Part shown: in pieces, positions 1-64,000 of the stretch
How the letters are laid out: each line of letters opens with the position of its first letter
Position numbering within the stretch: position 1 is the first letter of the stretch
Source of the DNA: Actinomycetes bacterium
Lineage (GTDB): Bacteria > Actinomycetota > Actinomycetes > JAWWOW01
Reading direction: 5' to 3'
Length of the DNA: 64,000 nucleotides
Assembly: GCA_045807285.1 (NCBI GenBank)
Contig: JBJMHR010000013.1
Span: 358,770 to 422,769, forward strand
The notes under the pieces: generated by a model
Database searches by the model: none
The model's input: only the letters and a program-made list of their open reading frames with translations
Told to the model about the DNA's origin: nothing
Translations under genes and position numbers: made by a program

Positions 1-277
1 CTCGGCTCGTCCAAGACCTGTGGTCGGCGCTCATTGCCCCGGCCAGCTTGCGGCCGGTCGCGGCCGAGACGCTGACCGACTGAAGATGGCCTTCCTTCGC
101 GTGCACCTGCACGTGCGAATCCGGACGGACACCACCGGTCTGATCGCTCGGCGAAATCGTCACGAACGAGGACGACGCGGTGTGCTGCGCCGAGGGCGTG
201 CTGGAACTGCATCCGGCGACCGCGAGCAGCGCGATGCCACTGCTGGCGCCCACCCAGCGCAGCGAACGGCGTTTCAT
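1..277 (-). CDS. Putative lipoprotein, 5-prime partial (gene runs off window start); signal peptide with lipobox LAGC followed by Ig-like N-terminus resembling L,D-transpeptidase lipoproteins
   Basis: Reverse-complement of 1-277 reads MKRRSLRWVGASSGIALLAVAGCSSSTPSAQHTASSSFVTISPSDQTGGVRPDSHVQVHAKEGH... with no stop before the window edge; not in the ORF track because it is incomplete. Confidence 0.45.
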   Translation of the reverse strand, partial: MKRRSLRWVGASSGIALLAVAGCSSSTPSAQHTASSSFVTISPSDQTGGVRPDSHVQVHAKEGHLQSVSVSAATGRKLAGAMSADHRSWTSR

Positions 278-324
278 CACTCGCATTCTCACCTAGGAAC
301 GGCTGGCGACGGCGACAAGTTCAA

Positions 325-963
325 CTAGTTCAACGAGGGATCGGGCGGGAATGTCGACACCAGCGCGAGGTCGCCACCCTGCCGGCGCAACACGTCGCGC
401 CACAACACCTCGGGCCGGCTGCAGAAGACGTCGTCCGGGGCACCGGTCACGACGTACCACGAGCCTTCCTCGATCTCGGCGTCGAGCTGACCGGGTCCCC
501 AGCCGGCGTATCCGGCGTACACCCGCATCGCGGCCAGGTGAGGTGCGAGCAGAGCAGAGTCGATCTCGAGGTCGACGACGCCGAACCCGTCGACCACGGG
601 TTGGAAGCCCTCCTCCGGCATCCCCGGCCCGGCGATGCGCGCGAGTGCGAGCGCTCCCTCCTGCGACACCGGACCGCCGACGAATACGACAGGCGGTGAC
701 GTGACCGTGGCTTCCCACGCCGGGAGCACCCCGGCGACGTCGGTCTCCGACGGGCGATTGAGAACCACGCCGACAGCGCCTTCGGGCGAGTGCTCCGCGA
801 TGAAGACCGTCGTACGCATGAAGTTGGGATCACGCAACAGCGGGGTGGCGAGCAGGAGTCGACCGGCCAGGGACTCGATGCCGCTGCCGTCGTCGGGCTC
901 GCTCACCCATTCACCGTACGGTGCGCCAGTGCAGATCGCGCATCGGTACGACCTCACGCCCAC
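325..963 (-). CDS. YqgE/AlgH family protein (UPF0301)
   Basis: Motif LLLATPLLRDPNFMRTTVFIAEHSPEGAVGVVLNRP typical of YqgE/AlgH; length 212 aa fits the family. Confidence 0.8.
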   Translation of the reverse strand: MGVRSYRCAICTGAPYGEWVSEPDDGSGIESLAGRLLLATPLLRDPNFMRTTVFIAEHSPEGAVGVVLNRPSETDVAGVLPAWEATVTSPPVVFVGGPVSQEGALALARIAGPGMPEEGFQPVVDGFGVVDLEIDSALLAPHLAAMRVYAGYAGWGPGQLDAEIEEGSWYVVTGAPDDVFCSRPEVLWRDVLRRQGGDLALVSTFPPDPSLN

Positions 964-1414
964 TGGGCTGTTGGCCGTGCTGGTCGACCCGGCGTTCCTG
1001 GCGGCGCGAAGCGCGCGCTACGGCGGGGTCGGCAGCCCGATGGCAGCACGCGCCGGTGACGAACTCGAGGTTCGGACCGTGCGGCAGCTACCGCTCGACC
1101 GCGTGCCTGGGCCGTTCCGGCGATTTGTCGGTGACGGCCGCGTGGAGCAGGTCGACGTCTGGCCTGCCGACGGCGGACCGGACGAAGGTGTGGTCACCGG
1201 TCGGTGGTGGCTCGAGACCGGCCGCGCGCCGATCGACCTCAACGGGCGGCACCTCGTCACGGCCGACGGCGCGGGTTGCAGCTACGTGGCGTCGGCCGAG
1301 ATCCGCGTGTCGGTGCCCGTGGTCGCCGGCCGGCTGAGCCGCCAAGTGGAGAGCTATCTCGGTCAGCTCATCACGGCGGAACAGAAGTTCCTGGCTGAAT
1401 GGCTCGCGGCATGA
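929..1414 (+). CDS. DUF2505-like hypothetical protein (start uncertain; ORF track gives 635..1414)
   Basis: C-terminal 160 aa (HRYDLTPTGLLAVLVDPAFLAARSARYGG...) resemble DUF2505 proteins; upstream part of the ORF overlaps yqgE antisense; GTG at 929 is a guess. Confidence 0.45.
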   Translation: MQIAHRYDLTPTGLLAVLVDPAFLAARSARYGGVGSPMAARAGDELEVRTVRQLPLDRVPGPFRRFVGDGRVEQVDVWPADGGPDEGVVTGRWWLETGRAPIDLNGRHLVTADGAGCSYVASAEIRVSVPVVAGRLSRQVESYLGQLITAEQKFLAEWLAA

Positions 1415-1434
1415 TGAGCGGCCGGGAGGCACCC

Positions 1435-1926
1435 ATGGCAGAGCCGATCAGCGTCAGCATCGACATTGACGCACCGGCAGAGAAGATCTACGCGCTCGTG
1501 GCGGACTTGCCGAGCATGGGCAAGTGGAGTCCGGAAGCCACTGGCGGCAAGTGGCTGGACGGAGCAACGTCGGCCAAGCCGGGCGTGCGCTTTCGCGGCA
1601 CCAACCGGAATGGCGTCTTCCGCTGGTCGACCGTGTGCACGATCACGGCCGCGGAGCCTGGCCGAACCATCGAGTGGGTGACCACGGCGATCGGTTTTCT
1701 GGACGGCGCACTGTGGCGTTACGAATTCGCGCCGAACGGCACCGGCGGTACGACCGTCACCGAGCTCACCGAAGATCGACGCGGGCGGCTGCTGCGCTGG
1801 ACCGCACCGGTCACCGTGGGCGTGAAGGACCGCGCCGGCCACAACCGGCGTTCGATGCAGGCGACGTTGGAGCGACTCAAGGCCGCGGCTGAAGGAGATC
1901 ACCGGGGTGAGGACGCGGTGCGCTGA
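1435..1926 (+). CDS. SRPBCC family protein (polyketide cyclase/dehydrase-like)
   Basis: MAEPISVSIDIDAPAEKIYALVADLP... START/Bet v1-like fold signature; GGGAGG 5 nt upstream of ATG 1435. Confidence 0.75.
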   Translation: MAEPISVSIDIDAPAEKIYALVADLPSMGKWSPEATGGKWLDGATSAKPGVRFRGTNRNGVFRWSTVCTITAAEPGRTIEWVTTAIGFLDGALWRYEFAPNGTGGTTVTELTEDRRGRLLRWTAPVTVGVKDRAGHNRRSMQATLERLKAAAEGDHRGEDAVR

Positions 1927-2393
1927 CGGCCGCGGAGCCGGTCGACGAGCTCGTCGAGGGCGTCCGCGATCTCCGTCGTTCGGTCGTCGTCGAGTTCGCT
2001 GAGGGCGACACCGAGCTGGTCGTGCATGTGCTGGCGCAGTTTCTGCCGCGCCTTGCGTCCCTTCTGCGTGACGGCGTACACGACGACGCGTCCGTCCGCA
2101 GGGTCGCTCTCGCGCGCGACGAGACCTTCCTCTTCCAACTGCTGCAATGAGCGACTTGCGGTTGGCTGGCTGACGTCGAGCACCGCAGCGATCTTCGAGA
2201 CGGAGATCGGACCGCGTTCTTCGACGTAGGCGAGCAGGCGGGAGTTGGTGCGCGAGATTGCGATACCAGTGGCGCTGACCAGGGCCTCATGCACGCGCGA
2301 TGACGCCGTCAACCGGAGCAACTCGCCGACCGCGTTTTCTATGCGGACAAGCTGCCCGTCCTCGGTCGTCACGACGGCGAGGCTATCGGTCAC
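1899..2393 (-). CDS. MarR family transcriptional regulator
   Basis: Winged-helix MarR signature (ISRTNSRLLAYVEERGPISVSKIAAVLDVSQPTASRSLQQLEEEGLV); GTG start overlaps TGA of upstream SDR (GTGA). Confidence 0.85.
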   Translation of the reverse strand: MTDSLAVVTTEDGQLVRIENAVGELLRLTASSRVHEALVSATGIAISRTNSRLLAYVEERGPISVSKIAAVLDVSQPTASRSLQQLEEEGLVARESDPADGRVVVYAVTQKGRKARQKLRQHMHDQLGVALSELDDDRTTEIADALDELVDRLRGRQRTASSPR

Positions 2394-3169
2394 TCCGGCA
2401 ACTCGGGTTGCCAGGCGACGCCGTTGATGTGACCACCGCCGTCGACGAACAGCGTGTTGCCGGTCAGGTAACGGGCCGACTGGCTTGCGAGAAAGACCGC
2501 AACCGGAGCGATGTCGTCGTACGGATCGCCCATGCGACCCATCGGGTTCATGCCGGCGGCCATCTCACCGATCTCCGGGTGTTGCTGTATGACGCGTTCG
2601 AACGCCGCACTGCGCGCGGCCGGACAGATGACGTTGACCGTGACACCGCTCGCCGCCCACTCGCGCGCCGCTGTTCGGGACAGCGCGCGCAGGCCCTCTT
2701 TCGCGACGTTGTACTCCGTCGTACCCATGTGCGCGTTGACACCGTTTAGGGAGCACATGTTGATGATCCGACCGTAGCCGTTTGCTTTCATGTGTGAGTA
2801 CGCCGCTTGCATCGCCCACAGCGGTCCATAGAGGCCAACCGCGAGACCGTGCGCGATGAGCTCGTCGCTCTTGTTCTCGAGCCGGCCGATCTCGCCGCCA
2901 CCCCAGGCGTTGTTGACGAGGATGTCGATGCTGCCGAAGTGCTGATCTGCGGCCTCGACCGCGCGCTGCACGTCGGTCTTGTTGCTCACGTCGGTCTGCA
3001 CGAAGTACGCGTTGTCGCCGAGTTCGTCGGACAGGGCTGCGCAGAGTCCGTCGTTGATCTCCGCGACGACCACACGTGCGCCCTCGTCCACGAAACGACG
3101 GGCGATGCCTCGGCCGATGCCCTCGCCGGCGCCGGTGACGACGGCGACTCGCCCGTCCAGCTGCCCCAC
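2390..3169 (-). CDS. SDR family NAD(P)-dependent oxidoreductase
   Basis: TGAGEGIGRGIA glycine motif, NNAW, catalytic YxxxK (YNVAKEG). Confidence 0.9.
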   Translation of the reverse strand: MGQLDGRVAVVTGAGEGIGRGIARRFVDEGARVVVAEINDGLCAALSDELGDNAYFVQTDVSNKTDVQRAVEAADQHFGSIDILVNNAWGGGEIGRLENKSDELIAHGLAVGLYGPLWAMQAAYSHMKANGYGRIINMCSLNGVNAHMGTTEYNVAKEGLRALSRTAAREWAASGVTVNVICPAARSAAFERVIQQHPEIGEMAAGMNPMGRMGDPYDDIAPVAVFLASQSARYLTGNTLFVDGGGHINGVAWQPELPE

Positions 3170-3171
3170 TG

Positions 3172-4359
3172 TCAGTGGTCGGCGCCGAGGATGAGTGCGC
3201 TCGTGGGTACGCCGGTACCGGCTGTCACGAGGACGTTCTCGACGTTAGGCACCTGGTTGACCGAGGCACCGCGGACCTGGCGCACACCTTCGGCGATGCC
3301 GTTCATGCCGTGGATGTAGGCCTCGCCGAGCTGACCGCCGTGGGTGTTGATCGGCAGCTCGCCGCCGACCTCGATGCGGCCGTCGGTGATGAAATCCTTC
3401 GCCTCACCGGGCTTGCAGAACCCGAACTCTTCGAGCTGCGTCAGCACGAACGGCGTGAAGTGGTCGTAGATGACCGCGGTCTGGATGTCGTCGGGGCCCA
3501 GACCCGTCGTCTCCCAGAGCTGGTCGGCGATGAGCTTCATCTCCGGCAGGCCGCTCATCGACTCGCGGTAGTAGCTCGTCATCATCATCTGGTCGTCAGC
3601 GGCACCCTGCGCAGCGGCGCGAATCACGGCGGGTGCGTTCGGAAGGTCACGCGCGCGTTCGAGGCTCGTGACGACGAGCGCCTGCCCACCGTCACTTTCC
3701 TGGCAGCAGTCGAGCAGGTGCAACGGCTCAACGATCCACCGCGAGCTCTGGTGATCCTCGAGCGTGATCGGCTGCTCGTAGAACCACGCCTTCGGGTTTG
3801 TCGCTGCGTGTTTACGGTCGGCGACGGCGACCCGTCCGAAGTCTTCACTCGTCGCGCCGTACTCGTGCATATAGCGCCGTGCCGACATCGCCACCCATTG
3901 CGCGGGAGTGAGGAGTCCGTGCGGTGAGTACCACGCGTAGTGCGCGTTCTCGGCATTCGGGATCGGTGGCCGCCCTTGTACGCCGGAACCGAACCGGCTG
4001 CCGCTTCGCTCGTTGAACGCGCGATAGCAGACGACGACGTCAGCGACACCGGTCGTCACCGCAAGCGCGGCCTGCTGCACCGTGCCGCACGCGGCACCAC
4101 CGCCGTGGTGAATCCGGGAGAAGAACGTCAGGTCACCGATGCCGAGGTTGCGAGCGATCTCGATTTCGGGGTTGGTGTCCATCGTGAACGTGACCATGCC
4201 GTCGACGTCGGAGAGGGGAAGTCCGGCGTCCTCGACGGCCGCCTGCACGGCCTCGCAAGCGAGGCGCAGCTCGCTCCGGCCGGAGTTCTTGGAGAACTCA
4301 GTGGCACCGATACCCGCCACGGCAGCGGTGCTCGCGAGGCCGTGATGGCGAAGGCTCAT
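3172..4359 (-). CDS. ltp2: Thiolase-like lipid-transfer protein (Ltp2/SCP2-type thiolase; putative retro-aldolase)
   Basis: Thiolase-fold signature, 395 aa, gene order chsH2-chsH1-ltp2 as in the mycobacterial Rv3542c-Rv3540c region; ATGA overlap with upstream gene. Confidence 0.8.
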   Translation of the reverse strand: MSLRHHGLASTAAVAGIGATEFSKNSGRSELRLACEAVQAAVEDAGLPLSDVDGMVTFTMDTNPEIEIARNLGIGDLTFFSRIHHGGGAACGTVQQAALAVTTGVADVVVCYRAFNERSGSRFGSGVQGRPPIPNAENAHYAWYSPHGLLTPAQWVAMSARRYMHEYGATSEDFGRVAVADRKHAATNPKAWFYEQPITLEDHQSSRWIVEPLHLLDCCQESDGGQALVVTSLERARDLPNAPAVIRAAAQGAADDQMMMTSYYRESMSGLPEMKLIADQLWETTGLGPDDIQTAVIYDHFTPFVLTQLEEFGFCKPGEAKDFITDGRIEVGGELPINTHGGQLGEAYIHGMNGIAEGVRQVRGASVNQVPNVENVLVTAGTGVPTSALILGADH

Positions 4360-4757
4360 GGGAGCTTGACCTTCACGGTGCCGGTGACGTGGTCGCCGAG
4401 GCTGTTCGCCCCGCGGACGCTGACTTCGACGGTGTTGTCCGCGTCGTCCTTGCCCGTCACTTCGCCAGTCATCACCATCGTGTCGCCGGGGTAGTTCGGA
4501 GCCCCGAGCCGGATCGACACGTTGCGGAGGATCGCGTCCGGGCCGGCCCAGTCCGTGATGAACCGCCCGACAAAACCGTTGGTGGACAGGATGTTCATGA
4601 AGATGTCCTTGGAACCGCGCTCGACGGCAAGGCCCGGGTCGTGGTGGACGTCCTGGTAGTCACGCGATGCGATGGCCGTCGCGACGATGAGGGTCCGCGT
4701 CAGCGGTACGTCGAGCTGTGGCAACGCGTCGCCCACGACGACATCGGCGTACTTCAT
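4356..4757 (-). CDS. chsH1: MaoC-like (R)-hydratase small subunit, ChsH1-like
   Basis: 133 aa hot-dog fold (MaoC dehydratase) sequence; ATGA overlaps on both sides. Confidence 0.75.
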   Translation of the reverse strand: MKYADVVVGDALPQLDVPLTRTLIVATAIASRDYQDVHHDPGLAVERGSKDIFMNILSTNGFVGRFITDWAGPDAILRNVSIRLGAPNYPGDTMVMTGEVTGKDDADNTVEVSVRGANSLGDHVTGTVKVKLP

Positions 4758-5671
4758 GCAACCGGCCGGAACATCGGCAACGTCAGGTCGTCGTCGACGG
4801 CCACGAACTCTGCTTGCACCGGCATCCCGACCTCTACCTCGGCGGCCTCTACTCCGATGATGTCGGCGACGAGGCGGGTGCCCTCCTGGAGCTCGATGAG
4901 GCCGACCGACAAGGGATAGTCGAACGCCGGGACCTGCGGGTAGTGGTTCACGACGAAGCTATAGACCGTGCCGCGACCACTCGCTTCCACGGTGTCCCAG
5001 TCGTACGACGTACACCTGGGACACACCGGACCTGGCGGGTGCCGCAACCGACCACAAGGCACGCACCGCTGGATGAGCAACTTGTGTTGCTTTGCACCCT
5101 CGAACCAGAACTCGCTGTCCTGTGTGACCGCCGGTCGGGGCCGCAGCGGTTTGGTTTCCATCTTCTCGGGCGGCCGGAACTTCAGGATGCGGAACGTCAT
5201 CGATGCAACGAGGTCACCACCCGCGTCGTGGTAGTCCTGCCGCGTTGTGACGAAGTGGCCGACACCGAGCCCGGTCTTCTTTTCCTCCGAGACCGACTCG
5301 ATGGACGCGGTAACGGTGACCCGGTCGCCGGGACGCAGATAACGCTCGTAGGTCTGCTCACAGTTCGTCGCAACAACGGAGCTGAAGCCAGCGTCGGTTA
5401 GCAGGCTCAGCAGCTCGTCCTGTGCGTTGCCACTTCCGGCCGGCGGCGGGTTGAGCCCGCGCATCACCCAGGCTTGCAGCATCGTGGGCGGCGCGACGAT
5501 GCCGTGGTGCACGGACTTCGCCGCGGCGGCCGGATCGGTGTAGACCGGGTTGGCGTCGCCGACCGCTTCGCACCAATGGCGGATCATCGCCTGGTTGACC
5601 TCGTCCGGTCCCGCTGTCGGCGGACCGACGACGCGCCCCTCGAACGCGCGCAGCTGATCGAGTAACGACAC
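4754..5671 (-). CDS. chsH2: MaoC-like hydratase fused to DUF35/OB-fold Zn-ribbon domain, ChsH2-like
   Basis: N-terminal MaoC-like domain, C-terminal CVPCGRLRHPPGPVCPRC Zn-ribbon plus OB fold typical of DUF35. Confidence 0.75.
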   Translation of the reverse strand: MSLLDQLRAFEGRVVGPPTAGPDEVNQAMIRHWCEAVGDANPVYTDPAAAAKSVHHGIVAPPTMLQAWVMRGLNPPPAGSGNAQDELLSLLTDAGFSSVVATNCEQTYERYLRPGDRVTVTASIESVSEEKKTGLGVGHFVTTRQDYHDAGGDLVASMTFRILKFRPPEKMETKPLRPRPAVTQDSEFWFEGAKQHKLLIQRCVPCGRLRHPPGPVCPRCTSYDWDTVEASGRGTVYSFVVNHYPQVPAFDYPLSVGLIELQEGTRLVADIIGVEAAEVEVGMPVQAEFVAVDDDLTLPMFRPVA

Positions 5672-5717
5672 GCAGCAGACCTTCCGCTCGAGGGCGGCTC
5701 ACCGTAGAAAGAAGCGT

Positions 5718-5731
5718 TTGACTCTGTCAAG
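5718..5731. promoter_or_regulatory. Palindromic operator candidate TTGACTCTGTCAAG in the divergent chsH2/VOC promoter region
   Basis: Exact 14-mer also at 10437-10450; near-identical CTTGACTAGGTCAAG at 11757-11771. Confidence 0.55.
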
Positions 5732-5806
5732 TTTCTGCTCAGCGATGATTTCCGTCGTACCTCGCCGTCACTATGGCGAGAGCATCGGTCCGAGAGGAGC
5801 AGCGCA

Positions 5807-6199
5807 ATGGGAGCACCGGTCGTCCACTTCGAGATCATCGGCAAGGACTACAACGCGCTGAGCGCGTTCTATGGCCAGTTGTTCGACTGGAGGTTCGACA
5901 CGGACAATCCGAGCGGTTACGGCGTCGTGGCGCGCGAGGACAACCTCAACGCTGATGGCATCGGCATCGGCGGCGGCCTCATGGGCATGACCGGCCACCC
6001 CGAGATGGAGGGGTACGGCGGGCACGTGACGTTCTACGTCGAGGTTCCCGACATCGAGGCTGCGCTGGCGAAAGCCGAGCAGCTGGGCGGCAAGCGGATG
6101 ATGGGCCCACAGGCGGTGCCCGACGGTCCGACCATCGCGCAGTTCCTCGACCCGGAGGAACGGATGGTCGGGCTGGTGCAAGCCGGGACGATGGGCTGA
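5807..6199 (+). CDS. VOC (glyoxalase/bleomycin resistance/dioxygenase) family protein
   Basis: 130 aa, HFEIIGKDYNALSAFYGQLFDW... VOC fold signature. Confidence 0.8.
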   Translation: MGAPVVHFEIIGKDYNALSAFYGQLFDWRFDTDNPSGYGVVAREDNLNADGIGIGGGLMGMTGHPEMEGYGGHVTFYVEVPDIEAALAKAEQLGGKRMMGPQAVPDGPTIAQFLDPEERMVGLVQAGTMG

Positions 6200-6224
6200 G
6201 GCTCAGGGTGGGCACACTGCGCCC

Positions 6225-6410
6225 ATGACTGATGACAAGCCGAAGGCCGAGCACGAGCAGGTCGAGGGTCGCGACGTCTTCGTTACCAAGGACGAGAGCG
6301 GGATCACCGCGGTCGCCGAGGAAGAGGGAGCCGCGGATCCCCGGGTCACCACCGAGGACGACTCGTCGAAGGATGACGACTCCTCCGAGGACGCCGACGA
6401 CCGGAGCTGA
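6225..6410 (+). CDS. Small acidic hypothetical protein (61 aa, D/E-rich)
   Basis: ORF only; GGGTGGG about 9 nt upstream of ATG. Confidence 0.3.
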   Translation: MTDDKPKAEHEQVEGRDVFVTKDESGITAVAEEEGAADPRVTTEDDSSKDDDSSEDADDRS

Positions 6411-6414
6411 CGCC

Positions 6415-7863
6415 TCAGCCTTCGGGTAACCGGTACGCCGCGATCTTCCCGTAGTGGTTCGCGATGACGTTGTTTCCCGCGATCGCGACGCCGCTGCCGA
6501 TGCTGGCGCTCGGTTCGATCGGCGACATCCACAACAGCTGACCGGTTGCTGCGTCGAAGGCTTTCAGGGCCGGTTCGTCGACGTAGTAAACGACGCCGTT
6601 CGCCAGCGCGACGTTGCCACCCTTCATCGGTACGCCGGTGAGCGGCGCCTGCCATTTCGTTGCGAACGTGTTCGCGTCAAAGGCGTAGAGCACACCGGGG
6701 TTGGCAGCGACGTACAGCGTCTTCCCGTCGGTTGCGATGCGCGCCAACTCGCCGCCGAGGAACGACAAGCTCACGAACAACTGCTTCTTCCACACCGGTC
6801 GCATCGTCGTGGCATCGAAGACATGCAGCCATCCGGACTTCTGCGTGGCTGCCCCGAGCAACCGCCCGGACCGGTCCCGCCACAGTGTCGGGCCGACGCC
6901 GAAGTCCACGTCGGTCTGGCCGCACGCCGGTGAACCGCCGTACACGCCACCGTTCACCCATGCCTTGTCGCCGACGTTCTGGCAGACGGGGTTGTCGTAG
7001 CCGGTCACGCTGTCGGGTGTGCCCTTGTACGTGCCGACGATCCGACCGAAGGTCGGCCGGGTGCGGTCGAGATCCATCTTGATGATGGAGTCGTCGTACT
7101 GGCTCTCCTTGGTCTTGGACTCGGGATTCGACGTACCGACGTAGAGGTACTTGGTCGTCGCGTCGACTGTGGGCGTCCCCCACACTCCGCCGCCGTGGTA
7201 ACCACGTGCGATCTCGTCAGCCGGGATCGTGGTCGACTTGTAGAGCACCTTGCCGGTGGCGGCGTCGATGATCCCGTAACCCTCCTCGGCGTTCGGATCG
7301 AAGTCCGGACCGGTGGTGAACAGCACCTGAAGCCCGTCGAAGACGATGGCGCTCGCCTGCTGAGTGGTCGAGTAGCCGAAGTAGATCTCGTCGCTCGTCC
7401 AGAGCAGATGTCCGTCACGTACGTCGAACGCCGCGGCCTTCGGATGACCGTCGTTGTTCAGGCCGACGTGCACGCTCCCCTTCGCGACGGTCACAGCGAA
7501 CGTCCCGCTGGTGTCCGCGCCTTGTGAGGTCCAGACGAGCTTGCCGGTGGTCAGGTCGAGCGCCTCGATGTGCCCACCGGTATTGATGAACACACAGCCA
7601 CCGGACACGATCGGCGGCGGTGACTGGTAGCCGGTGTCACCGGTGATCCACGCCTGTTGCAGTGACGCGACGTTCCCGGTTCCGATTGTCGTTTTGGCGG
7701 TCTGGTGCTGCGAACCGTGCAGGTCCTCGCCGTACGTCGCCCAGCTGCCGCCACTCATCTTCTCCGTGCACGGCGCGGCTGCTGCACTGCGCGCGGCCGC
7801 AGGTAGCGCGACGGCCGTCAGAGTGATCGCGACGAGCACCGCCGAGGTACGCCGAGCCCTCAC
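6415..7863 (-). CDS. Secreted PQQ-like (quinoprotein-type) eight-bladed beta-propeller repeat protein
   Basis: Signal peptide from GTG 7863 (VRARRTSAVLVAITLTAVALPAAARSAAAA); PQQ-repeat motifs (ALDLTTGKLVWTS) and YHGGGVWGTPTVDATTKYLYVGTSNP resembling the GGG-W...GTGN region of quinoprotein dehydrogenases; GTGA overlap with upstream gene. Confidence 0.75.
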   Translation of the reverse strand: MRARRTSAVLVAITLTAVALPAAARSAAAAPCTEKMSGGSWATYGEDLHGSQHQTAKTTIGTGNVASLQQAWITGDTGYQSPPPIVSGGCVFINTGGHIEALDLTTGKLVWTSQGADTSGTFAVTVAKGSVHVGLNNDGHPKAAAFDVRDGHLLWTSDEIYFGYSTTQQASAIVFDGLQVLFTTGPDFDPNAEEGYGIIDAATGKVLYKSTTIPADEIARGYHGGGVWGTPTVDATTKYLYVGTSNPESKTKESQYDDSIIKMDLDRTRPTFGRIVGTYKGTPDSVTGYDNPVCQNVGDKAWVNGGVYGGSPACGQTDVDFGVGPTLWRDRSGRLLGAATQKSGWLHVFDATTMRPVWKKQLFVSLSFLGGELARIATDGKTLYVAANPGVLYAFDANTFATKWQAPLTGVPMKGGNVALANGVVYYVDEPALKAFDAATGQLLWMSPIEPSASIGSGVAIAGNNVIANHYGKIAAYRLPEG

Positions 7864-9437
7864 CGCGACAGCCCGTTGACACCGGGCCCGCCGACGCACG
7901 CCGGATCGGTGGCTGACGTGCAGTCGTAGACGCGGAAGTTCCTGAACGACAGGTTTCCCCAGTTGGACGGATCGTCGGTGACCGGGTTCGTCGGGCCCGT
8001 GTCCATCCGGTAGCCGATGCCGTACGTGTAGGAGAAGTTCGGTTGTGACTGCACTTCGAAGTTGTACGGCGCTGGGTCCGGTAAGCAGGTGGCGCAGTCC
8101 GTGACGGTGCGCCCATTGATGCGCACGATGTAGCGCGAGCCGACTTGCACGATCTCGATCTGGCTCCAGTCCGGATATGAGTTCGACTTGATGCGCTGCG
8201 CTGGGTAACCGCTCACCGGGTTGTCGACCGCCCACCCCGTGAGCGCATCCGGCACCGTGTTGCCTTGGATGCCTCCGGTCAGGAACTCACCGGCCTCGCG
8301 CATCTGGATCTCGTGACCACCGACGTATATCGCGCCGTTGTCCTCGAACGCCTGCATCCGGTACGCGAACCGGATCAGCACGTTGTGAAGCTTGCGGGCT
8401 GTGTAGGTCATCGTGCAGCCCTGCTCACCGACGAAGCCTTCGGTTGCGAGCGGCGCGTAGTTCGTCGGCGACTTCGTGTGCACCTGTCGCACGCTGCCGT
8501 CGTCGTCCAGGGCGCAGTTGGACTCCGTCCAGCCGTCGAACGTCGTTCCGTCGAAGATGCGTTTCGTCCCGGCCGGATCGGCGGGCGCTGCATCCGGCAC
8601 CTTCGCGCCGGTGCCGTTGAAGTCGATCCAGCTGATCTCGACGGGCAACGCCGTGAGGTCGGCGGCCAGGAACAGTTCGGGGTCTCGACCGGGAACCTTG
8701 TTCACGATGGGCCACGGCTGCGTCTGCCAGCAGTTCGGCCAGCCGAAGTTGGACTTGTGTGCGTTGTTGAGGTCGTCGGCAACATCGACGGTGCCGATGA
8801 TCGACGGGGCGTCCGGCGCGCCGGCGCGGAGCTCGACACGACTCGGCGTGACGTGCGGCTTCCGTTGCGGGACGCACACGCGCAGCGATACCGAATAGAT
8901 GTGTGTGAAGTCGACCCGACCGACGTCGACTACGTCGCCGGTGGACATCTTCATGGCGCGGTCGCGGGCACCGCCGCGCGGGTCGCGCACGGCGGGCGTC
9001 ACGACTGCCGGCGTACCGGCAGCGGCCTTGCCCTGGTCGACCTCGACCCGCTCGTAGCGCATCGGAACTTCTTGCTGACCGGAGACGAGGCGGATCGTCA
9101 CAGGGTCACCGGCGTCCCAGCCGGTGGCGCGGACGGCCGCCTCCGACGGCACCGATGCGATCCCGATGCACGACCCCGGCGTCAGCGGGTCGGCCGCGGC
9201 ACGCGACTGAGTGCCAACGGCATCGCGTCGTGACCCGCCCCCAACGTGGACGGCCACCGGAGCGTGTACACAGCCTGCTCCGTCGAGCCGGTAGGCGACC
9301 CGGTCGCCAAAGTCGACGGGTCCCCACGCCAACGGAGTGGCGAAGTGCGGTACGCCGGACGCGCGCGCGATCGGAGCAACGACAGCGAGTGCGACGAGCG
9401 GCGCCACCGTGAGGCCCAAACGGGTGTAGCGATGCAT
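7860..9437 (-). CDS. Secreted protein with C-terminal DUF1080 (3-keto-disaccharide hydrolase-like, LamG jelly-roll) domain
   Basis: ATG 9437 followed by signal peptide MHRYTRLGLTVAPLVALAVVAPIARA; RIFDGTTFDGW...IEIVQVGSRYIVRINGRTV matches the DUF1080/PF06439 pattern. Confidence 0.7.
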   Translation of the reverse strand: MHRYTRLGLTVAPLVALAVVAPIARASGVPHFATPLAWGPVDFGDRVAYRLDGAGCVHAPVAVHVGGGSRRDAVGTQSRAAADPLTPGSCIGIASVPSEAAVRATGWDAGDPVTIRLVSGQQEVPMRYERVEVDQGKAAAGTPAVVTPAVRDPRGGARDRAMKMSTGDVVDVGRVDFTHIYSVSLRVCVPQRKPHVTPSRVELRAGAPDAPSIIGTVDVADDLNNAHKSNFGWPNCWQTQPWPIVNKVPGRDPELFLAADLTALPVEISWIDFNGTGAKVPDAAPADPAGTKRIFDGTTFDGWTESNCALDDDGSVRQVHTKSPTNYAPLATEGFVGEQGCTMTYTARKLHNVLIRFAYRMQAFEDNGAIYVGGHEIQMREAGEFLTGGIQGNTVPDALTGWAVDNPVSGYPAQRIKSNSYPDWSQIEIVQVGSRYIVRINGRTVTDCATCLPDPAPYNFEVQSQPNFSYTYGIGYRMDTGPTNPVTDDPSNWGNLSFRNFRVYDCTSATDPACVGGPGVNGLSR

Positions 9438-9541
9438 GACGGTCCCGTGCCTTTCAGGCTGACGCGAATGAGAGCTGGGATCTCTGAGCCCCGCGGACGG
9501 GTATTCGCGCTCGCCGGCCGCTGCACCTGCCGGCCGGGCCT

Positions 9542-10411
9542 CTACTCGTCCAGCTTGAAGACGCGCATGGCGTTCTCGCGCAGGAACTTCGGCCAGACAT
9601 GGTCGCGGAACGAAACGTTCGGCAATTCGTCGAAGATCCGCTCGAGCGAAAGCCCCATCGGGTAGTAGCCGGCGTACATCACCTTGTCGGCACCACGCGT
9701 GTTCGCGTAGTCGACAACTGCCTTCGGGTAGTACTTGGGTGCGAACGCGCTGGTCATGTAGTAGAGCCCGGGCCACTTCAGCATGAGCTTCACGGCGAGC
9801 TCTTCCCACGGCTCCGCACCGTGTCGCATCACGATCCGCAGCTCGGGGAAGTCGTAACAGACCTGGTCGAAGTGCATGACGTCCTGGCACGCGGACGGCA
9901 ACCGCGGTCCGGCGATCCCGGCGTTCACAACGATGGGGATGTCGAGGTCGATACAAGCCTGGTAGATCGGGTAGTAACGCCGGTCGCTCACCGGCACTTG
10001 CGGGTTGCAGCCGGCCGGGAACGTCGTGACGGCCTTGATGTTGTGTTCGTCGTGCGCCGCACGGATGGCACGCACGGTGTCGGTGATGCGGTTCGGGTCG
10101 ACCTCAACCGCGGCAAAGAAGCGGTCCGGATGCTGCTTCACCGCCGTTGCGGCGATGCCGGGACCGAGGCCGACCATGCCCTTCGCAACACCGTATTTGG
10201 CCATCTCGCCGAGCGTGACGGCGATCGAGTCCTGTTCCTCGTCGAGCCGGTTCGGCACGTCCTTGAACATGTACTCGGCCGGAAACTCCATCTCCGCCGA
10301 CTCCTTGTCGTGCAGCTGAGGCTTCATGAAGTCGTAATGGCGACGCGCGTTCGCGCTCGGGAAGCCGATCATCAAGTCGACGACGCCGATGCCGGCCGGG
10401 TATCCGCTCAC
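9542..10411 (-). CDS. Amidohydrolase-2 family protein (TIM-barrel metal-dependent hydrolase, PF04909-like)
   Basis: 289 aa with amidohydrolase-2 features; no signal peptide. Confidence 0.8.
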   Translation of the reverse strand: MSGYPAGIGVVDLMIGFPSANARRHYDFMKPQLHDKESAEMEFPAEYMFKDVPNRLDEEQDSIAVTLGEMAKYGVAKGMVGLGPGIAATAVKQHPDRFFAAVEVDPNRITDTVRAIRAAHDEHNIKAVTTFPAGCNPQVPVSDRRYYPIYQACIDLDIPIVVNAGIAGPRLPSACQDVMHFDQVCYDFPELRIVMRHGAEPWEELAVKLMLKWPGLYYMTSAFAPKYYPKAVVDYANTRGADKVMYAGYYPMGLSLERIFDELPNVSFRDHVWPKFLRENAMRVFKLDE

Positions 10412-10436
10412 GGCGGGTCACCCTGTCGCGGGTTGC

Positions 10437-10450
10437 TTGACTCTGTCAAG
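10437..10450. promoter_or_regulatory. Palindromic operator candidate TTGACTCTGTCAAG in the divergent amidohydrolase/aquaporin promoter region
   Basis: Exact copy of the 14-mer at 5718-5731. Confidence 0.55.
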
Positions 10451-10524
10451 GTTACTTGTCGGCGCTCCGGCTTTGGGGCCACAGTGACGGCGACGGAAAG
10501 AACGGTCCTCAGCAAGGAGGGCAC

Positions 10525-11262
10525 GTGGACGTTCGTAAACTCGTCGCCGAAGCGCTCGGCACCATGCTGTTGGTCATCTTCGCCGTAGGGACGGCCACTG
10601 AGGCGTTCGGCTTCAAGCTCGCGGGTGACGTGTCATCGGGCGTCGTGATGACGGCGTTCGCGTTCGGGCTGGTGCTGTTGGCGCTCGCTTACACGTTGGG
10701 TCCGATCTCGGGCTGCCACGTGAATCCGGCGGTGACCGCGGGCTTCCTCGCCTCGGGCCGGCTGACGTTGCCCGAGGCGATCGGTTACTGGATTGCGCAG
10801 TTCGCCGGGGGCATCGCCGGGGCGCTCGTGCTGTTCGGGATCTTCAGCGGGACTCCGTCGTACAACCGCAAGACGACGGGGCTCGGTGCGGACGGCTGGG
10901 GCAGCCATTCGATCCTCGGCGTGAACGGCGGTGGCGCGTTCGCCGCTGAGGTCGTGCTGACGTTCCTGTTCGTGCTCGTCGTGCTCGCCGTCACAACGCG
11001 TTTCGCGTCACCTGGTTTTGCCGGGTTGGCGATCGGTTTGGCGCTGACCGTCGTTCACCTCGTCGGCATTCCGCTGACCGGTACGTCGGTGAACCCGGCA
11101 CGCAGCCTGGGTCCGGCGCTGATCGTCGGCGGTGACGCACTCAACCAAGTGTGGCTGTTCATCGTTGCGCCCCTCGTCGGCGGCGTTCTCGCTGCATTGC
11201 TGTACCGCTACCTGTTCCGCATCGCCAACGAAGTCGCCGCTGCGGAGGATCTGCAGCCTTAG
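10525..11262 (+). CDS. aqpZ: MIP family channel (aquaporin Z / glycerol facilitator-like)
   Basis: Two NPA motifs (HVNPAVT, VNPARSLGPA), six TM helices; AAGGAGG before GTG 10525 (ORF track start 10456 is probably too far upstream). Confidence 0.85.
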   Translation: MDVRKLVAEALGTMLLVIFAVGTATEAFGFKLAGDVSSGVVMTAFAFGLVLLALAYTLGPISGCHVNPAVTAGFLASGRLTLPEAIGYWIAQFAGGIAGALVLFGIFSGTPSYNRKTTGLGADGWGSHSILGVNGGGAFAAEVVLTFLFVLVVLAVTTRFASPGFAGLAIGLALTVVHLVGIPLTGTSVNPARSLGPALIVGGDALNQVWLFIVAPLVGGVLAALLYRYLFRIANEVAAAEDLQP

Positions 11263-11735
11263 CTCGACGCAGCCTCGACGGCGGGATAGTTGCTCTCGCG
11301 AAGGTCTTCGACGAAGCGACCCATCAGCTTCGCGAAGTCCTGTCGGTCCTTCTCCGACCACTGCGCCAGGACGCCGACCATGTGACCGTGCAGCACGGAT
11401 GCCAGCCGTTGATGCACGCGAAGCCCGGGGGGCGTCACCACGACCAAGTTGACGCGCCCATCCTCCGAGCTCGCGTACCGGCGTACCAGCCCATCTCGTT
11501 CGAGCTGGCCGACCTGGCGTGCTGTCGCACCTGCGTCCATGTGTGCACGCCGTGCGAGCTCACCCATCGGCAACGGTCCGTCCTGACTGATACAACGAAG
11601 GAGGACGTACGCGGGCTGGGACATCACCACGCCGGCGGTTTCTGCCTGGTTGGCATAGACCCGCCGGCTTGCGCTCATGCGGAGCAGTTGTTCGAGGTGT
11701 CGCTGTATCTGCGTCACGCTTTCGGCCTGCGCCAC
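11259..11735 (-). CDS. MarR family transcriptional regulator
   Basis: MarR winged-helix signature (MSQPAYVLLRCISQDGPLPMGELARRAHMDAGATARQVGQLERDGLV). Confidence 0.85.
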   Translation of the reverse strand: MAQAESVTQIQRHLEQLLRMSASRRVYANQAETAGVVMSQPAYVLLRCISQDGPLPMGELARRAHMDAGATARQVGQLERDGLVRRYASSEDGRVNLVVVTPPGLRVHQRLASVLHGHMVGVLAQWSEKDRQDFAKLMGRFVEDLRESNYPAVEAASS

Positions 11736-11756
11736 GCGGGGCAGGTTATCGCTTTA

Positions 11757-11771
11757 CTTGACTAGGTCAAG
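11757..11771. promoter_or_regulatory. Palindromic operator candidate CTTGACTAGGTCAAG immediately upstream of the marR start
   Basis: Same TTGAC-N3-GTCAA architecture as the sites at 5718 and 10437. Confidence 0.5.
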
Positions 11772-11779
11772 GACAGCCG

Positions 11780-12412
11780 TTAACGCGGGTCGACGCGGTC
11801 GATATTCCAGTGCCGTACGACGATGCCCAGGTAGTCGCCGTCCTCGAGCGGCTGCATCGCGAAGCGCGTGATCGTTCGCTGGCCACCCTCGTGGTCCCCG
11901 TACAGCAGGTAGACCGTCAACGTCTCGCCTGACTCGATCGCCTTGCGTGCCGCGAGAAACTCCGGATCGGTCGGGTCCCGCAGCGCGCCCTGCCAGAACC
12001 CAATGTCCCCCGCAGGGACGTAGATGTCCCGCGTGAGCCGATGGAACTCGCCGAGCTCGGGGTGCGGGACTTCACCCATCACGCGTTCGGGCACGAGGAC
12101 CCAGCCGTGCAGCACGGCGATGCCGGCGCCGACGTTCCGCAAGGACATCGTGAGGTAGATCGCCTCGTCGGTGGCCTCGGCAGCACCGCGCGAACCATTG
12201 AGCTTGACCCAGTGGTTGTCCTGGAAGCCCACCTTCACGGGCGGATCGTCGAGCCGCGACGGCATCAAGACGGGCCGGATGCCCGCCAGCAGCGATCGCT
12301 CAGCGCTCCGGGCGGCGCGGTTGCCAGAACGCACCGAGGCAAACGTCGCGACGGCGAGCACGAGCGTGCCACCGGCTGTGGCCAGTGACGAGATCGTCGC
12401 CCAGTCCGCCAC
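11780..12412 (-). CDS. Hypothetical membrane-anchored protein (N-terminal TM helix)
   Basis: ORF with N-terminal hydrophobic helix ISSLATAGGTLVLAVATFASV; no family recognised. Confidence 0.5.
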   Translation of the reverse strand: MADWATISSLATAGGTLVLAVATFASVRSGNRAARSAERSLLAGIRPVLMPSRLDDPPVKVGFQDNHWVKLNGSRGAAEATDEAIYLTMSLRNVGAGIAVLHGWVLVPERVMGEVPHPELGEFHRLTRDIYVPAGDIGFWQGALRDPTDPEFLAARKAIESGETLTVYLLYGDHEGGQRTITRFAMQPLEDGDYLGIVVRHWNIDRVDPR

Positions 12413-12478
12413 CGCTCCTCCTCGACTGTCAGAACGTCAGACGGCTCTAGCCGTCCGAGCGTCTGGCAACTCGGCAGG

Positions 12479-13609
12479 CTAGGACTTGGCAGTCTCGCGG
12501 AAGCGGGTGGTCCGGTGGACGGGATCCGTGTCGATCTTCGGGATCACGTGCTCACCGAGCAACCGGATCGTCTCGAGCGTGTCTTCAATCGGCGCGGGAC
12601 CGATACCGAAGACGAGCTGGTCCATGCCAGTGTCCGCCCAGCGCTGACACTGCTTGAGCGCGTCGTCCGGGTCGCCGATGACGAGGCCGCCGTACTGCGC
12701 GCCGAGCTCGGCCATCTCCGGTGTCGGGTCGGCGAGCACTTCCGGCCACGCCGGGATGTGCTGCGGCCGCGGGAACGTGTCGTGGTAGCGGTACACGTTC
12801 GACACCAGGTAGTTCGGCTTGCAGTTGACGTAGGAGTCGATCGCCTTTTGCTTGTCCTCGGCGACGTAGGCCGCGATGCAGCTCATGATGTTGTCGTTGA
12901 CGAACGCACCGACCGGCTCAGCGTTCGCGATGCCGTCCTTGTACGACTTCCGCAGCTTCTCGACCTTGTCGAGACTGTCGAGGGAGAAACCGAGCACACC
13001 CAGACCCATGCGGCCGGCCATCTCGTACGACGCCGGGTTGCCGGCGGCGTACCACATCGCGGCGTGACCGGGGCCGTACGGACGGGGCAGGATCTTGCGC
13101 GGCGGCAGTGACCAGTACTTGCCTTCGTAACCCTCGTAGGTCTCCTGCGTGAACATCTTGGGGAACTCGTAGATGACGTCTTCCCAGATCTCTTTCGTCA
13201 TGTTGGTGTCGGTGATGCCGGCGTGGTGCAGGAAACCGAGGATCTCGTGCGAGCCCGCACCGCGGCCGGTGCCGAACTCGAACCGACCGTGCGTGAGCTG
13301 GTCGAGATAGTTGACGCGCTCGGCAACCTTCGCCGGGTGATTCACCTGCGGCAGCGGGTTGAAGATGCCGGAGCCGACGTGGATGCGCTCGGTCTTCGCA
13401 GCGAGGTAACCCGCGACGACGTCGTTCGCCGACAGGTGGGAGTACTCGTCGAGGAAGTGGTGCTCGGTCAGCCACACGTACTTGAAGCCGGCCTTGTCGG
13501 CGGCGATGACCGCCTCGATGTCTTCGAAGATCGCGTGATGCTCGGCGTCCGGGTCGGTCTCCCGGCGGGAGTTCGGGACGAAGTTCTGGATGAAAAGGCC
13601 GAACTCCAT
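12479..13609 (-). CDS. LLM class flavin-dependent oxidoreductase (luciferase-like monooxygenase)
   Basis: MEFGLFIQNFVPNS... LLM signature; AGGAGG 6 nt upstream of ATG 13609. Confidence 0.9.
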   Translation of the reverse strand: MEFGLFIQNFVPNSRRETDPDAEHHAIFEDIEAVIAADKAGFKYVWLTEHHFLDEYSHLSANDVVAGYLAAKTERIHVGSGIFNPLPQVNHPAKVAERVNYLDQLTHGRFEFGTGRGAGSHEILGFLHHAGITDTNMTKEIWEDVIYEFPKMFTQETYEGYEGKYWSLPPRKILPRPYGPGHAAMWYAAGNPASYEMAGRMGLGVLGFSLDSLDKVEKLRKSYKDGIANAEPVGAFVNDNIMSCIAAYVAEDKQKAIDSYVNCKPNYLVSNVYRYHDTFPRPQHIPAWPEVLADPTPEMAELGAQYGGLVIGDPDDALKQCQRWADTGMDQLVFGIGPAPIEDTLETIRLLGEHVIPKIDTDPVHRTTRFRETAKS

Positions 13610-13622
13610 GGCTTGCCTCCTG

Positions 13623-13636
13623 TTGCAAATATGCAA
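13623..13636. promoter_or_regulatory. Inverted repeat TTGCAAATATGCAA in the divergent LLM/IclR intergenic region (operator candidate)
   Basis: 5-bp arms TTGCA/TGCAA separated by 4 nt, between divergent starts at 13609 and 13684. Confidence 0.35.
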
Positions 13637-13683
13637 CTGCTCGGTGCAGAATCGGAACGAACGGTAGCCCGAGGGGAGCGGAT

Positions 13684-14577
13684 GTGTCCAGGGAGTCGCC
13701 CCCCACCCGTCGCACGGTAGCCCTGCTCGACGCGGTTGTACGCCGCCCCGGGCACGACCACTCGCTCGCCGAGCTGGCGAAGGAAACCGGCATCAGCAAG
13801 GCCACCGCGCTCGGCATCCTGAACGAACTACAGCAATCCGGCTGGCTCACCCGAGACCCGGGGAACAAGACGTATCGCCCCGGTGCAGCCATGCTCGCCG
13901 CGGGCACGGCCGCTGACGAGGGGTTCGTCGCGGTTCATGCCACCAGGCCGCTGATGACGGCGCTGACGAAGGAGATCGGCGCGGTCTGCACGGCGTCGGC
14001 TGTCATCGACGGCCAGGTCACTGTGCTTGCCCGCACCGAGCCGGATGGGCGCGGCACTCCGGCGTTCCGCGTGGGCCAGCGTTACCCCTTCGCGCCGCCG
14101 TCCGGCGTGATGTTCGTCGCGTGGGACGACAACAAGACGGTCGAGGCCTGGCTGAACGAACCGCCGCTCGCGCCGCTGACGGTCAACAAGACCGAGCTGC
14201 GCGCGGTGGTGGCGTCTTGCCGGGAGCGTGGGCATCTCGTCGTCGGCCTCGGTGAGTCCGACGCCGGGTTGTGGTCACTGCTGTCGGAACTGCCAGACGA
14301 CGCGGTGTCCGCGCAGCTCGGCGTACTTCTGCAGCGACGCATGCCGGGGGGCATGCAGCCCTACGTGGTCGACAACATCGACGCGCGGAAGCGGTACGAC
14401 GTGAGTCTCGTCTGCGCGCCGGTCTTCGACCGCAACGCTGAGATGGCATATCTGCTCACGGTTGTCCTGATGCAAGCCGGCGTGCTTGGTCGCGACCTTC
14501 GCAACGTCACCAGCGCACTGGACCGTACCGCCGGTGAAGCGACGGCAACCCTCAACGGCCGCGACCCGTGGTCATGA
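13684..14577 (+). CDS. IclR family transcriptional regulator
   Basis: N-terminal HTH (LAELAKETGISKATALGILNELQQSGWL) plus C-terminal IclR effector domain. Confidence 0.85.
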   Translation: MSRESPPTRRTVALLDAVVRRPGHDHSLAELAKETGISKATALGILNELQQSGWLTRDPGNKTYRPGAAMLAAGTAADEGFVAVHATRPLMTALTKEIGAVCTASAVIDGQVTVLARTEPDGRGTPAFRVGQRYPFAPPSGVMFVAWDDNKTVEAWLNEPPLAPLTVNKTELRAVVASCRERGHLVVGLGESDAGLWSLLSELPDDAVSAQLGVLLQRRMPGGMQPYVVDNIDARKRYDVSLVCAPVFDRNAEMAYLLTVVLMQAGVLGRDLRNVTSALDRTAGEATATLNGRDPWS

Positions 14578-14602
14578 CCGCGCGGACATGGTGCGGCTGT
14601 CG

Positions 14603-15643
14603 CTAGCCACCCATGACGAGCGCGACCTTGCCCCCGACTGCTTCGTCGGCCACCTGATAGGCACTCGCCGCGTCATCGAGGGCGTATTGGTGCGTCACCG
14701 TCACCTCGGGGTGCAGATCCCACTGCACCAGGTTCGCGGCCAGCTCCTCCATCCGTCCGATGCTCGTCACCCACGAGCCGAAGACCGTGAGCTGAGAATG
14801 GATCAGTGCAGGGCTGACGTCGATCTCCATTCGCCCGCCCTCCCCCACGAGCACGCATCGCCCCCAGCGGCGCGTTGCCGCAAGTGCGGTTGACCGCGCC
14901 GCCCCCGAACCGGAGGCGTCAAGGCTCACGCTGCAACCGTGACCGCCCGTCAGCTCGCGGATGACGTCGACGGCATCCGCAGTTGCGATGACGCCGTGGT
15001 CGATCGCCCCGACATCTTTCGCAAGGGTCAGTCGGTCGGCCACGACATCCACGCCGATCCGCGGCCCGGCACCCATTCGCCCACCGAGCAGCCCCGCAGC
15101 AAGACCGACCGGACCCATGCCGGTGATGAGCAGGCTGTCGCGACCGGAGACGTCTGCCTTGCAGAGCGCTTCGTACGCCGTACCGAATCCGCACGCCACG
15201 CAGGCGCCGTCGATGAACGTCAATGAGTCGGGCAACGGGACGCAGGTTGACTCTTCGGCCAGCAGGTAGTCCGCGTGGCCACCGTCGCGCTGCCAGCCAT
15301 ACGCCGCACGCAACGGTGACGTGCAGCTGATCATGTATCCCGAGCGACAATCGGGACAGACTCCGCAGCCGGCAATGTGGTAAAGGATCACGCGATCACC
15401 GACAGCGAAACGGCGACAACCAGGGCCTACCTCGACAATGACACCGCAGGGCTCATGACCGGCAATGACATTGCGGTACGCCTCCGCTCCGCTGCCGAGA
15501 TGCTCTCGGTAGATGGCGCGAATATCGCTTCCGCAGATCGTCGATGCCTTCATCTGTACGACGACTTGCCCGTGGCCTGGCTGCGGGTCCGGTACCTCGC
15601 GGTAGGCCACCTCACGGTTCCCGGGCAGATAAACACCGCGCAT
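14603..15643 (-). CDS. Zinc-dependent alcohol/polyol dehydrogenase (MDR family)
   Basis: GHEPCG, second structural Zn site CGVCPDC, Rossmann GMGPVGLAA; start ATG abuts galK stop (TGAATG). Confidence 0.9.
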
Positions 15644-16807
15644 TCAGAGATCCAATCGTTTCGCGCCATCGGACGTATGTGCGACGAACAATGTGGGTTC
15701 GGCGAACTCGGCGCGACGAAATGCCGCGCGCACTCCGTCGGACACGTCGTCGATGTCTGCGGTCGCGACGAGCGCGACGGCGCAGCCGCCGAAGCCACCA
15801 CCGGTCATCCGAGCTCCGTACGCGCCGCATTCGAGCGCGGTACTGACGGCGAGGTCGAGCTCGGGTATGGAGACCTCGAAGTCGTCGCGCAACGAGGCAT
15901 GCGATGCGCTCAGCAGGGGCCCAACACCGATGGTGTCGTCGTTGCTCAAGGCCTCGGCGGCTTGCAGCACCCGTGCGTTCTCAGTCACGACGTGCCGAAC
16001 ACGTCGCGCCAAAACAGGCTCGAGCCCGTCCGCTTGGTCAGCGGTGGCGTCGCGCAAGGCCGTGACACCGAGCTGAGCAGCCGCACGTTCGCACTCGCTG
16101 CGTCGGGTCGCGTAGCCACCGCCGGCGTTGGTGTGCTTGACGTTGGTATCGACAACGAGCAGTGCCACGTCGGCCGCGCTGAGATCGAACGGCAGCTGCC
16201 GGCTCGTGAGTGATCTGCAGTCCAGGAACAACGCGTGTCCGGCGCGGCCCAGCAACGCGATCGTCTGATCCATCACCCCAACAGGAGCTCCGACGATCGA
16301 CTGCTCAGCGCTTTGCGCGACTAACGCAAGTTCCTTCGGGTCCAGCCGGGCATCGGCCAGCTCACACAAGGCCAGACCGACGGCACACTCGAGCGCAGCA
16401 CTCGATGACAACCCACCGCCGACGGGCACATCGGAGTCAATGGCGACGTCGAATCCGCCGACGTCAACACCCCGCTCGCGCAGCGCCCACGCCACACCCG
16501 CCGCGTAGCCGAGCCAGTCGTGGGGCGGGCTGTCTGCCAACTCGTCGAGCACGACGGACTTGGCCGACCCACATTGCTCGGACCAGCCACGAACAACGCC
16601 GTCCCGCCGTCGCGCGACCGCAGCCATCGTCGACCTGTCGATCGCTACGGGCAGCACAAAGCCGCCGTTGTAGTCCGTGTGGTCGCCGATCAGGTTGACC
16701 CGGCCGGGCGCGCGCCAGACGCCCTCGGGGTCGCTGCCGAACGCAGTCCGAAAGCGCTGTGCAACCCGACCCGGGCGTGCGCTGTCAGCTGCCGACGACG
16801 TGCCCAT
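15644..16807 (-). CDS. galK: Galactokinase (GHMP kinase)
   Basis: APGRVNLIGDHTDYNGGFVLP and PVGGGLSSSAA GHMP motifs; start approximate (ORF track 16894). Confidence 0.9.
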   Translation of the reverse strand: MGTSSAADSARPGRVAQRFRTAFGSDPEGVWRAPGRVNLIGDHTDYNGGFVLPVAIDRSTMAAVARRRDGVVRGWSEQCGSAKSVVLDELADSPPHDWLGYAAGVAWALRERGVDVGGFDVAIDSDVPVGGGLSSSAALECAVGLALCELADARLDPKELALVAQSAEQSIVGAPVGVMDQTIALLGRAGHALFLDCRSLTSRQLPFDLSAADVALLVVDTNVKHTNAGGGYATRRSECERAAAQLGVTALRDATADQADGLEPVLARRVRHVVTENARVLQAAEALSNDDTIGVGPLLSASHASLRDDFEVSIPELDLAVSTALECGAYGARMTGGGFGGCAVALVATADIDDVSDGVRAAFRRAEFAEPTLFVAHTSDGAKRLDL

Positions 16808-17789
16808 CGGCCTCATCCAGGGCGCGCCGCAGCGCGGCCGCTGTTGCCTCGGGGACGGTGTCGTTGATGAACGCGCCCGCGGCAAGCTCGGCACCCGCGA
16901 GGTACTTCAGCTTGTCGGCCGTGCGGTACGGCGGGGTGAACTCGACGTGGAGGTGACTGACCGCGAGCCACTCCCCGTCATCAGTGGGCGACTGGTGCAT
17001 CGCCATCACGTAGGGCATCGAGAACGCAAACAAGCCGTCGTAGGCCCGCGCCACGTTGAGCAGCACTTCAGCGAACGAGCGGCGTTCCGGGTCGCTCAGA
17101 TCAAGCAGGCTGGCGGCATGTCGCAGCGACGTGACGTGCACCTCATAGGGGAAGCGCGCAGCGAAGGGGACGAAGGCCAGGAAGTCCTCATTGCTCGAAA
17201 CCACGCGCACACCATCGGACTGCTCGTGGGCAACAACGTCGCAGTACACACAGGTTCCGTGTTCGGCGAGGTGCGCGGCCGCGACGTCAAGCTCCCGCCG
17301 CGGACGCGGCGGTACGTCAGGAAAGCCGTAGATCTGACCATGCGGATGATCGATCGTGACACCGATGACTGCGCCCTTGTTCTCGAAGATGAACACGTAA
17401 CCGATGTCGTGCCGGGCCCCGAGGACGGCGTACCTGTCAGCCCACACGTCGATCAGCCGACGCACCCGCTCGATGTCGAGATCGGTGAAGGTCGCGTTGT
17501 GCTGATCGCTATAGAGCACGACCTCTGCTGCGCCGACCGCGGGCAGGACGTCGTACAAGTCGGAGGGTTGCACCGTCGGCTCGGGTGGCTGCGCCGACAA
17601 CGACGGGAACTGGTTGTCGAACACCACGATCTGGTACGCCGGTTCCGGGACCTCGGTGGTTGTCGTCGCACCGACGGGCGTCGGGCACAGCGGGCAGGCC
17701 TCGGCCGGAGGCAGGAACGTCCGGTCCTGCCGATGTGTGGCAAAGGTGCGCCACTCGCCGGTGACCGGGTCCCACCGTCGCTCGGTCAT
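16785..17789 (-). CDS. galT: Galactose-1-phosphate uridylyltransferase
   Basis: CPLCP zinc site and HPHGQIY HIT-like active site; ATGA overlap with GH2 stop. Confidence 0.9.
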   Translation of the reverse strand: MTERRWDPVTGEWRTFATHRQDRTFLPPAEACPLCPTPVGATTTTEVPEPAYQIVVFDNQFPSLSAQPPEPTVQPSDLYDVLPAVGAAEVVLYSDQHNATFTDLDIERVRRLIDVWADRYAVLGARHDIGYVFIFENKGAVIGVTIDHPHGQIYGFPDVPPRPRRELDVAAAHLAEHGTCVYCDVVAHEQSDGVRVVSSNEDFLAFVPFAARFPYEVHVTSLRHAASLLDLSDPERRSFAEVLLNVARAYDGLFAFSMPYVMAMHQSPTDDGEWLAVSHLHVEFTPPYRTADKLKYLAGAELAAGAFINDTVPEATAAALRRALDEADGHVVGS

Positions 17790-20587
17790 GACGGCTCGGG
17801 GTAGGCGTAGTAGGTCAGCGACCGACCATCCGGCTTCACGGTCTCGAGCCGTGCCGTTGGCTCACGCGGATGCGCTGCCCAACGAAGGATGTCCGCGAGC
17901 AACGCCCGTGCTGCGGTGTCCCCTTCGAGCACGCGACGTGCCAGCCGGTATTGACAACAGATCAGCCGCCCGGCGCCAACGTGGTGACAACCGACGATCC
18001 ATCCGGTGATGGAGCCGGGTACCGGCTTGTACGCGATGACGACGGGCTCGTGCGGGAAACCGCCACCCGCGATGCGAACGACGGCACTGTGCGCCTGGAT
18101 CGTGGACTCTTCTGCTACCAGCACGTTGCGTCTCGGCAATGACGGCAGCGCACCCGAGTCGGTCGTGAAATGGAACACCGACGATCCCCACGCGGTCTCG
18201 ACATTCGCGAGCTCGGTCGGGACCGGATAGTGCGCAGCCTTGGCCGGATCCTGCGCGAGGACGACGACGGTCTCACCTGCGTCGAGTCGCAGGCGGGCCT
18301 CGGTTCCGGCGGCGACGTCAAGGGCACCCTCGGCGACGACCAGCGGACCAGTCGCACCACAACGGGCGCCCACTGCCTGCAGGACCGCATCGCCGTCGCC
18401 GCGCGACTGCACATCGTACGGCGCGGCGGTGCGCGTGACGATGTGAATCGGGTAGCGGTTCTCCGAGATGACCTGCGCACCGGACGACAGGATCAGCAGC
18501 AGATCGTGGTTGCCGGCGACACGCGGTGCCAGCACGGTCACGTCGCCCACGACGACGCTGCGATCGGCCTCGATCGAACCGACGCGGACCGCGACCTCAC
18601 ACTCACCGAAACGCGCCTCGATCCTCGCGGGTGACAAGGCGGTGGCGTCGAAGGCAGCAACGCGATCGAGGTTCGCCGCCATCGTGCCGCCGAAACGGAT
18701 GTGCACCTGTACGTCGCTAAGCGCGGGACCATCGTTAGCGATATGCAGAGGCGCGCGCAGGTACTCCCCCGCATAGACCACAAGGCTGTCGAGGTGCAGC
18801 ATCGGGAGGGTCGGTTGGTTCGCGCGGCGGATCTCCTCGACCGCTGGCGGCTTCGGCTGACGATGCAGATCAAGCAAGCCGTTCAGCTCATGCGGCACGT
18901 CGGTCAGCTCGGTGACGCAGTAGCCACCGACGTGGTCGTGGCGCCGGAACACCTCGATCTGCAGTCGGTCGGACAAGCCCTGGTAGCGCTGCGTTTCCCG
19001 CACGAACCGGCCGATGCTGGCGGGCCAGAGCGTCGCGGCAAGCCCGGCGGCGTAGATCTCGCGCGGATCCCAGAACGGCGCGGCCGGTGTCTCCGGCATC
19101 GTCGGCAGACCCCAGTCGCCGAACTCGGTGACGTAGAGCGGTCGCTGCGCGTCAGCCCACTGCCGGCATGCGGCGTCGAGCTTGTCGAGGTACTCCGAAT
19201 GCAAGCGGCCGTACCAGTGCGCGGTGAGGATCGGTGAACAGAACACGCGGTCGGGATGGGGCTCGACCCAGTCGTTCTCGATGACAGGCCGCGTCGGATC
19301 CATCGACGAGACCGCGGCGTACATCGTGCGCGCGAACTGCTCGTAGACCGGCGACTCGCGTACGCCCGCCCGGTCGAGGCCGAGCTCGTTCATCGCCGAC
19401 CACAGAATGATCGACGGATGGTTGCGATCGCGGCGGACTTGCTCGGTGATTGCTTCGATCGCGCATTCGCTGAGTGGTGTGCCGTCGCCGAGCTCGTCGT
19501 GCGCGATCGGTTCGGCTATCGGGAGGTCGCTGTGCACCAACATTCCGAGCTCGTCGCACACGCGTAGGTAGGTCGGGTCGAAAGCCTTGATGTGCAGCCG
19601 CACGGTGTTGAAGCCCATGGCCTTGGCGGCTTTGACCTCGTCGATGATCTGCTCGCGGCTGCCCTCGGCATACAGCTGTTCGGCGCGGAAGCCCTGCACC
19701 AGCACACTCTTCATGCGGTACGGCACGTCGTTGATCAACATGCGCGTCCCGTCCAAGCGGATGGTGCGCAGCCCGTAACGAATCTGCCGCCGGTCGCTCA
19801 ACGCGACGTCGGTCTTGACCTCGACGAGCAGCTGATGGAGCGCAGGTTGCTCGGGTGACCAGCGCGGCGCGGGAGTGCTGCCGAACTGCGACGTGACCGT
19901 CGTGGACTCGCCAGGACCGAGTCGTACGACGTGCTCCTGCACCCGGTCGAGCGTGCGCAGCCCGAGCAAGCCCCAGGTCTCCTCGGCCGCGACGTTCTCG
20001 ACCTCAACCCGGACCTGCAGGTCGTCCGGATCGCTGTTGACGAACACGTCCGAGAGCACCAACGGCCCGTGCCGCCGAAGGCTCACCGGCTGCCAGATGC
20101 CGCCGTAGGTCAGATAAAGGCTCGGTCGGCTCGGGAAGACATGGTTCGCCCAACCTTGTTTCCCGTGCGCCATCCGCACGTGTTGCGGATCCTCGAGTGG
20201 CGGGTCGGTGACCCTTACATCGAGCACGTTCACGCCGGCACACAACGCATGCGTGACCGGGAGCTCGAACGGCGTGAAGGGCTGCGCGTGCGAGCCGATG
20301 TGTTCGGCGTTGAGGAACACGTCGGCAAGATCCATGACGGCGCCGAAACGCAACGTCCAGTGGCCGTCGACGTACGGGAGATGGAAGCGGCGGCGGTACC
20401 AAGCGGTGCCGTCGAGCTCGAGGTAACCCTGCGCCTCCCACAAGCCGGGGACCTCGATGGCAGCGGGCGTCAGTTGGTCGAGCTCGCTGCGATCGTGATC
20501 GCCCGGGAAGAACTCCCATATTCCGTCGAGCGAGCCGCGATCGCGCGCATCGAGATCCAGGACGCTCGGCGCGAGCGCCGTCGTCAC
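17786..20587 (-). CDS. Glycoside hydrolase family 2 protein (beta-galactosidase/beta-mannosidase/possible galactofuranosidase class), about 933 aa
   Basis: GH2 sugar-binding N-domain and TIM barrel with NHPSIILWSAMNE (acid/base) and YVTEFGDWG (nucleophile) motifs; GTG 20587 overlaps upstream TGA. Confidence 0.8.
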   Translation of the reverse strand: MTTALAPSVLDLDARDRGSLDGIWEFFPGDHDRSELDQLTPAAIEVPGLWEAQGYLELDGTAWYRRRFHLPYVDGHWTLRFGAVMDLADVFLNAEHIGSHAQPFTPFELPVTHALCAGVNVLDVRVTDPPLEDPQHVRMAHGKQGWANHVFPSRPSLYLTYGGIWQPVSLRRHGPLVLSDVFVNSDPDDLQVRVEVENVAAEETWGLLGLRTLDRVQEHVVRLGPGESTTVTSQFGSTPAPRWSPEQPALHQLLVEVKTDVALSDRRQIRYGLRTIRLDGTRMLINDVPYRMKSVLVQGFRAEQLYAEGSREQIIDEVKAAKAMGFNTVRLHIKAFDPTYLRVCDELGMLVHSDLPIAEPIAHDELGDGTPLSECAIEAITEQVRRDRNHPSIILWSAMNELGLDRAGVRESPVYEQFARTMYAAVSSMDPTRPVIENDWVEPHPDRVFCSPILTAHWYGRLHSEYLDKLDAACRQWADAQRPLYVTEFGDWGLPTMPETPAAPFWDPREIYAAGLAATLWPASIGRFVRETQRYQGLSDRLQIEVFRRHDHVGGYCVTELTDVPHELNGLLDLHRQPKPPAVEEIRRANQPTLPMLHLDSLVVYAGEYLRAPLHIANDGPALSDVQVHIRFGGTMAANLDRVAAFDATALSPARIEARFGECEVAVRVGSIEADRSVVVGDVTVLAPRVAGNHDLLLILSSGAQVISENRYPIHIVTRTAAPYDVQSRGDGDAVLQAVGARCGATGPLVVAEGALDVAAGTEARLRLDAGETVVVLAQDPAKAAHYPVPTELANVETAWGSSVFHFTTDSGALPSLPRRNVLVAEESTIQAHSAVVRIAGGGFPHEPVVIAYKPVPGSITGWIVGCHHVGAGRLICCQYRLARRVLEGDTAARALLADILRWAAHPREPTARLETVKPDGRSLTYYAYPEPS

Positions 20588-21624
20588 CCCAGCTGGGTCG
20601 ACGTTGACCGCGGGCTGGTCGGGCCGGCGCCTGCCCCGGTAGTCGTGATCGCTGTGGACAGTTCCTCCCGGTCGCCCTCGGAAAGCTCCAGCGTCGCTGC
20701 CGGAAGCCACCCGTCGACCTGGTCCGCGCGCCGGGCACCGACGATCGCGCCGGTGACGCCCGGCCATGTCAGCGTCCAGGCTACGGCGATCGCGCCCGTT
20801 TCCACGCCATGTCGATCGGCAACCGGACGTAGCGCGTCGGCCAGGGCGAGGTTGCGCTTCAGGTTGTCACCGGTGAAGTCTTCATGGTCGCGGCGCCAGT
20901 CATCGTCCGGCATCGACGCAAGCCGTTCCTCAGTCATCGCCCCGGTGAGCAACCCGGACTGCATCGGGCTGTAGACGATCACGCCGGTGTCATGCTCGGC
21001 GCACCACGGGATCACGTCGTCAGCTGCTTCCCGATGAATCATCGAGAACGGCGGCTGCAGTGATCCCACGTGTCCAATTGCCTCAGCAGTCTCCAGTTGC
21101 TTGACGTCATGGTTCGACAAGCCGATCGCGCGCACCTTGCCCGCCTGGACGAGGTCGACCATCGTTGCCCAGTAGTCCTCGAGTGGCGTGCCGTCCTCCG
21201 GCGGCCAGTGCACCTGGTACAGGTCGATTCGCTCAACCTGGAGCCGCCGCAGGGAGTCCTCCACCTCGCGGCGCACGCTGTCCGCGGCCATCACGTTGCT
21301 CGGTCCGGCCTCGTCGTCGTTCACGTCGAAGATCAGGCCGCACTTCGTGAACACATAAGGCCGGTCAGCGTCGGAGTAGTCGCGAAGGGCGAGACCGACC
21401 ACCTCTTCGGAGCGACCGCGGCCGTACACCGGCGCGGTATCGACCCAGTTGACGCCGCTCTCGACGGCGTGGCGGATGGTGGCTATCGACTCCATGTCCT
21501 CCTGGTTGCCCCAGCCGAGCCGCCAGCCGCCACCACCCACTGCCCACGCGCCGAAGCCGACGCGCGTGATGTCCATGCCGGTCGTGCCGAACGGGACCAC
21601 CGGCAGCGATGTTTGTGGGCTCAC
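20584..21624 (-). CDS. Aldo/keto reductase
   Basis: VGFGAWAVGG...VNWVDTAPVYG AKR signature; GTGA overlap at both ends. Confidence 0.85.
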   Translation of the reverse strand: MSPQTSLPVVPFGTTGMDITRVGFGAWAVGGGGWRLGWGNQEDMESIATIRHAVESGVNWVDTAPVYGRGRSEEVVGLALRDYSDADRPYVFTKCGLIFDVNDDEAGPSNVMAADSVRREVEDSLRRLQVERIDLYQVHWPPEDGTPLEDYWATMVDLVQAGKVRAIGLSNHDVKQLETAEAIGHVGSLQPPFSMIHREAADDVIPWCAEHDTGVIVYSPMQSGLLTGAMTEERLASMPDDDWRRDHEDFTGDNLKRNLALADALRPVADRHGVETGAIAVAWTLTWPGVTGAIVGARRADQVDGWLPAATLELSEGDREELSTAITTTGAGAGPTSPRSTSTQLG

Positions 21625-22570
21625 GCTGCTTCCTCGCCAGCGATGTCGTCGGTCGGCGCGGCCTCGCCCAGTGACGGAATGGAGTCGACATCTGCAGCCG
21701 CGAGGGCGTAGCGCCACGTTTCGGAGTTCGCGTCGCGCTCCTGGAAGAACAATGCGAGTTCCTTGCCGTCCAGGACCAGGGTGCCGTGCCCGTTCTCACC
21801 AGCATGGTCGCCACCCACCGGGCTGAGCACGGGCCCGTCGACGGCGTAGGGACCAAGCGGTGTGCTCGCGCGGGCGAAGAAAACGCGCTGTCGACAACCG
21901 GCCGGAGCATCCCGCAGGAAGCACACCGCGTTGAGCAACACATCTCCATCGGGCAGCTCGATGAGCTGACCACCCTCGAGTCCCCATTCGTAGAGGGGTT
22001 CGCCGCGCTGGTTGTGGCAGTCGACGTGCTCGTGTCGCAGGATCGGACCCAGTCGTTCCCACGGCCCGGACCACCGACCGGTGACGCTGCGTGCCAAGTG
22101 CACGTCGGGCTCACCCACGGTGCGGAAGCCGGAGTAGACGAGATAGGGCCAGCCACCGATCTCGGCGGGGTGCGGGTCGTAGATACCGGCGTCTTCGGTA
22201 CCTGGTTGTGACGTCAGCGCGGTGTCGACGTGGTGGAACGTCGTACCGCAGTCAATGGAAACGAGATGCTCGATCGTGCCGCCGAGCTTGTTGTACTCGG
22301 TCTGCAGGAACATGTGCAGGCGGCCCCGCGAAGCGACGACGCCCGGCGCTGCGACGCACCCGCCCGGGATATCGACGCGGATCGGTTGCGCAACCTGCCA
22401 CGGACCGCGCAGGCTCGGCGCTGTCGCATGCAAGAGCTCGAACACATGCGGGCTCGTGATGCCCGTGCCGAACAGATGCCAGAGCGAGCCGTCGAAGACC
22501 GGACACGGATCTTTGACCATGCAGTAGCGGCGCGACTCGAACCGCAGCGCAGTCCGAGCCATAGCGATCG

Positions 22571-22574
<4 letters not shown>
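21621..22574 (-). CDS. Five-bladed beta-propeller glycoside hydrolase-like protein (GH43/GH130-like fold)
   Basis: MVKDPCPVFDGSLWHLFGT and IYDPHP...WPYLVYSG blades typical of GH43/GH32/GH130 propellers; family assignment tentative. Confidence 0.55.
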
Positions 22575-25071
<2,497 letters not shown>

Positions 25072-25089
25072 TCAGTGGAAGGGTTTCTC

Positions 25090-26541
25090 ATGTACGAGTA
25101 CGACAAGTTGTTCATCGGTGGTCAGTGGGTCGCACCATCCAGCGACCGGGTCATCGAAGTGCACTCCCCCGCGACGCTGGAGCCTGTCGGCCGTACGCCG
25201 GAAGCGGCCGAGGCCGACGTGGACACTGCTGTGGCCGCAGCGCGAAAGGCGTTCGACGAGGGCCCTTGGCCGCGCATGACACCGATCGAGCGCGCCGCAG
25301 TGCTCACGAAGGTCGGTGAGCTGCTCGCGACACGGACCGACGACACGGTGAACGTCATCTCCAGCGAGCTGGGCCAACCGCCCATGACGGTCCAGATGAT
25401 GCAGGTGTTCCCGTCGCAAGCAGTGCTCGGTTTCTATCCCGGCCTAGCCGCGAGCTTCCCGTGGGAAGAGGAGAAGCAAGGCGTCTTCGGCACGTTCCGG
25501 GTGCACAAGGAGCCGGTCGGTGTCGTCGGGGCGATCATCGCTTGGAACGTCCCGCTCTTCCTTGCCTTCAACAAGCTGGCACCGGCGCTGCTCGCCGGCT
25601 GCACGGTTGTCCTCAAGCCGGCACCGGAGACGCCGCTCGCGACGAACGTCGTTGCCGACTGGTTCGCCGAGGCGGGGTTGCCCGAGGGTGTGCTCTCGGT
25701 ACTTCCGGCCGGACGCGAAGTCGGTGAGCACCTCGTCACGCACCCCGGCATCGACAAGGTGAGCTTCACCGGCAGCGTCGCCGCGGGCAAGCGCGTCGGC
25801 GCACTCGCTGCCGAGCGGCTCAAGCGCTGCACACTCGAGCTGGGCGGCAAGTCCGCCGCGATCCTGCTCGACGACTTCGACCTCGCCGCCAACGTCGACG
25901 GTCTGCTGATGTCCGGACTTGCCAACAGTGGTCAGGCCTGTGTCGCGCAGACGCGCATCCTCGCGCCGCGCGCACGGTACGCCGAGATCACCGATGCGCT
26001 CGCGGCAGCAGCAGCGGCGTACAAGGTCGGGCCACCGAGCGATCCGGAAGCGCAGATGGGCCCGCTCGTCGCGGAGCGGCAACGCGACCGCGTCGAGGGC
26101 TACATCGCGAAAGGCAAGGCCGAGGGCGCGAAGGTCGTGGCCGGCGGTGGTCGACCCAAGGGTCTCGACAAGGGCTGGTACGTCGAACCCACTGTGTTCG
26201 CCAACGTCGACAACAAGATGACGATCGCGCAGGAGGAGATCTTCGGTCCGGTGCTGTCGGTGATCCCGTACGACGGTGAGGCCGAGGCGATCCGGATCGC
26301 GAACGACTCCGACTATGGCCTTGCGGGCTCGGTGTGGACGAACGACGTGGCGCACGGTCTGGAGATCGCCAAGCAGGTGCGCACCGGCACATACGCCATC
26401 AACTGGTACGCGTTCGACATGGCCGGGCCGTTCGGCGGCTACAAGTGCTCGGGTGTCGGGCGGGAGGACGGTGTCGAAGGTCTGGAGTCGTTCTGTGAGA
26501 CGAAGCAGATCCTGATGCCGCTGGGCTGGACGGCGAGCTAA
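25090..26541 (+). CDS. Aldehyde dehydrogenase family protein
   Basis: ALDH signatures (ELGGKSAAIL; catalytic Cys region GQACVAQTR); GGAAGGG before ATG 25090. Confidence 0.9.
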   Translation: MYEYDKLFIGGQWVAPSSDRVIEVHSPATLEPVGRTPEAAEADVDTAVAAARKAFDEGPWPRMTPIERAAVLTKVGELLATRTDDTVNVISSELGQPPMTVQMMQVFPSQAVLGFYPGLAASFPWEEEKQGVFGTFRVHKEPVGVVGAIIAWNVPLFLAFNKLAPALLAGCTVVLKPAPETPLATNVVADWFAEAGLPEGVLSVLPAGREVGEHLVTHPGIDKVSFTGSVAAGKRVGALAAERLKRCTLELGGKSAAILLDDFDLAANVDGLLMSGLANSGQACVAQTRILAPRARYAEITDALAAAAAAYKVGPPSDPEAQMGPLVAERQRDRVEGYIAKGKAEGAKVVAGGGRPKGLDKGWYVEPTVFANVDNKMTIAQEEIFGPVLSVIPYDGEAEAIRIANDSDYGLAGSVWTNDVAHGLEIAKQVRTGTYAINWYAFDMAGPFGGYKCSGVGREDGVEGLESFCETKQILMPLGWTAS

Positions 26542-27557
26542 CGAAAGTCCTCGTCACGGGGGGCACCGGCTTCATCGGTGCCCACACCGTCAAGGCGATC
26601 GTGGACGCGGGTCACCACGTCCGGCTGCTGGTGCGCAACCGGAAACGGATCGAGCAGTCGCTCGCGCCGCTCGGCGTACCTATCGACGACTTTGTCGTCG
26701 GCGACATCAAAGACGCCGACAGTGTCGCGACGGCGATAGACGGCTGCGATGCGGTCGTCCATGCGGCCGCCGAGGTTTCGGTCGAACGCCGTCGCGCCGC
26801 CGACGTGCTGGCGACGAACCCGCGCGGCACCGAGATCGTCATTGACAGTGCGGTTGAACGCGGGCTCGACCCGATCGTGCACGTGTCCAGCGTCGCGGCA
26901 GTGTTCACACCGGGCGTCAAGCTGGTCTCGGCCGACCTCCCGCCGGCCAGGGTGGAGTCGGCGTACGGCAGGTCCAAAGCACAGGCGGAAGAACATGTAC
27001 GACGGCGACAGGCCGAAGGCGCACCGGTGGTCATCACGTATCCGGCTGCCGTGTGGGGGCCGCCCGCCGGTCAAGCCATCGGCGAATCCGTCGCGGCACT
27101 GGAGTACTACGCGCGGCACGGCGTCGTGATGTCCGCCGGCGCGCTCTCGTTCATCGACGTCCGCGACCTCGCGGCAATTCACGCAGCCGCGCTCACACCG
27201 GGGCGTGGGCCGCGGCGTTATATGTGCGGCGGCCACTTCGTCCGGATGCCCGACTACGCGCGCCTCCTGCAGGACGCGACGGGGCGCCGGTTCCGGGTCA
27301 TTCCGGTCCCCGGGGTGGGATTGCGCGTCGTCGGCACGGTCATGGACGGCCTCATGCACGTGCTCCCGGTCGACTCACCGCTCACGCACGAAGGCATGAC
27401 GTTGCTCACGCGCTGGGTGCCGACCGATGACAGCGCGTTCCACACTGACCTCGGCGTCGAACTTCGGGACGCGCGAGAGACGGTGCGCGCCGCGATCCGC
27501 GGCCTCGTGCAGCTCGGTCGCCTCACCGAGGCCCAGGCTGGCGCCGCACGGGGGTGA
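26526..27557 (+). CDS. NAD-dependent epimerase/dehydratase family protein (start codon unresolved)
   Basis: In-frame TKVLVTGGTGFIGAH Rossmann motif begins at 26541 but no ATG/GTG/TTG lies between the in-frame stop (26496-26498) and 26601; CTG at 26526 is the only near-cognate candidate. Confidence 0.7.
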   Translation: MDGELTKVLVTGGTGFIGAHTVKAIVDAGHHVRLLVRNRKRIEQSLAPLGVPIDDFVVGDIKDADSVATAIDGCDAVVHAAAEVSVERRRAADVLATNPRGTEIVIDSAVERGLDPIVHVSSVAAVFTPGVKLVSADLPPARVESAYGRSKAQAEEHVRRRQAEGAPVVITYPAAVWGPPAGQAIGESVAALEYYARHGVVMSAGALSFIDVRDLAAIHAAALTPGRGPRRYMCGGHFVRMPDYARLLQDATGRRFRVIPVPGVGLRVVGTVMDGLMHVLPVDSPLTHEGMTLLTRWVPTDDSAFHTDLGVELRDARETVRAAIRGLVQLGRLTEAQAGAARG

Positions 27558-29137
27558 GTCGCGCCCCGAAGCGCGGTGTGGGCCGCTTCTATGCGGCGGT
27601 AGCCGCGATGATCATGCGGGGGGCGCAGCCGCCGCCGGCAGTGAACATCTGCCCGTCCGATTTCCGCCAGTCGTTGTCGGTCCCGGCTGGCAGAGTGGGC
27701 GACGTGCTCGACCACGAGACCTGCTATCGCGCCGTGTCCAGCCGCGACGCCCGCTTTGACGGCGCGTTCTTCACCGCGGTCACCTCGACGCGGATCTACT
27801 GCCGGCCGAGCTGCCCGGCGCTGACGCCGAAGCGCAGCAACGTCCGCTTCTACGCAACCGCTGCAGCGGCGCAGCAGGGCGGCTTCCGGGCCTGCAAGCG
27901 CTGCCGGCCGGACGCCACGCCGGGTTCGCCAGAGTGGAACCTGCGCGCCGACCTCGTCGGTCGCGCGATGCGGCTGATCGCCGACGGCGTCGTCGACCGC
28001 GACGGTGTCGCCGGTCTCGCGGCGCGACTCGGCTACAGCGAACGGCACGTGCACCGTCAGCTCGTCACAGAGGTGGGCGCCGGCCCGATCGCACTCGCGC
28101 GAGCCCAGCGCGCGCAGACCGCGCGCATCCTGCTCGAGACGACCGACCTCGCGGTTAGCCACGTCGCGTTCGCCGCCGGGTTCGCGAGCATCCGTCAGTT
28201 CAACGACACGATCCGTGATGTCTTCGCGGGCACACCGCGCGAGCTGCGCGCGCGGTCGGCGTCGACACCGACGGCGCCCGGCTCGTTGACGTTGCGGCTT
28301 CCCTATCGTGCACCGTTCGACGCGACACCACTGTTCAGGTTCCTCGGCACTCGCGCCGTTCCGGGCATCGAAGAGTGGGACGGAACGACGTTCCGACGGA
28401 GCCTGCATCTCCCCCACGGCACCGGCGTCGTCGACCTGACTCCCGCCGACGGCCACGTCCGCGCCACGATGCGCCTCGACGACGTGCGCGACCTGGCCGC
28501 CGCAGTGCAACGCTGTCGGCGGCTACTCGATCTCGACGCCGACTCGGTCGCGGTCGCGGACGCGCTCGGCCGCGACCCGCTGCTGCGTCGGCTCGTACGC
28601 AACGCTCCCGGTCGGAGGGTGCCTGGTCACGTCGACGGTGCCGAGCTCGCGGTGCGCGCGATCCTCGGGCAGCAGGTGTCGGTCTCCGGCGCGCGCACGG
28701 TCGCGGGACGCCTGGTCGCGAAGTACGGCAAACCGCTCACCGCGCCCGTGGGTGCCGTCACACACCTGTTTCCGGACGCCGGCACCCTCGCCGACGCTGA
28801 CCCCGACGATCTGCCGATGCCCGCCGCGCGCAAACGCGCGCTGCACGCCCTCACGTCAGCGCTCGCAACGGGCGACATTCGCATCGATGCCGGCGCCGAT
28901 CGCCTCGCTGTCGAGCGTGCGCTGCTCGCGCTGCCCGGCGTCGGACCGTGGACCGCGTCCTACATCGGCCTGCGCGCGCTGTCCGACCCGGACGCATTTC
29001 TGCCCACCGACCTCGGCGTACGACATGCACTGACAAACCTCGGCCAACCGGCCGACCCGAGATCCGCCGCGGCGATCGCCGAACGCTGGCGTCCCTGGCG
29101 GTCCTACGCGTTGATGTATCTATGGGAGTCGCTATGA
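27554..29137 (+). CDS. alkA: Ada (methylphosphotriester-DNA sensor domain, AraC-type HTH) fused to AlkA (DNA-3-methyladenine glycosylase II, HhH-GPD)
   Basis: CYRAVSSRDARFDGAFFTAVTSTRIYCRPSCPA...GFRACKRCRPD Ada Zn domain, AraC HTH, C-terminal AlkA domain; GTGA-coupled start at 27554, alternative GTG about 27695. Confidence 0.8.
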   Translation: MSRAPKRGVGRFYAAVAAMIMRGAQPPPAVNICPSDFRQSLSVPAGRVGDVLDHETCYRAVSSRDARFDGAFFTAVTSTRIYCRPSCPALTPKRSNVRFYATAAAAQQGGFRACKRCRPDATPGSPEWNLRADLVGRAMRLIADGVVDRDGVAGLAARLGYSERHVHRQLVTEVGAGPIALARAQRAQTARILLETTDLAVSHVAFAAGFASIRQFNDTIRDVFAGTPRELRARSASTPTAPGSLTLRLPYRAPFDATPLFRFLGTRAVPGIEEWDGTTFRRSLHLPHGTGVVDLTPADGHVRATMRLDDVRDLAAAVQRCRRLLDLDADSVAVADALGRDPLLRRLVRNAPGRRVPGHVDGAELAVRAILGQQVSVSGARTVAGRLVAKYGKPLTAPVGAVTHLFPDAGTLADADPDDLPMPAARKRALHALTSALATGDIRIDAGADRLAVERALLALPGVGPWTASYIGLRALSDPDAFLPTDLGVRHALTNLGQPADPRSAAAIAERWRPWRSYALMYLWESL

Positions 29138-29634
29138 ACACGGGAACGATGACCGTTTACACGACCATGCCGAGCCCGATCGGCGAGCTACTGCTGACCG
29201 GCGACGGCGCCGCGCTCACCCGGCTGCACATGAGTCCGTTCGCCATCGAGACGACGTGGGAGCGTGACGACGACGCGCTAGCTGACTACGTCGGACAGCT
29301 CCAGGACTACTTCGCGGGCACCCGGCGCGACTTCGACATCCCGCTCGCCCCGGCGGGTACTCCGTTCCAGCAGCGCGTCTGGGCAGCGCTGCTCGAGATC
29401 CCGTACGCCGAAACGCGCTCCTATCTCCAGCTCGCAACGCGGATCGGCAACGCGAAGGCCTGCCGCGCCGTGGGACTCGCGAACGGGCGCAACCCGATCG
29501 CGGTCGTCGTGCCTTGTCACCGGGTGATCGGGGCAAACGGGTCACTGACCGGATACGGCGGTGGCATGGACCGCAAGCGGGTGCTCCTCGACCTCGAGCG
29601 CCGGACGTCGGGAGCGCAGCTCGAGCTTGCCTGA
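29134..29634 (+). CDS. ogt: Methylated-DNA-protein-cysteine methyltransferase
   Basis: Active site PCHRV; ATGA overlap with alkA stop. Confidence 0.9.
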   Translation: MNTGTMTVYTTMPSPIGELLLTGDGAALTRLHMSPFAIETTWERDDDALADYVGQLQDYFAGTRRDFDIPLAPAGTPFQQRVWAALLEIPYAETRSYLQLATRIGNAKACRAVGLANGRNPIAVVVPCHRVIGANGSLTGYGGGMDRKRVLLDLERRTSGAQLELA

Positions 29635-29701
29635 CGGCAGGAATCCGGGTCGCCGGTGGCGAATATGAACAGACGCCCCCCGGAATCCCAGGAGCTCCTG
29701 C

Positions 29702-31522
29702 ATGCACCGTGGCCTTCGGCTCACCGTCGCCGCTGCCCTCGCAACGACACCGCTTGCGCTGGTGCCTGCCCTCGCCGACACGCCGCCGGCGTACACCGTC
29801 CAGACGCTGCACTTCGCGGTGACCGTAGGCCCGCACAACAACACTCATTGCGACGTCATCGGCGACCTCTACAAGCCGAACGACGCTTCGGCCGCGAACC
29901 CGGTGCCGGCGATCCTCACCACCAACGGCTTCGGCGGGTCGAAGGACGACCAGGCCGGCCTCGGCAAGCTCGCGGCGAGCAACGGCTACGCCGTGCTGTC
30001 TTACTCCGGGCTCGGCTTCGGCGGCAGCGGCTGCAAGATCGAGCTCGACGACCCCGACTGGGACGGCAAGGCGGGCAGCCAGCTCGTGTCGTTCCTCGGT
30101 GGAGCCAGCGGTGTCGCGTACAAAGACGCGGCGCACACCACAGCGGCGCCGACCGTCGACTTCGTCATCCACGACGCGGTAGCGCACGACGGCCAGGGAC
30201 ACGCCAACGACCCACGCGTCGGCATGATCGGCGGTTCGTACGGCGGGCAGATCCAGTTCGCGGTCGCGAAGGTCGACCCGCGCCTCGACACGATCATCCC
30301 GATCATCACGTGGAGCGACTTGTCGTACTCCCTCGCTCCGAACAACACGAGTCGGAAGTACGGCGTCACCTACGCGACACCAGGCACTGAGAAGCTCGAG
30401 TGGACGTCGCTGTTCTTCGGGCTCGGCATCGCCGACGGTCTCGAGGGTGCGCAGACCGACCCCAGCCGCAACGTCGGCTGCCCGAACTTCGACAACCGGG
30501 CTTGCCCGAGCAAAGCCGAGATGGATGCGCTCGGTTACCCGACGAAGTCCACCATGCAGCTCGCGCGGCACGCGTCCGTCGAGTCCTACGTGTCCCGCAT
30601 CCGCATCCCGGTGCTGCTCGCGCAGGGTGAGAACGACACGCTGTTCAACCTGAACGAGGCGGCCGCGACGTACCGCGCACTGAAGGCGCAAGGCACGCCG
30701 GTCCAGATGATCTGGCAGTCGTGGGGTCACAGCGGGGGCGTCAAGGGACCGGGCGAGTACAGCGGCGGCGAGGACGCGTTGTCGACGTACGAAGGGCAGC
30801 GCTTCTTCGACTGGTTCGACCACTACCTCAAGGGCAGCGCCGTCTCGACCGGACCGGACTTCTCCTACTACCGCGACTGGGTGCCGTTCAGCGGTAGCGG
30901 ATCCGACACGGTGCAGTACGGCACCGCAGCGTCGTACCCGATCAGCAACTCCGTCAGCTACTACCTGTCCGGGACGAACCGGCTCGCGGCCTCACGTGGG
31001 TACGTCACACAGGGCATGGCCGACTTCGTCGCGCCGGGTCCTGCCGCCACGAGCTACAGCGAGACATCGGCTCTCCAGGCCGACGTGCCGAGCCCGCTCG
31101 GCGACGTACGCGATGCACCGGGCACGTTCGCGGCCTACAACAGCGCACCGCTCGCCCAGGCCGTCGACGTCGTCGGCGTACCGACCGTGACACTGCGGGT
31201 GTTCGCACCGTCCGTTGTCGCAACGCAGCTCGGCAGTCCGGGCGGACACCTCGTGCTGTTCCTCAAGCTGTACGACGTCGATGCGGCCGGCCACAAGACG
31301 CTCACGAACCGGCTGATTGCTCCTGCTCGCGTCGCCGACGTGACCAAGCCGTTCACGGTGACGTTGCCCGGCATCGTTCACCAGTTCGCCGCCGGCCACC
31401 ACTTGCAGCTCGTCGTCGCCGGTAGCGATGCGGCGTACAAAGGCAACTCGACCGCGGTTGCCGTCAGCGTCGTGACGAGCAAGAAGGCGCCCGGGCTGTT
31501 GCAGCTCCCCGTCGTCGGTTGA
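29702..31522 (+). CDS. Secreted CocE/NonD family alpha/beta hydrolase (peptidase S15-like)
   Basis: Signal peptide, alpha/beta-hydrolase core and C-terminal beta-sandwich typical of X-Pro dipeptidyl-peptidase/CocE family. Confidence 0.8.
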   Translation: MHRGLRLTVAAALATTPLALVPALADTPPAYTVQTLHFAVTVGPHNNTHCDVIGDLYKPNDASAANPVPAILTTNGFGGSKDDQAGLGKLAASNGYAVLSYSGLGFGGSGCKIELDDPDWDGKAGSQLVSFLGGASGVAYKDAAHTTAAPTVDFVIHDAVAHDGQGHANDPRVGMIGGSYGGQIQFAVAKVDPRLDTIIPIITWSDLSYSLAPNNTSRKYGVTYATPGTEKLEWTSLFFGLGIADGLEGAQTDPSRNVGCPNFDNRACPSKAEMDALGYPTKSTMQLARHASVESYVSRIRIPVLLAQGENDTLFNLNEAAATYRALKAQGTPVQMIWQSWGHSGGVKGPGEYSGGEDALSTYEGQRFFDWFDHYLKGSAVSTGPDFSYYRDWVPFSGSGSDTVQYGTAASYPISNSVSYYLSGTNRLAASRGYVTQGMADFVAPGPAATSYSETSALQADVPSPLGDVRDAPGTFAAYNSAPLAQAVDVVGVPTVTLRVFAPSVVATQLGSPGGHLVLFLKLYDVDAAGHKTLTNRLIAPARVADVTKPFTVTLPGIVHQFAAGHHLQLVVAGSDAAYKGNSTAVAVSVVTSKKAPGLLQLPVVG

Positions 31523-32478
31523 GCTCGTCACGCACGGCACGTGACGACGAGGTCGCCGCGTGGCAGCAGGACGGGTGGGTGGTGCTGGACGGCCTGATCA
31601 GCGCTGAAGAGATCGGCGCAGCGGCCGCTGAACTGGCAGTGATGTTCCCCAGCGCGGAGGAATACCACGCCGACCCCACCGGCACGATCGAGCGGTGGAG
31701 GGGACGTCCACCGCAGCAGTCGCAGGGCTATCTGTGGCCTGCAGAAGGTCCGGGTTTCCGTCCGGAGCAACATCGCTGGCGACGTGAGTTCCCGTTCGCG
31801 GGTGGGGGTTTGCTCAACCGGTTGTGCGTGCACCCGTCGATCGTCGACTTCGCCGAGCGCGCCCTCGGCAGCAGAGACCTCCGGCTCTACCAGGCCGGCC
31901 TCGGAGCGAAGTACACCGGCGAGACCAACTACGAGCAGCCGATGCACACCGATCGCAACCACTCATGGCTGCCGCCGAGCGGACGCGCGCCCTGGTGGCA
32001 CCTCGAGACGTTTCTCTACCTGTCCGATGTCGACGAGGCGAGCGCACCGACGCACCTTGTGTCGCTGCCGGACTCCGTCGGTCGCAAGCCGACGATGCCG
32101 CTGTACATGCCGGACTGGGATCGCGAGCTGTACGCCGCGGAGCAAGCTGCTGTTGGCGTCAAAGGGTCGCTGTTGGCGTACCGGCCCGACGTCTTCCACC
32201 GGGCCGTGGATTTGAAAGCACCGGGCGGGTCGCGGTTCTTGCTGAACGTGAGCTTCAAGGTCGCCGGCCAGGACTGGGTCGGCTTCGAAGGATTCCAGGC
32301 ACGTGCTGTCGACCCGCAATGGGACGCATTCGTGGCGGACCTGTCGGTGCGCGAGCTGGACCTGTTCGGTTTTCCTCCGCCTGGCCACCCCATCTGGGAC
32401 GACGACCTCGTTGCGGCGACCGCTGAGCGTTATCCAGGCCTGGATGTCTCGCCATGGCGGGACGCGCTGCCTAAGTAG
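31519..32478 (+). CDS. Phytanoyl-CoA dioxygenase (PhyH) family 2OG-Fe(II) oxygenase
   Basis: HTDRNH iron-binding region and PhyH-like layout; TTG start overlapping upstream TGA (TTGA). Confidence 0.75.
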   Translation: MSSSRTARDDEVAAWQQDGWVVLDGLISAEEIGAAAAELAVMFPSAEEYHADPTGTIERWRGRPPQQSQGYLWPAEGPGFRPEQHRWRREFPFAGGGLLNRLCVHPSIVDFAERALGSRDLRLYQAGLGAKYTGETNYEQPMHTDRNHSWLPPSGRAPWWHLETFLYLSDVDEASAPTHLVSLPDSVGRKPTMPLYMPDWDRELYAAEQAAVGVKGSLLAYRPDVFHRAVDLKAPGGSRFLLNVSFKVAGQDWVGFEGFQARAVDPQWDAFVADLSVRELDLFGFPPPGHPIWDDDLVAATAERYPGLDVSPWRDALPK

Positions 32479-32827
32479 TCGGCGGCGACACCCTTCGGCA
32501 CGCACATCCGCCAGGCGTCCACGACGAACTCGCGCATCTCGGCCGGCGACAACCGGTCGAGCCGAGCCACCACCCAGTTGTAGCGGAGGTCCGACGTCGG
32601 CGGCAGCCGGAACTTCGTCGGGTCGGACGCGATGAGCGCGTCACGCTCCTCTTCGGAAAGCCGAAGCCCATCAAGGTCTCGTCGCGGGAGAACGCGACAA
32701 ACACCAAGCGTCCGACGCGGAACTTCACCCGGTCGCGGACCAGCACCTCATAGGCGCGCGGCAGGCTCAGCGCGAGCGCCCGAACCTCGTCTACAGCGAC
32801 CAGCTCGGGGGACTTGTCGGCGCCCAT
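32430..32827 (-). pseudogene. MmcQ/YjbR-like small protein, frameshifted
   Basis: Coherent protein in frame A (MGADKSPELVAVDEVRALALSLPRAYEVLVRDRVKFRVGRLVFVAFSRDETLMGFGFPK) continues coherently only in another frame (EERDALIASDPTKFRLPPTSDLRYNWVVARLDRLSPAEMREFVVDAWRMCVPKGVAADY). Confidence 0.5.
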
Positions 32828-32922
32828 CGACGGACATCATGCGCCGCGGCACCGACAGGGCCCGGGAACGCGCAAGCGGGCCGGGAGACATCGTCCGCCC
32901 GGCCCGCCTTCAAGCGTTCCGC

Positions 32923-33552
32923 TCAGCTGGTCTTGCGTGCTTCCTTCGTGCCTTCGAGCGTGTCGTCGATCACGTCGACGGTCCGCTCGGCGTCGAGCGC
33001 TTCCCTTGCCGCGGTGAGCGCTTCGGACTCCTTCGCGAGCGCCTCGCTCTTTGCGAGCCGCTCACGTCGTTCGATGGCCTTGTCTTGCTGCAGCTTCAGC
33101 TCACGCGCGTTGCTGGCCTTCTTGGCGGCCTTGTCCTGAACCTTGCGCTCGCGAACCTCGGCCTGCCGCTCGAGTTCCGCTTCACGCTGGTCAGCCTTCT
33201 GCGCTGCCGCTGCACGCTTGTGCTCGGCCTGCTCACGACGTTGCTCGAATGTCTCGTCGGCAACCTCGCGCTGACCCTCGGCAACTGCTTCGAGCTTCGC
33301 CGCGCGCCTCAGCTGAGCAACCTTCTCCTCGCGAAGCCGACCCTTGGCCGCGAGCTCCTCGTCCCGCAGAAGCTTCCCGATCCGGGTCTCAACGCCGGCC
33401 TGCAACGTCTCGTAGGCGACGGCCGGGGCCCAACTCTCGTTCTCCTGTTGCCGGGCAACCCGCTCGGCCACGGTCACCGGCAGCCGACCAGCACGCAGGT
33501 AGGTGCCGACGATCGTTCTCGGTACGACGCGAATGCGATCCGTGACGCTCAT
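32923..33552 (-). CDS. Coiled-coil Ala/Glu/Arg/Lys-rich hypothetical protein
   Basis: 209 aa, long heptad-like charged repeats; ATGA-coupled to upstream gene. Confidence 0.55.
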   Translation of the reverse strand: MSVTDRIRVVPRTIVGTYLRAGRLPVTVAERVARQQENESWAPAVAYETLQAGVETRIGKLLRDEELAAKGRLREEKVAQLRRAAKLEAVAEGQREVADETFEQRREQAEHKRAAAAQKADQREAELERQAEVRERKVQDKAAKKASNARELKLQQDKAIERRERLAKSEALAKESEALTAAREALDAERTVDVIDDTLEGTKEARKTS

Positions 33553-34139
33553 GCGATCTCCTCTGCGGCCTTGTCGAGCACGTCTGCGGCGCGTTGCGAC
33601 CGCTGGGCCTCCGCTTCGATGTCAGCGGCACGCCGCTCGGTCTCAATGCGTTCGCGTGCGGCGACCTGCTCCTGGCGGGTGGCTGCCTGTTGCTGCGCGG
33701 CTTTCCCTTGCTCCACTGCCGCCTCTTTGCGTGCCGTCTCCGCAGCAACCCGCTGCTCTTCCGCAGCCCGCGTGCGCTCGATCTCCGCCTCGCGCGCGTC
33801 GGCTGTCGTCTCCGCAGCGAGCCGCTGGCGCTCTACGTCGATCTCACGCTCCCGCGTGACGAGGTCGGCCTCGGTCTTCTCTTGTGTGGCCTTGGTTGCC
33901 GCTTCCTTGGCCGTACTCGCGGCGTCGGCCTTCTCGTGGTGCAGTTCACCTTCGCGCTTCAGGTCGTCGTCACCGATCACGGCGCCCGCGACATGTTTCA
34001 CGGTGCCTTTGACGCGATCCACGAAACCCCCGGCGAACGAGGGTCCTCCTTGCTCGGACACAGCGACACTCCTCTCGGGCGAACCCGATGTGTTTGTTGG
34101 TGTGTCTTCGCCGTACCCGATGGTGCTAGCGGCAAGCAC
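33549..34139 (-). CDS. CsbD-like stress-response domain fused to long coiled-coil tail
   Basis: VDRVKGTVKHVAGAVIGDDDLKREGELHHEKAD resembles CsbD; remainder E/A/R-rich coiled coil. Confidence 0.5.
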   Translation of the reverse strand: MLAASTIGYGEDTPTNTSGSPERSVAVSEQGGPSFAGGFVDRVKGTVKHVAGAVIGDDDLKREGELHHEKADAASTAKEAATKATQEKTEADLVTREREIDVERQRLAAETTADAREAEIERTRAAEEQRVAAETARKEAAVEQGKAAQQQAATRQEQVAARERIETERRAADIEAEAQRSQRAADVLDKAAEEIA

Positions 34140-34231
34140 GCGCGAGGCGCATCTAACGATGAGGTCAGGTCACGACAGCCGCGCCCTGTGCTGACGTGTG
34201 TGCATCGGGTTACGGACGCGCCGTTTGACGA

Positions 34232-35124
34232 TCAACTCATTTGACTGATGAGCTCCTGCAACGCTGCCAACTGCTCCATGTAGTGCTCGCGCGACCGATG
34301 ACTGAAGCGCAGGCTGAAGCCGGTCGCGCCGACCGCGATGAGCCCGGCCAAGCGCTCCGTTGTCCCGTGTGGGTCTCCGAGTGGATCCAACGGTGGCTCC
34401 GGTGACAGGATCTGCTCGAGCGGGCTCTCGCGGGCGCTTTGATCTCGTTGATCTCCTTGTCCGCCGCGAGTTCGCGGAGCTCGGGCTCGGTGAGCCGGAA
34501 CGGGATCCACGCATCGCCCAGCAGGGCCGCCCGCCGCAACGAGCGCCGAGACTGACCACCGACCCAGATCTCGAGTCGGCGCGGCACACCAGACGGCTCT
34601 ACGACGAAATCGCGGAACGACCAGTGCGTGCCGGCGAACTCGGGAACATGTCGACCCCAGGCAGCGCGGATGGCGCGGATCGCGTCGTCACCTCGCGCAC
34701 CACGACCGGCGAACTCGCGGCCGAGCAGGTCGAACTCCGGCTGCAACGAACCAACTCCGACGCCGAGGATGACGCGGCCGCCGCTCAGCACATCGACGGT
34801 CCCCCACCGCTTCACGATCTCCAGCGGATGGTGGTAGCTGAGTACGACGATGTGGCTGAGCAGGCCGATCCGCGTCGTATGCGCCGCGACGTAACTCAGG
34901 GTCGCGACCGGGTCCCAGTACCTCGGGCCACGCATGCCCGTGGCGTCGTACGGGATCGCGACATGCTCAGGCGCAGAGACCCAGTCATAGCCGAAGCCCT
35001 CTGCCGCCTGTGCGATTGCGACAACGTCGTCGATCGTGCCCGTGCTCTCCCAGTCCGGCGGGTTGAAGCGCGGGTTGATATGCACGACGGGAGTGATGAT
35101 GCCGACGCGCAGGGTCACAGCCAA
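34232..35124 (-). pseudogene. LLM class F420-dependent oxidoreductase, frameshifted near 34440
   Basis: LLM sequence in ORF 34237..35124 becomes Arg/Ser-rich nonsense after ...ELAADKEINEIK; genuine C-terminus (ILSPEPPLDPLGDPHGTTERLAGLIAVGATGFSLRF) lies in ORF 34232..34510 in another frame. Confidence 0.7.
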
Positions 35125-35179
35125 AGTGTCTCGCGGCCGGGCGGCAGGCCTTCAACGCGCTGGTCCGTGTTGAGGTTCG

Positions 35180-35518
35180 TTATCTACGCGCGCCCGTGCG
35201 GCTCGGCAGGTCATGCGCGTCGAGCAGCACACTGCGGCGTTCGCGCAGCTCGTGCAGGCGTTGCAGCGCGCGATGGAGGTCGTCACGGGCGTCACGGTCG
35301 GCCGCGGCTCCGGACGACGGACGCACGCGCAACAGATCTGCCTTCGCGCGACACGCGCGATAGCACTCGCTGATGTGACGAAGCTCGTCGAGTACGTCGG
35401 TTGGGACAGCGCTTGGGACCGCTGGTGCAGGCTGGGTCGGGACTAGCGGCGGCAGTACGACCGCGGGCAGGTCCGGCCACTGCTTGGCCGGCATCACGAG
35501 ATCCTGAACCATCGTCAT
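35180..35518 (-). CDS. Hypothetical protein
   Basis: ORF only (MTMVQDLVMPAKQWPDLPAV...); weak. Confidence 0.25.
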   Translation of the reverse strand: MTMVQDLVMPAKQWPDLPAVVLPPLVPTQPAPAVPSAVPTDVLDELRHISECYRACRAKADLLRVRPSSGAAADRDARDDLHRALQRLHELRERRSVLLDAHDLPSRTGARR

Positions 35519-35732
35519 TCTTGCTGTCTCGGTCCGTCCGGCACCCGAACACATGCCCCGTCGGACCCAAATCGGCATGGTGCCGACGGGCTCCCTCGGC
35601 TTCTAGTCATTCAGTGCTGCCCGGGCTAGTCAGCCACGGCCCGTCGAGGCAGGTGGGTCGTGCATCTGGTCGTCCGCTTTGTACGCCGCCATACTGACCC
35701 CCGACCTGACCGGCTTCAGCAGAGGAGGCCCG

Positions 35733-37403
35733 ATGTCCCTACGGCGAAAGTGGAAGGTCAGCTGCGTCGCAGTGTTGTCCGCTGGGGCGCTGATCGCGGG
35801 TACGTCCGCGACGCTCACGCCGGCTCTGGCTCGAGCGTCCAGCTCAGCGGCCACCGATCGGATCGTGGGTGTTCCAGGGGTCGCCCACCGCGTGCCACAG
35901 CATCATGTCGCCTCGACGGGCCGGCCGAGCACCCACACTGACCGCGGTGAGCGCCACGCCGTCGCACCGGGATCGACCGCGGACCCCACTTCAGTGCCGG
36001 CCGCGAGCCGCCCGGCAACCACAGCGTCGGGGACTCTGCTGCAGAACTTCAACGGCACGAGCAGTCACGACAGCGAGGTCACGAACTACAACGCAGAGTT
36101 CGAGCCACCGGACCAGGGTCTGTGCGCCGGAAACGGATTCGTCCTCGAGCCGGTGAACTCGGCGTACAACATCTATAAGCAGGACGGGACGAAGATCCGG
36201 GGTCCGTTCAACGTCAACGACATCTTCAACGAAGGCGGCGAGGAGTACACCTCCGACCCGCGGTGCTACTACGACCCGTCGTACAAGCGCTGGTTCGTGA
36301 TCATCCTTTGGCTGGACATCAACAACTTCCGGAGTAGTCGTCTCGACATCGCGATCAGTTCGAGCAGCGACCCAACGGGCTTCTGGTTCGAGACGCGCAT
36401 CGACACCACCAACGACGGCACCAACGGTTCGCCCAAGCACCATGGCTGCCCCTGTCTCGGTGACCAGCCGTTGCTGGGTGTCGACGCATTCAACCTCTAC
36501 GTAAGCACCAACGAGTTCTCCATCCTGGGGGACGAGTTCAACGGCGCTCAGGTTTACGCCATTCCGTTGGAAGATCTCGTCTTCAGCGACGACGTGCCCT
36601 ACGAGTTCTTCGGCAACCTGCGCAACGGAAGCCACCCGGCGACGTCGTTGCAGCCGGCGATCACGACCGGCACGGCGAGCGCTGAGTACTTCATGGACTC
36701 GTTCGACAGCGACAGCACCGGGCAACCGAGGGGCAGTCGGCTCGGCGTCTGGGCGATGACCAATCGCGATGCGATAGACACCGGTACCGCTCCGGTGCTG
36801 TCGCAGGTCGTCATCCACTCGGAGCCGTACAGCGTCCCGCCGTCGGCAGCGCAAAAGGGATCGCAGAGCCGGATCGAGCCGAACGACGACCGCATGCAGC
36901 AGGTGCAGTTCATCGGCGGCACGTTGTGGGGCGAGCTGGGCACCGGCCTCACGCCTCCTGGTGACCCCACGAGGCGCGCCGGGGCGGCCTGGTTCGCAGT
37001 CAAGCCGGTGTTGTCCGGCGACACGATCGGCTCGGCGTCCATCAAGAAGCAGGGCTACGTCGCCGACCCGGGCGACTACCTGCTGATGCCTGCCATGCAA
37101 GCCGACGCTGCCGGCAACGCGGCGATGGTCTTCACCTTGACCGGCGCCACTCACTACCCGAGTGCGGCGTACGCCGTACTTCAGGCCGGGGCGTCGGAGT
37201 TCGGGCCGGCGGTCATCGCCGCCAACGGGACCGGCCCGTACGACCCGAACGCGGGCCGTTGGGGTGACTACTCGTGGGCGATCCTCGACCGTTCCGCGGA
37301 CGCGGTATGGCTGGCTACGGAGTACATCCCGCCGAAGCCGAGCCAGACCGATGACGGTCGCCGCAACTGGGGCACCCGCGTGTTGGAGGTACAGCTGACG
37401 TAA
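35733..37403 (+). CDS. Secreted hypothetical protein (unknown family)
   Basis: AGAGGAGG before ATG 35733, signal peptide MSLRRKWKVSCVAVLSAGALIAGTSATLTPALA; 556 aa with no recognised domain. Confidence 0.7.
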   Translation: MSLRRKWKVSCVAVLSAGALIAGTSATLTPALARASSSAATDRIVGVPGVAHRVPQHHVASTGRPSTHTDRGERHAVAPGSTADPTSVPAASRPATTASGTLLQNFNGTSSHDSEVTNYNAEFEPPDQGLCAGNGFVLEPVNSAYNIYKQDGTKIRGPFNVNDIFNEGGEEYTSDPRCYYDPSYKRWFVIILWLDINNFRSSRLDIAISSSSDPTGFWFETRIDTTNDGTNGSPKHHGCPCLGDQPLLGVDAFNLYVSTNEFSILGDEFNGAQVYAIPLEDLVFSDDVPYEFFGNLRNGSHPATSLQPAITTGTASAEYFMDSFDSDSTGQPRGSRLGVWAMTNRDAIDTGTAPVLSQVVIHSEPYSVPPSAAQKGSQSRIEPNDDRMQQVQFIGGTLWGELGTGLTPPGDPTRRAGAAWFAVKPVLSGDTIGSASIKKQGYVADPGDYLLMPAMQADAAGNAAMVFTLTGATHYPSAAYAVLQAGASEFGPAVIAANGTGPYDPNAGRWGDYSWAILDRSADAVWLATEYIPPKPSQTDDGRRNWGTRVLEVQLT

Positions 37404-37418
37404 CGGCGGGAATTCGCG

Positions 37419-37922
37419 TCAACTGCTCGCGTCGAGGTCGCTGCGGCCACCCGTGCTCCACCAGCTCGCGGTGAGCCGCAGCCCCTCGACCGAGGAGCGC
37501 GGGAAGATCTCTTCGTACGTTCGCCGATAGCCCGTGCGCGCGATCCGCCAGCCATCATCGTCGCGGACGTATTCGTCCTCGTAGAAGGCCGCACCCTGGA
37601 TCGTGATGTTGTGCTCGCCGTGTACGACGGTGTCCTCCAGCGCCCAGACGCCGACCGCAGTCGTTGGGCCGATGACATCGATCTCCGGGTGATGACATCG
37701 ATGTGAGGACAGGAACTGCTCCGACCCCATTGACCGACGCAGGAAGTCGACGATCGCGTCCCGTCCCTCGAACCGATAGCTGCCGGCGCTGTACTCAGCT
37801 ACCGCGTCGGCGGTGAAGCAACCGGCGATGTCGTCCCAGAGCTTCTGGTCGAGACATCGCAGGTAGCGGTACTTCAGCCGGCAGATCTCGTCGACAGCGA
37901 CGATCCGGGAGAGGTCATCCAC
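37419..37922 (-). CDS. NTF2-like/SnoaL-like family protein
   Basis: 167 aa with SnoaL-like pattern (ICRLKYRYLRCLDQKLWDDIAGCFTADA..., HHPEIDV). Confidence 0.7.
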   Translation of the reverse strand: MDDLSRIVAVDEICRLKYRYLRCLDQKLWDDIAGCFTADAVAEYSAGSYRFEGRDAIVDFLRRSMGSEQFLSSHRCHHPEIDVIGPTTAVGVWALEDTVVHGEHNITIQGAAFYEDEYVRDDDGWRIARTGYRRTYEEIFPRSSVEGLRLTASWWSTGGRSDLDASS

Positions 37923-37962
37923 CGGCGCATCGTAGGGCTCTGGTGATTCCAGTGGTCATCCA

Positions 37963-38325
37963 TCGTGGAGGCGCCGGGAATCGAACCCGGGTCCTTCGGC
38001 GTCATACGAGGGCTTCTCCGTGCGCAGCTCACTGTGCTTTTCTCAGCCCCACCGGTCACGCGAGCAAGCCGGTGACGGGCTCAGCTGCTGTTGGCTTTTC
38101 CGTCAGACCCCGCAGCCGGGCCTTCCGGTGAGCTCCCTGTCGATGCCGGACACCGGGCCGGGAGCAATCCCGGGCCGACAGCTATCACCTACCGTCAGGC
38201 AGCGATAGCGAGCGCGTTGTTATCGGCGCTTGTTTCTTTTCCAGCGGATGGTTAACGAGATCGCCACTGGTTTCCTCGGCACGCTTCCCCTCGGACCACG
38301 TCCGAAGTCGAAACCGTTCGCCCCC
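37963..38325 (-). ncRNA. ssrA: tmRNA (ssrA); tag reading frame predicted as ADNNALAIAA-stop
   Basis: 5-prime end GGGGGCGAACGGUUUCGACUUCGG..., 3-prime T-arm CCGGGUUCGAUUCCCGG then acceptor strand CGCCUCC pairing with 5-prime GGGGGCG and discriminator A; internal ...AAGC GCC GAU AAC AAC GCG CUC GCU AUC GCU GCC UGA; CCA not encoded. Confidence 0.9.
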
Positions 38326-38413
38326 ATGTTCAGTTGTCAGTTCGTACAACGGTAGCCGACGCGGGCTTCTTCCACCGTCGAGTTCGTGAGAGATGAGCAG
38401 TGCCAGGACACTG

Positions 38414-39343
38414 CTAGCCACTCACAAACCCCGAGCGCGCCGGCAACTGACCATCGCCGCGCTCGGCGAGGTCACCGATCTCCTCGGCGAACCGCGGCCA
38501 GAGCGCACGCGGCATGTCATGACCCATCCCGGGAAAGACGTGCAGCTTCGCGCCCGGGATCGCCTTGGCGAGGGCCCGTCCGCCGGTCCAGTTGACCAGC
38601 GGGTCGGCTCGTCCGTGGATCACGAGCGTGGGTACGGCGAGCTGGCGCAACTTCGCCGTGCGGTCTGGCTGAGCCATGATCGCCGAGAGTTGGCGCAGGT
38701 AACCGCCCGGGTCGTGCGCTCGGTCGAACGCGCGCGCGGCGACCTCCCGAATGCGTTCCTCGTCAACGTCGTACCCCGGTGAACCGATTGAACGGAACGT
38801 CTCGACTGCTGCGTCCATGGCCTCATCGCGGGTCCGCACGGTTCGCCGGCGCAGGATGTTGAGGATCATCTTCGGCTTGGCGTAACCGACCAGCCGGTTC
38901 CCTGTGGACGTCATCATCAAGGTGAGACTGCGCAGCCGCTCCGGATGTGCAACGGCTACCGTCTGCGCGACGAAGCCACCCATGGAGATTCCGACGAGAT
39001 GGACGGACGGCAGGCCGAGCGCGTCCATCAGACCCAGTGTGTCCTTCGCGCAGTCGTCCAACGTGTACGGCGGCTTCGCTCGACCGAGGTAGACCGAGAC
39101 CGGATTCGGCGCGCGCACGGAGTACAGATGCGTGGACAACCCGCTGTCCCGGTTGTCGAAGCGAATGACGTAATGCCCGCGCGCCGCTAGGGCCTCGCAG
39201 AAGTCCTCTGGCCACGCGAGCATCTGCGTACCGAGACCCATGACGAGCAGCACCGGCGAACCGCTGGGGTCGCCGAACGTCTCAAACGCGATGTCGATCC
39301 CGTTCGCCTCGATGTGGCGTACGCCTGTCTCCACGTCAGTCAT
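38414..39343 (-). CDS. Alpha/beta hydrolase fold protein
   Basis: GISMGG nucleophile elbow, HGRADPLV, GMGHD; start ATG 39343 (MTDVETG) or upstream 39382. Confidence 0.8.
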   Translation of the reverse strand: MTDVETGVRHIEANGIDIAFETFGDPSGSPVLLVMGLGTQMLAWPEDFCEALAARGHYVIRFDNRDSGLSTHLYSVRAPNPVSVYLGRAKPPYTLDDCAKDTLGLMDALGLPSVHLVGISMGGFVAQTVAVAHPERLRSLTLMMTSTGNRLVGYAKPKMILNILRRRTVRTRDEAMDAAVETFRSIGSPGYDVDEERIREVAARAFDRAHDPGGYLRQLSAIMAQPDRTAKLRQLAVPTLVIHGRADPLVNWTGGRALAKAIPGAKLHVFPGMGHDMPRALWPRFAEEIGDLAERGDGQLPARSGFVSG

Positions 39344-40236
39344 TGTGCGGTCAGGGTAAACAACCGGGCGGCGTTCTCCCAAAAGACCGCGCGCAGCCAG
39401 TTCTCTCCGAGGTCGAGGCGCGCCAACGCTTCCAGCTGGTGCGCGTAGGAGTATGGGATGTTCGGGTAGTCGGTGCCGAACAACAACCGCTGACGCAGGT
39501 CCGTCAACTTGCCGAGGAGCCGTGGCGACGGAGCCTGCCCACGCATCGTGAAGTCGGTGAACGCCATCGTTGTGTCGAACATCACGTTGGGATACGCATC
39601 AGCGAGCGCGAGAAACCCGTCGTACTCCGGCAGCCCGAGATGAGCGATGACCGCGGCGAGCTCAGGATGCGCGCGCATGACCTCCGTGAACCGCTCGGGT
39701 CCGGTGAAACGTCCGGGCACCGGCCCTGAACCAGCATGCACGATGACCGGCACGTGCAATTCCGCCAGCAGACCCCACACATCGTCGAGCAGCGGATCAC
39801 GCGGGTCGTAGTCCCCAACCTGGATGTGCGCCTTGAAGACCCGTGCACCGTCAGCGATAGCCGCCTCGACGTACGACGGCGCGCTGGGTTCCGGGTAGAA
39901 CGTCGCCGTGTGCAGGCAGTCCGGCGTACGTCGGGCGAACTCGACCGCCCATCCGTTCAGCCACTCCGCCATCCCTGGCTTGTGCGGGTAGACGAGCGCA
40001 GTGAACGCACGCACGCCCATGGCCCGGAGCCGCGACAGCCGCTCGTCCTCGTCGTACCGATAGTTGATCGGCCACTCGCGTTTTATCAGCGGGCCAGCCG
40101 ACTCGAAGTGCTCCCACACGCGTTCCATCAGCCGACCCGGCATGAAGTGCGTGTGTACGTCGATGAGACCGGGCAGGCCGAGCGCGTCGAGATAGGTCGG
40201 CACGTCGACGTCGGCGATCGGTGCTGCGATGGTCAA
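39340..40236 (-). CDS. Amidohydrolase-2 family protein
   Basis: LIDVHTHF metal-binding start of TIM barrel; TTG start overlapping upstream TGA (TTGA). Confidence 0.75.
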   Translation of the reverse strand: MTIAAPIADVDVPTYLDALGLPGLIDVHTHFMPGRLMERVWEHFESAGPLIKREWPINYRYDEDERLSRLRAMGVRAFTALVYPHKPGMAEWLNGWAVEFARRTPDCLHTATFYPEPSAPSYVEAAIADGARVFKAHIQVGDYDPRDPLLDDVWGLLAELHVPVIVHAGSGPVPGRFTGPERFTEVMRAHPELAAVIAHLGLPEYDGFLALADAYPNVMFDTTMAFTDFTMRGQAPSPRLLGKLTDLRQRLLFGTDYPNIPYSYAHQLEALARLDLGENWLRAVFWENAARLFTLTAQ

Positions 40237-41093
40237 GGTTGTGGCAGCCCGATCGGGTTGAAGTCGACGAGCGGCGCAGCCAGGACCCGCGCGAGTGGCG
40301 TCAGCAGCTCGATCAGGCGCTGCGTGCCGGCCGCGCCGAGCTGGCGCCATGGTGCGAGTGCAGCACGATCGGTGGCGGTCTCGATCGCGTCATGGTGCGC
40401 CTCACCGTCCGCGGTCGGCTTGCCCTCCGCGTCGAGCCAGCCTCGGTCCACCAGCCGCGCGTGCGCCGCGACCCACTCGTCGTCGGTCCAGCCACGGTTG
40501 GGCTGCAGGTGGTCGCGCACGAGGTCGTACGACGCGCGCCACACGAGCGCTTCGCAACCGCTCACGTCGGCGGCCACCTGTGCAGCGACGTGCCCGTCAC
40601 CGCGGTGTTCGCGCAGAATCGTCGTGGCCTGCCAGATCCGCGGCCAGTCCCCGGTAGTCCTCGCAAGCGCGGCATTCGCGGCGCCGAGAACCCGCCCCGC
40701 ACAGTCCACGTTGGCGGTAGCAGCGCCGAGCAGGTCGGCGATCTCCGCCCGTGACACAGCGTCCACGTCGGTGAGCATCGACCCAAGCGCCGCGACTGCG
40801 CCCGCCATCCGCACGTGCAACGCATCCGCCGGCGAGATCCGGGTCCACACGTCGGGCACGGCGCGCGCCACCATCTGCGGCGCAAAACTGAAGAAGGACG
40901 CAACGACCGGTGCCGCCTCGACGGCCCCGAGCGGTGCCGCGCGGCCGGCGAAGTACCCCCGCCAGAAGCCGCGCAGCCCGGCATCCTCGAACGCGCTGCG
41001 CGCCTGCGGTGTGAAGTACGTCACGACATGGATCGGCTCGTAGAGCGACCACATGTGTCGCGCAAGCGCTGGATCCGTGACTGAGACGTTCAT
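40233..41093 (-). CDS. SCO6745-family hypothetical protein
   Basis: MNVSVTDPALARHMWSLYEPIHVVTYFTPQARSAFEDAGLRGFWRGYFAGRAAPLG matches the conserved N-terminus of this actinobacterial family as recalled. Confidence 0.55.
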   Translation of the reverse strand: MNVSVTDPALARHMWSLYEPIHVVTYFTPQARSAFEDAGLRGFWRGYFAGRAAPLGAVEAAPVVASFFSFAPQMVARAVPDVWTRISPADALHVRMAGAVAALGSMLTDVDAVSRAEIADLLGAATANVDCAGRVLGAANAALARTTGDWPRIWQATTILREHRGDGHVAAQVAADVSGCEALVWRASYDLVRDHLQPNRGWTDDEWVAAHARLVDRGWLDAEGKPTADGEAHHDAIETATDRAALAPWRQLGAAGTQRLIELLTPLARVLAAPLVDFNPIGLPQP

Positions 41094-41125
41094 GACAGGG
41101 CACGCTAACCGACTAGCCAACCGAG

Positions 41126-42358
41126 GTGGGACCGGTGAGGCTAGGGCGGGTGACGCGTTCGTCGTACGCCGCTCTGCTGCGCCTCCCGTCGGTGCGCTGG
41201 CTGTTGGCGTCATCGATCGTCGCGCGCGTACCGATCGGAATGGAGACGCTGGCAATCGTCCTGGCGGTCACTCATTCGGGTGGTTCGTACACCCGCGCGG
41301 GCGCCGTCACGGCAACGCTCGTGTGTACGACTGGCATCGCGCATCCGGTGTTCGGTCGAGCTGCCGACCGGTTCGGACGGCGGCACATCCTTCGCGGCAT
41401 GGCGGTGGTCAACGCCGGTGCCGCGATCGGTCTCGCTTTCGCCGTCACCGCGTCAACACCATGGCTGTTCGCGGCAGCCGCGTTGACTGGCTTCTCGAGC
41501 CCGCCCGTCGTGGCTGCGATGCGCGCCGCGTGGTCCGGACTCGTCTCCGGCGAGGCCCGCGAGTCGGCCTATGCGCTCGAGGCGACGACGCAAGAACTCC
41601 AGTTCATCATCGGGCCGATGCTCGTAGCGCTGCTCGCCGCGGCGATCGACCCGCGCGTCTCGGTCGCCGCCATCGGGGTGGTCGCGCTGATCGGCACCCT
41701 TGCGATGACCCACACCGACGCCGTCGAAGCCCGGGAGGAGAGCCACACCAGGGACCGTCGCGGCAGCGCGCTTCGTATCGGCGCACTGCGCCGGTGCATG
41801 CTCACACTCGGACTGATGGTCTTCGCGCTCGCGTGCTGCGAGATCGGCGTGGTGGCCGCCGTGAGCAACGGCAAACAGGCGACCCCGGTCGCCGGCGTCG
41901 CGGTCGCGCTCTGGAGCGTCGGGTCCATGGCCGGCGGCTTCTGGTACGGCAGCCGCCGCGAGCACCGCTACCCTGCCGCCGTCTCGGTCGGCCTCGTCGC
42001 GCTGTCTCTCGTCGTGCTCGCCATTCCCGAGAACCGAGCCGCGCTCGTTTTTCTCCTCGTCGCCGGGGGCGTCACGGTCGCCCCGATGTTCGGTCGGATG
42101 TACGCCGAAGTCAGCACGGTGTCGCCGCCGTGGGTGATCACGGAGGCGTACGGTTGGATTTCTGTGGCCAACCTGACCGGGTCCGCGATCGGTGCCCCAC
42201 TAGGCGGTTATCTCGTGGCCACGGCCAGCCCGCGGCTCGCCTTCCTCGTCAGTGCAGGTGCGGCTGCTCTTGCGGCGGTCGTGGTCACGGGTTTGCGCGC
42301 ACCTGCACCTGCGGTGCACTCTCCCGAGTTCGAGACAGCAGTCAGAACCGGCCCTTAG
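41126..42358 (+). CDS. MFS transporter
   Basis: 12 predicted TM segments, MFS-like layout. Confidence 0.8.
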
Positions 42359-42818
42359 CCCGGCGACCGAGCTCCCGCTCGATCTCCCGGCTGGCTTGCC
42401 GCTCAGCAAGCGTCGCGCGCTTGTCGTAGCTCTTCTTGCCTCGTGCGAGCCCGATCTCGACCTTCGCCTTGCCGTCCTTGAAGTACAGCGACAGCGGGAT
42501 CAGCGTGCGACCGCCTTCGCGCGTCTTCCCCACCAGACGTGCGATCTCCTCACGGTGCAACAAGAGCTTGCGCGCGCGACGCGGTTCATGGTTGGTCCAC
42601 GTGCCTTCGGTGTATTCGGGGATGTGCACGTTCTGGAGCCACGCCTCCCCGTCTTTGATGACTGCGAAGCCGTCGACGAGCGAGGCGTGCCCCGCCCGCA
42701 ACGACTTCACTTCGGTGCCCATGAGCACGAGCCCGGCTTCGTACACGTCCTCGATGGCGTAGTCATGGCGCGCACGTCGGTTCTGCGCGATGAGCTTGCG
42801 CCCGGACTCCTTCGGCAA
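42342..42818 (-). CDS. smpB: SsrA-binding protein
   Basis: Full-length SmpB signature ([32 protein letters not shown]...). Confidence 0.95.
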
Positions 42819-42826
42819 CGCGGCGG

Positions 42827-43996
42827 TCAGCCGCGTCCGGCCGCGCCGCTGTCAGCAAGCAGCCCGTGCAAGACCTCGACCGCGCGACTGTCCGCGACCG
42901 AGGGGGAAGCGCCGAACGGCACCTCGACGTCCGGATCGATGCCGACACCGTCGAGCGAGCGGCCGCTCGGCGTGACGTAATGGCCGACGGTCAACTCGAC
43001 GCCACTGCCGTCCGGCAGCTGCGATGGCTCCTGGACCGAACCCTTGCCGAAGCTCTGCGAGCCGACGAGGACGGCCCGGCCGCGGTCCTGCAGTGCACCC
43101 GCGACGACCTCGGCCGCGCTCGCCGTACCCCCGTTCATCAGCACCACAAGCGGTGTATCGGTGTCGCCGTCGCCCGTGGCGCCCATCCGGCGCGGGGCCT
43201 CACCTCGCCGGACGTAAGAGACCACCAAGCCGCCGTCGAGGAACGCCGAGGCAGTGCCCACCGCCTCGTCGAGCAGGCCGCCTGGGTCGTCGCGCAGGTC
43301 CAGGACGATCCCGGTGCTGCCGGCGCCGCGGGCGCGCTCGACCGCGGCCTGCACCTGTCGAGCGACGCCGCGGGTGAATGCAGCGACCCGGATACACACA
43401 ACGCCCGGAGCCAGTCGGTCCACCTCGACGTCGCCATCGACAACCTGCGTACGGCGCAGCCTGTAGTGCCGGCTCGTCGCTCCCTGCCGCACCTCGATGG
43501 TCACGAACGAGCCGGCTTTGCCACGCAACGCAGCGACGACCTCCGCAACGCTGCTGCGCGACACCGGCTGGCCGGCGACGGACACCAGCATGTCGCCGAC
43601 CTGCACACCAGCCTGCGCGGCTGAAGAGCTCGCCTGCACCGACGTGACGACGACGGCACCGTTGGCGGCCCGTCGTACCCAGAGACCGACGCCGCTGTAA
43701 CGACCGTCGAGCACGTCTTGGAAGCTCGCGTACTGCGTCGGGTCGTAGTACGTCGACCATCTGTCGCCCAGTGCGCCGAGCATTCCCTGCACCGCGGCGC
43801 GCTCGAGGTCCGCACGTGAGATCGGGTGTGCAGCGTTCTGCGCGATGTGATCGGCGGCTTGGTCCAGCACGCCTTCGCCATGCGCGTTGGCCGGCTGTTG
43901 TGTGCCGACAACACCGGTGACGACACCGGAGAGGTAAGCCGCGGCAATTGCACCCGCAACGGCAGCGGCGCGCAACCACGGACGAGTCCCGGGCAC
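42827..43996 (-). CDS. S41 family C-terminal processing peptidase with PDZ domain
   Basis: PDZ region plus S41 catalytic region ([14 protein letters not shown]...[11 protein letters not shown]). Confidence 0.85.
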
Positions 43997-44017
43997 CCCG
44001 TGATTCTAGGCGGGCCG

Positions 44018-44938
44018 TTAAACCCGGGTCGCGCGGGAGAACGAGAGCGTCAGAAAGGCGACGATCGTGGACATCAGCACGCCGATGGCCAGCACTTCGA
44101 TCCCGACGGTGCTCACGTCGCCCCACCCGACGGCGGGGCCGCGGGTGAACACCAGTGCTTTGTTCAGCTGGCCGTGTACGACCACGCTCTCGATGAGGGC
44201 CACTCCCCCGACCGCGAGCAGGCCGCCGATGAGCCCGGCAATCGCACCTTCGAGCAGGAACGGCAGCTCGATGTAGAGGTTGGACGCACCGACGAGCCGC
44301 ATGATCCCGATCTCACGCCGACGGCTGAAGACCGCGATCCGGATCGTGTTGACGATCAGTGCGACCGCAGCGAGCAGCACGCCGACCGCTGTTCCGATGG
44401 CGATGTTGCGGAACGCCTGCAGCACCCGGAAAAGCGGCGCCAACAGCTTGCGTTCGTCCTGTACGGCGAAGACGCCGGGCTGGCCGGTCAGGGCGCTGAT
44501 CAGCACGTCCGCCTTCTGCGGATCCTTGAGCTTGACCCGGAACGACTCGGGCAACGTATCCGGCGTCAGGCTGTTGAGCAGGGCCGGAATGTCCTTGAAC
44601 TGCACCTTGGCGCGCTGATAGGCCTGCTGCTTGCTCTCGTAGTAGACCCGCTCGACCTGCGGCAACGCCACGATCTCGCTGCTGATCTGGTTGCGCTGCG
44701 CATCGGTGACTGCGTGGTTGTTGCAGGGCGCTTCCTGGTCCGTGTCGGCGCACAGCTGCACGGTGACCTGGATCTTGTCGTACCAGTAACCCTTGAAGTG
44801 GTTCACCTGGCGGCTCAGCATCAAAGCGGCGCCGACCAGAATGAGCGAGACCGCGACCGTGACGACCACGGCGAGCGTCAACGTGATGTTGCGACGCAGC
44901 CCGAGAAACATCTCGGACATGACAAGACGAAGTCGCAT
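44018..44938 (-). CDS. ftsX: Cell division ABC transporter permease FtsX
   Basis: FtsX topology and conserved C-terminal TM bundle. Confidence 0.9.
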   Translation of the reverse strand: MRLRLVMSEMFLGLRRNITLTLAVVVTVAVSLILVGAALMLSRQVNHFKGYWYDKIQVTVQLCADTDQEAPCNNHAVTDAQRNQISSEIVALPQVERVYYESKQQAYQRAKVQFKDIPALLNSLTPDTLPESFRVKLKDPQKADVLISALTGQPGVFAVQDERKLLAPLFRVLQAFRNIAIGTAVGVLLAAVALIVNTIRIAVFSRRREIGIMRLVGASNLYIELPFLLEGAIAGLIGGLLAVGGVALIESVVVHGQLNKALVFTRGPAVGWGDVSTVGIEVLAIGVLMSTIVAFLTLSFSRATRV

Positions 44939-44958
44939 GCGGCGTGATCCTCGGAGCT

Positions 44959-45648
44959 CTAGTGGCTGTAGCCGTAGACGCCACGTGACTGGTCGCGGAC
45001 GACGTGGCCGCCTTCGAGCTCGACCACTCGCCTGCGCATCGAGTCGACGATCGCGGCGTCGTGTGTTGCCATCACAACGGTGGTGCCGACACGGTTGATC
45101 CGGTCGAGCAGTTTCATGATGCCGACGCTTGTCGCCGGGTCAAGGTTCCCCGTGGGCTCGTCGGCGAGCAGGATCATCGGCCGGTTGACGAACGCACGCG
45201 CGATCGCGACCCGCTGCTGCTCACCACCCGACAGCTCGTCCGGCATGCGCTCGCCCTTGCCCTGCAACCCGACGAGCTGCAGCACCTCGGGCACAACTTT
45301 CACGATGTGGTGACGCGGCCGCCCGATCACCTCGAGCGCGAATGCGACGTTCTCCGAAACGGTCTTCGTGGGCAGCAGCCGGAAGTCCTGGAACACGGTG
45401 CCGATCTGGCGGCGCAGGCCGGGCACCTTCCAGCTCGCGAGCCGGGCCAGGTCCTTGCCGGCGACGTGGATCGTCCCCTTCGACGCCTTCTCCTCACGCA
45501 GCACCAGGCGTAGGAAGGTCGACTTACCCGAGCCCGACTGGCCGACAAGGAAGACGAACTCGCCCTTCTGCACCTCGACCGAGACGCTGTCGAGAGCCGG
45601 GCGGGTCTGCGTCGGGTATTGCTTGGTGACGCGGTCGAGTCGGATCAC
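44959..45648 (-). CDS. ftsE: Cell division ATP-binding protein FtsE
   Basis: Walker [13 protein letters not shown] signature LSGGEQQR, Walker B LLADEPT. Confidence 0.95.
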
Positions 45649-45823
45649 CTGGCTGCCCCGGGGGCGGCAACTGCCATCACGGCAGCGAGTCTAGGGGCCG
45701 CGACTGTGCGTCTCCTGCAGCTCCGCCGGGTGTCACCCGTTATCTACCGAGACCTCCAGGAAGGTTTCACTCGTGCCGACACAGACGATCTGGGAAGATG
45801 AGTAGCAAGAAAGGGGCGACCGG

Positions 45824-46009
45824 ATGAGCTGCGAGCATTTGATCTGCGCGCAGTGCGCCGGGCCCGTCGCCGAGGGCCGGTGCACGGTCTGCCGTGCTGC
45901 CCGCGCGGATCTGCACGTTCACGGCCCCAATTGGTCCGTGTCGATGCTCGCGTTCATGGGCGTACTTTTGGTGCTTCTGCTGGCGCTCGCGCTGCACATG
46001 CATCCCTGA
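45824..46009 (+). CDS. Small zinc-ribbon (CxxC...CxxC) protein with C-terminal TM helix, 61 aa
   Basis: MSCEHLICAQCAGPVAEGRCTVCRAAR then hydrophobic LAFMGVLLVLLLALAL; GAAAGGGG 7 nt upstream of ATG. Confidence 0.45.
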   Translation: MSCEHLICAQCAGPVAEGRCTVCRAARADLHVHGPNWSVSMLAFMGVLLVLLLALALHMHP

Positions 46010-46015
46010 CCCGCG

Positions 46016-47116
46016 TCAGCCCTCCGCCTGCCGCCGCCACCGGATCTCGGCTTCGATGAAGTCGTCGATGTCGCCGTCGAGTACGGCGGTCGTGTTGCCG
46101 GTCTCCACATCGGTGCGGGCGTCCTTCACGAGTTGATACGGGTGCAGCACGTAGTCGCGCACCTTGTTCTCGCCTGCACCGAAGCTCGCCGACATGTGCG
46201 ACCCACGCAGCTTGTCGATCTCTTCCGCCTCTTCGCGACGGCGTAGCTCGAGCAGCTTGGCCTGCAGCACCTCGAATGCACGCGCGCGGTTTTGGAGCTG
46301 GCTGCGTTCGTTCTGGCAGGTGACAACGAGCCCGGTCGGCAGATGCGTGAGGCGTACGGCGGAGTCGGTGGTGTTGACGCCTTGACCGCCCGGCCCGCTG
46401 GACCGATAGACGTCGACCCGCACTTCCTCTTCCGGGATGTCAATGTGGTCGGTCTGCTCAACAACCGGCGTGACGTCGACGTCGGCGAAGGAAGTCTGCC
46501 GCCGAGACTGGTTGTCGAACGGTGAGATCCGCACGAGACGGTGACGTCCGTGCTCACCCGCCAAAGTTCCATACGCATAAGGAGTTTTCACGACGAACGT
46601 CGCCGACTTGATGCCGGCCTCCTCGGCGTATGACGTGTCGTAGACCTCGGTCGGATAGCCATGGCGCTCAGCCCAGCGCAGGAACATCCGAAGCAGCATC
46701 TCCGCCCAGTCGGCCGCGTCGGTGCCACCGGTGCCCGAGTTGATCGTGACGAGCGCATCGCGGGCGTCGTACTCACCGGCGAGCAGGGTGCGCACTTCGA
46801 GAGCTTCGATGTCGCGGCGGAGATTCGGCAGGTCGTCGACGCCTTCGCGCAACAGTTCGTCGTCGCCGAGCTCAACAGCGGCGGTGAGGTCGTCGACCCG
46901 CCGCCGAAGGGCTTCGAGCCGACCGAGGTCAGCGCGGAGGTGCGACATCTTGCTGGTGACCTGTTGCGCGCGCTCCTGGTCGTTCCAGAGATCGGGGTCG
47001 GCCGCTTGCCGCTCGACCTCGGCGAGGTCGGTCTGCATCCTGGCGGGGTCGAGGACAGTCTCGATCGACGTCAGCGTCGCGTCGAGGTCCTTCGCTTCCT
47101 CGGCCGGATCGGGCAC
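46016..47116 (-). CDS. prfB: Peptide chain release factor 2
   Basis: SPF...GGQ motif [23 protein letters not shown]; GTG 47116 chosen by alignment to actinobacterial RF2 N-terminus; ORF is continuous. Confidence 0.9.
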
Positions 47117-47221
47117 GGCGTCGAGGGTAGCCGGACCGGACCTGTCGGGCAGCGGACAAAGCCACGCAATCCTCACGCAACCGTGCGCAGGCAAGATCGC
47201 CCTGACGAAGGAGGGGTCGTC

Positions 47222-48269
47222 AATGTGGGTGCTGACCGCTGCTGATCTGCGCATACGGTTGCGGCAGTTCGCCATCGCCACGATCGGCACGGCCCTCGTC
47301 TTCGCCATCGCGTTGGTGGTTGCCGGGGTCGCCGGCGGGTTCCGCGCAGAGACCAAACACACCGTGGAGAGCATCGGCGCAGACGGTTTCGTCGTGCCTG
47401 CCGGCTCGGGCGGGCCGTTCTCGAGTGTTTCGGTCCTGCCCTCGTCGTTGGTAGACCAAGTACGACGGCTGCCGGGAGTGACGCAGGCGGCGCCGGTTCT
47501 CGTCTTCCAGCAACGGCTGCGAACAACGCACGGTTTCGTCTACGGCCCCGTGATCGGCGGACCGACGAGCGGGCTCGGCACGCCTCCGATCAAGGGTTTG
47601 CGGCCGCTGCGCCACGGCGAGGCCGTCGTCGACGACCTGACGAAGGTGCAGGTCGGTGAGGCCTTCAGCGTCGGGTCGGTCACGTTGCATGCGGTTGCCA
47701 AGGTGCACGGCTTCTCGATGCTGGGGGGCCTACCCGCCGTTTACCTCACCCTCGGTGACGCGCGCGCGATCGCGTTCAGCGGCCGCGATGTCGAGACGAC
47801 GGTAGCGTTTCGCGGTCATCCGAGGTCCGTGCCGGCCACCCTTCGCGTGTACACGAACCAGCAAGCACGCAGCGACGTCCTCAACCGGCTTGGCAGCGCG
47901 GTCAGCACGATAGACACATTGCAGCGCATGCTGTTCGTTGTCGGCGCCGTCATCATCGGCGCTGTCGTCTACCTGTCCTCGCTCGAGCGCCGCCGCGATT
48001 TCGCCGTGCTGAAGGCGGTCGGCTCTTCGTCGAGGTGGTTGTACGCCGGACTGGCCGCACAAGCAGTGATTGTCGCTGTGTTCGCCGCCGGGCTCGCGGT
48101 CGTGCTGTTGCCGCTGATCGCGACGTTCGTCTCCATTCCGCTGGCGGTGCCGTCGTACCAGTACTACGCGCTGCCTGGTGTGGCCGTCGTCGTCGGGATG
48201 CTCGCGAGCCTCGCCGGCCTACGTCAGGCCATCCGCGTCGACCCAGCTCAAGCGTTTGCGAACACGTGA
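47222..48269 (+). CDS. ABC transporter permease (FtsX/MacB-like)
   Basis: GAAGGAGGGG before ATG 47222; N-terminal TM, extracytoplasmic domain, C-terminal 3-TM bundle. Confidence 0.8.
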
Positions 48270-49276
48270 TGGGCCAGCCGGCGACGCCTGCAGGGATCGA
48301 GGTGCGCAACCTCACCGTCGAGTTTGCGAGCGGTGACTACGTCGTGCGTCCACTCGACGGGCTCTGGCTCGACGCGGCTGACGGCGAGCTCGTCATCTTG
48401 CTCGGCCCGAGTGGGTCGGGCAAGACGACGCTGCTCTCGGTGTTAGCGGGGATCCTGCGTCCGACCGCCGGCATGGTGTCTGTGTGCGGGCGCAACCCGT
48501 CCCGCCTCACGCCGCAGGAACTCACCGACTACCGACGGCACACCGTCGGCATCGTGTTCCAAGGCTTCAACCTCATCGCCAGCCTGTCCGCGCGCGAGAA
48601 CGCGGCCGTACCGCTGCGGTTGGCCGGCGTACATGGGCGTGCTGCGCGCAAGCGCGCCGACGAACTGCTGGCCTTGGTCGACCTGTCGACGCGTGCGCAC
48701 CACCGGCCGGGCCGGATGTCCGGCGGACAGCAGCAGCGGGTGGCGATCGCGCGGGCGCTCGCGCTCGATCCTCCTGTCCTGCTGGCGGACGAACCGACCG
48801 CGCACCTCGACCACCTGCAGGTCGAGGGCGTCATCACGCTGCTGCGCAGCCTCGCCGCTCCTGGCCGCACGGTGCTCGTGTCGACGCACGACGACCGGAT
48901 GATCCCGTTCGCCGACCGCGTCGTGGAGCTCGCACCCAGGCTCGACGCAAGCGTCGAGTCGCCACATGACCTCGAGCTCGCGAAGGGTGAAGTCTTGTTC
49001 GAGCAGGGCAGCCGCGGTCAGCTTGTCTACGTCCTCGAGTCCGGCCGGGTCGACCTGTTCCGACTCCGCGCCGACGGCAGCGAAGAAGCGGTGAAGTCCG
49101 TCAAGCCCGGCGAGTACTTCGGCGAGATGGGCCCGATCATGGGCGTCCCGCGCAGCGCAACCGCCCGCGCGGCCGTCAAGTCCACGCTGACGGCGTACTC
49201 CGTGCGCGACTTCCGCCATCGGGCCGGTGCCGATCACCGCGAAGCGGTTCGCGCGGAGGGCGACCCGGTGCGGTAG
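48269..49276 (+). CDS. ABC transporter ATP-binding protein with C-terminal cyclic-nucleotide-binding (CAP effector) domain
   Basis: Walker A GPSGSGKTT, signature MSGGQQQR, Walker B LLADEPT; C-terminal GEVLFEQGSRGQLVYVLESGRVDL...GEYFGEMG cNMP-binding pattern; TGATG overlap with permease stop. Confidence 0.85.
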   Translation: MGQPATPAGIEVRNLTVEFASGDYVVRPLDGLWLDAADGELVILLGPSGSGKTTLLSVLAGILRPTAGMVSVCGRNPSRLTPQELTDYRRHTVGIVFQGFNLIASLSARENAAVPLRLAGVHGRAARKRADELLALVDLSTRAHHRPGRMSGGQQQRVAIARALALDPPVLLADEPTAHLDHLQVEGVITLLRSLAAPGRTVLVSTHDDRMIPFADRVVELAPRLDASVESPHDLELAKGEVLFEQGSRGQLVYVLESGRVDLFRLRADGSEEAVKSVKPGEYFGEMGPIMGVPRSATARAAVKSTLTAYSVRDFRHRAGADHREAVRAEGDPVR

Positions 49277-49292
49277 GACGGTCGCGACGCAG

Positions 49293-52200
49293 CTACTGCA
49301 CCCAGAGCTGGTCGATCAGTACACCGAACTGAGTATTTCGCGCGTAGTCGCCGGTACGCGGTGAGAGCACGTCGTAGTCACGGTCGTCTTCCAGGAAGAT
49401 CCACGGCGCCTCATCGGTGACGGCGCGGTCAATCTGCGACCAAGCCAAGCCGGCGGCAGCCGAATCGCTTGTTTGCTGCTGCAGCGCCTTCTCCATCTGC
49501 GCATCGATGTGGCGATCGCAGAAGGCCCCGGAGTTGAGGTTGTTATTGGGCTGGTCGGGAAGGATCGCGCCGCACGACAGGAGGACGTGCAGCACGTCGG
49601 ACGGCTCGGGAAAGTCGAGATTCCAGCCTGCCAAGCCCGTTTGCACGTGCTTGCTGAGGTCGTTCACGTACAGGAAATACTTCTCCGCAGTGCTATCCCC
49701 GGTGTCCGGGAAGCGTTGCACCTTCGCATCGAGCCCGATCGCGCGCATCGTCGCGGCGATGGTGTAGCCGACGTCGTAGCGGTCCGGACGCGCAACAACG
49801 GTGACCTTCGCTCGTTGGGCATGTGCCTCCCGAACGAGGTTTCGCGCCATCGCCAGGTCCGGCTCGGACCACCGGCCGCCGCCGTTGGGGTGCACGGTGT
49901 AAGGGCAGTACGGCTGGTATCCGCTGATGGTGGGCGTGACGACCTGACATGTGGCCTGACTGAGCAGCGAGCCGCCGAAGGCCCGGACGATCGCGTTTCG
50001 GTCGATCGCATAGTTGACCGCCCGGCGCACGCGAACGTCGTTGAACGGTCGCTCCCTGGTGTTCAGGAAGTAGTAGTGGGTGCCGTTGGTGGCAAACGGA
50101 TGTAACTGTTGCGTCTGTGTGAGCACCAGCTTGTTCAGCTGGCCCGGCTCCATCCGGTCCGGTGTCCAGTCGTACTTGGTACCTCGCGCGACGGCAGCGA
50201 TGTCGGCCTCTGCCGACGAGTTAAACAGAGACTTGGCGATCGTGACCTCGATCCGGTCTGGGTATCCGGCTGGCTGCGCGACTGCGGACCACTGGTGGAA
50301 CCACGGGTTGCGGGTGAGCACCGTCCGCGTCTTGCTGCCGCTGGTGATCACATACGGTCCGGTCCCGCCGTGCGGTCCGAGGCCAGTGTCCCCGTGAGGG
50401 GTGCTCGGTGGTACGACATCGAGAAACGGCAACGCCAGCTTGTACAGGAACTCGGGGTCCGCAGATGTCAGGTGGATGGTGACGACGCCGGTGGCGTCGT
50501 CGGGCACGACGCCCCGTGTCAGGTCACACGCACTCGGCTTGCATGCAGGCGCCCCGACAATCGTCTGGAAGTACGGCGTCGGCTGCGGACTGACGCGCAA
50601 GGCGCGTTCAATCGACGTCCGGACGTCGCTGGCCTTCACCGGCGTACCGTCCGAGAAGCGAATACCGGGTCGCAGTCGAAACGCATACGTCTTGTCGTTG
50701 TCCGACAAGGTAGGCAGGGCCGCAGCGAGGTCCGGCACGATCTGAGCACCAGCTGGTCCACCGGTCCTGCGGTACGTGACCAAGCCGTCGTTCGTCGTCG
50801 CGAGAATTGTCCACCCGAACAGGGTGAACGAGATCGACGGGTCGAGGCTGTCCAGCTGGTCCTGTCCGGCCACGATGCGGAGCGTCCCGCCGACGTGCTG
50901 GGCGGACGAGCCGCGGGCGCTGACCCATGCGTCGTTTTTCGTCACCGCAACGCCCTGGGGAGCGTTGCCGACTTTCACCGTGTCAACAACGCGGTTCTTC
51001 TTGGGGTCGATGCGCGAGACGGTGTCGGAGTTGCTGTTCGCCACCCACACGGCGTCGCCGCTCGCGGCGGCACCGGTGGGATCACGCCCGACCGGCACGG
51101 TGGCAATGACACGGTTGGTGGCCTGGTCGATATGAGTCGCGGTGTCGTCGAGTGCATTCGTGACCCACACGCCAGTGGGGTCGATGGTGACGCCCTCGGG
51201 GCCGTTTCCGACATTCACTGCAGCAATCACGAGCAAGGTCTTCGGGTCGATGCGTGAAACGGTGGACGAACCTGAGTTCGCCACCCAGACGCTGCCGAAG
51301 CCGAACGCGATTGCCGCCGGTTGAGCGCCCACGGGAATCGTCGCTATCACCTTGTCCGATGCAGGGTCGATGACGGACACCGTGTCGTCGATGAGGTTCG
51401 TCACCCAGACCCGATCAGCTCCAAACGTGACCGCAGAGGGCCCGGTGCCCACAGGAACTGGCTCAACGACCTTTCGCGACGCTTGGTCGATCCGCGAGAC
51501 GGAGCGATCGTCTGCGTTCGTCACCCAGGCGGCGCCACCACCGAGTGCAACACCACTGGGTCCGTGGCCGACCGAGATGGTGTTCGCCGGCGCTGTCGGG
51601 TCATGCAGGTCGATGCGCGAGACGGTGTCGTCGGCGGTGTTCGCCACCCAAACCGAGCCCGCATCCGCGGCTAGCGGACCAGGCGCTGTCCCGACGGGTA
51701 CGCGCCGGTGCAATGTGCTGCCGTCGATGCTTACCGCGCCGACAGCGTTGCTGCCGATTTCGTGCAGACCACCACCGCCGCCATTCGAACGTACGCCGAC
51801 AAAGATGGCCACTGCTGCGATGACGACAAGGGTTGCACCGACCGCGATGAGTCGACGTTGCCGTCGACGCGTCGCTTCGCGAGTCGCCATCGCCGTCTGC
51901 GTGACGGCCGCCTTGAACGCCGGGTTCTCAGCCGGGTCCCCGCCGGTCGCACGCACGCGCAGCACGCGCGGCGGCTCTTCGATGCCTTTCAGCTGCACCC
52001 TGCCCCGGTCGACGTAGTCGACACCGTCAATGCGCCGCGCGAGGTGAGTCGCCTCGCTGGTGGCGAGGACCTCGCCCGCGCCGGCAAGCGAGCACAGCCG
52101 CGCCGCCATGTTGAGCGCGCCGCCGCGATAGCCGTCCTGAACCGCGACGGCTTCCCCTGAGTCGATGCCGATACCCACGCCGAAAGGGAACAGCGGCTCA

Positions 52201-52478
52201 GCGATGGTCTCTTCTACGAACCGCGCCTGCAGGTCGAGGGCGCAACGAATCGCCTGCCGCGGCGAGACAAAGACGACAAGTGCCTCGTCGCCGCGGAGCT
52301 CGAGCAAGCGACCACCACGCTCCGGCACGACCGCCTGGACGAGCTCGGCGAACCGGGCAGCCAGCTGTCCGGCAGCTTCGTCGCCGCGAGTCTGAGTGAA
52401 GCGCGTGTAGCCGCGGACGTCAGCGATCAGGAAGGTTCGGACATCAGAGCCTGCTGGTTCCGGCTCCGAGTCCCTCAT
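49293..52478 (-). CDS. Class III adenylate/guanylate cyclase fused via one TM helix to YVTN-type beta-propeller repeats and a family-5 solute-binding-protein-like domain (1061 aa)
   Basis: N-terminal cyclase homology domain (FLIADVRGYTRFTQ...GDEALVVF...GIDSGEAV), TM LIAVGATLVVIAAVAIFVGV, about seven 40-residue G.P.G.A...VWV.N..D.TVS.ID repeats, C-terminal SBP_bac_5-like region. Confidence 0.85.
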   Translation of the reverse strand: MRDSEPEPAGSDVRTFLIADVRGYTRFTQTRGDEAAGQLAARFAELVQAVVPERGGRLLELRGDEALVVFVSPRQAIRCALDLQARFVEETIAEPLFPFGVGIGIDSGEAVAVQDGYRGGALNMAARLCSLAGAGEVLATSEATHLARRIDGVDYVDRGRVQLKGIEEPPRVLRVRATGGDPAENPAFKAAVTQTAMATREATRRRQRRLIAVGATLVVIAAVAIFVGVRSNGGGGGLHEIGSNAVGAVSIDGSTLHRRVPVGTAPGPLAADAGSVWVANTADDTVSRIDLHDPTAPANTISVGHGPSGVALGGGAAWVTNADDRSVSRIDQASRKVVEPVPVGTGPSAVTFGADRVWVTNLIDDTVSVIDPASDKVIATIPVGAQPAAIAFGFGSVWVANSGSSTVSRIDPKTLLVIAAVNVGNGPEGVTIDPTGVWVTNALDDTATHIDQATNRVIATVPVGRDPTGAAASGDAVWVANSNSDTVSRIDPKKNRVVDTVKVGNAPQGVAVTKNDAWVSARGSSAQHVGGTLRIVAGQDQLDSLDPSISFTLFGWTILATTNDGLVTYRRTGGPAGAQIVPDLAAALPTLSDNDKTYAFRLRPGIRFSDGTPVKASDVRTSIERALRVSPQPTPYFQTIVGAPACKPSACDLTRGVVPDDATGVVTIHLTSADPEFLYKLALPFLDVVPPSTPHGDTGLGPHGGTGPYVITSGSKTRTVLTRNPWFHQWSAVAQPAGYPDRIEVTIAKSLFNSSAEADIAAVARGTKYDWTPDRMEPGQLNKLVLTQTQQLHPFATNGTHYYFLNTRERPFNDVRVRRAVNYAIDRNAIVRAFGGSLLSQATCQVVTPTISGYQPYCPYTVHPNGGGRWSEPDLAMARNLVREAHAQRAKVTVVARPDRYDVGYTIAATMRAIGLDAKVQRFPDTGDSTAEKYFLYVNDLSKHVQTGLAGWNLDFPEPSDVLHVLLSCGAILPDQPNNNLNSGAFCDRHIDAQMEKALQQQTSDSAAAGLAWSQIDRAVTDEAPWIFLEDDRDYDVLSPRTGDYARNTQFGVLIDQLWVQ

Positions 52479-52578
52479 CGGTCCCTCCCCGCGCCGAAAG
52501 TGATCTTAGTCTCGAATCGAGGTCGAATCTCGAAGACGCCGATGCCGGCGATCACGTCGTCGCCGAATCCATAACCGG

Positions 52579-53025
52579 TCAAACGGTGGCAGTCCGCGCG
52601 CTTGCCTCGGCGTCGACGTTCACGGATCGGGCGCCACCCGTGAAGAAGCCGGTGAACGGCAACAGGACGCGACAGTGCACACCGACGCGGACCGTTGTCC
52701 CGTCAGCACTGATCTGCGGGTCGTCCAACGTCAGGTCAGTGAACCGGGCGGCCAGGCCGTTGCGATCGGCGTACGACTCGATGGCGGCCTGCGCGGCGGC
52801 CGGATCAATGCGAAGGTCACCGGAGGCACCATCGCGGTAGAACGCCGCTCGGTTAATGGCCTGGACAGCCGCGATGGCTGCGCCGTCGGCGGTCGACGCC
52901 AGCGCCCGACGGGCCAGATAGACCTTCGACACATCCGTCACAACCATGACGACCGCGGCGGCGATCAAGAAGTAGACCAGGACCAGCAACAACAGCTGCC
53001 CCGAGTCGTCGCGTCTCACCCGCAT
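52579..53025 (-). CDS. TadE/TadG-like pilus assembly (pseudopilin-like) protein
   Basis: N-terminal TM LLLLVLVYFLIAAAVVMVV; position in tad locus. Confidence 0.55.
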   Translation of the reverse strand: MRVRRDDSGQLLLLVLVYFLIAAAVVMVVTDVSKVYLARRALASTADGAAIAAVQAINRAAFYRDGASGDLRIDPAAAQAAIESYADRNGLAARFTDLTLDDPQISADGTTVRVGVHCRVLLPFTGFFTGGARSVNVDAEASARTATV

Positions 53026-53480
53026 GTCGTCTGCCCAGGTGGTGGCGCAGCGACAGCCTGAGCGAAGCAGTCGACGACCTCGTCGTGGTTGCCGTGCACG
53101 GCGATCGTCGCCGTCGACTGCCCGAACGACGGCAGCAACGGCAGCGCGACGTCGCCGTCGATCCGCACATGGATCGCACCGCCCGCCGTGTCACATTCCG
53201 GGAATTCGCAGGTGATCTGTAGTTGACCCGGCGCCAGGTCGAGACCCTGGTCACGCATCGCGAGCCGCGCCGCTTCGAACGCGTCGTCGTACGCCGACCC
53301 CTTTGCTCCTTCGGCGACGAAGACTCGCCCCGCCTCCCGGGTCGCCGCCGTCACGGCGTACGCCGACTTCTGAATATCGAGGGCGATGAGAATCGCGTAG
53401 ATGAGCGGCAAAAGCAGGAGCACTGCGAGGAACGAGAACTCCACGATCGCGTTGCCCTCGTCGCCGGAAAGCCGCTTCAT
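53016..53480 (-). CDS. TadE-like protein
   Basis: GNAIVEFSFLAVLLLLPL TadE N-terminal motif. Confidence 0.65.
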   Translation of the reverse strand: MKRLSGDEGNAIVEFSFLAVLLLLPLIYAILIALDIQKSAYAVTAATREAGRVFVAEGAKGSAYDDAFEAARLAMRDQGLDLAPGQLQITCEFPECDTAGGAIHVRIDGDVALPLLPSFGQSTATIAVHGNHDEVVDCFAQAVAAPPPGQTTCG

Positions 53481-53863
53481 CGGTGCTCTTGTAGTGCGTG
53501 GCCGTGTACAACAAGAGCGCGCGACGGCCCGGCGAACGCAACGACCGGCAGCGGCGCCTTGACCGTCATCTCAACAATCGGCGCGCCGCTGTCCATCACC
53601 ACTAGCCCGTGCACGTCGTCGGCGTACGACGCGCGGAGGCTGCTCGTGATGCAGTCCTTTGTACGCGTCTCTCCGTCGGCCAGCGTGCGGTCGGCGTTCG
53701 CGGCGTACCGCGCGCCTTCGCTCGCACATGCCACCAGTGTGTTCCGCACATGCAGGTCGAGCCCCAGTTGTACGACGCCGAGGAACAGCGGCGTCAACAA
53801 CAACCCGCCCACGAGGACGAAGTCCACCGGAGCGGCACCACGGTCGCCCCTTCGCCGAAGCAT
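53477..53863 (-). CDS. TadE-like protein
   Basis: APVDFVLVGGLLLTPLFLGVVQLG TadE-like N-terminus. Confidence 0.65.
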   Translation of the reverse strand: MLRRRGDRGAAPVDFVLVGGLLLTPLFLGVVQLGLDLHVRNTLVACASEGARYAANADRTLADGETRTKDCITSSLRASYADDVHGLVVMDSGAPIVEMTVKAPLPVVAFAGPSRALVVHGHALQEHR

Positions 53864-53865
53864 CG

Positions 53866-54054
53866 TCAGGGCGTCAAGCCACCCACGGCATTGACAGCTT
53901 TGCTGAACACATTGCCGAGCAGCGGGCTCGCGATACCGAATAATGCGATCACCAACGCCGCGGTCATGATGGTGACCAATACCCAGCCCGGCACATCGCC
54001 GCGCTCACCGTCAACCAGCGTCTGCTGCAGACGGACGATCAACCTTTCGAGCAT
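53866..54054 (-). CDS. Flp-type pilin-like small protein (DUF4244-like)
   Basis: 62 aa with single hydrophobic helix GWVLVTIMTAALVIALFGIA; sits between tadC and tadE-like genes as flp does in actinobacterial tad loci. Confidence 0.5.
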   Translation of the reverse strand: MLERLIVRLQQTLVDGERGDVPGWVLVTIMTAALVIALFGIASPLLGNVFSKAVNAVGGLTP

Positions 54055-54063
54055 GGTCCCTCC

Positions 54064-55002
54064 TCAGGGCGTGCTGAATGTGAGCCCGTAGTAACCGGGA
54101 AACAGCGCGAACAGAACAGTCACGGGAAGGATCAGGAACACGACCGGGATCATCATGGCGATCTCTTTGCGTCCACCCGATTCGAGCAAGGCGCGTCGAC
54201 CGGCTTCGCGCACGTCGATCGCCTGCGCGCGAAGCACATCGGCGAGCGGCGTACCTCGTTCGACGGCGATGACCATGCCGTCGACGAAGCGTGCGAGAGC
54301 GGAGATCGAGGTGCGCGCAGCGAGCGCATCCAGCGCGGTCGTCAACGCGACACCGGATCGCGACTCGGCCAATGCCCGCCGCAGCTCACCCGCGAGCTCG
54401 CCGCCGCTGATGCGTGACACGCGATCAATGGCGCCGACCAGACCTTCGCCCGCTGTGACGGCGAGGACGAGCAACTCCGCCACGGTCGGTAGTTCGGCGA
54501 GGATTCGCGACTCTCGCTCGCGAACTTCGCGTGAGAGCCACCGGTCTCGGGTCAACACTCCCGCAATGACGCCTGCGAACGTCAGCGCAAGGACAGGAAC
54601 TGCCGCGGTGACACCCCGTCGTACCCCGATGAGCAAGCCAAGAGCGAGGCCGACAGTCGCGCCGACGGTCCCCCATACGACTTGCTCTGCGCGGAACTCC
54701 TCGAGCGACATCCCGCGACCGGCTTGTTCCAGCCGGCGCCGGACTGGGCCCGATCCACCGAGCAACCGATCGAGCGCGCGCACCGCATCACCAAGAACCG
54801 GCCGAACAATCCGCTCTGCGGTCGGGAACGGCGTGAACGTGCGGTCACTCGCGAGCAGACGTGACGGTTGCGGCGCATCGAGCAAGTACGGCGCAAGGCG
54901 GCTATCGAGCAGCCGGCGCCGGCGCAGCACCGGTGTCGCAGCAACCGCCATAACGATTCCGGTGCCGGCGAGCAAGCCGAGCGCGGCTCCGGTGCCGTTC
55001 AT
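54064..55002 (-). CDS. tadC: Tad pilus inner-membrane protein TadC (type II secretion system F family)
   Basis: T2SS-F-like membrane protein; ATGA overlap with tadB stop. Confidence 0.7.
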   Translation of the reverse strand: MNGTGAALGLLAGTGIVMAVAATPVLRRRRLLDSRLAPYLLDAPQPSRLLASDRTFTPFPTAERIVRPVLGDAVRALDRLLGGSGPVRRRLEQAGRGMSLEEFRAEQVVWGTVGATVGLALGLLIGVRRGVTAAVPVLALTFAGVIAGVLTRDRWLSREVRERESRILAELPTVAELLVLAVTAGEGLVGAIDRVSRISGGELAGELRRALAESRSGVALTTALDALAARTSISALARFVDGMVIAVERGTPLADVLRAQAIDVREAGRRALLESGGRKEIAMMIPVVFLILPVTVLFALFPGYYGLTFSTP

Positions 55003-55856
55003 CGCAGCACCCGACGTTCCTGTGGCAGGCGGCCGATCCGCAGCATCAATCGGTAGGCCGAAAACGAGACTCCCCCGCCGACGAGCAGGATGACGACGCC
55101 GGCTGCGGAGTTGTACGCCGCAGCGGCTTGGCGGTTCAGGGCCAGCAGGCCCAACATGACCCAAGGCGCAGCCAGGGCAAGTCGCGCGCCGTTGACGGTC
55201 CACCCCTGTCGCGTCTCGAGCTCCGCGCGCGTGCGCGCGTCCTCACGTAAGAACGCGGACAGTGTGCGCAGCAGACGGCCGAGATCTGTCCCACCGACCT
55301 CCCGCGCGACCCGAAGCGACTCGACAATGCGATCAGCGACAGGGTCGGCGAGCGCGTCTTTCAACCGGTCGAGGCACTCGACAAAGCGGCCGCTCACCCG
55401 ATAGTCCACGGCGAAACGCTGGAATGGCCGGCGCAACGGCTCGGGCCCGCGCGTCGCCACCTCAGCCACGGCCTCGGGCAACGCCAGGCCCGCACGCACG
55501 CCAGACGCGATGTTGTCGACGACATCCGGCCATACGTCGCGCAGCTCTGTGGTTCGCCGGCGCTCCCGATAGCGCACCATCGTCAACGGCGCCACCGCGG
55601 CGAACACTGCGAACGCAAGGGCAATGGTCGGGGAACGGGAGACGGCTGCCGACGCAATGAACACGACGACTGCGGAAGTGGCGCACAGCGCGTAGAACTG
55701 GGCCGGACGCACCGATTCGACGCCGGCGCGGGTGAGCAGCTCCTGAGTGTGATCGGACAGCGATCGCCGACGACCAGCACGCTCGATTCGCCTGGACCCT
55801 GACTGCCAAGCGAGCAGGACGCCGATGCCGAAGAGCAGGCCGACGAGCGCACCCAT
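54999..55856 (-). CDS. tadB: Tad pilus inner-membrane protein TadB (type II secretion system F family)
   Basis: T2SS-F-like membrane protein; start overlaps tadA stop (TGATG). Confidence 0.7.
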   Translation of the reverse strand: MGALVGLLFGIGVLLAWQSGSRRIERAGRRRSLSDHTQELLTRAGVESVRPAQFYALCATSAVVVFIASAAVSRSPTIALAFAVFAAVAPLTMVRYRERRRTTELRDVWPDVVDNIASGVRAGLALPEAVAEVATRGPEPLRRPFQRFAVDYRVSGRFVECLDRLKDALADPVADRIVESLRVAREVGGTDLGRLLRTLSAFLREDARTRAELETRQGWTVNGARLALAAPWVMLGLLALNRQAAAAYNSAAGVVILLVGGGVSFSAYRLMLRIGRLPQERRVLR

Positions 55857-57103
55857 CAGCGCAGCAACTGCACGATGTCGAAACCGGCACTTGCGAACCG
55901 CTCGATGTGCGGAGGGAAGCCGTTGGCGCGGACGAGCGAGTCGTCCCGTCTCGTGAACAGATCCGCGATCTCGATGACGTCACCCTCGACGCGGCCCGGC
56001 ACCGCCACGATCTCGGTCACTCGTCGCTGGCCCTCCCTATCGGTCTCGATGTGCACCACGACGTCGACGGACGACGCGACGGTCGGTACGACGAAGGAGT
56101 GGTTGACGTTTTCACCAGCGAGCAACGGCAACGTGCACATCTTCATCACTGCTTCGCGCGCAGAGTTCGCATGGATGCTGCACATGCCTGGCAGACCACT
56201 GTTCAGCGCGATCAGGAGGTCGAGACACTCTGCCTGGCGGACCTCGCCCACCACTATGCGTGACGGACGCATGCGGAGGGCCTCTTTCACAAGGCGCCGC
56301 AACGGGATCTCACCGGTGCCCTCGAGGTTCGGCTGCCGCGTCTGCATCGACACGACGTCCGGCAAGGGGATCTTCAGCTCGAAGACCTCTTCCGTCGTGA
56401 TCACGCGTTCCCGCGCCGGAATGGCCGCGGCCAAGCAATTGAGAAGGGTGGTTTTGCCTGCTTGGGTCCCGCCCGCGACGATGACGTTGAGCCCTGCGAC
56501 GACAGCGGCCTCGAGGAAGCGCGCAGCCTGTGCCGTCAGCGTGCCAAGCGCAACCAGCTCGTCCAGCGAGTGCGCGCGCAGCACGAATTTCCGGATGTTC
56601 ACGGCCCAATGCCGGCGAGTGATGTCCGGGATCACGACATGCAGACGCGAGCCGTCGGACAGCATCGCGTCAACGAAGGGCATCGACAGGTCCACCCTGC
56701 GACCCGACGCCTTGAGCATGCGTTCGACGAGCTCGCGCACCTGCGCCGTGGTGAGGATGGTGTTGGTGAGCTCCGAGCGTCCGCACCGAGCGATGAACAC
56801 TCTGCCCGGCTCGTTGATCCAAATTTCCTCGACTGTCGGATCGTCGAGGTAGCGCTGCAATGGTCCGAGCCCCGCCACCGCGTCGTACAACATCCGCGCA
56901 GCGCCGGCCTGGTCGGCGACCTGCGGAAGGCTGCTCGTCAACGACCGCTCGTCGTAGTCGGCGAGCACGTCGTCGATTAACCGGCGGATCGCGCCGGCGT
57001 CCACCTCCGGATCGAGGCCACGCCGCCGGACCAGCTCGCGGACTTCGCCCTCGACCATCCCGAGTGCGTGCACGCCGCCTCCCCGTCGGCTCGTGAGAGC
57101 CAA
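55856..57103 (-). CDS. tadA: TadA/CpaF type II/IV secretion system ATPase
   Basis: Walker A AGGTQAGKTT, Asp box, Walker B, His box (CSIHANS); start may be GTG near 57073. Confidence 0.9.
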   Translation of the reverse strand: MALTSRRGGGVHALGMVEGEVRELVRRRGLDPEVDAGAIRRLIDDVLADYDERSLTSSLPQVADQAGAARMLYDAVAGLGPLQRYLDDPTVEEIWINEPGRVFIARCGRSELTNTILTTAQVRELVERMLKASGRRVDLSMPFVDAMLSDGSRLHVVIPDITRRHWAVNIRKFVLRAHSLDELVALGTLTAQAARFLEAAVVAGLNVIVAGGTQAGKTTLLNCLAAAIPARERVITTEEVFELKIPLPDVVSMQTRQPNLEGTGEIPLRRLVKEALRMRPSRIVVGEVRQAECLDLLIALNSGLPGMCSIHANSAREAVMKMCTLPLLAGENVNHSFVVPTVASSVDVVVHIETDREGQRRVTEIVAVPGRVEGDVIEIADLFTRRDDSLVRANGFPPHIERFASAGFDIVQLLR

Positions 57104-57251
57104 GGTGCGAACACAGTTATTACGGGGAAGGGCGCAGACACTAGTGCGTGGTGATCCGCCCGGCTAGTCCCATTTCGTCGTTCTGTGGACAACGAACCGG
57201 ACGAACAAGTACTGCAAACATCACGCGCATCAGCCGTGCCCGGTCAGCCGG

Positions 57252-59195
57252 CTATGGGAGACCAATCAAGGCTGTGTAGGTGTTCTGGTCGTTTGCACGG
57301 GGCGCGTTCGGCGCGCTGCCCTCACACACCGCAGGCGGGTTGCCCGGCGTCCCGGTCCCGGGGCAGAGGAACAGGTCCGGGTCGCGGGTGTCCGACCAGA
57401 TCGGGTAGGCCGTCGAATCAGTTGCCGTGAGGCCGATGTAGTCGCCGTAGAACAGACCGCTGAACTGCGTGGGCGGCGGCATCTGCGAGCCGGTGACCGC
57501 GACCTGGGTCCACGAGTGCAGGTCCGGGCTGCTCGACAAGGTGATGCCTGAGTAGCCGGTGTTCTCGTCGTTGCCGTACTGCCGGTCGTAGTAGGTCGTC
57601 ACGAACCGGCCACTCGGCGTGTACGTCGACCACTCCCAGAACTGGTCGGTATTGCCCTGGGCAGCCGTCGTCGTCACGACAGGCAGGTCGCGCACGTCGT
57701 GGTTGGCACCGGTGAACGACGCGCCACCGTTGTTCGACGTGCTGAGCACGATGTCGTTGTTGCACGCACCGGGCGTGGTGACGCCCTCGAAAACGTTGAG
57801 GAAAAAATCGCTGAAGCCCGCGGGGACACAGCCGTCGCTCTCGTTGCTGTGCCTGTTGATGTAAGAGCCGAACGTCACAACGACGTGCTTTGGATCCTTC
57901 GGGTCAGCCGCACCGGAGGGGTAGTTCACCGCGCGGAAGTACGAGTTCTGTTCGCTCTTTGTCGGTACGCATCCGCGGCCGGCGTCCTGGCCGGTGTAGG
58001 TCGCGCAGTCGGGCAGGTCGTAGAACCAGCTCACTCGCACCGGCTTGCCGAACGACTGACCGCCGTCGGTCGACGTCGACAGCAGCACCTGGTTGCGGTT
58101 GTCGTTGCCCGTCGTCTGGTTGTTGTAGTTGCTGTAGACGACGTAGAGCGTGCCGTCGCTCGCGGTGAACGGCTGCGAGTCCTGGTTCTCGTTGCACTTG
58201 CCCTTCGGCGTCGGGAGGCCGTAGGTCAGGTCACACATCGGGCTGCCGCGGCTGACGATAACCGGGGCGCTGAACGTCTCACCGAAGTCACTGCTGTACG
58301 ACTCGTAGATGTAACCGGTGCCGTTGCTAGCGAACTCCGTCCACGTGACGTAGACGCGGTCGCGGTACGGGCTGCCGACGTGGTTGTCGACCGTGAGGTA
58401 CTGCTTGTCCAGCAGCGTGTCGCCCGAGCCCACCGTATCGTTGTGCTCGCGCACCGGGCGGCCCGGGAAGTTGTACGACGCGCCGCCGTTCTGCGTCGAC
58501 CGGTACACGTAGAACGCGCTCGACTGGTCCTCGTTCGGCGAGACGCCGAACCCGCGCTGGAACACCTGGCAGGACAGGTACGCATTGCCGCGGGTGTCCC
58601 AAGCGATCGACGTGTCACCCGACGCCTGCCAGTACTGCCGCGCCTTGTTGCCGAAGGCCCCGCCACGGGTGAAGCCGTTCGGCGTCGTCGTGTCGGCCCA
58701 CGACTTGCCGCCGTCATGCGAGTAGGTGGAGCCGCATGTTCCGTCGCCGCGGCGGTAGTCGTTGTACGTCGCGACGAGGTGCGACGGGTCGGTCGGGTCG
58801 TGGGAGACCGCTGTCTCGTTCTGCGCCTGCGCGCGGCCCTGCAGATCGGGGTCGGAAAGGGCCAGGCAGTCCCGGTTGACCTTGCGGTCCTGACCGTGCG
58901 CGTTCGGGCAGCCGCTCGTGTCGGTGGGGAAGTAGGTCTTCGGCGCCGCGCTCGCTGCCTCACCCGAGCCTTCGTCATCCCCGGGGCCAACGCCGCTGTT
59001 CGCCTGGACGCCGCTCGACATCGGCTGCGTCAGCGCGTAGGACGCAGCGCCGGACAGCAGCCGCTTCTGTATCGGAGCGAGCGAGTTGTAGTTGAACGGC
59101 GTCGCTTTGGCGCCACCGGCCGTGAAGACGACGACCGGCACGATGGCCAGTGTCGCAACGGCAGCGGTTGCGATGAGACGTCGACGAAGACGCAT
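57252..59195 (-). CDS. Secreted BNR/Asp-box repeat beta-propeller protein (sialidase/glycosidase-like)
   Basis: Signal peptide MRLRRRLIATAAVATLAIVPVVVFTAGGAKA; Asp-boxes SHDGGKSW, STDGGQSF, SNNGGASF. Confidence 0.75.
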   Translation of the reverse strand: MRLRRRLIATAAVATLAIVPVVVFTAGGAKATPFNYNSLAPIQKRLLSGAASYALTQPMSSGVQANSGVGPGDDEGSGEAASAAPKTYFPTDTSGCPNAHGQDRKVNRDCLALSDPDLQGRAQAQNETAVSHDPTDPSHLVATYNDYRRGDGTCGSTYSHDGGKSWADTTTPNGFTRGGAFGNKARQYWQASGDTSIAWDTRGNAYLSCQVFQRGFGVSPNEDQSSAFYVYRSTQNGGASYNFPGRPVREHNDTVGSGDTLLDKQYLTVDNHVGSPYRDRVYVTWTEFASNGTGYIYESYSSDFGETFSAPVIVSRGSPMCDLTYGLPTPKGKCNENQDSQPFTASDGTLYVVYSNYNNQTTGNDNRNQVLLSTSTDGGQSFGKPVRVSWFYDLPDCATYTGQDAGRGCVPTKSEQNSYFRAVNYPSGAADPKDPKHVVVTFGSYINRHSNESDGCVPAGFSDFFLNVFEGVTTPGACNNDIVLSTSNNGGASFTGANHDVRDLPVVTTTAAQGNTDQFWEWSTYTPSGRFVTTYYDRQYGNDENTGYSGITLSSSPDLHSWTQVAVTGSQMPPPTQFSGLFYGDYIGLTATDSTAYPIWSDTRDPDLFLCPGTGTPGNPPAVCEGSAPNAPRANDQNTYTALIGLP

Positions 59196-59312
59196 ACTGA
59201 CTCCCCCGTCAGTCCAGATGCCGCGGCTCGGCACGCGTCCCGGACCGTACTACTCATACCGGGCTGTTTGCCAGATGTCCTCGCCGTGAGTTTCCGGTCA
59301 CGGTATGACGAA

Positions 59313-59339
59313 CGCCCGCCCACATGTCGTGGGCGGGCG
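59313..59339 (-). terminator. GC-rich hairpin CGCCCGCCCAC-ATGTC-GTGGGCGGGCG downstream of the 59366..59915 gene
   Basis: 11-bp perfect stem, 5-nt loop, followed on the minus strand by a weak U-containing tract (UUCGUCAUA). Confidence 0.45.
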
Positions 59340-59365
59340 CCGTCGACTTGCTAGGGGTCGAGGCC

Positions 59366-59915
59366 CTACTTCGGGCTGCCGACGCCGAGGGCGCCGGTGA
59401 ACGTGACAGCTGTCACCGGGACCTTGGCGCAGTTCTGGGCAGTGGTGGTCGGCTTGAACACCACGTCACCGGCAACGGTGTCGCCGGGCTTGATGTTCGG
59501 GTCACTGCTCGACGTGGCCTTACCGGTGATGGCCTGGTTGGCCGTGACGCCCTTGGTCGTGACGGAGGCAGTCGTCGTCGTGCCGGTGCTCCAGTTGATG
59601 GTGGCCGTCAACACGAGGTTCCCGCTCGCGCAGCTCGCTGTGGCGTGGACCGGGTTAGGGGACGTGCTCACGGAACCGGAGTACGCCTTCGGGACGCCGG
59701 GGGTCCCGGAGTTGCCACCGTGGCAGTTGGTCAGCCGGACGCCGGAGAGCGTGATGCTCTGCGGCTTGGGTGGCCCCCAGCCCTGGGCTGATCGTCGCCG
59801 AGCCGGCGAGCTGGCACTCAGCACCTCGTGGCGTCGCGTGCGCGGGTGTGAGGGTCGCCAGCGCGGCAATAGCCGCCGCGGCAAACGCTCCTGGGACGAC
59901 GAGACGTCGACTCAT
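59366..59915 (-). pseudogene. Secreted Thr/Ser-rich small protein, frameshifted at a G5 run (about 59775-59785)
   Basis: Signal peptide MSRRLVVPGAFAAAAIAALATLTPAHA is in ORF 59655..59915; the coherent mature part (GVRLTNCHGGNSGTPGVPKAYSG...TAVTFTGALGVGSPK) is in ORF 59366..59884 in another frame; the switch is at GGGGGCC. Confidence 0.4.
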
Positions 59916-60139
59916 GCACTTTCTCCATTCCTGGACAGGGGGCTAGGCGTGCACGCCTGACCCGGGGTGGGCTCGCGCGCACTCTTCGCCGTACCGGCCC
60001 AACCTCCTGCCTCGCCCACACGAACAACTCCGACTCCGGGCCGCCACGGCCGCCGAACAGGACGAACCGGCACGAACCGTCGCGACAGTCGGACCGCCGC
60101 GGGTCCGCGCGGGAGATAACGTCCGCTTTGGAGGTCGAT

Positions 60140-61083
60140 GTGCAGACAGCGTTCACGCGGCTCGTCGGTTGCCGCCATCCCTTACAGCAAGCCGCGATGG
60201 GTGGAGTCGCAACGCCTGAGCTCGCGAGCGCGGTGGCGAGCGCCGGCGCCCTCGGCATGTTGTGCGAGTACGACGTAATGCCGGCGGCGGCCCGGATGGA
60301 CCGCGCGCTCGAGCTGGCCGGTGATGGTCGCGTCGGCATGGGCTTTTTCGGTCACTGGATCGACGGGAACCTCGCGACGTTCGAGCTCGCCGCCCACAGG
60401 ATGCACGTCGTCGAGGTGTTCTGGAGCAAACCCGAGCGCCTCTCGTCGAGCGCGCGCGCCGCAACGGAACGGCGCTCATGGCCTGGCAGGTCGGCTCGGT
60501 TGATGACGCGAAGGCAGCCGAAGATGCGGGTTGCGACTTCGTGGTCGTCCAGGGCGTTGAAGCCGGCGGTCATGTGTATGGCACGGTGCAGCGCGATCGG
60601 TTGCTCGCCGGCGCCATCGAGGCGGTGTCAATCCCCGTCGTGGCCGCCGGGGGCATCGGAACGGCTAGCGACCTGGCCGGTGTGATCGCAGCAGGTGCAG
60701 CTGCTGCGCGTGTGGGGACGCGCTTCGTCGCGACCGTCGAGTCGAGCGCGCATCCCGATTACGTCGCGGCCTTGGTGGCCGCGGCATCCGAGGACGACAC
60801 GGTGCTCACGACCGCCTTCGCCCTCGGCTGGCCGGACGCACCGCATCGTGTGCTCCGTAGGTGCGTCGACAACGCCACCGCCCATGACGGTGACGTGGTC
60901 GGTTACGTCGTACAAGACGGCGAGCGCCACGCGGTGCCTCGATTCGCTGCATCTCCACCCACGAAGCAGACCGAGGGTGACATCTCCGCAATGGCGTTGT
61001 ACGCCGGAACCGGGGTCACGTCGGTCACGCGCATGCAGTCGGCCGGCGAGGTCGTCGCCGAGTTGGTGAGTGACCTCACCTGA
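60140..61083 (+). pseudogene. Nitronate monooxygenase (NMO/2-nitropropane dioxygenase family), frameshifted near 60440
   Basis: N-terminal part (VQTAFTRLVGCRHPLQQAAMGGVATPELASAVASAGALGML...) in ORF 60128..60685 and C-terminal part (PLVERARRNGTALMAWQVGSVDDAKAAEDAGCDFVVVQGVEAGGHV...) in ORF 60478..61083; GGAGG 5 nt before GTG 60140. Confidence 0.7.
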
Positions 61084-61111
61084 GCCCGGCGACGGCAGGC
61101 AGAATCGCAGG

Positions 61112-61606
61112 ATGGAAATCCGGCCGGCCGTCCTCGACGACCTCGAGGCCATCAACGAGATCTATTTCCACTACGTCGTCAACAGCCACGTCACGTTCGA
61201 CACGGAGCCGGCGCCGATGGGTGCGCGCGTCATGTGGTTCAACCGCTACCACCTCAACGGCCGGCACCGGATCTTCGTTGCCCACGACGGGGAACGCGTG
61301 GTCGGTTACGCGACGAGTGGCGAGTTCCGTGACAAAGGCGCTTACGACCCGTCGGTGGAGACGTCGGTCTACTTGCGACCCGACTGCACCGGACGTGGCG
61401 TCAGCATCTTGTTGTACGACGCGCTGTTCGCGGCCCTCGGAAGGGAGGACGTTCACCGCGCCTACGCCGGAATCGCGCTACCCAACGCGGCGTCGATCGC
61501 CCTGCACGAGCGCTTCGGGTTTCGTAAGGTCGCGCACTTCACCGAGGTCGGACGCAAGCTTGGGAAGTGGTGGGACGTCGCGTGGTACGAGCGGCCGATG
61601 GGCTAG
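61112..61606 (+). CDS. GNAT family N-acetyltransferase
   Basis: GNAT motifs A/B (RVVGYATSGEF...GRGVSILLYDALF). Confidence 0.8.
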   Translation: MEIRPAVLDDLEAINEIYFHYVVNSHVTFDTEPAPMGARVMWFNRYHLNGRHRIFVAHDGERVVGYATSGEFRDKGAYDPSVETSVYLRPDCTGRGVSILLYDALFAALGREDVHRAYAGIALPNAASIALHERFGFRKVAHFTEVGRKLGKWWDVAWYERPMG

Positions 61607-62389
61607 CCGCGCGGCGTACCGACCGTCGTGCGCATCCACGTCGAGCGGTACGCCGAAGCACGCCGACAGCGCAGTACCGATCAGTGTTTGCTCAATCGGG
61701 CCGGCGGCAATTACCCGGCCACCGTTGAGCATCAGCACATGAGTGAAACCGCGCGGGATCTCCTCCACGTGATGTGTGACGAGGACAGTCGTCGGGGCGA
61801 GCGAATCGGCCGCGATCCGGGACAACCGCATCACCAAGGCCTCTCGCGCCCCGAGGTCGAGGCCGGCAGCGGGCTCGTCTAGCAACAACAGCTCGGGATC
61901 GGGCATCATCGCGCGGGCGATCTGAACGCGCTTGCGTTCACCCTCCGACAACGTGCCGTAGCGCCGTTCCGCGAACGCGTCGCAGCCGAGGAACCGCAGC
62001 AGCCCGAGGGCGCGCTGCATGTCGACCTCGTCGTAGCGCTCCCGATGTCGTCGGGTGGTCGCGTACGTCGAGGTGAGAACGACGTCGAGTACCTTGCCGC
62101 GAGCCGGCAGTCGGTCGGCGAACGCCGCACTGGTCACGCCGATGCGCGGCCGCAGCTCGAACACGTCGACCTCGCCGAGTCGTTCGCCGAGCACTTCGAC
62201 AACTCCGCTCGTCGGATGTAACGCAGCGGCAGCGACCTGTAGCAACGTCGTCTTTCCGGCGCCATTAGGTCCGATGACGACCCAGCGTTCGCCGGCACGG
62301 ACGGTCCAATCAACACCGTCCAACAGACGCGCACGGTCACGCAGGACGGACACGCCGGAAAGGTGCACGACGGCGTCGTCCGGGACCAT
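61478..62389 (-). CDS. ABC transporter ATP-binding protein (iron-siderophore/cobalamin FecE-like class)
   Basis: Walker A GPNGAGKTT, signature LSEGERKR, Walker B LLLDEPAAGLD; 3-prime end runs about 129 nt into the convergent GNAT gene. Confidence 0.8.
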   Translation of the reverse strand: MVPDDAVVHLSGVSVLRDRARLLDGVDWTVRAGERWVVIGPNGAGKTTLLQVAAAALHPTSGVVEVLGERLGEVDVFELRPRIGVTSAAFADRLPARGKVLDVVLTSTYATTRRHRERYDEVDMQRALGLLRFLGCDAFAERRYGTLSEGERKRVQIARAMMPDPELLLLDEPAAGLDLGAREALVMRLSRIAADSLAPTTVLVTHHVEEIPRGFTHVLMLNGGRVIAAGPIEQTLIGTALSACFGVPLDVDAHDGRYAARLAHRPLVPRDVPPLPKLASDLGEVRDLTKPEALVQGDRRRVG

Positions 62390-62415
62390 CTATGCACGCT
62401 AACCGACGATGCGAG

Positions 62416-64000
62416 TCAAGAGTTGGCGGCGCTCCGGATCACCGAGCGGATCTGACGCAGCGCAACCGACAGCGTGGCAAGATCCGCCTGCGCATGGTCT
62501 CCGCTGTCAATGTCCGCGAGCAATTGGGCGGCTCGCTGCACCGATCCCGCGTTCTTCTCGATCCACTGAGTCAGCCGGTCGACCGTTGGTGACGCGGAAT
62601 CGGTGCTCGCCAAGACCTCGGCAGTGAGCGCTGCGTGTGCGCCGTACAGGTCATCACGCAGCGCCGCACGGGCGAGCGTGTGCCAGCGATCGTCACGCGG
62701 AAGCGCGTTGACGAGGTCGCGCAGGCGGCCGAGCGCCAACCGGTCTTCGATGGTGAAGTAGAGCTCGGCGACCTCCTCCACTGGTCGCCGCGAAGACGCG
62801 GAAACGTCGACGATGTCGAGAGCGGAGTACAGCGGCGTCAGCACGGCGAACTGTTCGGCGACGTCACCGGGCACACCGGCGTTGGCCAAGGTGGAGCAAC
62901 GCTCGTCGAAGGTCACGCGATCCGAGCCGGTCAACATGTCGGTGAGCTTGCCGGTCACGGCTTCCACCCCGGGCGCGAACGCCGCAATCGTCGGCTCGAC
63001 GTCGATCGGCGGCCGCCGGTTGTTGAGGAACCAGCGGCTGGCTCGTTCGACAAGCTGGCGGGCTTCCAAGAACATCGTCGTTTGCACGTCGGCCGCGATC
63101 ACGTTGTCGAGCGCCTCGACCGCTGCCCACGCGCGGTCCATGTCGAACACGTGCCACGCCACGGCGTGGGCGCGCGTCACCTCGACCACCGATGACCCGG
63201 TCTCCTCGCCCAAGCGCAGCAGGAAGGTAGTACCGGTGCGGTTGACCATGTGGTTGACCACCGCGGTCGCGACGATCTCGCGGCGAAGCCGGTGCCCGTC
63301 CATGTACTTGCGGTACCCGTCGCGCAGCGGATTCGGGAAGTACGTCTCCATCGCCGCTGCGAAGTAGGGCTCGTCCGGGAGGTCACTCGCGAGTACGTCA
63401 GCAGTGAGTGTGATCTTCCGGTAGGCCAGCAGCACCGCGAACTCGGGTGCGGTGAGCCCGGTGCCGGCTGCCTGCCGCGAGGCGATCTCATCCGACCCGG
63501 GCAACGACTCTAGCTCCCGGTCGAGATGGCCGTTGGCGACGAGCCAGTCGATCAGTCGCGCGTGCACATGCAGCATCTGCGGTGCCTGTGCGACCGCATT
63601 GCCAAGAGCAATCGTCTGCTCGTAGTTGTCGCGGAGCACGAGCGCGGCGACCTCGTCGGTCATCGACGCGAGCAGCTCATTGCGCTGGCCGCGACTCATC
63701 TCTCCGTTGCGAATGGCGTCGCCGAGCAGGATCTTGATGTTCACCTCGTGGTCGGACGTGTCGACGCCCGCCGAGTTGTCGATCGCGTCCGTGTAGATCA
63801 GCCCGCCGTGCTGCGCGTACTCCACGCGACCTTGTTGTGTGCAGCCGAGGTTGCCCCCCTCGCCCACAACCCGACAGCGAAGGTCGCGTCCGTTGACACG
63901 GACCGCGTCATTGGCCCGATCACCGACCTCTGCGTTCCTCTGAGAGGACGCCTTGACGTAAGTGCCGATGCCGCCGTTCCACAGCAGGTCGACCGGAGCC
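62416..64000 (-). CDS. gdh: NAD-specific glutamate dehydrogenase (large GdhB type), 3-prime portion; gene continues beyond window end
   Basis: VNGRDLRCRVVGEGGNLGCTQQGRVEYAQHGGLIYTDAIDNSAGVDTSDHEVNIKILL matches the conserved catalytic region of 180-kDa NAD-GDH; frame stays open to position 64000. Confidence 0.85.
   Translation of the reverse strand, partial: APVDLLWNGGIGTYVKASSQRNAEVGDRANDAVRVNGRDLRCRVVGEGGNLGCTQQGRVEYAQHGGLIYTDAIDNSAGVDTSDHEVNIKILLGDAIRNGEMSRGQRNELLASMTDEVAALVLRDNYEQTIALGNAVAQAPQMLHVHARLIDWLVANGHLDRELESLPGSDEIASRQAAGTGLTAPEFAVLLAYRKITLTADVLASDLPDEPYFAAAMETYFPNPLRDGYRKYMDGHRLRREIVATAVVNHMVNRTGTTFLLRLGEETGSSVVEVTRAHAVAWHVFDMDRAWAAVEALDNVIAADVQTTMFLEARQLVERASRWFLNNRRPPIDVEPTIAAFAPGVEAVTGKLTDMLTGSDRVTFDERCSTLANAGVPGDVAEQFAVLTPLYSALDIVDVSASSRRPVEEVAELYFTIEDRLALGRLRDLVNALPRDDRWHTLARAALRDDLYGAHAALTAEVLASTDSASPTVDRLTQWIEKNAGSVQRAAQLLADIDSGDHAQADLATLSVALRQIRSVIRSAANS

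Follow-up and report, generated by a model that had tools for sequence, protein, structure and literature searches.

Genes and palindromes of the window

The chsH operon (1899..5671, minus strand) lies in the first part of the window, the whole 64-kb stretch of DNA that was analysed, and is composed, according to Pfam, of chsH2 (4754-5671), chsH1/MaoC (4356-4757), an ltp2-like thiolase-fold aldolase gene (3172-4359; NCBIfam NF005892 'lipid-transfer protein', 705 bits, cut-off 469), an SDR gene (2390-3169), and marR1 (1899-2393; PF01047, 53.2 bits). Each junction is a 4-nt overlap or a 2-nt gap; marR1 had been described as the GTGA-coupled last gene of the operon, and its GTGA overlap with the SDR stop codon was confirmed. 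Synteny of the operon is seen in the related loci L001, L052, and L053. A VOC/glyoxalase gene (5807..6199, plus strand; synteny in L002 and L053) is divergent from chsH2. Genes for a PQQ beta-propeller (6415-7863) and a DUF1080 protein (7860-9437), both with signal-peptide-like N-termini, and an Amidohydro_2 gene (9542..10411; PF04909, 89.7 bits) are located on the minus strand; an aqpZ-like MIP channel gene (10526..11262; PF00230) is located on the plus strand, and its stop codon overlaps that of the convergent marR2 (11259..11735, minus strand), which encodes a MarR-family winged-helix regulator of 158 aa (PF01047, 55.9 bits, cut-off 24.6). An IclR-type protein is encoded at 13684-14577 and is syntenic in the window lineage. 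The gene identities given in a preliminary description of this DNA agree with Pfam.

The 64 kb contain three exact matches to TTGACNNNGTCAA (TTGAC-N3-GTCAA); 100 dinucleotide shuffles gave an expectation of 0.03 and never three matches (0/100). All three are located in promoters of minus-strand genes: the putative operators S1 (TTTGACTCTGTCAAG at 5717-5731; CTTGACAGAGTCAAA in gene orientation) 46 nt from the chsH2 GTG (5671), S2 (CTTGACTCTGTCAAG at 10436-10450; CTTGACAGAGTCAAG in gene orientation) 25 nt from the amidohydrolase GTG (10411), and S3 (CTTGACTAGGTCAAG at 11757-11771; CTTGACCTAGTCAAG in gene orientation) 21 nt from the marR2 GTG (11735). The number of copies, their coordinates, and their distances to the start codons were thus confirmed. 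S1 and S2 share an identical stretch of 14 nt with a central AGA that is absent from S3. Four one-mismatch palindromes (2300, 19632, 50974, and 52018) all fall within open reading frames, the first in marR1 and the others in frames of ~1000 codons.

Promoter elements read from the sequence are TTGACA-N18-TACGGT for chsH2, followed by a ~30-nt leader with a GGAAGG ribosome-binding site; TTGACA-N18-CAGGGT-N8-GTG for the amidohydrolase gene; and TTGACC-N16-TAACCT-N7-GTG for marR2. The mRNAs of the latter two are probably leaderless. S1 overlaps the chsH2 -35 box, and at the marR2 promoter the 6-3-6 palindrome S3 covers the inferred -35 box and spacer; S3 is located in a 44-nt gap between the stop codon of a gene of 210 aa and the marR2 start, 9 nt past that stop codon. 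A consensus promoter scanner returned no canonical sigma-70 promoter in the region, as expected because actinobacterial -10 boxes are weak. For the plus-strand genes, S1 is ~45–57 nt 5′ of the inferred VOC transcription start, outside the candidate core promoter, and aqpZ has a single plausible core promoter, which lies downstream of S2 and, by inferred geometry, clear of it.

Conservation of the palindrome in related loci

The comparison set consisted of 55 related loci (751 kb) picked by MarR homology alone; copy counts cover the 64 kb of the source genome and 20-kb pieces of the other genomes. The 55 loci contain 37 exact palindromes (0.15–0.22 expected), all in promoters and none inside genes: 23 just 5′ of MarR2 orthologues, four 5′ of chsH2, nine at enoyl-CoA hydratase (ECH) promoters, and one at the promoter of a gene downstream of a 44% homologue. 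The box TTGACnnAGTCAAG precedes all 23 MarR2 orthologues with identities of 59% or more (16 distinct sequences), the most distant being those of Yinghuangia and Embleya at 59%. Comparison of the 16 distinct sequences next to marR2 shows no variation at A7, at G13, or at any of the ten half-site bases; centre and flanks vary, and the flanks of the window lineage and of the Streptomycetaceae are unrelated. The predicted MarR2 operator is in this way defined to single-base resolution by comparative genomics. Beyond marR2, the palindrome occurs at chsH2 promoters in five genomes, at ECH promoters in nine Streptomycetaceae loci, and at the amidohydrolase promoter of the window. The second copies of Yinghuangia and Embleya are located in ECH_1 gene promoters of the form TTGAC(A/C)-N17-TA(G/C)CGT-N6-GTG. 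Three one-mismatch boxes with GAAGTCAAG in common occur in L049 (69% homologue), each of them between genes; L050 (69%) has a single one-mismatch box in the 46-nt SDR/marR2 gap; L051 (57%) has no such box, and TGACG-ATA-CGTCA 5′ of an ECH gene.

At chsH2, TTGACAGAGTCAA is found at the same promoter position in L001, L002, L053, and L055, and 40 nt of the promoter are fully invariant, so that this promoter may be under the control of an additional factor, for example MarR1. Phylogenetic footprinting of these promoters, proposed in the preliminary description, recovered the palindrome at orthologous promoters in every relative examined; the claim that the palindrome links the marR gene at 11259-11735 with the chsH2 operon and the amidohydrolase gene is supported.

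S2 was found in the source genome only, beside aqpZ; over 16 nt it matches the chsH2 operator of L001 and L053 exactly, and the homology goes no further. In L001, L002, L003, L053, and L055 marR2 and the amidohydrolase gene are translationally coupled: the stop codon of the first gene overlaps the start codon of the second (ATGA), and these relatives consequently have no intergenic region at the position of S2. No aqpZ homologue was found in the 55 related loci, and aqpZ lies within an 847-bp segment inserted exactly at the coupling point of the relatives. These gene orders mark aqpZ as an insertion specific to this lineage, placed between marR2 and the amidohydrolase gene, which was ancestrally second in the marR2 operon. 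The aquaporin gene, absent from all related loci and with a candidate core promoter clear of the palindrome, is probably outside the regulon, and its earlier linkage to the MarR genes looks incidental. Membership of the DUF1080 and PQQ genes, which had been placed in one operon with the amidohydrolase gene, is doubtful: a 104-nt gap separates amidohydrolase and DUF1080 genes, L001 and L053 lack the DUF1080/PQQ pair, and L002 has two other genes between the amidohydrolase gene and the pair, which there has its own upstream region.

Candidate regulator and alternative readings

The palindrome is enriched, positioned in promoters, conserved, and co-occurring with MarR2. We consider (C/A)TTGAC-N3-GTCAAG to be the operator of a MarR2 repressor controlling marR2, the amidohydrolase gene, and the chsH operon, with a probability of roughly 0.6. 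The palindrome accompanies MarR2 orthologues into Streptomycetaceae loci in which neither MarR1 nor chsH was detected within 10 kb, and MarR2, the sole regulator detected beside it in all lineages, is therefore the likely binder of all three copies. In the Yinghuangia and Embleya loci, which keep the palindrome, tblastn over 10 kb detected neither a MarR1 orthologue nor homologues of chsH or of the amidohydrolase gene. Two MarR genes had originally been tied to the palindrome; the evidence favours one. MarR1 and MarR2 are 27% identical, and the recognition helix of MarR2 (MDAGATARQVGQLE; nearly invariant in its family as MD(A/P)GATARQ) differs from the invariant SQPTASR of the MarR1 family, whose distant members stand behind other promoter motifs. 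The proposed small MarR regulon with autoregulation finds support, the palindrome behaving as a MarR operator; what changes is the wiring.

In the proposed mechanism, a MarR2 dimer would bind the palindrome with one winged helix-turn-helix per half-site. The box, read from the gene-proximal side, would supply the -35 hexamer (TTGACA or TTGACC), and its second half-site the first 7–8 nt of the spacer, so that bound MarR2 would exclude RNA polymerase and the regulation would be repressive. Three minus-strand promoters would be controlled: those of marR2 itself (autoregulation), the amidohydrolase gene, and chsH2-chsH1-ltp2-SDR-marR1. A pathway intermediate would release MarR2 from the DNA, by analogy with other catabolic MarR repressors; since genes for CoA-ester hydratases are the recurrent targets, our guess from gene context is that the ligand is most likely an acyl-CoA thioester.

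The ancestral state probably comprised two promoters, those of marR2-amidohydrolase and chsH2, before insertion of the aqpZ segment split marR2 from the amidohydrolase gene, which here has a palindrome copy to itself. More tentatively, a two-step rewiring can be envisaged, in which a chsH-ltp2 hydratase/aldolase operon, found across actinobacteria in the company of its own MarR1, was captured by the unrelated MarR2, and S2 arose after the aqpZ split. Distant chsH-ltp2 operons are headed by MarR1 behind a different promoter motif; in the window lineage, a MarR2-type operator would have come to occupy the chsH -35 box and MarR1 would have lost its leading place and become the last gene, so that the two MarRs would form a two-tier cascade. 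In the second step, a new operator copy before the orphaned amidohydrolase gene would keep that gene in the regulon. This locus may illustrate, on a small scale and in nature, how a regulon can survive when an inserted gene disrupts an operon.

A division of roles, in which MarR1 binds the AGA-centred S1 and S2 and autoregulates the chsH operon while MarR2 binds S3 only, appears unlikely. It would be in keeping with the shared 14 nt of S1 and S2 and the unlike centre of S3, with the retention of the AGA centre at chsH2 in L001, L002, and L053, with the co-transcription of MarR1 and the chsH genes in every close relative, and with the MarR1-like genes that accompany chsH-ltp2 operons at 50% identity. 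The AGA centre, however, lies inside the 40-nt invariant block, and its conservation is hence not specific to the centre; the low identity of the two regulators and their differing helices also speak against the division, as do the MarR1-family members with the SQPTASR helix (L006, L007-L009), whose promoters lack TTGAC-N3-GTCAA and share TTGCAT-N5-ATGGAAG instead. Moreover, MarR2 orthologues without a nearby detected MarR1 have the box at a second, non-marR promoter too, where its centre varies (ACG, CTT, CAT).

It is likewise improbable that MarR1 and MarR2 share the box, either in competition or in a cascade where MarR2 sets MarR1 levels and MarR1 feeds back with a different ligand. The joint conservation of marR1 and marR2 in the window lineage would suit such sharing, the window yielded no other motif of the MarR1 type, and the invariance of the chsH2 promoter past the box suggests an extra constraint; that invariance could, however, also stem from promoter strength or a short divergence time, and the recognition helices of the two proteins differ.

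There is very little probability that the palindrome is no regulator site at all, being just a strong -35 box or a small hairpin (terminator or RNA element). The half-site TTGACA is the consensus -35 hexamer, yet the spacer half-site is invariant in 16 distinct orthologous promoters, where promoter function sets no constraint on spacer sequence, and the Streptomycetaceae box, equally conserved, is only 14 nt from the -10 element and so cannot there be a -35 hexamer at normal spacing. A terminator scan flagged 10436-10450, and S3 lies 9 nt past a stop codon; the intrinsic terminator or RNA hairpin was nevertheless rejected, as the stems are weak (-4.8 to -10.2 kcal/mol, z-scores +1.1 to -2.2), a U tract is absent, and S1 and S2 (two of the three sites) are upstream, not downstream, of genes. 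Binding by another nearby regulator, such as the IclR-type protein, is scarcely probable: its gene is syntenic in the window lineage, but an IclR homologue was undetected in 17 Streptomycetaceae loci that keep the box, whereas every box-bearing locus has MarR2, the only regulator detected at all of them.

Relation to known systems

The type of gene switch is ordinary for bacteria, and the current understanding of MarR regulation is left unchallenged; this particular MarR2 switch is so far undescribed. The candidate operator–regulator pair belongs to an uncharacterised MarR family of uncultured Actinomycetes MAGs, Yinghuangia, Embleya, and Streptodolium. The igr/chsH-ltp2 genes of steroid-degrading actinobacteria are controlled by the TetR-family regulators KstR and KstR2. 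The regulated enzyme families are the same here, the ChsH1-ChsH2 hydratase and the Ltp2 aldolase, whereas the regulator is a MarR; no KstR-type motif was noticed when the 135-nt chsH2-VOC intergenic region was read by eye, only the MarR-type box. The roles of the ChsH1-ChsH2 hydratase and Ltp2 aldolase have been described (PMC11321319, PMC12329534). No other steroid genes adjoin the chsH operon (window genes annotated to about 16.9 kb), and its substrate may therefore not be a steroid; the proposed switch would link MarR2 to a ChsH1/ChsH2-Ltp2 hydratase–aldolase operon outside an obvious steroid context, and could help to identify the ChsH/Ltp2 substrate, because the effector of the repressor is likely a pathway intermediate.

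CouR, a MarR-family regulator of Rhodococcus jostii RHA1, has the box cATTGA-N5-TCAATg, which overlaps the -35 at four promoters; p-coumaroyl-CoA releases the protein from it (PMC4737184). Both systems would have an actinobacterial MarR repressor and a single inverted repeat per promoter, at several promoters over a TTGACA-type -35, own promoter included; the core and spacing TTGA-N5-TCAA are common to both (cTTGA-CnnnG-TCAAg here), and the CouR targets are enzymes acting on CoA-thioester side chains, including a hydratase and the amidohydrolase-superfamily CouO. The outer and inner half-site bases differ, the outer base being C or A-T here and A-T in CouR and the inner C/G pair being fixed here; the targets are the MaoC-type ChsH1/ChsH2 hydratase and Ltp2 aldolase, not cou genes, and the operons examined yielded no CoA ligase gene. 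Membership of MarR2 in the CouR/FerR/FerC clade was rejected: a phmmer search of PDB with MarR2 gave no match to CouR (3FM5/5CYV) at E≤1e-3. MarR1 matches CouR at E=3.6e-6 (phmmer, PDB), no better than generic MarRs. MarR2 could also yield a new biosensor part that responds to a ligand in the manner of CouR.

PcaV of Streptomyces coelicolor (MarR family; operator TCAG-N4-CTGA, ligand protocatechuate; PMC3616709) is likewise a catabolic MarR, and its operators lie in its own intergenic region; it differs from the MarR2 system in operator, ligand, and targets. Its structure (4FHT) is among the solved structures closest to MarR2, though weakly so (E=1.9e-7). MexR of Pseudomonas aeruginosa, remotely related (E=3.5e-4), is an autoregulating MarR-family repressor whose boxes PI and PII (GTTGATCCAGTCAAC and GTTGACCTTATCAAC; bioRxiv 10.1101/2024.04.02.587325) belong to a near-identical DNA class, TTGA(C/T)-N3-(G/A)TCAA; in MexR two adjacent boxes are bound by two dimers and the target is an efflux pump, whereas here there is one box per promoter and the targets are catabolic.

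The palindrome and its promoters in the window

The palindrome TTGAC-N3-GTCAA (the box; matrix form TTGACnnnGTCAAG) is taken to be a genuine, conserved putative operator of the MarR kind. It would serve autoregulation and a small regulon in its neighbourhood, for which a single MarR protein, MarR2, is most likely responsible. A pattern scan of the window's 64 kb gave TTGACNNNGTCAA exactly three times, with matches at 5718, 10437 and 11758 (0.03 expected; three copies in 0 of 100 dinucleotide shuffles). With flanks, the copies read TTTGACTCTGTCAAG (S1, 5717-5731, upstream of minus-strand chsH2), CTTGACTCTGTCAAG (S2, 10436-10450, upstream of the minus-strand amidohydrolase gene) and CTTGACTAGGTCAAG (S3, 11757-11771, upstream of minus-strand marR2). 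The window also has four matches with one mismatch, all within ORFs: marR1 contains one, and the ORFs with the other three are about 1000 codons long.

Genes were assigned with Pfam. Encoded on the minus strand are MarR1 (MarR family; 1899-2393), an SDR (2390-3169), an Ltp2-like thiolase-fold 'lipid-transfer protein' (3172-4359; NCBIfam NF005892, 705 bits), a ChsH1-like MaoC hydratase subunit (4356-4757), a ChsH2-like protein with zinc ribbon and OB/DUF35 domain (4754-5671), a PQQ beta-propeller (6415-7863), a DUF1080 protein (7860-9437), an Amidohydro_2 protein (9542-10411) and the second MarR, MarR2 (11259-11735); on the plus strand, a VOC/glyoxalase protein (5807-6199) and the MIP channel AqpZ (10526-11262). 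SDR and marR1 are joined by a GTGA overlap. The coordinates, distances and gene calls of the preliminary description were all borne out by pattern scan and Pfam. NCBIfam gave no specific name for MarR1, MarR2, the amidohydrolase, the VOC protein or a 210-aa protein (11780-12412), the last also without Pfam match; its gene is strictly syntenic in all close relatives, between a luciferase-like monooxygenase gene and marR2, and its stop codon lies 9 nt from S3.

In gene orientation each copy opens with a -35-like hexamer, so that the start of the promoter spacer is taken up by the second half-site (GTCAAG). A sigma-70 consensus scan returned no promoter in 5600-11900, as expected because actinobacterial -10 boxes are of the TANNNT type; promoters were assigned by eye with this rule. 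The marR2 promoter is read as cTTGACC-N16-TAACCT-N7-GTG, and its mRNA is probably leaderless, since no Shine-Dalgarno sequence is present. The amidohydrolase promoter would be cTTGACA-N18-CAGGGT-N8-GTG, again with a probably leaderless mRNA, and the predicted chsH2 promoter is cTTGACA-N18-TACGGT; the chsH2 mRNA would then have a leader of about 30 nt, in which GGAAGG is the ribosome-binding site. For the plus-strand genes VOC and aqpZ, the palindrome appears to lie upstream of the sole plausible core promoters, without overlap. A terminator or hairpin role is ruled out by the weak folding of the palindromes as RNA (-4.8 to -10.2 kcal/mol; z-scores +1.1 to -2.2) and the lack of a U tract. An extended palindrome at S1 (AGAAAC ... 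GCTTCT) was rejected, since its centre does not coincide with that of the core.

Conservation of the box in related loci

Related loci were gathered by protein homology alone, and the motif was never used for selection. In the 55 loci (751 kb, 69% GC) the exact box occurs 37 times, where 0.15-0.22 copies would be expected, and each time it is in a promoter: 23 are marR2-proximal, four belong to chsH2 and nine to enoyl-CoA hydratase (ECH) genes, and one lies downstream of a 44% homologue. Comparison of promoters in relatives, which the preliminary description had proposed, thus found the exact box at marR2 in 23 loci and at chsH2 in four contigs. When the 16 distinct marR2-proximal sequences are compared, no variation is seen in the ten half-site bases or at A7 and G13.

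MarR2 orthologues with 78-85% identity are found on six metagenome contigs (L001, L002, L003, L036, L053, L055), all with an exact box upstream of marR2 at unchanged distance. The centres of these boxes differ (TTA, GCA, TCA, CTA, CAA), as do the promoter spacers; the contigs agree in the -10 box (TAnnCT) and in the GTG start. All four contigs that extend to chsH2 carry TTGACAGAGTCAA in its promoter. In L003 (ENA contig), the luciferase-like monooxygenase and amidohydrolase homologues (7233-8338 and 9648-10511) are broken across several frames, probably by assembly indels rather than as pseudogenes.

When the MarR2 alignment was used to scan the species genomes of GTDB, 17 Streptomycetaceae loci were returned (Yinghuangia, Embleya, Streptodolium; 59-61% identity). 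In 17/17 an exact box stands directly upstream of marR2, and TACGAT or TATCAT, 6-7 nt and GTG come after it; box flanks are unrelated between these and the window lineage. A second exact box occurs within 10 kb in nine of them, always in an ECH promoter, whether the ECH gene lies 1.4 kb or 9 kb from marR2. These ECH promoters read TTGAC(A/C)-N17-TA(G/C)CGT-N6-GTG, and judged from sequence the ECH gene is leaderless. Searched by tblastn, the 17 loci gave neither a MarR1 orthologue nor homologues of chsH, the amidohydrolase or IclR.

The intermediate MarR2 homologues, at 69% identity (L049, L050), have one-mismatch boxes. The three of L049 (1494, 2251, 5683) are all intergenic, have GAAGTCAAG in common and stand before a Peripla_BP_6 solute-binding protein gene, an Aldedh-DUF35-thiolase unit and marR2, the last positioned after the DUF35-thiolase genes; the single one of L050 lies in the 46-nt SDR/marR2 gap. 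The L049 arrangement suggests a regulon that takes in uptake. The box is absent from L051 (57% homologue); at 8796-8810 of this locus, a divergent ECH gene has CTGACG-ATA-CGTCAG about 45 nt upstream, with the same TGAC arm as the box and a spacing two bases wider. A metagenome scan with the MarR2 alignment gave L036 and L037 as its only useful loci. The exact palindrome of L037 (1098-1110) lies in the promoter (TTGACT-N18-TAGCCT-N6-ATG) of a gene next to the 44% MarR homologue, not upstream of that MarR; the gene product resembles a sulfotransferase.

Probable assignment of the box to MarR2

The preliminary description had tied two MarR genes to the box. A conserved putative operator, autoregulation and a local regulon were retained; the participation of both proteins was not, and one MarR (MarR2) is most likely responsible. 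MarR1 and MarR2 share 27% identity; in the family alignment the MarR2 recognition helix is kept as MD(A/P)GATARQVGQLE, and the MarR1 family keeps DVSQPTASR across 39% to 100% identity. MarR1 homologues of about 50% identity (L006, L007-L009) are encoded by the first gene of marR-chsH2/H1-ltp2 operons, which confirms a long association of the MarR1 family with these enzymes; their promoters contain no TTGAC-N3-GTCAA. Since the box is absent there and the helices differ, it is MarR2 that the box follows, and not MarR1. On the simplest interpretation, MarR2 would bind S1, S2 and S3, and the chsH operon, marR1 included, would be under MarR2 control. The distant MarR1-homologue promoters have TTGCAT-N5-ATGGAAG in common (L006 7960-8003; L007 7995-8036), an imperfect palindrome that covers -35 box and spacer in promoters that, as far as the sequence can be read, are probably leaderless. 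With two independent sequences only, it is a candidate MarR1-family operator; the window has no match with two mismatches allowed.

Four genomes share an unvarying stretch of about 40 nt in the chsH2 core promoter, AGAAAC-box-RCGCTTCTTTCTACSGTGAG, set against diverged marR2 promoter spacers. Written out, the block is AGAAAC-TTGACAGAGTCAA-R-CGCTTCTTTCTACSGTGAG (window 5690-5737, minus strand; L001 11885-11925; L002 17917-17955; L053 7294-7334), and may reflect a second binding factor.

The MarR2/box system adds to a well-known kind, the MarR repressor with its operator. Neither MarR1 nor MarR2 is orthologous to a characterised protein (best PDB E-values 6e-9 and 4e-8), the PDB hits of MarR2 do not include CouR, and NCBIfam has no family-level match. 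The closest functional analogue is CouR of Rhodococcus jostii RHA1, a MarR repressor released by p-coumaroyl-CoA, whose box cATTGA-N5-TCAATg overlaps the TTGACA -35 box at four promoters, its own included, and whose regulon has an amidohydrolase-superfamily enzyme (PMC4737184). The present box, TTGA-CnnnG-TCAA, falls in the TTGA-N5-TCAA class, as do the MexR boxes GTTGATCCAGTCAAC and GTTGACCTTATCAAC (bioRxiv 10.1101/2024.04.02.587325). PcaV, a weak PDB hit of MarR2, was discarded as operator model, its TCAG-N4-CTGA box being unrelated (PMC3616709).

The steroid side-chain hydratase-aldolase, where a DUF35 domain docks the aldolase (PMC11321319, PMC12329534), is homologous to the ChsH1/ChsH2-Ltp2 proteins. 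No other steroid genes flank the chsH operon, and the Streptomycetaceae regulon has a crotonase-type hydratase in place of ChsH1/ChsH2; all that follows is that the pathway probably acts on a CoA thioester. Gene context makes a CoA-thioester intermediate the likely effector of MarR2.

The aqpZ insertion and the extent of the proposed regulon

In five relatives (L001, L002, L003, L053, L055) the stop codon of marR2 and the start codon of the amidohydrolase gene form an ATGA overlap, which leaves neither an intergenic region nor a third box. Exactly at this junction the window has an 847-bp segment (10412-11258; GC 0.659, not distinctive), made up of opposite-strand aqpZ and a 114-bp promoter region holding S2. 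The genes aqpZ and marR2 are convergent, with overlapping stop codons (TTAG, 11259-11262) and no terminator between. No aqpZ homologue occurs in the 55 related loci. The aquaporin link of the preliminary description is most likely a by-product of insertion, aqpZ being absent from relatives and the palindrome not overlapping its core promoter; aqpZ would then stand outside the regulon.

S2 would hold the amidohydrolase gene, cut off from marR2, under MarR2 control. Compared as a possible duplicate of the S1 region, it is identical over 16 nt to the operator at chsH2 in L001 and L053, where homology ends; it may have been copied or have arisen in place. That MarR2 captured a MarR1-associated operon, and that an operator was gained after an operon-splitting insertion, is a tentative and rather doubtful history; if true, it would be a tidy evolutionary case study with no new principle.

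DUF1080/PQQ and VOC probably also lie outside the regulon. The earlier grouping of DUF1080/PQQ into an amidohydrolase operon is weakened by the 104-nt gap after which they follow the amidohydrolase, by their absence from L001 and L053, and by L002, where two other genes lie between the amidohydrolase and the pair, whose upstream region is its own and partly homologous. Upstream of DUF1080 is a GC-rich self-complementary stretch, and an element CCGGCAGGTG...CGGCCG is present in both the window (9438-9541) and L002 (13360-13406). DUF1080 and PQQ both have signal-peptide-like starts and are GTGA-coupled at 7860-7863.

Follow-up and report, generated by a model that had tools for sequence, protein, structure and literature searches.

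A secreted PQQ-type propeller coupled to a DUF1080-like protein: a candidate oxidise-then-cleave carbohydrate module in an actinomycete

The window, a 64,000-nucleotide stretch from an Actinomycetes bacterium (GCA_045807285.1, contig JBJMHR010000013.1, positions 358,770 to 422,769), contains an amidohydrolase_2 gene followed by genes for a DUF1080-like protein and a PQQ-type propeller (Table 1). The reading frames of all three are located as the original prediction had them, and the 4-nt GTGA overlap it described can be read directly: the TGA stop of the DUF1080 gene (7862-7860) and the GTG start of the propeller gene (7863-7861) share these letters. The overlap is also present in the gene calls of L001, a 79%-identical relative, and of L002, and it is consistent with translational coupling of the two genes. 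Both proteins had been said to carry signal peptides. In each, a basic n-region opens the sequence, followed by a hydrophobic stretch and then a putative, Ala-rich cleavage-type motif (MHRYTRLGLTVAPLVALAVVAPIARA followed by SG, and MRARRTSAVLVAITLTAVALPAAARS followed by AAAAPC). In the AF2 models these putative signal stretches are folded into N-terminal helices of low confidence; that of the propeller spans some 26-30 residues (nt 7863 to ~7774).

Table 1. Positions of the genes and features described in the text, numbered within the window.
Feature	Position	Strand	Details and basis
PQQ-type 8-bladed propeller gene (PVADH-like)	6415..7863	-	482 aa, GTG start; Pfam/NCBIfam, AF2, hhalign
GTGA overlap, DUF1080 gene stop / propeller gene start	7860..7863	-	sequence read
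DUF1080-like gene	7860..9437	-	525 aa; PF06439, AF2, Foldseek
DUF1080 protein, putative signal peptide	~residues 1-27, nt 9437-9357	-	sequence features
DUF1080 protein, family-specific beta domain and divergent CBM6-like module	~residues 28-285, nt 9356-8583	-	
DUF1080 / 3-keto-glycoside lyase-hydratase-type jelly roll	~residues 286-525, nt 8582-7863	-	
Spacer, amidohydrolase to DUF1080 gene	9438..9541	-	104 nt
Amidohydrolase_2 gene	9542..10411	-	289 aa, PF04909; no signal peptide
Palindrome CTTGACTCTGTCAAG, probable MarR operator	10436..10450	.	divergent amidohydrolase/MIP promoter region

The amidohydrolase matches its Pfam family with an E-value of 4e-25, and its best PDB relative is the uncharacterised BB4693. 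Within the spacer lies an inverted repeat (9513-9537) that is rich in GC and has no T-run; a GAAAGG ribosome-binding-type motif is found 12 nt ahead of the DUF1080 ATG, and no terminator-like or promoter-like consensus is present in the spacer. The amidohydrolase had been proposed as a part of the module, but its position varies: it is two genes apart from the pair in L001, 9 kb off in L006, and absent from the remaining loci. It is a syntenic neighbour rather than a conserved module member. The palindrome (CTTGAC-N3-GTCAAG), thought at first to belong to the operon, is real, with three matches observed in the window against 0.09 expected. Its further copies, at 11757-11771 and 5717-5731 (one mismatch), lie upstream of marR and at the glyoxalase/ChsH2-like promoter, respectively. 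The element is probably a MarR operator, but it marks the MarR, amidohydrolase/MIP and glyoxalase/ChsH2 promoters; in L001 the copies precede only marR and the SDR/ChsH2 pair, and the DUF1080 gene has none upstream.

Both PQQ-repeat models match the propeller (PF13360, E 8e-23; PF01011, E 4e-15), and the motifs YHGGGVWG and LYVGTSNP that had drawn attention to it are present and invariant across the family. Its scores are far under the NCBIfam cut-offs (70 against 480 for TIGR03075). The AF2 model (pLDDT 89) retrieves PQQ alcohol and methanol dehydrogenases as the best Foldseek matches (1kb0, E 2e-22, TMq 0.69), with BamB ranking below them (TMq 0.55). The family profile finds quinohemoprotein alcohol dehydrogenase in the PDB (E 1e-21), and profile-profile alignment (hhalign) to five annotated PQQ enzymes yields a probability of 99.9. 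A cofactor-free, non-catalytic scaffold resembling BamB or Rv3212, adjacent to the DUF1080 gene for reasons of assembly or anchoring, is highly improbable. It draws on the best Pfam model (PQQ_2, the 'BamB' model), on the single-sequence PDB search, in which BamB provides the sole matches (E 4e-6), and on the 64-kb window, in which no pqq genes were found. Such a scaffold is at odds with the first place of PQQ dehydrogenases in profile and structure searches and with the homology to polyvinyl-alcohol dehydrogenase (PVADH), the invariant active-site-type residues, the complete type-1 copper ligands of cupredoxins fused to relatives, and the oxidoreductase that takes the place of the propeller in sister loci, all described below.

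As judged from sequence, the closest characterised relative of the propeller is PVADH from Sphingopyxis sp. 113P3, a PQQ-dependent enzyme (PMC12909831); the two are 27% identical across 80% of the length (E 4e-13) and align in hhalign with probability 99.8. The pva operon is confirmed as such by the OPH neighbour of PVADH, which matches PDB 3wla (E 3.5e-189). YVGTSN, TPD, the Asp of PDF/TDV and a long loop containing Cys recur in PVADH and the propeller, and QKSG is identical in the two. PVADH possesses an N-terminal heme c domain (CAACH), which the window propeller lacks and instead of which propeller relatives have a cupredoxin. Two residues after the candidate catalytic Asp, PVADH has Ser where the window propeller has a second Asp.

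The active-site candidates of the propeller are D187, W228, N246, D284, D318, D320 and K342, each of them invariant in 58/58 relatives (44-83% identity). In the hhalign alignment with PQQ enzymes, D187 coincides with the metal Glu, W228 with the PQQ-stacking Trp and N246 with the metal Asn, and the Trp-to-Asn spacing of 18 equals that of MxaF, XoxF and QH-ADH. By strand register, K342 (QKSG) falls at the DRNG/PKNG location. The candidate catalytic Asp is part of a remodelled 45-residue loop, within which the profile alignment places it ambiguously, and the position hand-aligned with Arg109 of MDH is a Phe. Four Cys residues are conserved (C32, C90, C294, C314). A lack of PQQ-coordinating residues had been named as the mark of a BamB-like protein; in the alignments, residues of the PQQ type are instead conserved throughout the family. 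Methanol/ethanol-family PQQ dehydrogenases, including the lanthanide-dependent XoxF, ExaF and PedH, share the 8-bladed fold (Foldseek E 1e-19 to 1e-22; 15-17% identity) and the stacking Trp, metal Asn, acidic ligand and Arg/Lys positions. A D-x-D arrangement around the candidate catalytic Asp is reminiscent of the lanthanide signature. Unlike these enzymes, the window propeller has no vicinal Cys-Cys, features Asp for the metal Glu, and has a 30-residue disulfide loop inserted before the candidate catalytic Asp.

Seven propeller relatives end in a cupredoxin with the full H...C-x2-H-x2-M ligand set, and two contain a ThuA domain, N- or C-terminal. Quinoproteins pass electrons to cupredoxins in the methylamine dehydrogenase-amicyanin and ADH IIB-azurin systems. 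The fused domain displays the amicyanin-type C-x2-H-x2-M loop and upstream His, which implies that a quinone cofactor passes its electrons to type-1 copper. In contrast to both systems, the cupredoxin of the relatives is covalently attached, and the window propeller has no such domain. The functional theme of the pair recurs within one polypeptide in uncharacterised multidomain proteins such as P0306, P0271 and P0260, which combine a PQQ-type GSDH with CBM6, DUF1080 and/or ThuA; P0306 includes GSDH, CBM6 and DUF1080, whereas P0260 has CBM6 as its only fusion. Their dehydrogenase fold is unrelated (6-bladed GSDH, PF07995), and their domains share one chain instead of being split over two genes.

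The propeller adjoins a DUF1080-like gene in 14 distinct, independent loci, in co-directional, divergent and propeller-first arrangements, a recurrence far beyond chance. In nine loci of one Thermoleophilia subclade, the DUF1080 orthologue is instead directly downstream of a PF13618 small subunit, which bears a Tat motif, and a Tat-exported GMC flavoprotein oxidoreductase, whose nearest relatives are FAD-glucose dehydrogenase 6a2u (E 6e-53) and fructose dehydrogenase. None of these loci has a propeller within 10 kb, and a neighbour-joining tree groups them into a derived subclade that falls among the propeller-linked loci. This exchange of partners strongly supports a quinoprotein that replaces the usual flavin/NAD 3-dehydrogenase. 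Neither a sugar transporter nor a downstream gene of sugar catabolism shows consistent linkage to the pair. The proposal that a quinoprotein propeller would act as the extracytoplasmic dehydrogenase partner of a DUF1080 protein gains support from PVADH homology, retained residues, domain fusions and the nine-locus swap.

The DUF1080 assignment itself holds: the second protein matches PF06439 over residues 291-451 (E 7e-10; 39.7 bits, cut-off 26.8), as do 60/60 of its relatives. Its AF2 model (pLDDT 91.6) retrieves BT2157, AL2 and 8rr2 with Foldseek E-values of 3e-7 to 5e-6. The domain is strongly divergent, with 12-16% identity to solved members and a TM of ~0.5, and a PDB sequence search gives no match longer than 33 residues. 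In its N-terminal region the DUF1080-like protein matches parts of other secreted proteins that contain CBM_6, and it is homologous there to the CBM6 stretches of proteins of the P0306/P0271/P0260 type. Residues N367, Q378, R380, E384, W424 and N441 are invariant among the relatives. Aligned by motif with canonical DUF1080 proteins, the His of LQxH is replaced by Gln-Pro in 58/60 sequences, and both the window protein and its closest relative have Ala for the acidic residue of F-x-L-x-x-E. Lyase/hydratase activity may be altered or lost because of these two replacements.

They also raise the possibility, which we regard as unlikely, that a true PVADH-like quinoprotein oxidises sugars outside the cell or the ends of polysaccharides (e.g. 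at C1) without eliminative cleavage, with the DUF1080-like protein as a non-catalytic, lectin-type partner for targeting or substrate presentation. Besides the divergence of the domain and its Gln-Pro, this would agree with the Ala at position 358, the CBM6-like module, the CBM6-only GSDH proteins of the P0260 type, and the nearest solved relatives of the GMC partner, which are glucose and fructose dehydrogenases and include no proven 3-dehydrogenases. However, N367, E376, Q378, R380, E384, R443 and Q465 are invariant or nearly so over 36-80% identity, a pattern that fits an active or metal site better than a loose lectin. Two features of the catalytic family, its E-x-Q motif and the Asn of NSG, are also retained, and members of that family likewise pair strictly one-to-one with a dehydrogenase.

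Oxidative-eliminative glycoside cleavage loci comprise BT2156-2160 (Bacteroides), AL1-4 (Alistipes) and the glucoside 3-dehydrogenase clusters of Caulobacter and Agrobacterium. As in these, a putative keto-glycoside-forming dehydrogenase adjoins a DUF1080 protein, action would be extracytoplasmic, and the sister loci of the pair use a classical GMC enzyme with its small subunit. The window pair differs in its oxidiser, an 8-bladed PQQ-type propeller rather than a Gfo/Idh/MocA (NAD) or GMC (FAD) enzyme, and has no linked sugar-phosphate-isomerase-type lyase. Its DUF1080 protein is twice as long, with the CBM6-like module and Q-P for the LQxH His, and its hosts are Actinomycetota rather than Bacteroidota/Proteobacteria.

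The PVADH-OPH system follows the same logic, in that a secondary alcohol is oxidised and then cleaved, and the gene for the cleaving enzyme is immediately upstream. The pair might accordingly act on a non-glycoside secondary alcohol (a polyol, a 1,3-diol polymer or another hydroxylated polymer), with the DUF1080-like protein cleaving or binding the oxidised product. The identical gene order of the pva operon, with overlapping ends, the standing of PVADH as nearest characterised homologue, and the JGI label of the propeller family, 'polyvinyl alcohol dehydrogenase (cytochrome)', point in this direction. We nonetheless consider it quite unlikely, given that the propeller has no heme domain and shares just 27% identity with PVADH, that the partner is a DUF1080 protein with a CBM6-like module rather than an OPH-type serine hydrolase, and that sister loci use a sugar-dehydrogenase-type GMC enzyme. 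The ThuA fusions and the GSDH-CBM6-DUF1080 proteins likewise indicate carbohydrates.

Our preferred reading, with a probability of roughly 0.55, is that the coupled pair (9437-6415, minus strand) forms an extracytoplasmic two-enzyme, oxidise-then-cleave carbohydrate module built on a PVADH-lineage quinoprotein. Against it stand the divergence and altered motifs of the DUF1080 domain, the departures of the propeller from methanol/ethanol dehydrogenases and its low NCBIfam scores, the lack of a consistently linked sugar transporter or catabolic gene, and the 64 kb, where no pqq genes, cytochrome c or cupredoxin were found. The propeller would bind PQQ and a metal ion. Its target would be a secondary alcohol on a glycoside, with the C3-OH the likeliest; C3 is a tentative assignment, because sugars are attacked at differing positions by enzymes of the GMC partner family. 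Electrons would go to a blue-copper or other acceptor, which in many relatives would be the fused amicyanin-like domain and which is not encoded beside the window pair. The CBM6-like module would hold the glycan, while the DUF1080 protein would process the keto-sugar made by the dehydrogenase, breaking the glycosidic bond by elimination. We infer the PQQ cofactor, the 3-position, the lyase/hydratase chemistry and the natural substrate of the pair. The usual partner of DUF1080 is a GMC or Gfo/Idh/MocA enzyme, for which a quinoprotein-type propeller would stand in here. If this is true, the propeller would represent a type of dehydrogenase so far undescribed for oxidative sugar cleavage.

The DUF1080-like gene and the propeller gene of the window form a real, conserved, extracytoplasmic module of a dehydrogenase and a DUF1080 protein. 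In the original prediction the pair was the tail of a three-gene arrangement headed by an amidohydrolase, and this layout is borne out by the open reading frames, by HMM matches to PQQ repeats and to PF06439 (DUF1080, '3-keto-disaccharide hydrolase') and by the overlap of the two genes. The tetranucleotide GTGA is common to the GTG start of the propeller gene and the stop of the gene before it, and both products have signal-peptide-like N-termini. The window has a GC content of 65-70%.

Features of the window and of related loci (L001, L003 and L030 are fetched loci of relatives)
Feature	Locus	Coordinates	Strand	Description
Propeller gene	window	7863-6415	-	482 aa, GTG start; PQQ_2 E 8e-23, PQQ E 4e-15
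DUF1080-like gene	window	9437-7860	-	525 aa; residues 291-451 match PF06439, E 7e-10
Spacer, amidohydrolase to DUF1080-like gene	window			104 nt
Amidohydrolase_2 gene	window	10411-9542	-	289 aa; PF04909 E 4e-25; without signal peptide
MIP channel gene	window	10456-11262	+	
MarR regulator gene	window	11735-11259	-	
Glyoxalase gene	window	5807-6199	+	
Palindrome copy	window	10436-10450		between divergent amidohydrolase and MIP genes
Palindrome copy	window	11757-11771		upstream of marR
Palindrome copy, one mismatch	window	5717-5731		upstream of glyoxalase and ChsH2-like genes
Palindrome copies	L001	4989-5001, 12946-12958		upstream of marR and SDR/ChsH2 pair
Galactose-type cluster	window	14603-23881	-	
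tmRNA gene	window	37963-38325	-	tag ADNNALAIAA; Rfam 145 bits
smpB	window	42342-42851	-	
1070-aa ORF	window	49293-52505	-	YNCE-like beta-propeller, family-5 solute-binding domain
598-aa ORF	window	35607-37403	+	without Pfam match
665-aa ORF	window	57252-59249	-	weak BNR_2 match only
Residue 358 of DUF1080-like protein	window	8366 region		family motif R-F-E/D-Y-R
Paralogous propeller gene	L001	6735-8306	-	523 aa; also in L002
Multicopper oxidase gene	L003	11284-13008	-	
Short PQQ-like propeller gene	L003	13489-14598	-	369 aa
Propeller homologue	L030	4893-6461	+	Streptomyces camelliae plasmid

All fetched loci were scanned with custom HMMs for both proteins, cupredoxin, ThuA, GMC and the small subunit. 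The DUF1080-like gene directly adjoins a propeller gene in 14 loci (the window, L001/L002, L004, where the two are divergent, L006, L007, L008, L009, L017, L018 and L031-L035); a propeller-cupredoxin fusion lies upstream of it in L017 and L018. At L003 the adjoining gene encodes a short PQQ-like protein, and a propeller-cupredoxin gene is located 5 kb off with a multicopper oxidase gene between them, making this a copper-rich version of the locus. No propeller was found within 10 kb of the DUF1080-like gene in nine loci (L010-L016, L037 and L038) from Solirubrobacterales, Conexibacteraceae, Paraconexibacter, Baekduia and Thermoleophilaceae. In these nine, the genes immediately upstream on the same strand encode a GMC oxidoreductase and a PF13618 ('gluconate 2-dehydrogenase subunit 3') protein, the latter with the Tat motif TRRxxLRDG; the oxidoreductase has FAD-glucose dehydrogenase (6a2u_B, E 6e-53) and fructose dehydrogenase as its closest solved relatives. 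In L010-L016 the frame of the DUF1080 gene stays open for a long stretch upstream, but no extra fused domain is encoded there; these stretches are artefacts of the high GC content and overlap the true GMC gene.

The DUF1080-like proteins of the GMC loci align over their full length, N-terminal module included. A neighbour-joining tree places them in a derived subclade, and the basal proteins, those of L003, L017 and L018, come from loci with a propeller. Wherever the flanks are informative, the DUF1080-like gene has beside it either a propeller (14 loci) or a GMC enzyme with its small subunit (9). The proposal that the propeller stands in for the usual GMC/GFO partner is thereby supported, as orthologous DUF1080-like proteins sit beside either the propeller or a flavoprotein sugar dehydrogenase. 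Because the partner is always an exported dehydrogenase, the swap provides the strongest evidence that the propeller is the oxidising enzyme.

A PQQ-repeat propeller could also be a non-catalytic, BamB-like scaffold, and a single-sequence search of the PDB indeed returned only BamB (E 4e-6). This result is misleading, since profile and fold searches favour PQQ dehydrogenases. The AF2 model of the propeller (pLDDT 89, pTM 0.88) has eight blades, as counted from the DSSP string. Foldseek identifies PQQ alcohol and methanol dehydrogenase structures as its top 23 matches (E 2e-22 to 6e-18), led by 1kb0 (E 2e-22, TMq 0.69) and including PedH, XoxF and MDH; BamB (TMq ~0.55) and tetrathionate hydrolase rank below them. 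A profile of 58 propeller relatives (A1, 44-83% identity) likewise places quinohemoprotein alcohol dehydrogenases first in the PDB (E 1e-21). BamB-like scaffolds are short (~370-390 aa), whereas the propeller spans 482 residues and has PQQ-ADH-type loops; invariant site residues and cupredoxin fusions in its relatives also oppose a scaffold. With the eight-bladed fold, the invariant site and PQQ dehydrogenases ranking first, the PQQ-type reading of the original prediction prevails: the protein is a dehydrogenase of quinoprotein type, similar to PVADH, rather than a BamB-like scaffold. NCBIfam scores are far under their cut-offs. The TIGR03075 score of 70 bits against a cut-off of 480 places the propeller in a distant lineage, outside the methanol/ethanol equivalog group.

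Five annotated PQQ enzymes fetched from plasmids served as references for the candidate cofactor and metal site. As a check, the motifs GGGTNW, GSGN, WDYA and DRNG of Paracoccus MxaF hold W243, N261, D303 and R331 in the classical numbering. Global profile-profile alignment to the references (hhalign, probability 99.9, E 2e-30) unambiguously matches D187 of the propeller with the metal-binding Glu (GGEF) and W228 with the PQQ-stacking Trp. N246 is aligned to the metal Asn, and the Trp-to-Asn spacing is 18 in the propeller and in all references. The catalytic Asp is ambiguous in the profile alignments, and the positions given for D318 and K342 come from the strand register, the spacing and the alignment to PVADH. 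The hhalign placement of the 281-325 loop was rejected as it contradicts the strand register of the model, and hhalign was retained for unambiguous positions only. By that register, K342 (QKSG) closes strand B of blade 6, the DRNG/PKNG position, and the candidate catalytic D318 lies eight residues ahead of strand A of the same blade, as does the catalytic Asp in the references. The distance from D318 to K342 is 24 residues versus 27-28 in the references, whose intervening hairpin is three residues longer. The loop of the candidate catalytic Asp has grown to 45 residues and includes C294 and C314, both invariant.

Residues D187, W228, N246, D318, K342, D284, Y289, D320 and Q316 are invariant in all 58 propeller relatives. 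The invariant D-x-D (D318-V-D320) lines up with the D-F-D of XoxF by its spacing to strand A of blade 6 and K342, though hhalign places the loop differently; it offers a lead toward possible lanthanide dependence. All five references have the vicinal Cys-Cys of the methanol/ethanol family, which was not found at the aligned position in the propeller family; the window protein has A116-D117 there when aligned by hand. A vicinal Cys-Cys over PQQ is not universal among PQQ enzymes. A Pfam survey of ~55 ORFs of the 64-kb window found no pqq, cytochrome c or cupredoxin genes.

The closest characterised relative of the window propeller is PVADH, the polyvinyl-alcohol (PVA) dehydrogenase, and the JGI label for the family is 'polyvinyl alcohol dehydrogenase (cytochrome)'. 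A tblastn search of plasmids with the propeller as query matches the megaplasmid of Sphingopyxis sp. 113P3 (27% identity, 80% coverage, E 4e-13), where a propeller of 671 aa that has a CAACH heme site near its N-terminus is encoded between an upstream 357-aa GxSxG hydrolase and a downstream cytochrome c gene. The hydrolase is the oxidised-PVA hydrolase OPH (PDB 3wla, E 3.5e-189), which identifies the 671-aa protein as pvaA, the PVADH of the pva operon. PVADH of this operon is PQQ-dependent (PMC12909831). Aligned to PVADH by hhalign (probability 99.8, E 2e-29), the propeller family shares with it YVGTSN, TPD, a long Cys-containing loop and an identical QKSG, and D318 falls on the Asp of 'PDFSIG'. 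The two differ at position +2 after the candidate catalytic Asp, which is Ser in PVADH (D-F-S) and Asp in the window family and in a Streptomyces plasmid homologue ('PDYDFG'). PVADH also has its CAACH heme c domain and the upstream OPH, while the window propeller has no heme motif and a DUF1080 partner.

The plasmid homologue of S. camelliae (hhalign E 8e-41; D-Y-D and QKSG) comes from a cultured organism and does not adjoin any DUF1080 gene; it could be an experimentally tractable representative of the clade. A paralogous PVADH-like propeller of L001 and L002 has the motifs GAGNP, CGQLDLDFG and QKSG as in the family. In L001, the 79%-identical relative, it is divergent from the DUF1080 gene, and it is missing from the window.

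Seven propeller relatives (590-621 aa, or fragments thereof) have a C-terminal cupredoxin with the ligands His (xHDV) and C-x2-H-x2-M, an amicyanin-type loop. A type-1 copper domain fused to the propeller makes sense only if the propeller is an oxidoreductase. Two other fusions join the propeller to an N- or C-terminal ThuA domain (PF06283, E 1e-37 to 4e-39), and the neighbours of these genes encode sulfatase, BNR and NPCBM-type secreted proteins. Together the fusions indicate a redox role and a sugar theme for the propeller family.

The DUF1080 assignment of the second protein holds in the HMM comparison, with a PF06439 score of 39.7 bits against the curated cut-off of 26.8 (E 7e-10) and matches in all 60 relatives (best E 3.5e-15). 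Its AF2 model (pLDDT 91.6) retrieves solved DUF1080 enzymes with Foldseek (8tda E 2.7e-7, 9fbe E 3.5e-7, 3osd E 7e-7, 8v31 E 5e-6). The jelly-roll likeness to BT2157, AL2 and 8rr2/9fbe is modest (TM ~0.47-0.53, identity 12-16%). The conserved channel residues of BT2 (BT2157), a Bacteroides DUF1080 protein of oxidative-eliminative glycoside cleavage, are E103, N134, E164, Q166, Y190, K245, Q273 and H275 (bioRxiv 10.1101/2024.03.25.586180). No usable PDB alignment came from the family profile or from canonical DUF1080 proteins obtained from plasmids. The motifs of the window family were compared with those of three canonical DUF1080 proteins and by column counts in the 60 relatives. Two motifs persist, the Asn of NSG (N367, 60/60) and E-x-Q (E376, 58/60; Q378, 60/60). 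Arg (R443) occupies the NGK position, Q465-P466 replace the His of LQxH (58/60), and R380 and E384 are family-specific invariant residues. At the acid of F-x-L-x-x-E, 45 of the 60 relatives have Glu or Asp. The window protein has Ala358, as does P0121, the relative nearest to it, and a metal or catalytic position may have changed in this sublineage only. From these motifs, catalytic competence is plausible.

The architecture is rare, as an exhaustive profile search of 1.84 billion proteins with the DUF1080-like protein yielded only 30 cluster representatives at E <= 1e-30. The search also matched its N-terminal 260 residues to regions that Pfam assigns to CBM_6 in large secreted proteins, which identifies a carbohydrate-binding-type module; a second, degenerate DUF1080 domain was considered for this region and rejected (hhalign probability below 2%). 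Among these matches are three giant secreted proteins, P0306 (PQQ-type GSDH, CBM6, DUF1080, GH43_C2 and PKD), P0271 (ThuA, GSDH and CBM6) and P0260 (GSDH, PKD and CBM6). Their six-bladed PQQ-type GSDH has a fold unrelated to the window propeller, yet the quinoprotein and DUF1080/ThuA theme is the same. They are a separate, uncharacterised case in which quinoprotein sugar dehydrogenases occur together with DUF1080 and ThuA.

Two further elements of the original prediction do not belong to the module. The amidohydrolase varies in position: in L001 it forms an overlapping unit with MarR, and a SnoaL gene and the oppositely oriented paralogous propeller stand between it and the pair; in L006 the distance is 9 kb, downstream of the pair; and in the others it is missing. 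Its suggested lactonase function finds no support, the best solved relative being the uncharacterised BB4693. The MarR-type palindrome, CTTGAC-N3-GTCAAG, does exist, in three copies in the window against 0.09 expected, but it belongs to the promoters of the surrounding genes and not to the pair; in L001 it is not upstream of the DUF1080 gene. It is plausibly the MarR operator of the surrounding genes, and a small putative MarR regulon flanks the pair on both sides. In the window, transcription from the amidohydrolase promoter could continue into the pair, in an arrangement that is not conserved.

Other features of the surroundings were noted. A MIP/aquaporin gene sits between marR and the amidohydrolase gene, convergent with marR and overlapping it by 4 nt at the stops. 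The syntenic L001 is without the MIP gene, and its marR overlaps the amidohydrolase start directly. The galactose-type cluster encodes a Zn-ADH, galactokinase, Gal-1-P uridylyltransferase, a 1026-aa GH2, an aldo-keto reductase, an ORF without Pfam match and a GT1-type glycosyltransferase. The otherwise syntenic L001 does not have this cluster, which makes it an insertion with respect to that genome; no connection between the cluster and the pair was established. The tmRNA gene lies ~4 kb from smpB, with an Amidohydro_2/HTH_67/MFS group and an alpha/beta hydrolase gene between them. The window also has three unusual large ORFs, of 1070, 598 and 665 aa.

The most likely mechanism of the pair has two steps. 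The propeller would oxidise a glycoside hydroxyl by PQQ-type chemistry, presumably at C3 given the DUF1080 and ThuA links, and the CBM6-anchored DUF1080 domain would then carry out elimination or hydration; electrons would exit via a blue-copper acceptor. The analysis demonstrated the fold and the homology, the conserved residues and the fusions, as well as the linkage and the partner swap; the cofactor, regiochemistry, substrate and DUF1080 activity of the scheme are inferred. A bolder reading, to which we assign a probability of only about one in eight, is that the family is a so far unnoticed class of quinoprotein glycoside dehydrogenases, extracellular and actinobacterial, that use a lanthanide with PQQ (the invariant D-x-D plus the Asp and Asn ligands), a fused or separate amicyanin-like acceptor rather than a cytochrome, and a CBM6-anchored DUF1080 lyase. 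If correct, it would amount to a rare-earth-dependent, copper-coupled route of non-hydrolytic polysaccharide cleavage in soil Actinomycetota.

Glycoside cleavage through 3-keto intermediates is a recently established and widespread alternative to classical glycosidases, and to our knowledge all described versions use NAD-dependent (Gfo/Idh/MocA) or FAD-dependent (GMC) dehydrogenases. Literature searches turned up no PQQ enzyme linked to 3-ketoglycosides, DUF1080 or cupredoxin fusions, and no description of such a system. The natural swap between the propeller and the GMC enzyme with its small subunit offers a ready-made experimental control, and the invariant D-x-D a testable link to lanthanide biochemistry. 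The proposed scheme would give a first functional context to the conserved, uncharacterised clade of PVADH-like propellers with its cupredoxin and ThuA fusions, and to the recurrent, unexplained co-occurrence of DUF1080 and quinoprotein domains. If the pair works as proposed, it would add a third cofactor class to this chemistry, a PQQ-type enzyme of the PVADH lineage, and would have soil Actinomycetota perform 3-keto chemistry extracellularly, on glycans bound by the CBM.

Follow-up and report, generated by a model that had tools for sequence, protein, structure and literature searches.

The locus described here lies within a 64-kb stretch of DNA (hereafter the window) and consists of an ABC transporter gene pair on the plus strand converging on one long gene on the minus strand. 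The pair encodes a 348-residue permease of the FtsX/MacB type (type VII ABC; 47223..48269) and an ABC ATPase with a C-terminal cNMP-binding (CNB) domain (48266..49276; 335 residues counted from the ATG at 48269). Facing them is the gene for a single-pass, receptor-type class III nucleotidyl cyclase of 1061 residues (49293..52478; NCBI MFL6239487.1). The two convergent stop codons are separated by a spacer of 16 nt (49277..49292), where a terminator scan detected no terminator-like hairpin. An earlier description made from the letters of the DNA (the sequence-only reading) had named these parts, and all are present, with the corrections that the permease starts at 47223 rather than 47222 and that the convergent gap is 16 rather than 17 nt. 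On its other side, the cyclase gene follows the last TadE-like gene after a 100-nt spacer (52479..52578) and is co-directional with this upstream Tad operon. The spacer contains GGGGAGGG 6 nt before the cyclase ATG, along with a relatively AT-rich stretch, and may hold the gene's own promoter; a promoter scan upstream of the cyclase returned no match to the sigma-70 consensus, and an Rfam scan of 42000-58000 returned no RNA family. The sole cyclase domain and the sole CNB domain of the window are immediate neighbours, and a lone cyclase side by side with a lone CNB domain has the appearance expected of a functional pair.

The architecture of the transporter bears out the suggestion of an Rv0072/Rv0073-like permease and ATPase with a CNB domain at the end of the latter. 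The permease begins at ATG 47223, with the Shine-Dalgarno sequence GAAGGAGG 8 nt upstream, and matches FtsX (PF02687, 5.7e-10); its MacB_PCD score in the Pfam scan was 21.5 bits, under the cut-off of 27. Hydropathy gives four transmembrane (TM) segments in total, with an extracytoplasmic domain of ~185 residues between TM1 and TM2-4. The ATPase, which is identical to NCBI MFL6239486.1, starts at GTG 48266 or ATG 48269 and overlaps the permease stop codon (GTGATG), which suggests translational coupling. Its nucleotide-binding domain (ABC_tran, 3.1e-32) is catalytically complete by motif, with Walker A at residue 46 (GPSGSGKTT), the signature at 151 (SGGQQQR), the Walker B glutamate at 171 (LLADEPT), and the H-loop at 204 (VSTHD). 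The CNB domain spans residues 236-316 (48974..49216, plus strand; PF00027, 1.2e-19) and carries a phosphate-binding cassette, FGEMGPIMGVPRSATARA (residues 284-301), that is an R-S-A version of the expected pattern G-E ... R-S/T-A. G285, E286, and R295 do not vary, and 120 of 121 aligned sequences have A297; judged by these residues, the cassette is intact and the domain is predicted to be ligand-competent. In close relatives, the pair is divergent and adjoins prfB-ftsE-ftsX-S41 protease-smpB. This conserved position beside ftsEX hints at a role in the cell envelope.

At NCBI, the long convergent protein is annotated as an "ABC transporter substrate-binding protein." From N- to C-terminus, however, its order is a class III cyclase domain, one TM helix, a seven-bladed YVTN propeller, and an OppA-like SBP_bac_5 domain, all encoded on the minus strand. 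The cyclase homology domain covers residues 12-178 (51945..52445) and is supported by an ungapped alignment to the cyclase Ma1120 and by conservation in homologues. The TM helix (residues 209-231; 51786..51854; hydropathy maximum 2.78) is preceded by RRRQRR, which by the positive-inside rule places the N-terminus in the cytoplasm. The propeller (residues ~245-525; 50904..51746; TIGR02276, 2.6e-46) is built of seven repeats with an exact 40-residue period that start at residues 262 to 503, and these are also visible in the DNA as 120-nt repeats. The remainder, residues ~530-1061 (49296..50891), is a cluster C, OppA/DppA-like solute-binding domain that matched PF00496 over residues 579-970 in the Pfam scan (1e-50) and has six cysteines (646/651, 844/858, 969/987), each either invariant or conserved to 90% or more. 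Foldseek retrieved OppA2 of S. clavuligerus as its best match (2WOP; E 1.8e-33; target-normalised TM score 0.85), and the further matches were peptide and murein-tripeptide binders, a fold near OppA, DppA, and MppA. An AlphaFold2 model built with 113 homologues (mean pLDDT 92.2) contains a predicted cyclase fold, a long linker-plus-TM helix, 28 strands corresponding to seven blades, and a two-lobed solute-binding domain. Helices are modelled at 186-208 and 218-231, with low pLDDT across the TM region. In the cyclase domain, the predicted order is strand 12-21, helices 24-31 and 33-53, strands 57-62 and 65-70, helix 73-93, and strand 101-113 (pLDDT >85). Domain HMMs, hydropathy, and the model together confirm the topology first proposed, that is, a cytoplasmic N-terminal cyclase with a large C-terminal ectodomain, as in a type II membrane protein, and what had been described as about seven blades followed by an SBP_bac_5-like domain proved to be just that.

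The cyclase domain itself is weaker, as seen by profile, than the sequence-only reading implied. The Pfam scan of the full-length protein at E<=0.01 did not report PF00211, and on the isolated N-terminus this model scored 22.0 bits, with its gathering score at 21.9. Despite this weak score, sequence comparison makes homology to class III cyclases secure, because phmmer against the PDB aligned Ma1120 of M. avium without gaps over 164 residues (1.9e-17) and the NCBIfam LipJ cyclase model matched at 4.4e-11. The top-scoring PDB match was the KDA->EGY mutant of Ma1120 (5D0G). All of 120 homologues retain the metal residues D20 and D64 and the transition-state residues N123 and R127, which speaks against the pseudo-cyclase that would have undone the earlier proposal. 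By its residues the protein is not a pseudo-enzyme; the catalytic set is complete, and activity is predicted. When full-length proteins are scanned, this cyclase domain scores no higher than the Pfam threshold, and present annotation practice systematically misses it.

Comparison with relatives reveals that the cyclase gene is a recent, lineage-specific, single-gene insertion. In the closest relative (locus L083), whose ATPase is 88% identical, the cyclase is absent as a clean single-gene indel from an otherwise collinear block that reaches back to ~8 kb before the permease gene and takes in ftsEX-prfB, the ABC pair, and the Tad genes. With blastn, this locus is collinear with the window on both sides of the cyclase (78% and 75% nucleotide identity), and positions 49233-52584 occupy the place of 123 bp. 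Relatives at 76% identity carry other genes at the cyclase position and no cyclase. A search around the inserted gene for marks of a mobile element, including flanking repeats in direct or inverted orientation, returned nothing beyond the 120-nt repeats that encode the blades and short matches due to chance. Tad pilus genes were considered as partners of the cyclase and rejected, given that none of 80 homologous loci has Tad genes and that the relative has a Tad operon without the cyclase. Nor is the transporter a conserved neighbour by the co-conservation check that the sequence-only reading had itself named: the permease lies beside none of the cyclase homologues (0/80 cyclase-family loci), and the present cyclase type occurs at none of 86 CNB-ABC loci. 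Some class III cyclase is found within 10 kb at six of these 86 loci, and other cyclase types lie near the pair at four (L088, L134, L147, and L156). Taken together, cyclases of all types show no significant enrichment next to the pair (4 near versus 2 far, P=0.33). On the scale of these 86 loci, there may still be a loose domain-level association of CNB-ABC loci with class III cyclases. Because the cyclase gene is a single-gene insertion, the cyclase and the ABC pair are neighbours, not the conserved dedicated module that had been suggested.

Proteins related to the receptor form a large family in uncultured Actinomycetota from soil; its members are annotated as "substrate-binding protein" (at JGI, "peptide/nickel transport system substrate-binding protein"), and we found no description of the family in the literature searched. 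The DUF2652 "cyclase-like" family, also considered, is a different and soluble one. At E<=1e-30, the clade of N-terminal cyclase domains comprises 738 clusters at 50% identity from soil Actinomycetota and Chloroflexota, with receptor, STAND-WD40, LuxR, and kinase architectures; clade mates of the receptor carry the domain at the N-terminus of nSTAND1-WD40, AAA_16-TPR-LuxR, and AAA_16-kinase proteins. Clustering of all flanking open reading frames (ORFs) from 82 cyclase-family loci identified no conserved partner gene, the largest cluster (10 loci) being a common BTAD-kinase-STAND-WD40 paralogue family, and no recurring Opp/Dpp-type permease cluster. CNB genes did appear near the family: 11 of the 82 loci have 12 in all, and six of these genes are no more than 1.1 kb away, where 2.3 would be expected (P ~0.008, a value not corrected for shared ancestry). 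Four homologous loci have a gene for a Crp-type regulator that begins 3-14 bp beyond the stop codon of the cyclase, although these loci may go back to one single event, and the closest homologue of the cyclase (66% identical) has a CNB-oxidoreductase 1 kb away. Accordingly, the cyclase family associates with cNMP receptors in general.

The sequence-only reading had called the enzyme an adenylate cyclase that makes cAMP, a claim from which the base-specifying residues lead away. The Lys/Asp (or Lys/Thr) pair of adenylate cyclases is absent, and in its place are E60 and G116, which align with K55/D111 of Ma1120 (K101/D157 in full-length numbering). This assignment combines the ungapped Ma1120 alignment with the published correspondence between Ma1120 and Cya2, the latter being our seventh-ranked match, and it is not an alignment artefact, because other cyclases in the same loci show Lys/Asp. 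Conservation is high: E60 occurs in 116 and G116 in 118 of 120 homologues, and the signature D-E-D-G-N-A-R is shared by 74 of 106 cyclase-domain ORFs in the alignment of the 82 loci, most of the others being partial ORFs or other cyclase types. It was also found in 138 of 142 newly returned library representatives among the best 150 listed. A Glu at the Lys position with Gly, Cys, or Ser at the Asp position is characteristic of Cya2-type guanylate cyclases, and E60/G116 has this form. Cya2 itself has the Glu-Gly pair, and the K101E/D157G exchange in Ma1120 cost 84% of adenylate cyclase activity while raising guanylate cyclase activity by 414% at pH 7.5 (PMC4215837). Glu is the main determinant for GTP, and 5D0G is a dual-specificity EGY mutant bound to GTP (PMC7384201). 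A Tyr beside the catalytic Arg boosts guanylate cyclase activity in Cya2 (PMC4215837); here it is replaced by A126, and Ala is found at this position in at least 90% of the family. Prediction of substrate from two residues is imperfect, since in some cyclases the Lys-to-Glu exchange abolished activity and no guanylate cyclase activity was gained (PMC4215837). Because the base-recognising pair is Glu/Gly, we predict that the product is cGMP, either alone or together with cAMP, rather than cAMP by itself. It is possible, but rather unlikely, that the protein is an adenylate cyclase after all, in which Glu/Gly is a peculiarity of the clade and cAMP is the physiological product. To our knowledge, nearly all characterised class III cyclases of actinobacteria are adenylate cyclases; Rv0386 still has adenylate cyclase activity with a non-canonical Gln/Asn pair, the Cya2 Tyr is missing here, and the Ma1120 EGY mutant is dual-specific rather than GTP-specific. 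Set against this are the role of Glu at the Lys position as the principal GTP determinant in solved guanylate cyclase complexes (PMC7384201), the loss of 92% of Ma1120 adenylate cyclase activity at pH 7.5 through the Lys-to-Glu exchange by itself, and the strong purifying selection on the Glu/Gly pair over hundreds of clusters.

The relationship of the cyclase to its neighbour also admits more than one explanation. The cyclase could feed the adjoining ATPase through a diffusible nucleotide pool, and the sole indication of a dedicated pairing is adjacency in this one genome. We consider it improbable that the cyclase was recruited beside the CNB-ABC pair so that locally made nucleotide specifically gates the ATPase. 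The genes are 16 nt apart, the 64 kb hold no other cyclase or CNB domain, and both domains are predicted to be functional; moreover, family members elsewhere adjoin dedicated CNB effectors (the Crp operons and the CNB-oxidoreductase), and four CNB-ABC loci have other cyclase types close by. Yet the convergent orientation precludes co-transcription, the collinear locus of the 88%-identical relative and those of the 76% relatives manage without the cyclase, and neither survey of loci (80 and 86) found the permease and this receptor type together or a significant proximity of cyclases in general. A further reading, in which the protein is a tethered substrate-binding protein for an ABC importer and its N-terminal domain a non-catalytic anchor or dimerisation module, would fit the names given to it and its homologues by NCBI and JGI as well as the OppA/DppA/MppA-like fold. 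This appears very improbable, however, given that the neighbouring ABC system is of the FtsX/MacB type, which works without substrate-binding proteins, that Opp/Dpp-type permeases do not recur near the 82 family loci, and that invariant catalytic residues are not required of a mere anchor.

Taking domain content, residue conservation, the synteny and indel, and the lack of co-conservation together, we think it fairly likely that the locus brings two separately inherited parts of cyclic-nucleotide signalling tail to tail, with a cyclase that is predicted to make cGMP or cGMP plus cAMP, and that it contains no dedicated module. For this arrangement, we infer the following course from ligand to transporter. 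A ligand outside the cell, most probably a peptide or a compound resembling one, would bind the OppA-like domain, the propeller, or both, and thereby change how the dimer is arranged along the one TM helix and the linker helix of ~25 residues. The N-terminal catalytic domains would then pair head to tail as the homodimer on which all class III cyclases depend. Being diffusible, the nucleotide could reach any CNB protein in the cell, the neighbouring ATPase included; there, binding to the CNB domain may tune ATP hydrolysis and with it whatever mechanical or efflux work the external domain of the permease performs. In other members of the family, the adjacent effector is a Crp-type transcription factor.

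Bacterial cGMP signalling is regarded as rare and is represented by a handful of characterised cyclases. A 2004 survey, listed among the references of PMC4215837, has "a dearth of guanylylcyclases" in its title, and we know of no guanylate cyclase in Actinomycetota. If the Glu/Gly clade does make cGMP, soil actinobacteria carry hundreds of unrecognised guanylate cyclases, many of which would be surface receptors now annotated as transporter substrate-binding proteins. We tentatively suggest, as an idea with less than an even chance, that the D-E-D-G-N-A-R clade is a large unrecognised bacterial family of guanylate or dual-specificity cyclases, the receptor branch of which senses extracellular peptide-like ligands with its inverted cyclase-TM-propeller-SBP layout; its cGMP signal would reach both regulators of the Crp type and transporters fused to a CNB domain, the type VII ABC ATPase next door among them. 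The inverted topology of the receptor further poses a mechanistic question, namely how a signal reaches the cyclase dimer without the usual N-terminal helical transducer.

Each part of the locus has counterparts among known systems. The CNB-bearing type VII pair is an uncharacterised counterpart of Rv0072/Rv0073 and Rv2563/Rv2564 of M. tuberculosis, which likewise combine a four-TM FtsX-type permease that has an external domain with an ATPase of ~330 residues ending in a cNMP-binding domain, encoded by adjacent, overlapping genes; in the present lineage, unlike there, the pair is syntenic with prfB-ftsEX-smpB. The likeness is one of architecture (PMC7761784) and of the PF00027 assignment of Rv2564 (PMC4886424). 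Rv0072/Rv0073 have been placed among type VII ABC systems, and the name of glutamine transporter has been given to both M. tuberculosis pairs on a weak basis (PMC7761784). A literature search for Rv0073 together with "cyclic nucleotide" found no paper. The catalytic domain resembles Cya2 of Synechocystis PCC 6803 (2W01) and the 5D0G mutant in being a class III domain with two metal Asp, Asn/Arg, and Glu/Gly, of a kind that works as a homodimer in those proteins, but here it is N-terminal, is followed by a TM helix and an 830-residue ectodomain, and has Ala for the Cya2 Tyr. Its clade also contains cyclase domains at the N-terminus of STAND NTPases, a fusion like that of the Rv0386-like cyclase-AAA-TPR-LuxR proteins; these fusions are soluble, and Rv0386 itself is reported to have Gln/Asn rather than Glu/Gly. 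In topology and logic, the receptor matches PknD-like actinobacterial receptor Ser/Thr kinases (kinase-TM-beta-propeller), with an N-terminal, dimer-active catalytic domain in the cytoplasm, one TM helix, and a C-terminal propeller, except that its output is a nucleotidyl cyclase and that a solute-binding domain is added. Finally, the trypanosomal GRESAG4/ESAG4 adenylate cyclases and the natriuretic-peptide receptor guanylate cyclases of animals are also single-pass proteins with a solute-binding-protein fold outside and a class III dimer inside. Those receptors are ordered ectodomain-TM-cyclase and use a type I (LivJ-like) periplasmic-binding-protein fold, whereas the present protein inverts the order to cyclase-TM-ectodomain, places a cluster C, OppA-like domain after a seven-bladed propeller, and does so without a kinase-homology or helical transducer domain.

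The 1061-aa protein encoded on the minus strand at 49293-52478, convergent with an ABC ATPase gene, proved to have the domain order that the sequence-only reading gave it. Domain models, hydropathy, AlphaFold2, and Foldseek agree on an N-terminal cyclase, a lone membrane helix, a propeller, and a solute-binding domain. Specifically, residues 579-970 matched SBP_bac_5 (1e-50), and the YVTN propeller repeat (TIGR02276; 2.6e-46) was found seven times, starting at residues 262, 303, 343, 383, 423, 463, and 503, with an essentially constant period of 40 aa that also shows up as 120-nt repeats in the DNA. The one hydrophobic helix (residues 209-231) is preceded by RRRQRR, so the N-terminus should be cytoplasmic. 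Furthermore, the ectodomain has six cysteines, each invariant or at least 90% conserved, which is consistent with an extracytoplasmic location. The cyclase domain was not reported in a Pfam scan of the full-length protein (E ≤ 0.01), and it scored 22.0 bits against a cut-off of 21.9 when scanned alone. It aligned with the solved Mycobacterium avium cyclase Ma1120 over 164 residues with zero gaps (1.9e-17) and also matched the catalytic domains of 3MR7, LipJ/Rv1900c, Cya2, Rv1264, and CyaB. The AlphaFold2 model, built on an alignment of 113 homologues (mean pLDDT 92.2, pTM 0.78), places a cyclase fold at residues 12-177, helices at 186-208 and 218-231 that lead out of the catalytic domain and into the membrane, seven blades made of 28 strands at 245-522, and a two-lobed binding protein at 532-1061. 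With Foldseek, the binding domain was closest to OppA2 of Streptomyces clavuligerus (TM 0.85, normalised to the target); binders of dipeptides, oligopeptides, glutathione, and murein tripeptide came next.

The catalytic domain retains a complete set of catalytic residues. The metal ligands (D20 and D64) and the transition-state pair (N123/R127), assigned by alignment with Ma1120, are invariant in 120 homologues (41-66% identity), so the objection that this is a pseudo-cyclase fails. The sequence-only reading also named cAMP as the product, and here the ATP/GTP-specifying residues point elsewhere. The Lys/Asp pair of adenylate cyclases, K55/D111 in Ma1120 (K101/D157 in full-length numbering), is replaced by Glu60 and Gly116, which are kept in 116 and 118 of the 120 homologues, respectively. 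This is not an alignment artefact, because other cyclase domains in the same fetched loci read K/D (or K/T, K/L) with the same model. In the PDB, the top-scoring sequence was the KDA->EGY mutant of Ma1120 (5D0G) rather than the wild type; the mutant has dual specificity and was crystallised in complex with GTP (PMC7384201). An E-G pair is present in the bacterial guanylate cyclase Cya2 (PMC4215837), and structures of guanylate cyclases with GTP bound attribute specificity mainly to the Glu contact (PMC7384201). In Ma1120, K101E alone removed 92% of adenylate cyclase activity at pH 7.5, and K101E/D157G gave the best guanylate cyclase gain of the double mutants (+414%) while adenylate cyclase activity fell by 84%; in other cyclases, these substitutions abolished activity and brought no conversion (PMC4215837). 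The position of the activity-boosting Tyr of Cya2 is Ala126 in our protein. Judged from these residues, cGMP, or both nucleotides, is a more likely product than cAMP only.

The receptor belongs to a large family that goes by other names. The exact protein is NCBI MFL6239487.1, named "ABC transporter substrate-binding protein", and comes from a MAG with the label "Actinomycetes bacterium". JGI names for its homologues are "YVTN family beta-propeller protein" or "peptide/nickel transport system substrate-binding protein". Public annotation has missed the cyclase domain because its score only reaches or falls short of the Pfam threshold, and we found no description of the family in the searchable literature. 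Its closest homologue is just 66% identical. Full-length relatives (about 1050 aa) number in the thousands in metagenomes, and at least 522 loci in GTDB species representatives encode relatives. The 80 GTDB loci that we fetched are all from MAGs, mostly of Actinomycetota (including Gaiellales and Thermoleophilia) and some of Chloroflexota. One homologue (locus L056, 9769-10780) is split within its N-terminal domain into two overlapping ORFs, reflecting a frameshift or an assembly error. With the catalytic domain alone as the query, we recovered 738 clusters (50% identity, E ≤ 1e-30). Among the best 150, the signature D-E-D-G-N-A-R, read at D20, E60, D64, G116, N123, A126, and R127, was present in 138 of 142 newly returned representatives, whatever region comes next. 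The C-terminal regions were TM-propeller-SBP, TM-propeller, nSTAND1-WD40, AAA_16-TPR-LuxR, and AAA_16-kinase. Thus, sequence comparison portrays the catalytic domain as a mobile N-terminal output module, with the receptor as one architecture among several. Glu/Gly cyclase domains were also seen at the N-termini of individual nSTAND1-WD40, AAA_16-TPR-LuxR, BTAD-kinase-nSTAND1-WD40, and AAA_16-kinase proteins (P0264, P0317, P0341, P0322, and P0343), where they behave like a portable unit for output or effector functions.

The convergent ABC pair lies on the plus strand in a region of about 67% G+C. The 348-aa permease (ATG at 47223, to 48269) starts 8 nt downstream of GAAGGAGG. Its domain match is FtsX permease (5.7e-10); the MacB periplasmic core domain scored under the threshold. 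Its hydropathy profile has TM1, a hydrophilic stretch of about 185 residues, and then three further TM segments. The 335-aa ATPase, whose start overlaps the permease stop (GTGATG), ends at 49276, and the stop codon of the cyclase begins 16 nt beyond. In addition to ABC_tran (3.1e-32), the ATPase matched a C-terminal cyclic-nucleotide-binding (CNB) domain (cNMP_binding, residues 236-316, 1.2e-19). Its ATPase motifs comprise Walker A, the signature, Walker B including the catalytic Glu, and the H-loop. Within the phosphate-binding cassette (FGEMGPIMGVPRSATARA), all 121 aligned sequences share G285, E286, and R295, and 120 of them have A297. The Mycobacterium tuberculosis counterparts of the pair, Rv0072/73 and Rv2563/64, are uncharacterised and non-essential (PMC7761784). 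The pair is divergent from prfB (42830-49276; also in ATPase-family loci L083 and L085-L087), after which come the true ftsE-ftsX and an S41 (Ctp-like) PDZ protease, with smpB too in relatives. This block is collinear in relatives whose ATPase is 72-88% identical, and the linkage is gone at 69% or below. Such a position, conserved in the lineage, suggests an envelope-related function, as a lead only; an FtsEX paralogue retained next to ftsEX may have an envelope or division role.

The pairing of cyclase and transporter was not co-conserved, contrary to what a dedicated module would predict. Across the 80 GTDB cyclase-family loci, with flanks of up to 10 kb, tblastn with our permease returned no locus, a search for Tad genes returned none, and the CNB segment of the ATPase matched once, in a SulP transporter. 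Clustering of all flanking ORFs did not reveal a conserved partner. Conservation is far higher for the ATPase than for the cyclase, and ATPase relatives that are 88%, 76%, and 69% identical lie on long contigs. The 88% relative has smpB, S41 protease, ftsX, ftsE, and prfB in that order, then the divergently transcribed permease and CNB-ATPase, and the Tad genes directly after them. Positions 1095-10953 of the closest relative, L083, align to window 39386-49233 (78% DNA identity) and 11076-15697 to 52584-57203 (75%), so that the cyclase gene with its short spacers (49233-52584) stands in place of 123 bp. The 76% relatives, Frankiales MAGs, carry a TPR-LuxR gene and others at this site. Because the 88% relative is collinear without the cyclase and the 76% relatives have other genes there, the cyclase is a single-gene insertion specific to this lineage, placed where two convergent transcription units meet. 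A search of its flanks turned up neither repeats nor other signs of a mobile element.

From the transporter side, we assembled 86 CNB-ABC loci (80 metagenome loci retrieved with the CNB segment and six non-duplicate loci of ATPase relatives). Six encoded a class III cyclase (two, L083 and L088, from the loci of ATPase relatives), including LipJ-like, CHASE2, and STAND types, and none of the 86 encoded the receptor type. The base-recognising pairs of the six were K/D in three, Lys with a non-Asp residue (K/G, K/L) in two, and N/N in one. Four lay within 3 kb of the ABC pair and two beyond, with near and far flanks of 222 versus 231 kb (P = 0.33). On two unrelated contigs, CNB-ABC pairs are preceded, at a distance of 0.7-1.3 kb, by LipJ-like alpha/beta-hydrolase-cyclase fusions of the Lys/Asp type (L088, 4691-6025; L156, 1722-3224). 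The 64-kb window has just one cyclase domain and one CNB domain, those of the two neighbouring genes, and the two may have a local functional link.

Upstream of the cyclase, a complete Tad/Flp-type pilus gene set occupies 52582-57103 on the minus strand, with a CpaF/TadA ATPase, two T2SSF membrane proteins, and three TadE/TadG-like pseudopilins; relatives have an additional 62-aa gene, probably for the Flp pilin. At the far end of this set, L083 has a 1092-aa STAND-type cyclase of the Lys type (Guanylate_cyc-AAA_16-TPR; 15728-19006), whereas the window has a 665-aa BNR-repeat protein (57255-59249). Given these differences, both ends of the Tad operon are indel hot spots, with a different cyclase at one end in each genome. 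Repeated TTCGAG/ATTCGA motifs (cttcgagattcgacctcgattcgagac; 52500-52545, minus strand) occur where the 100-nt spacer before the cyclase start is locally richer in AT, and could be an operator or promoter element.

Some other family members have receptors for cyclic nucleotides nearby. An iteratively built CNB profile detected 12 CNB genes, spread over 11 of the 82 cyclase-family loci. In four of these, a Crp-family regulator (cNMP_binding plus HTH_Crp_2) begins 3-14 bp past the cyclase stop on the same strand (L028, 3486-4178; L031, 13150-13821; L034, 13135-13794; L042, 13086-13754), forming apparent two-gene operons. A Crp gene is divergent in L056, 689 bp upstream; a CNB-flavoprotein gene lies 1 kb upstream in L081, the locus of the 66% homologue; and at other loci the CNB gene encodes a transporter, SulP-STAS-CNB or MFS-CNB. 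Of the 12, six were within 1.1 kb versus 2.3 expected from the available flanks (P of about 0.008, uncorrected for shared ancestry), and the family cyclases in CNB-bearing loci all have the E/G signature. The family is thus repeatedly wired to cyclic-nucleotide receptors, with a partner that varies from case to case, which supports the prediction of real nucleotide production. CNB domains were also observed at the C-termini of transporters, two tandem SulP-STAS-CNB and several MFS-CNB (L012, 4862-9503; L017, 4288-6030; L077, 3697-5709; L089, 9059-10813), and gating of transport by cyclic nucleotides seems widespread among these soil lineages.

Taken together, the parts of the proposed cAMP module look functional, but the E/G pair makes cGMP the likelier product and the pairing is not conserved. 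What emerges is a large family of receptor-type cyclases with inverted topology and guanylate-cyclase-like specificity residues, systematically mis-annotated as transporter binding proteins. Class III cyclases must dimerise to be active, and their active sites are located at the dimer interface. Given the full catalytic set, the single TM helix, and the propeller plus OppA-like ectodomain, the simplest model is that binding of a ligand outside would alter or induce dimerisation of the receptor. This change could be relayed through the TM and linker helices, of which helix 186-208 bridges the catalytic domain's C-terminal end and the membrane, so that the two catalytic domains would be aligned. 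The predicted product, cGMP or both nucleotides, would then diffuse to CNB proteins. In this organism, one such target may be the type VII ABC ATPase next door, whose ATP hydrolysis would be modulated by nucleotide bound at its C-terminal domain. Actinobacterial receptor kinases have the same topology, and the relay proposed for the cyclase would be analogous to theirs.
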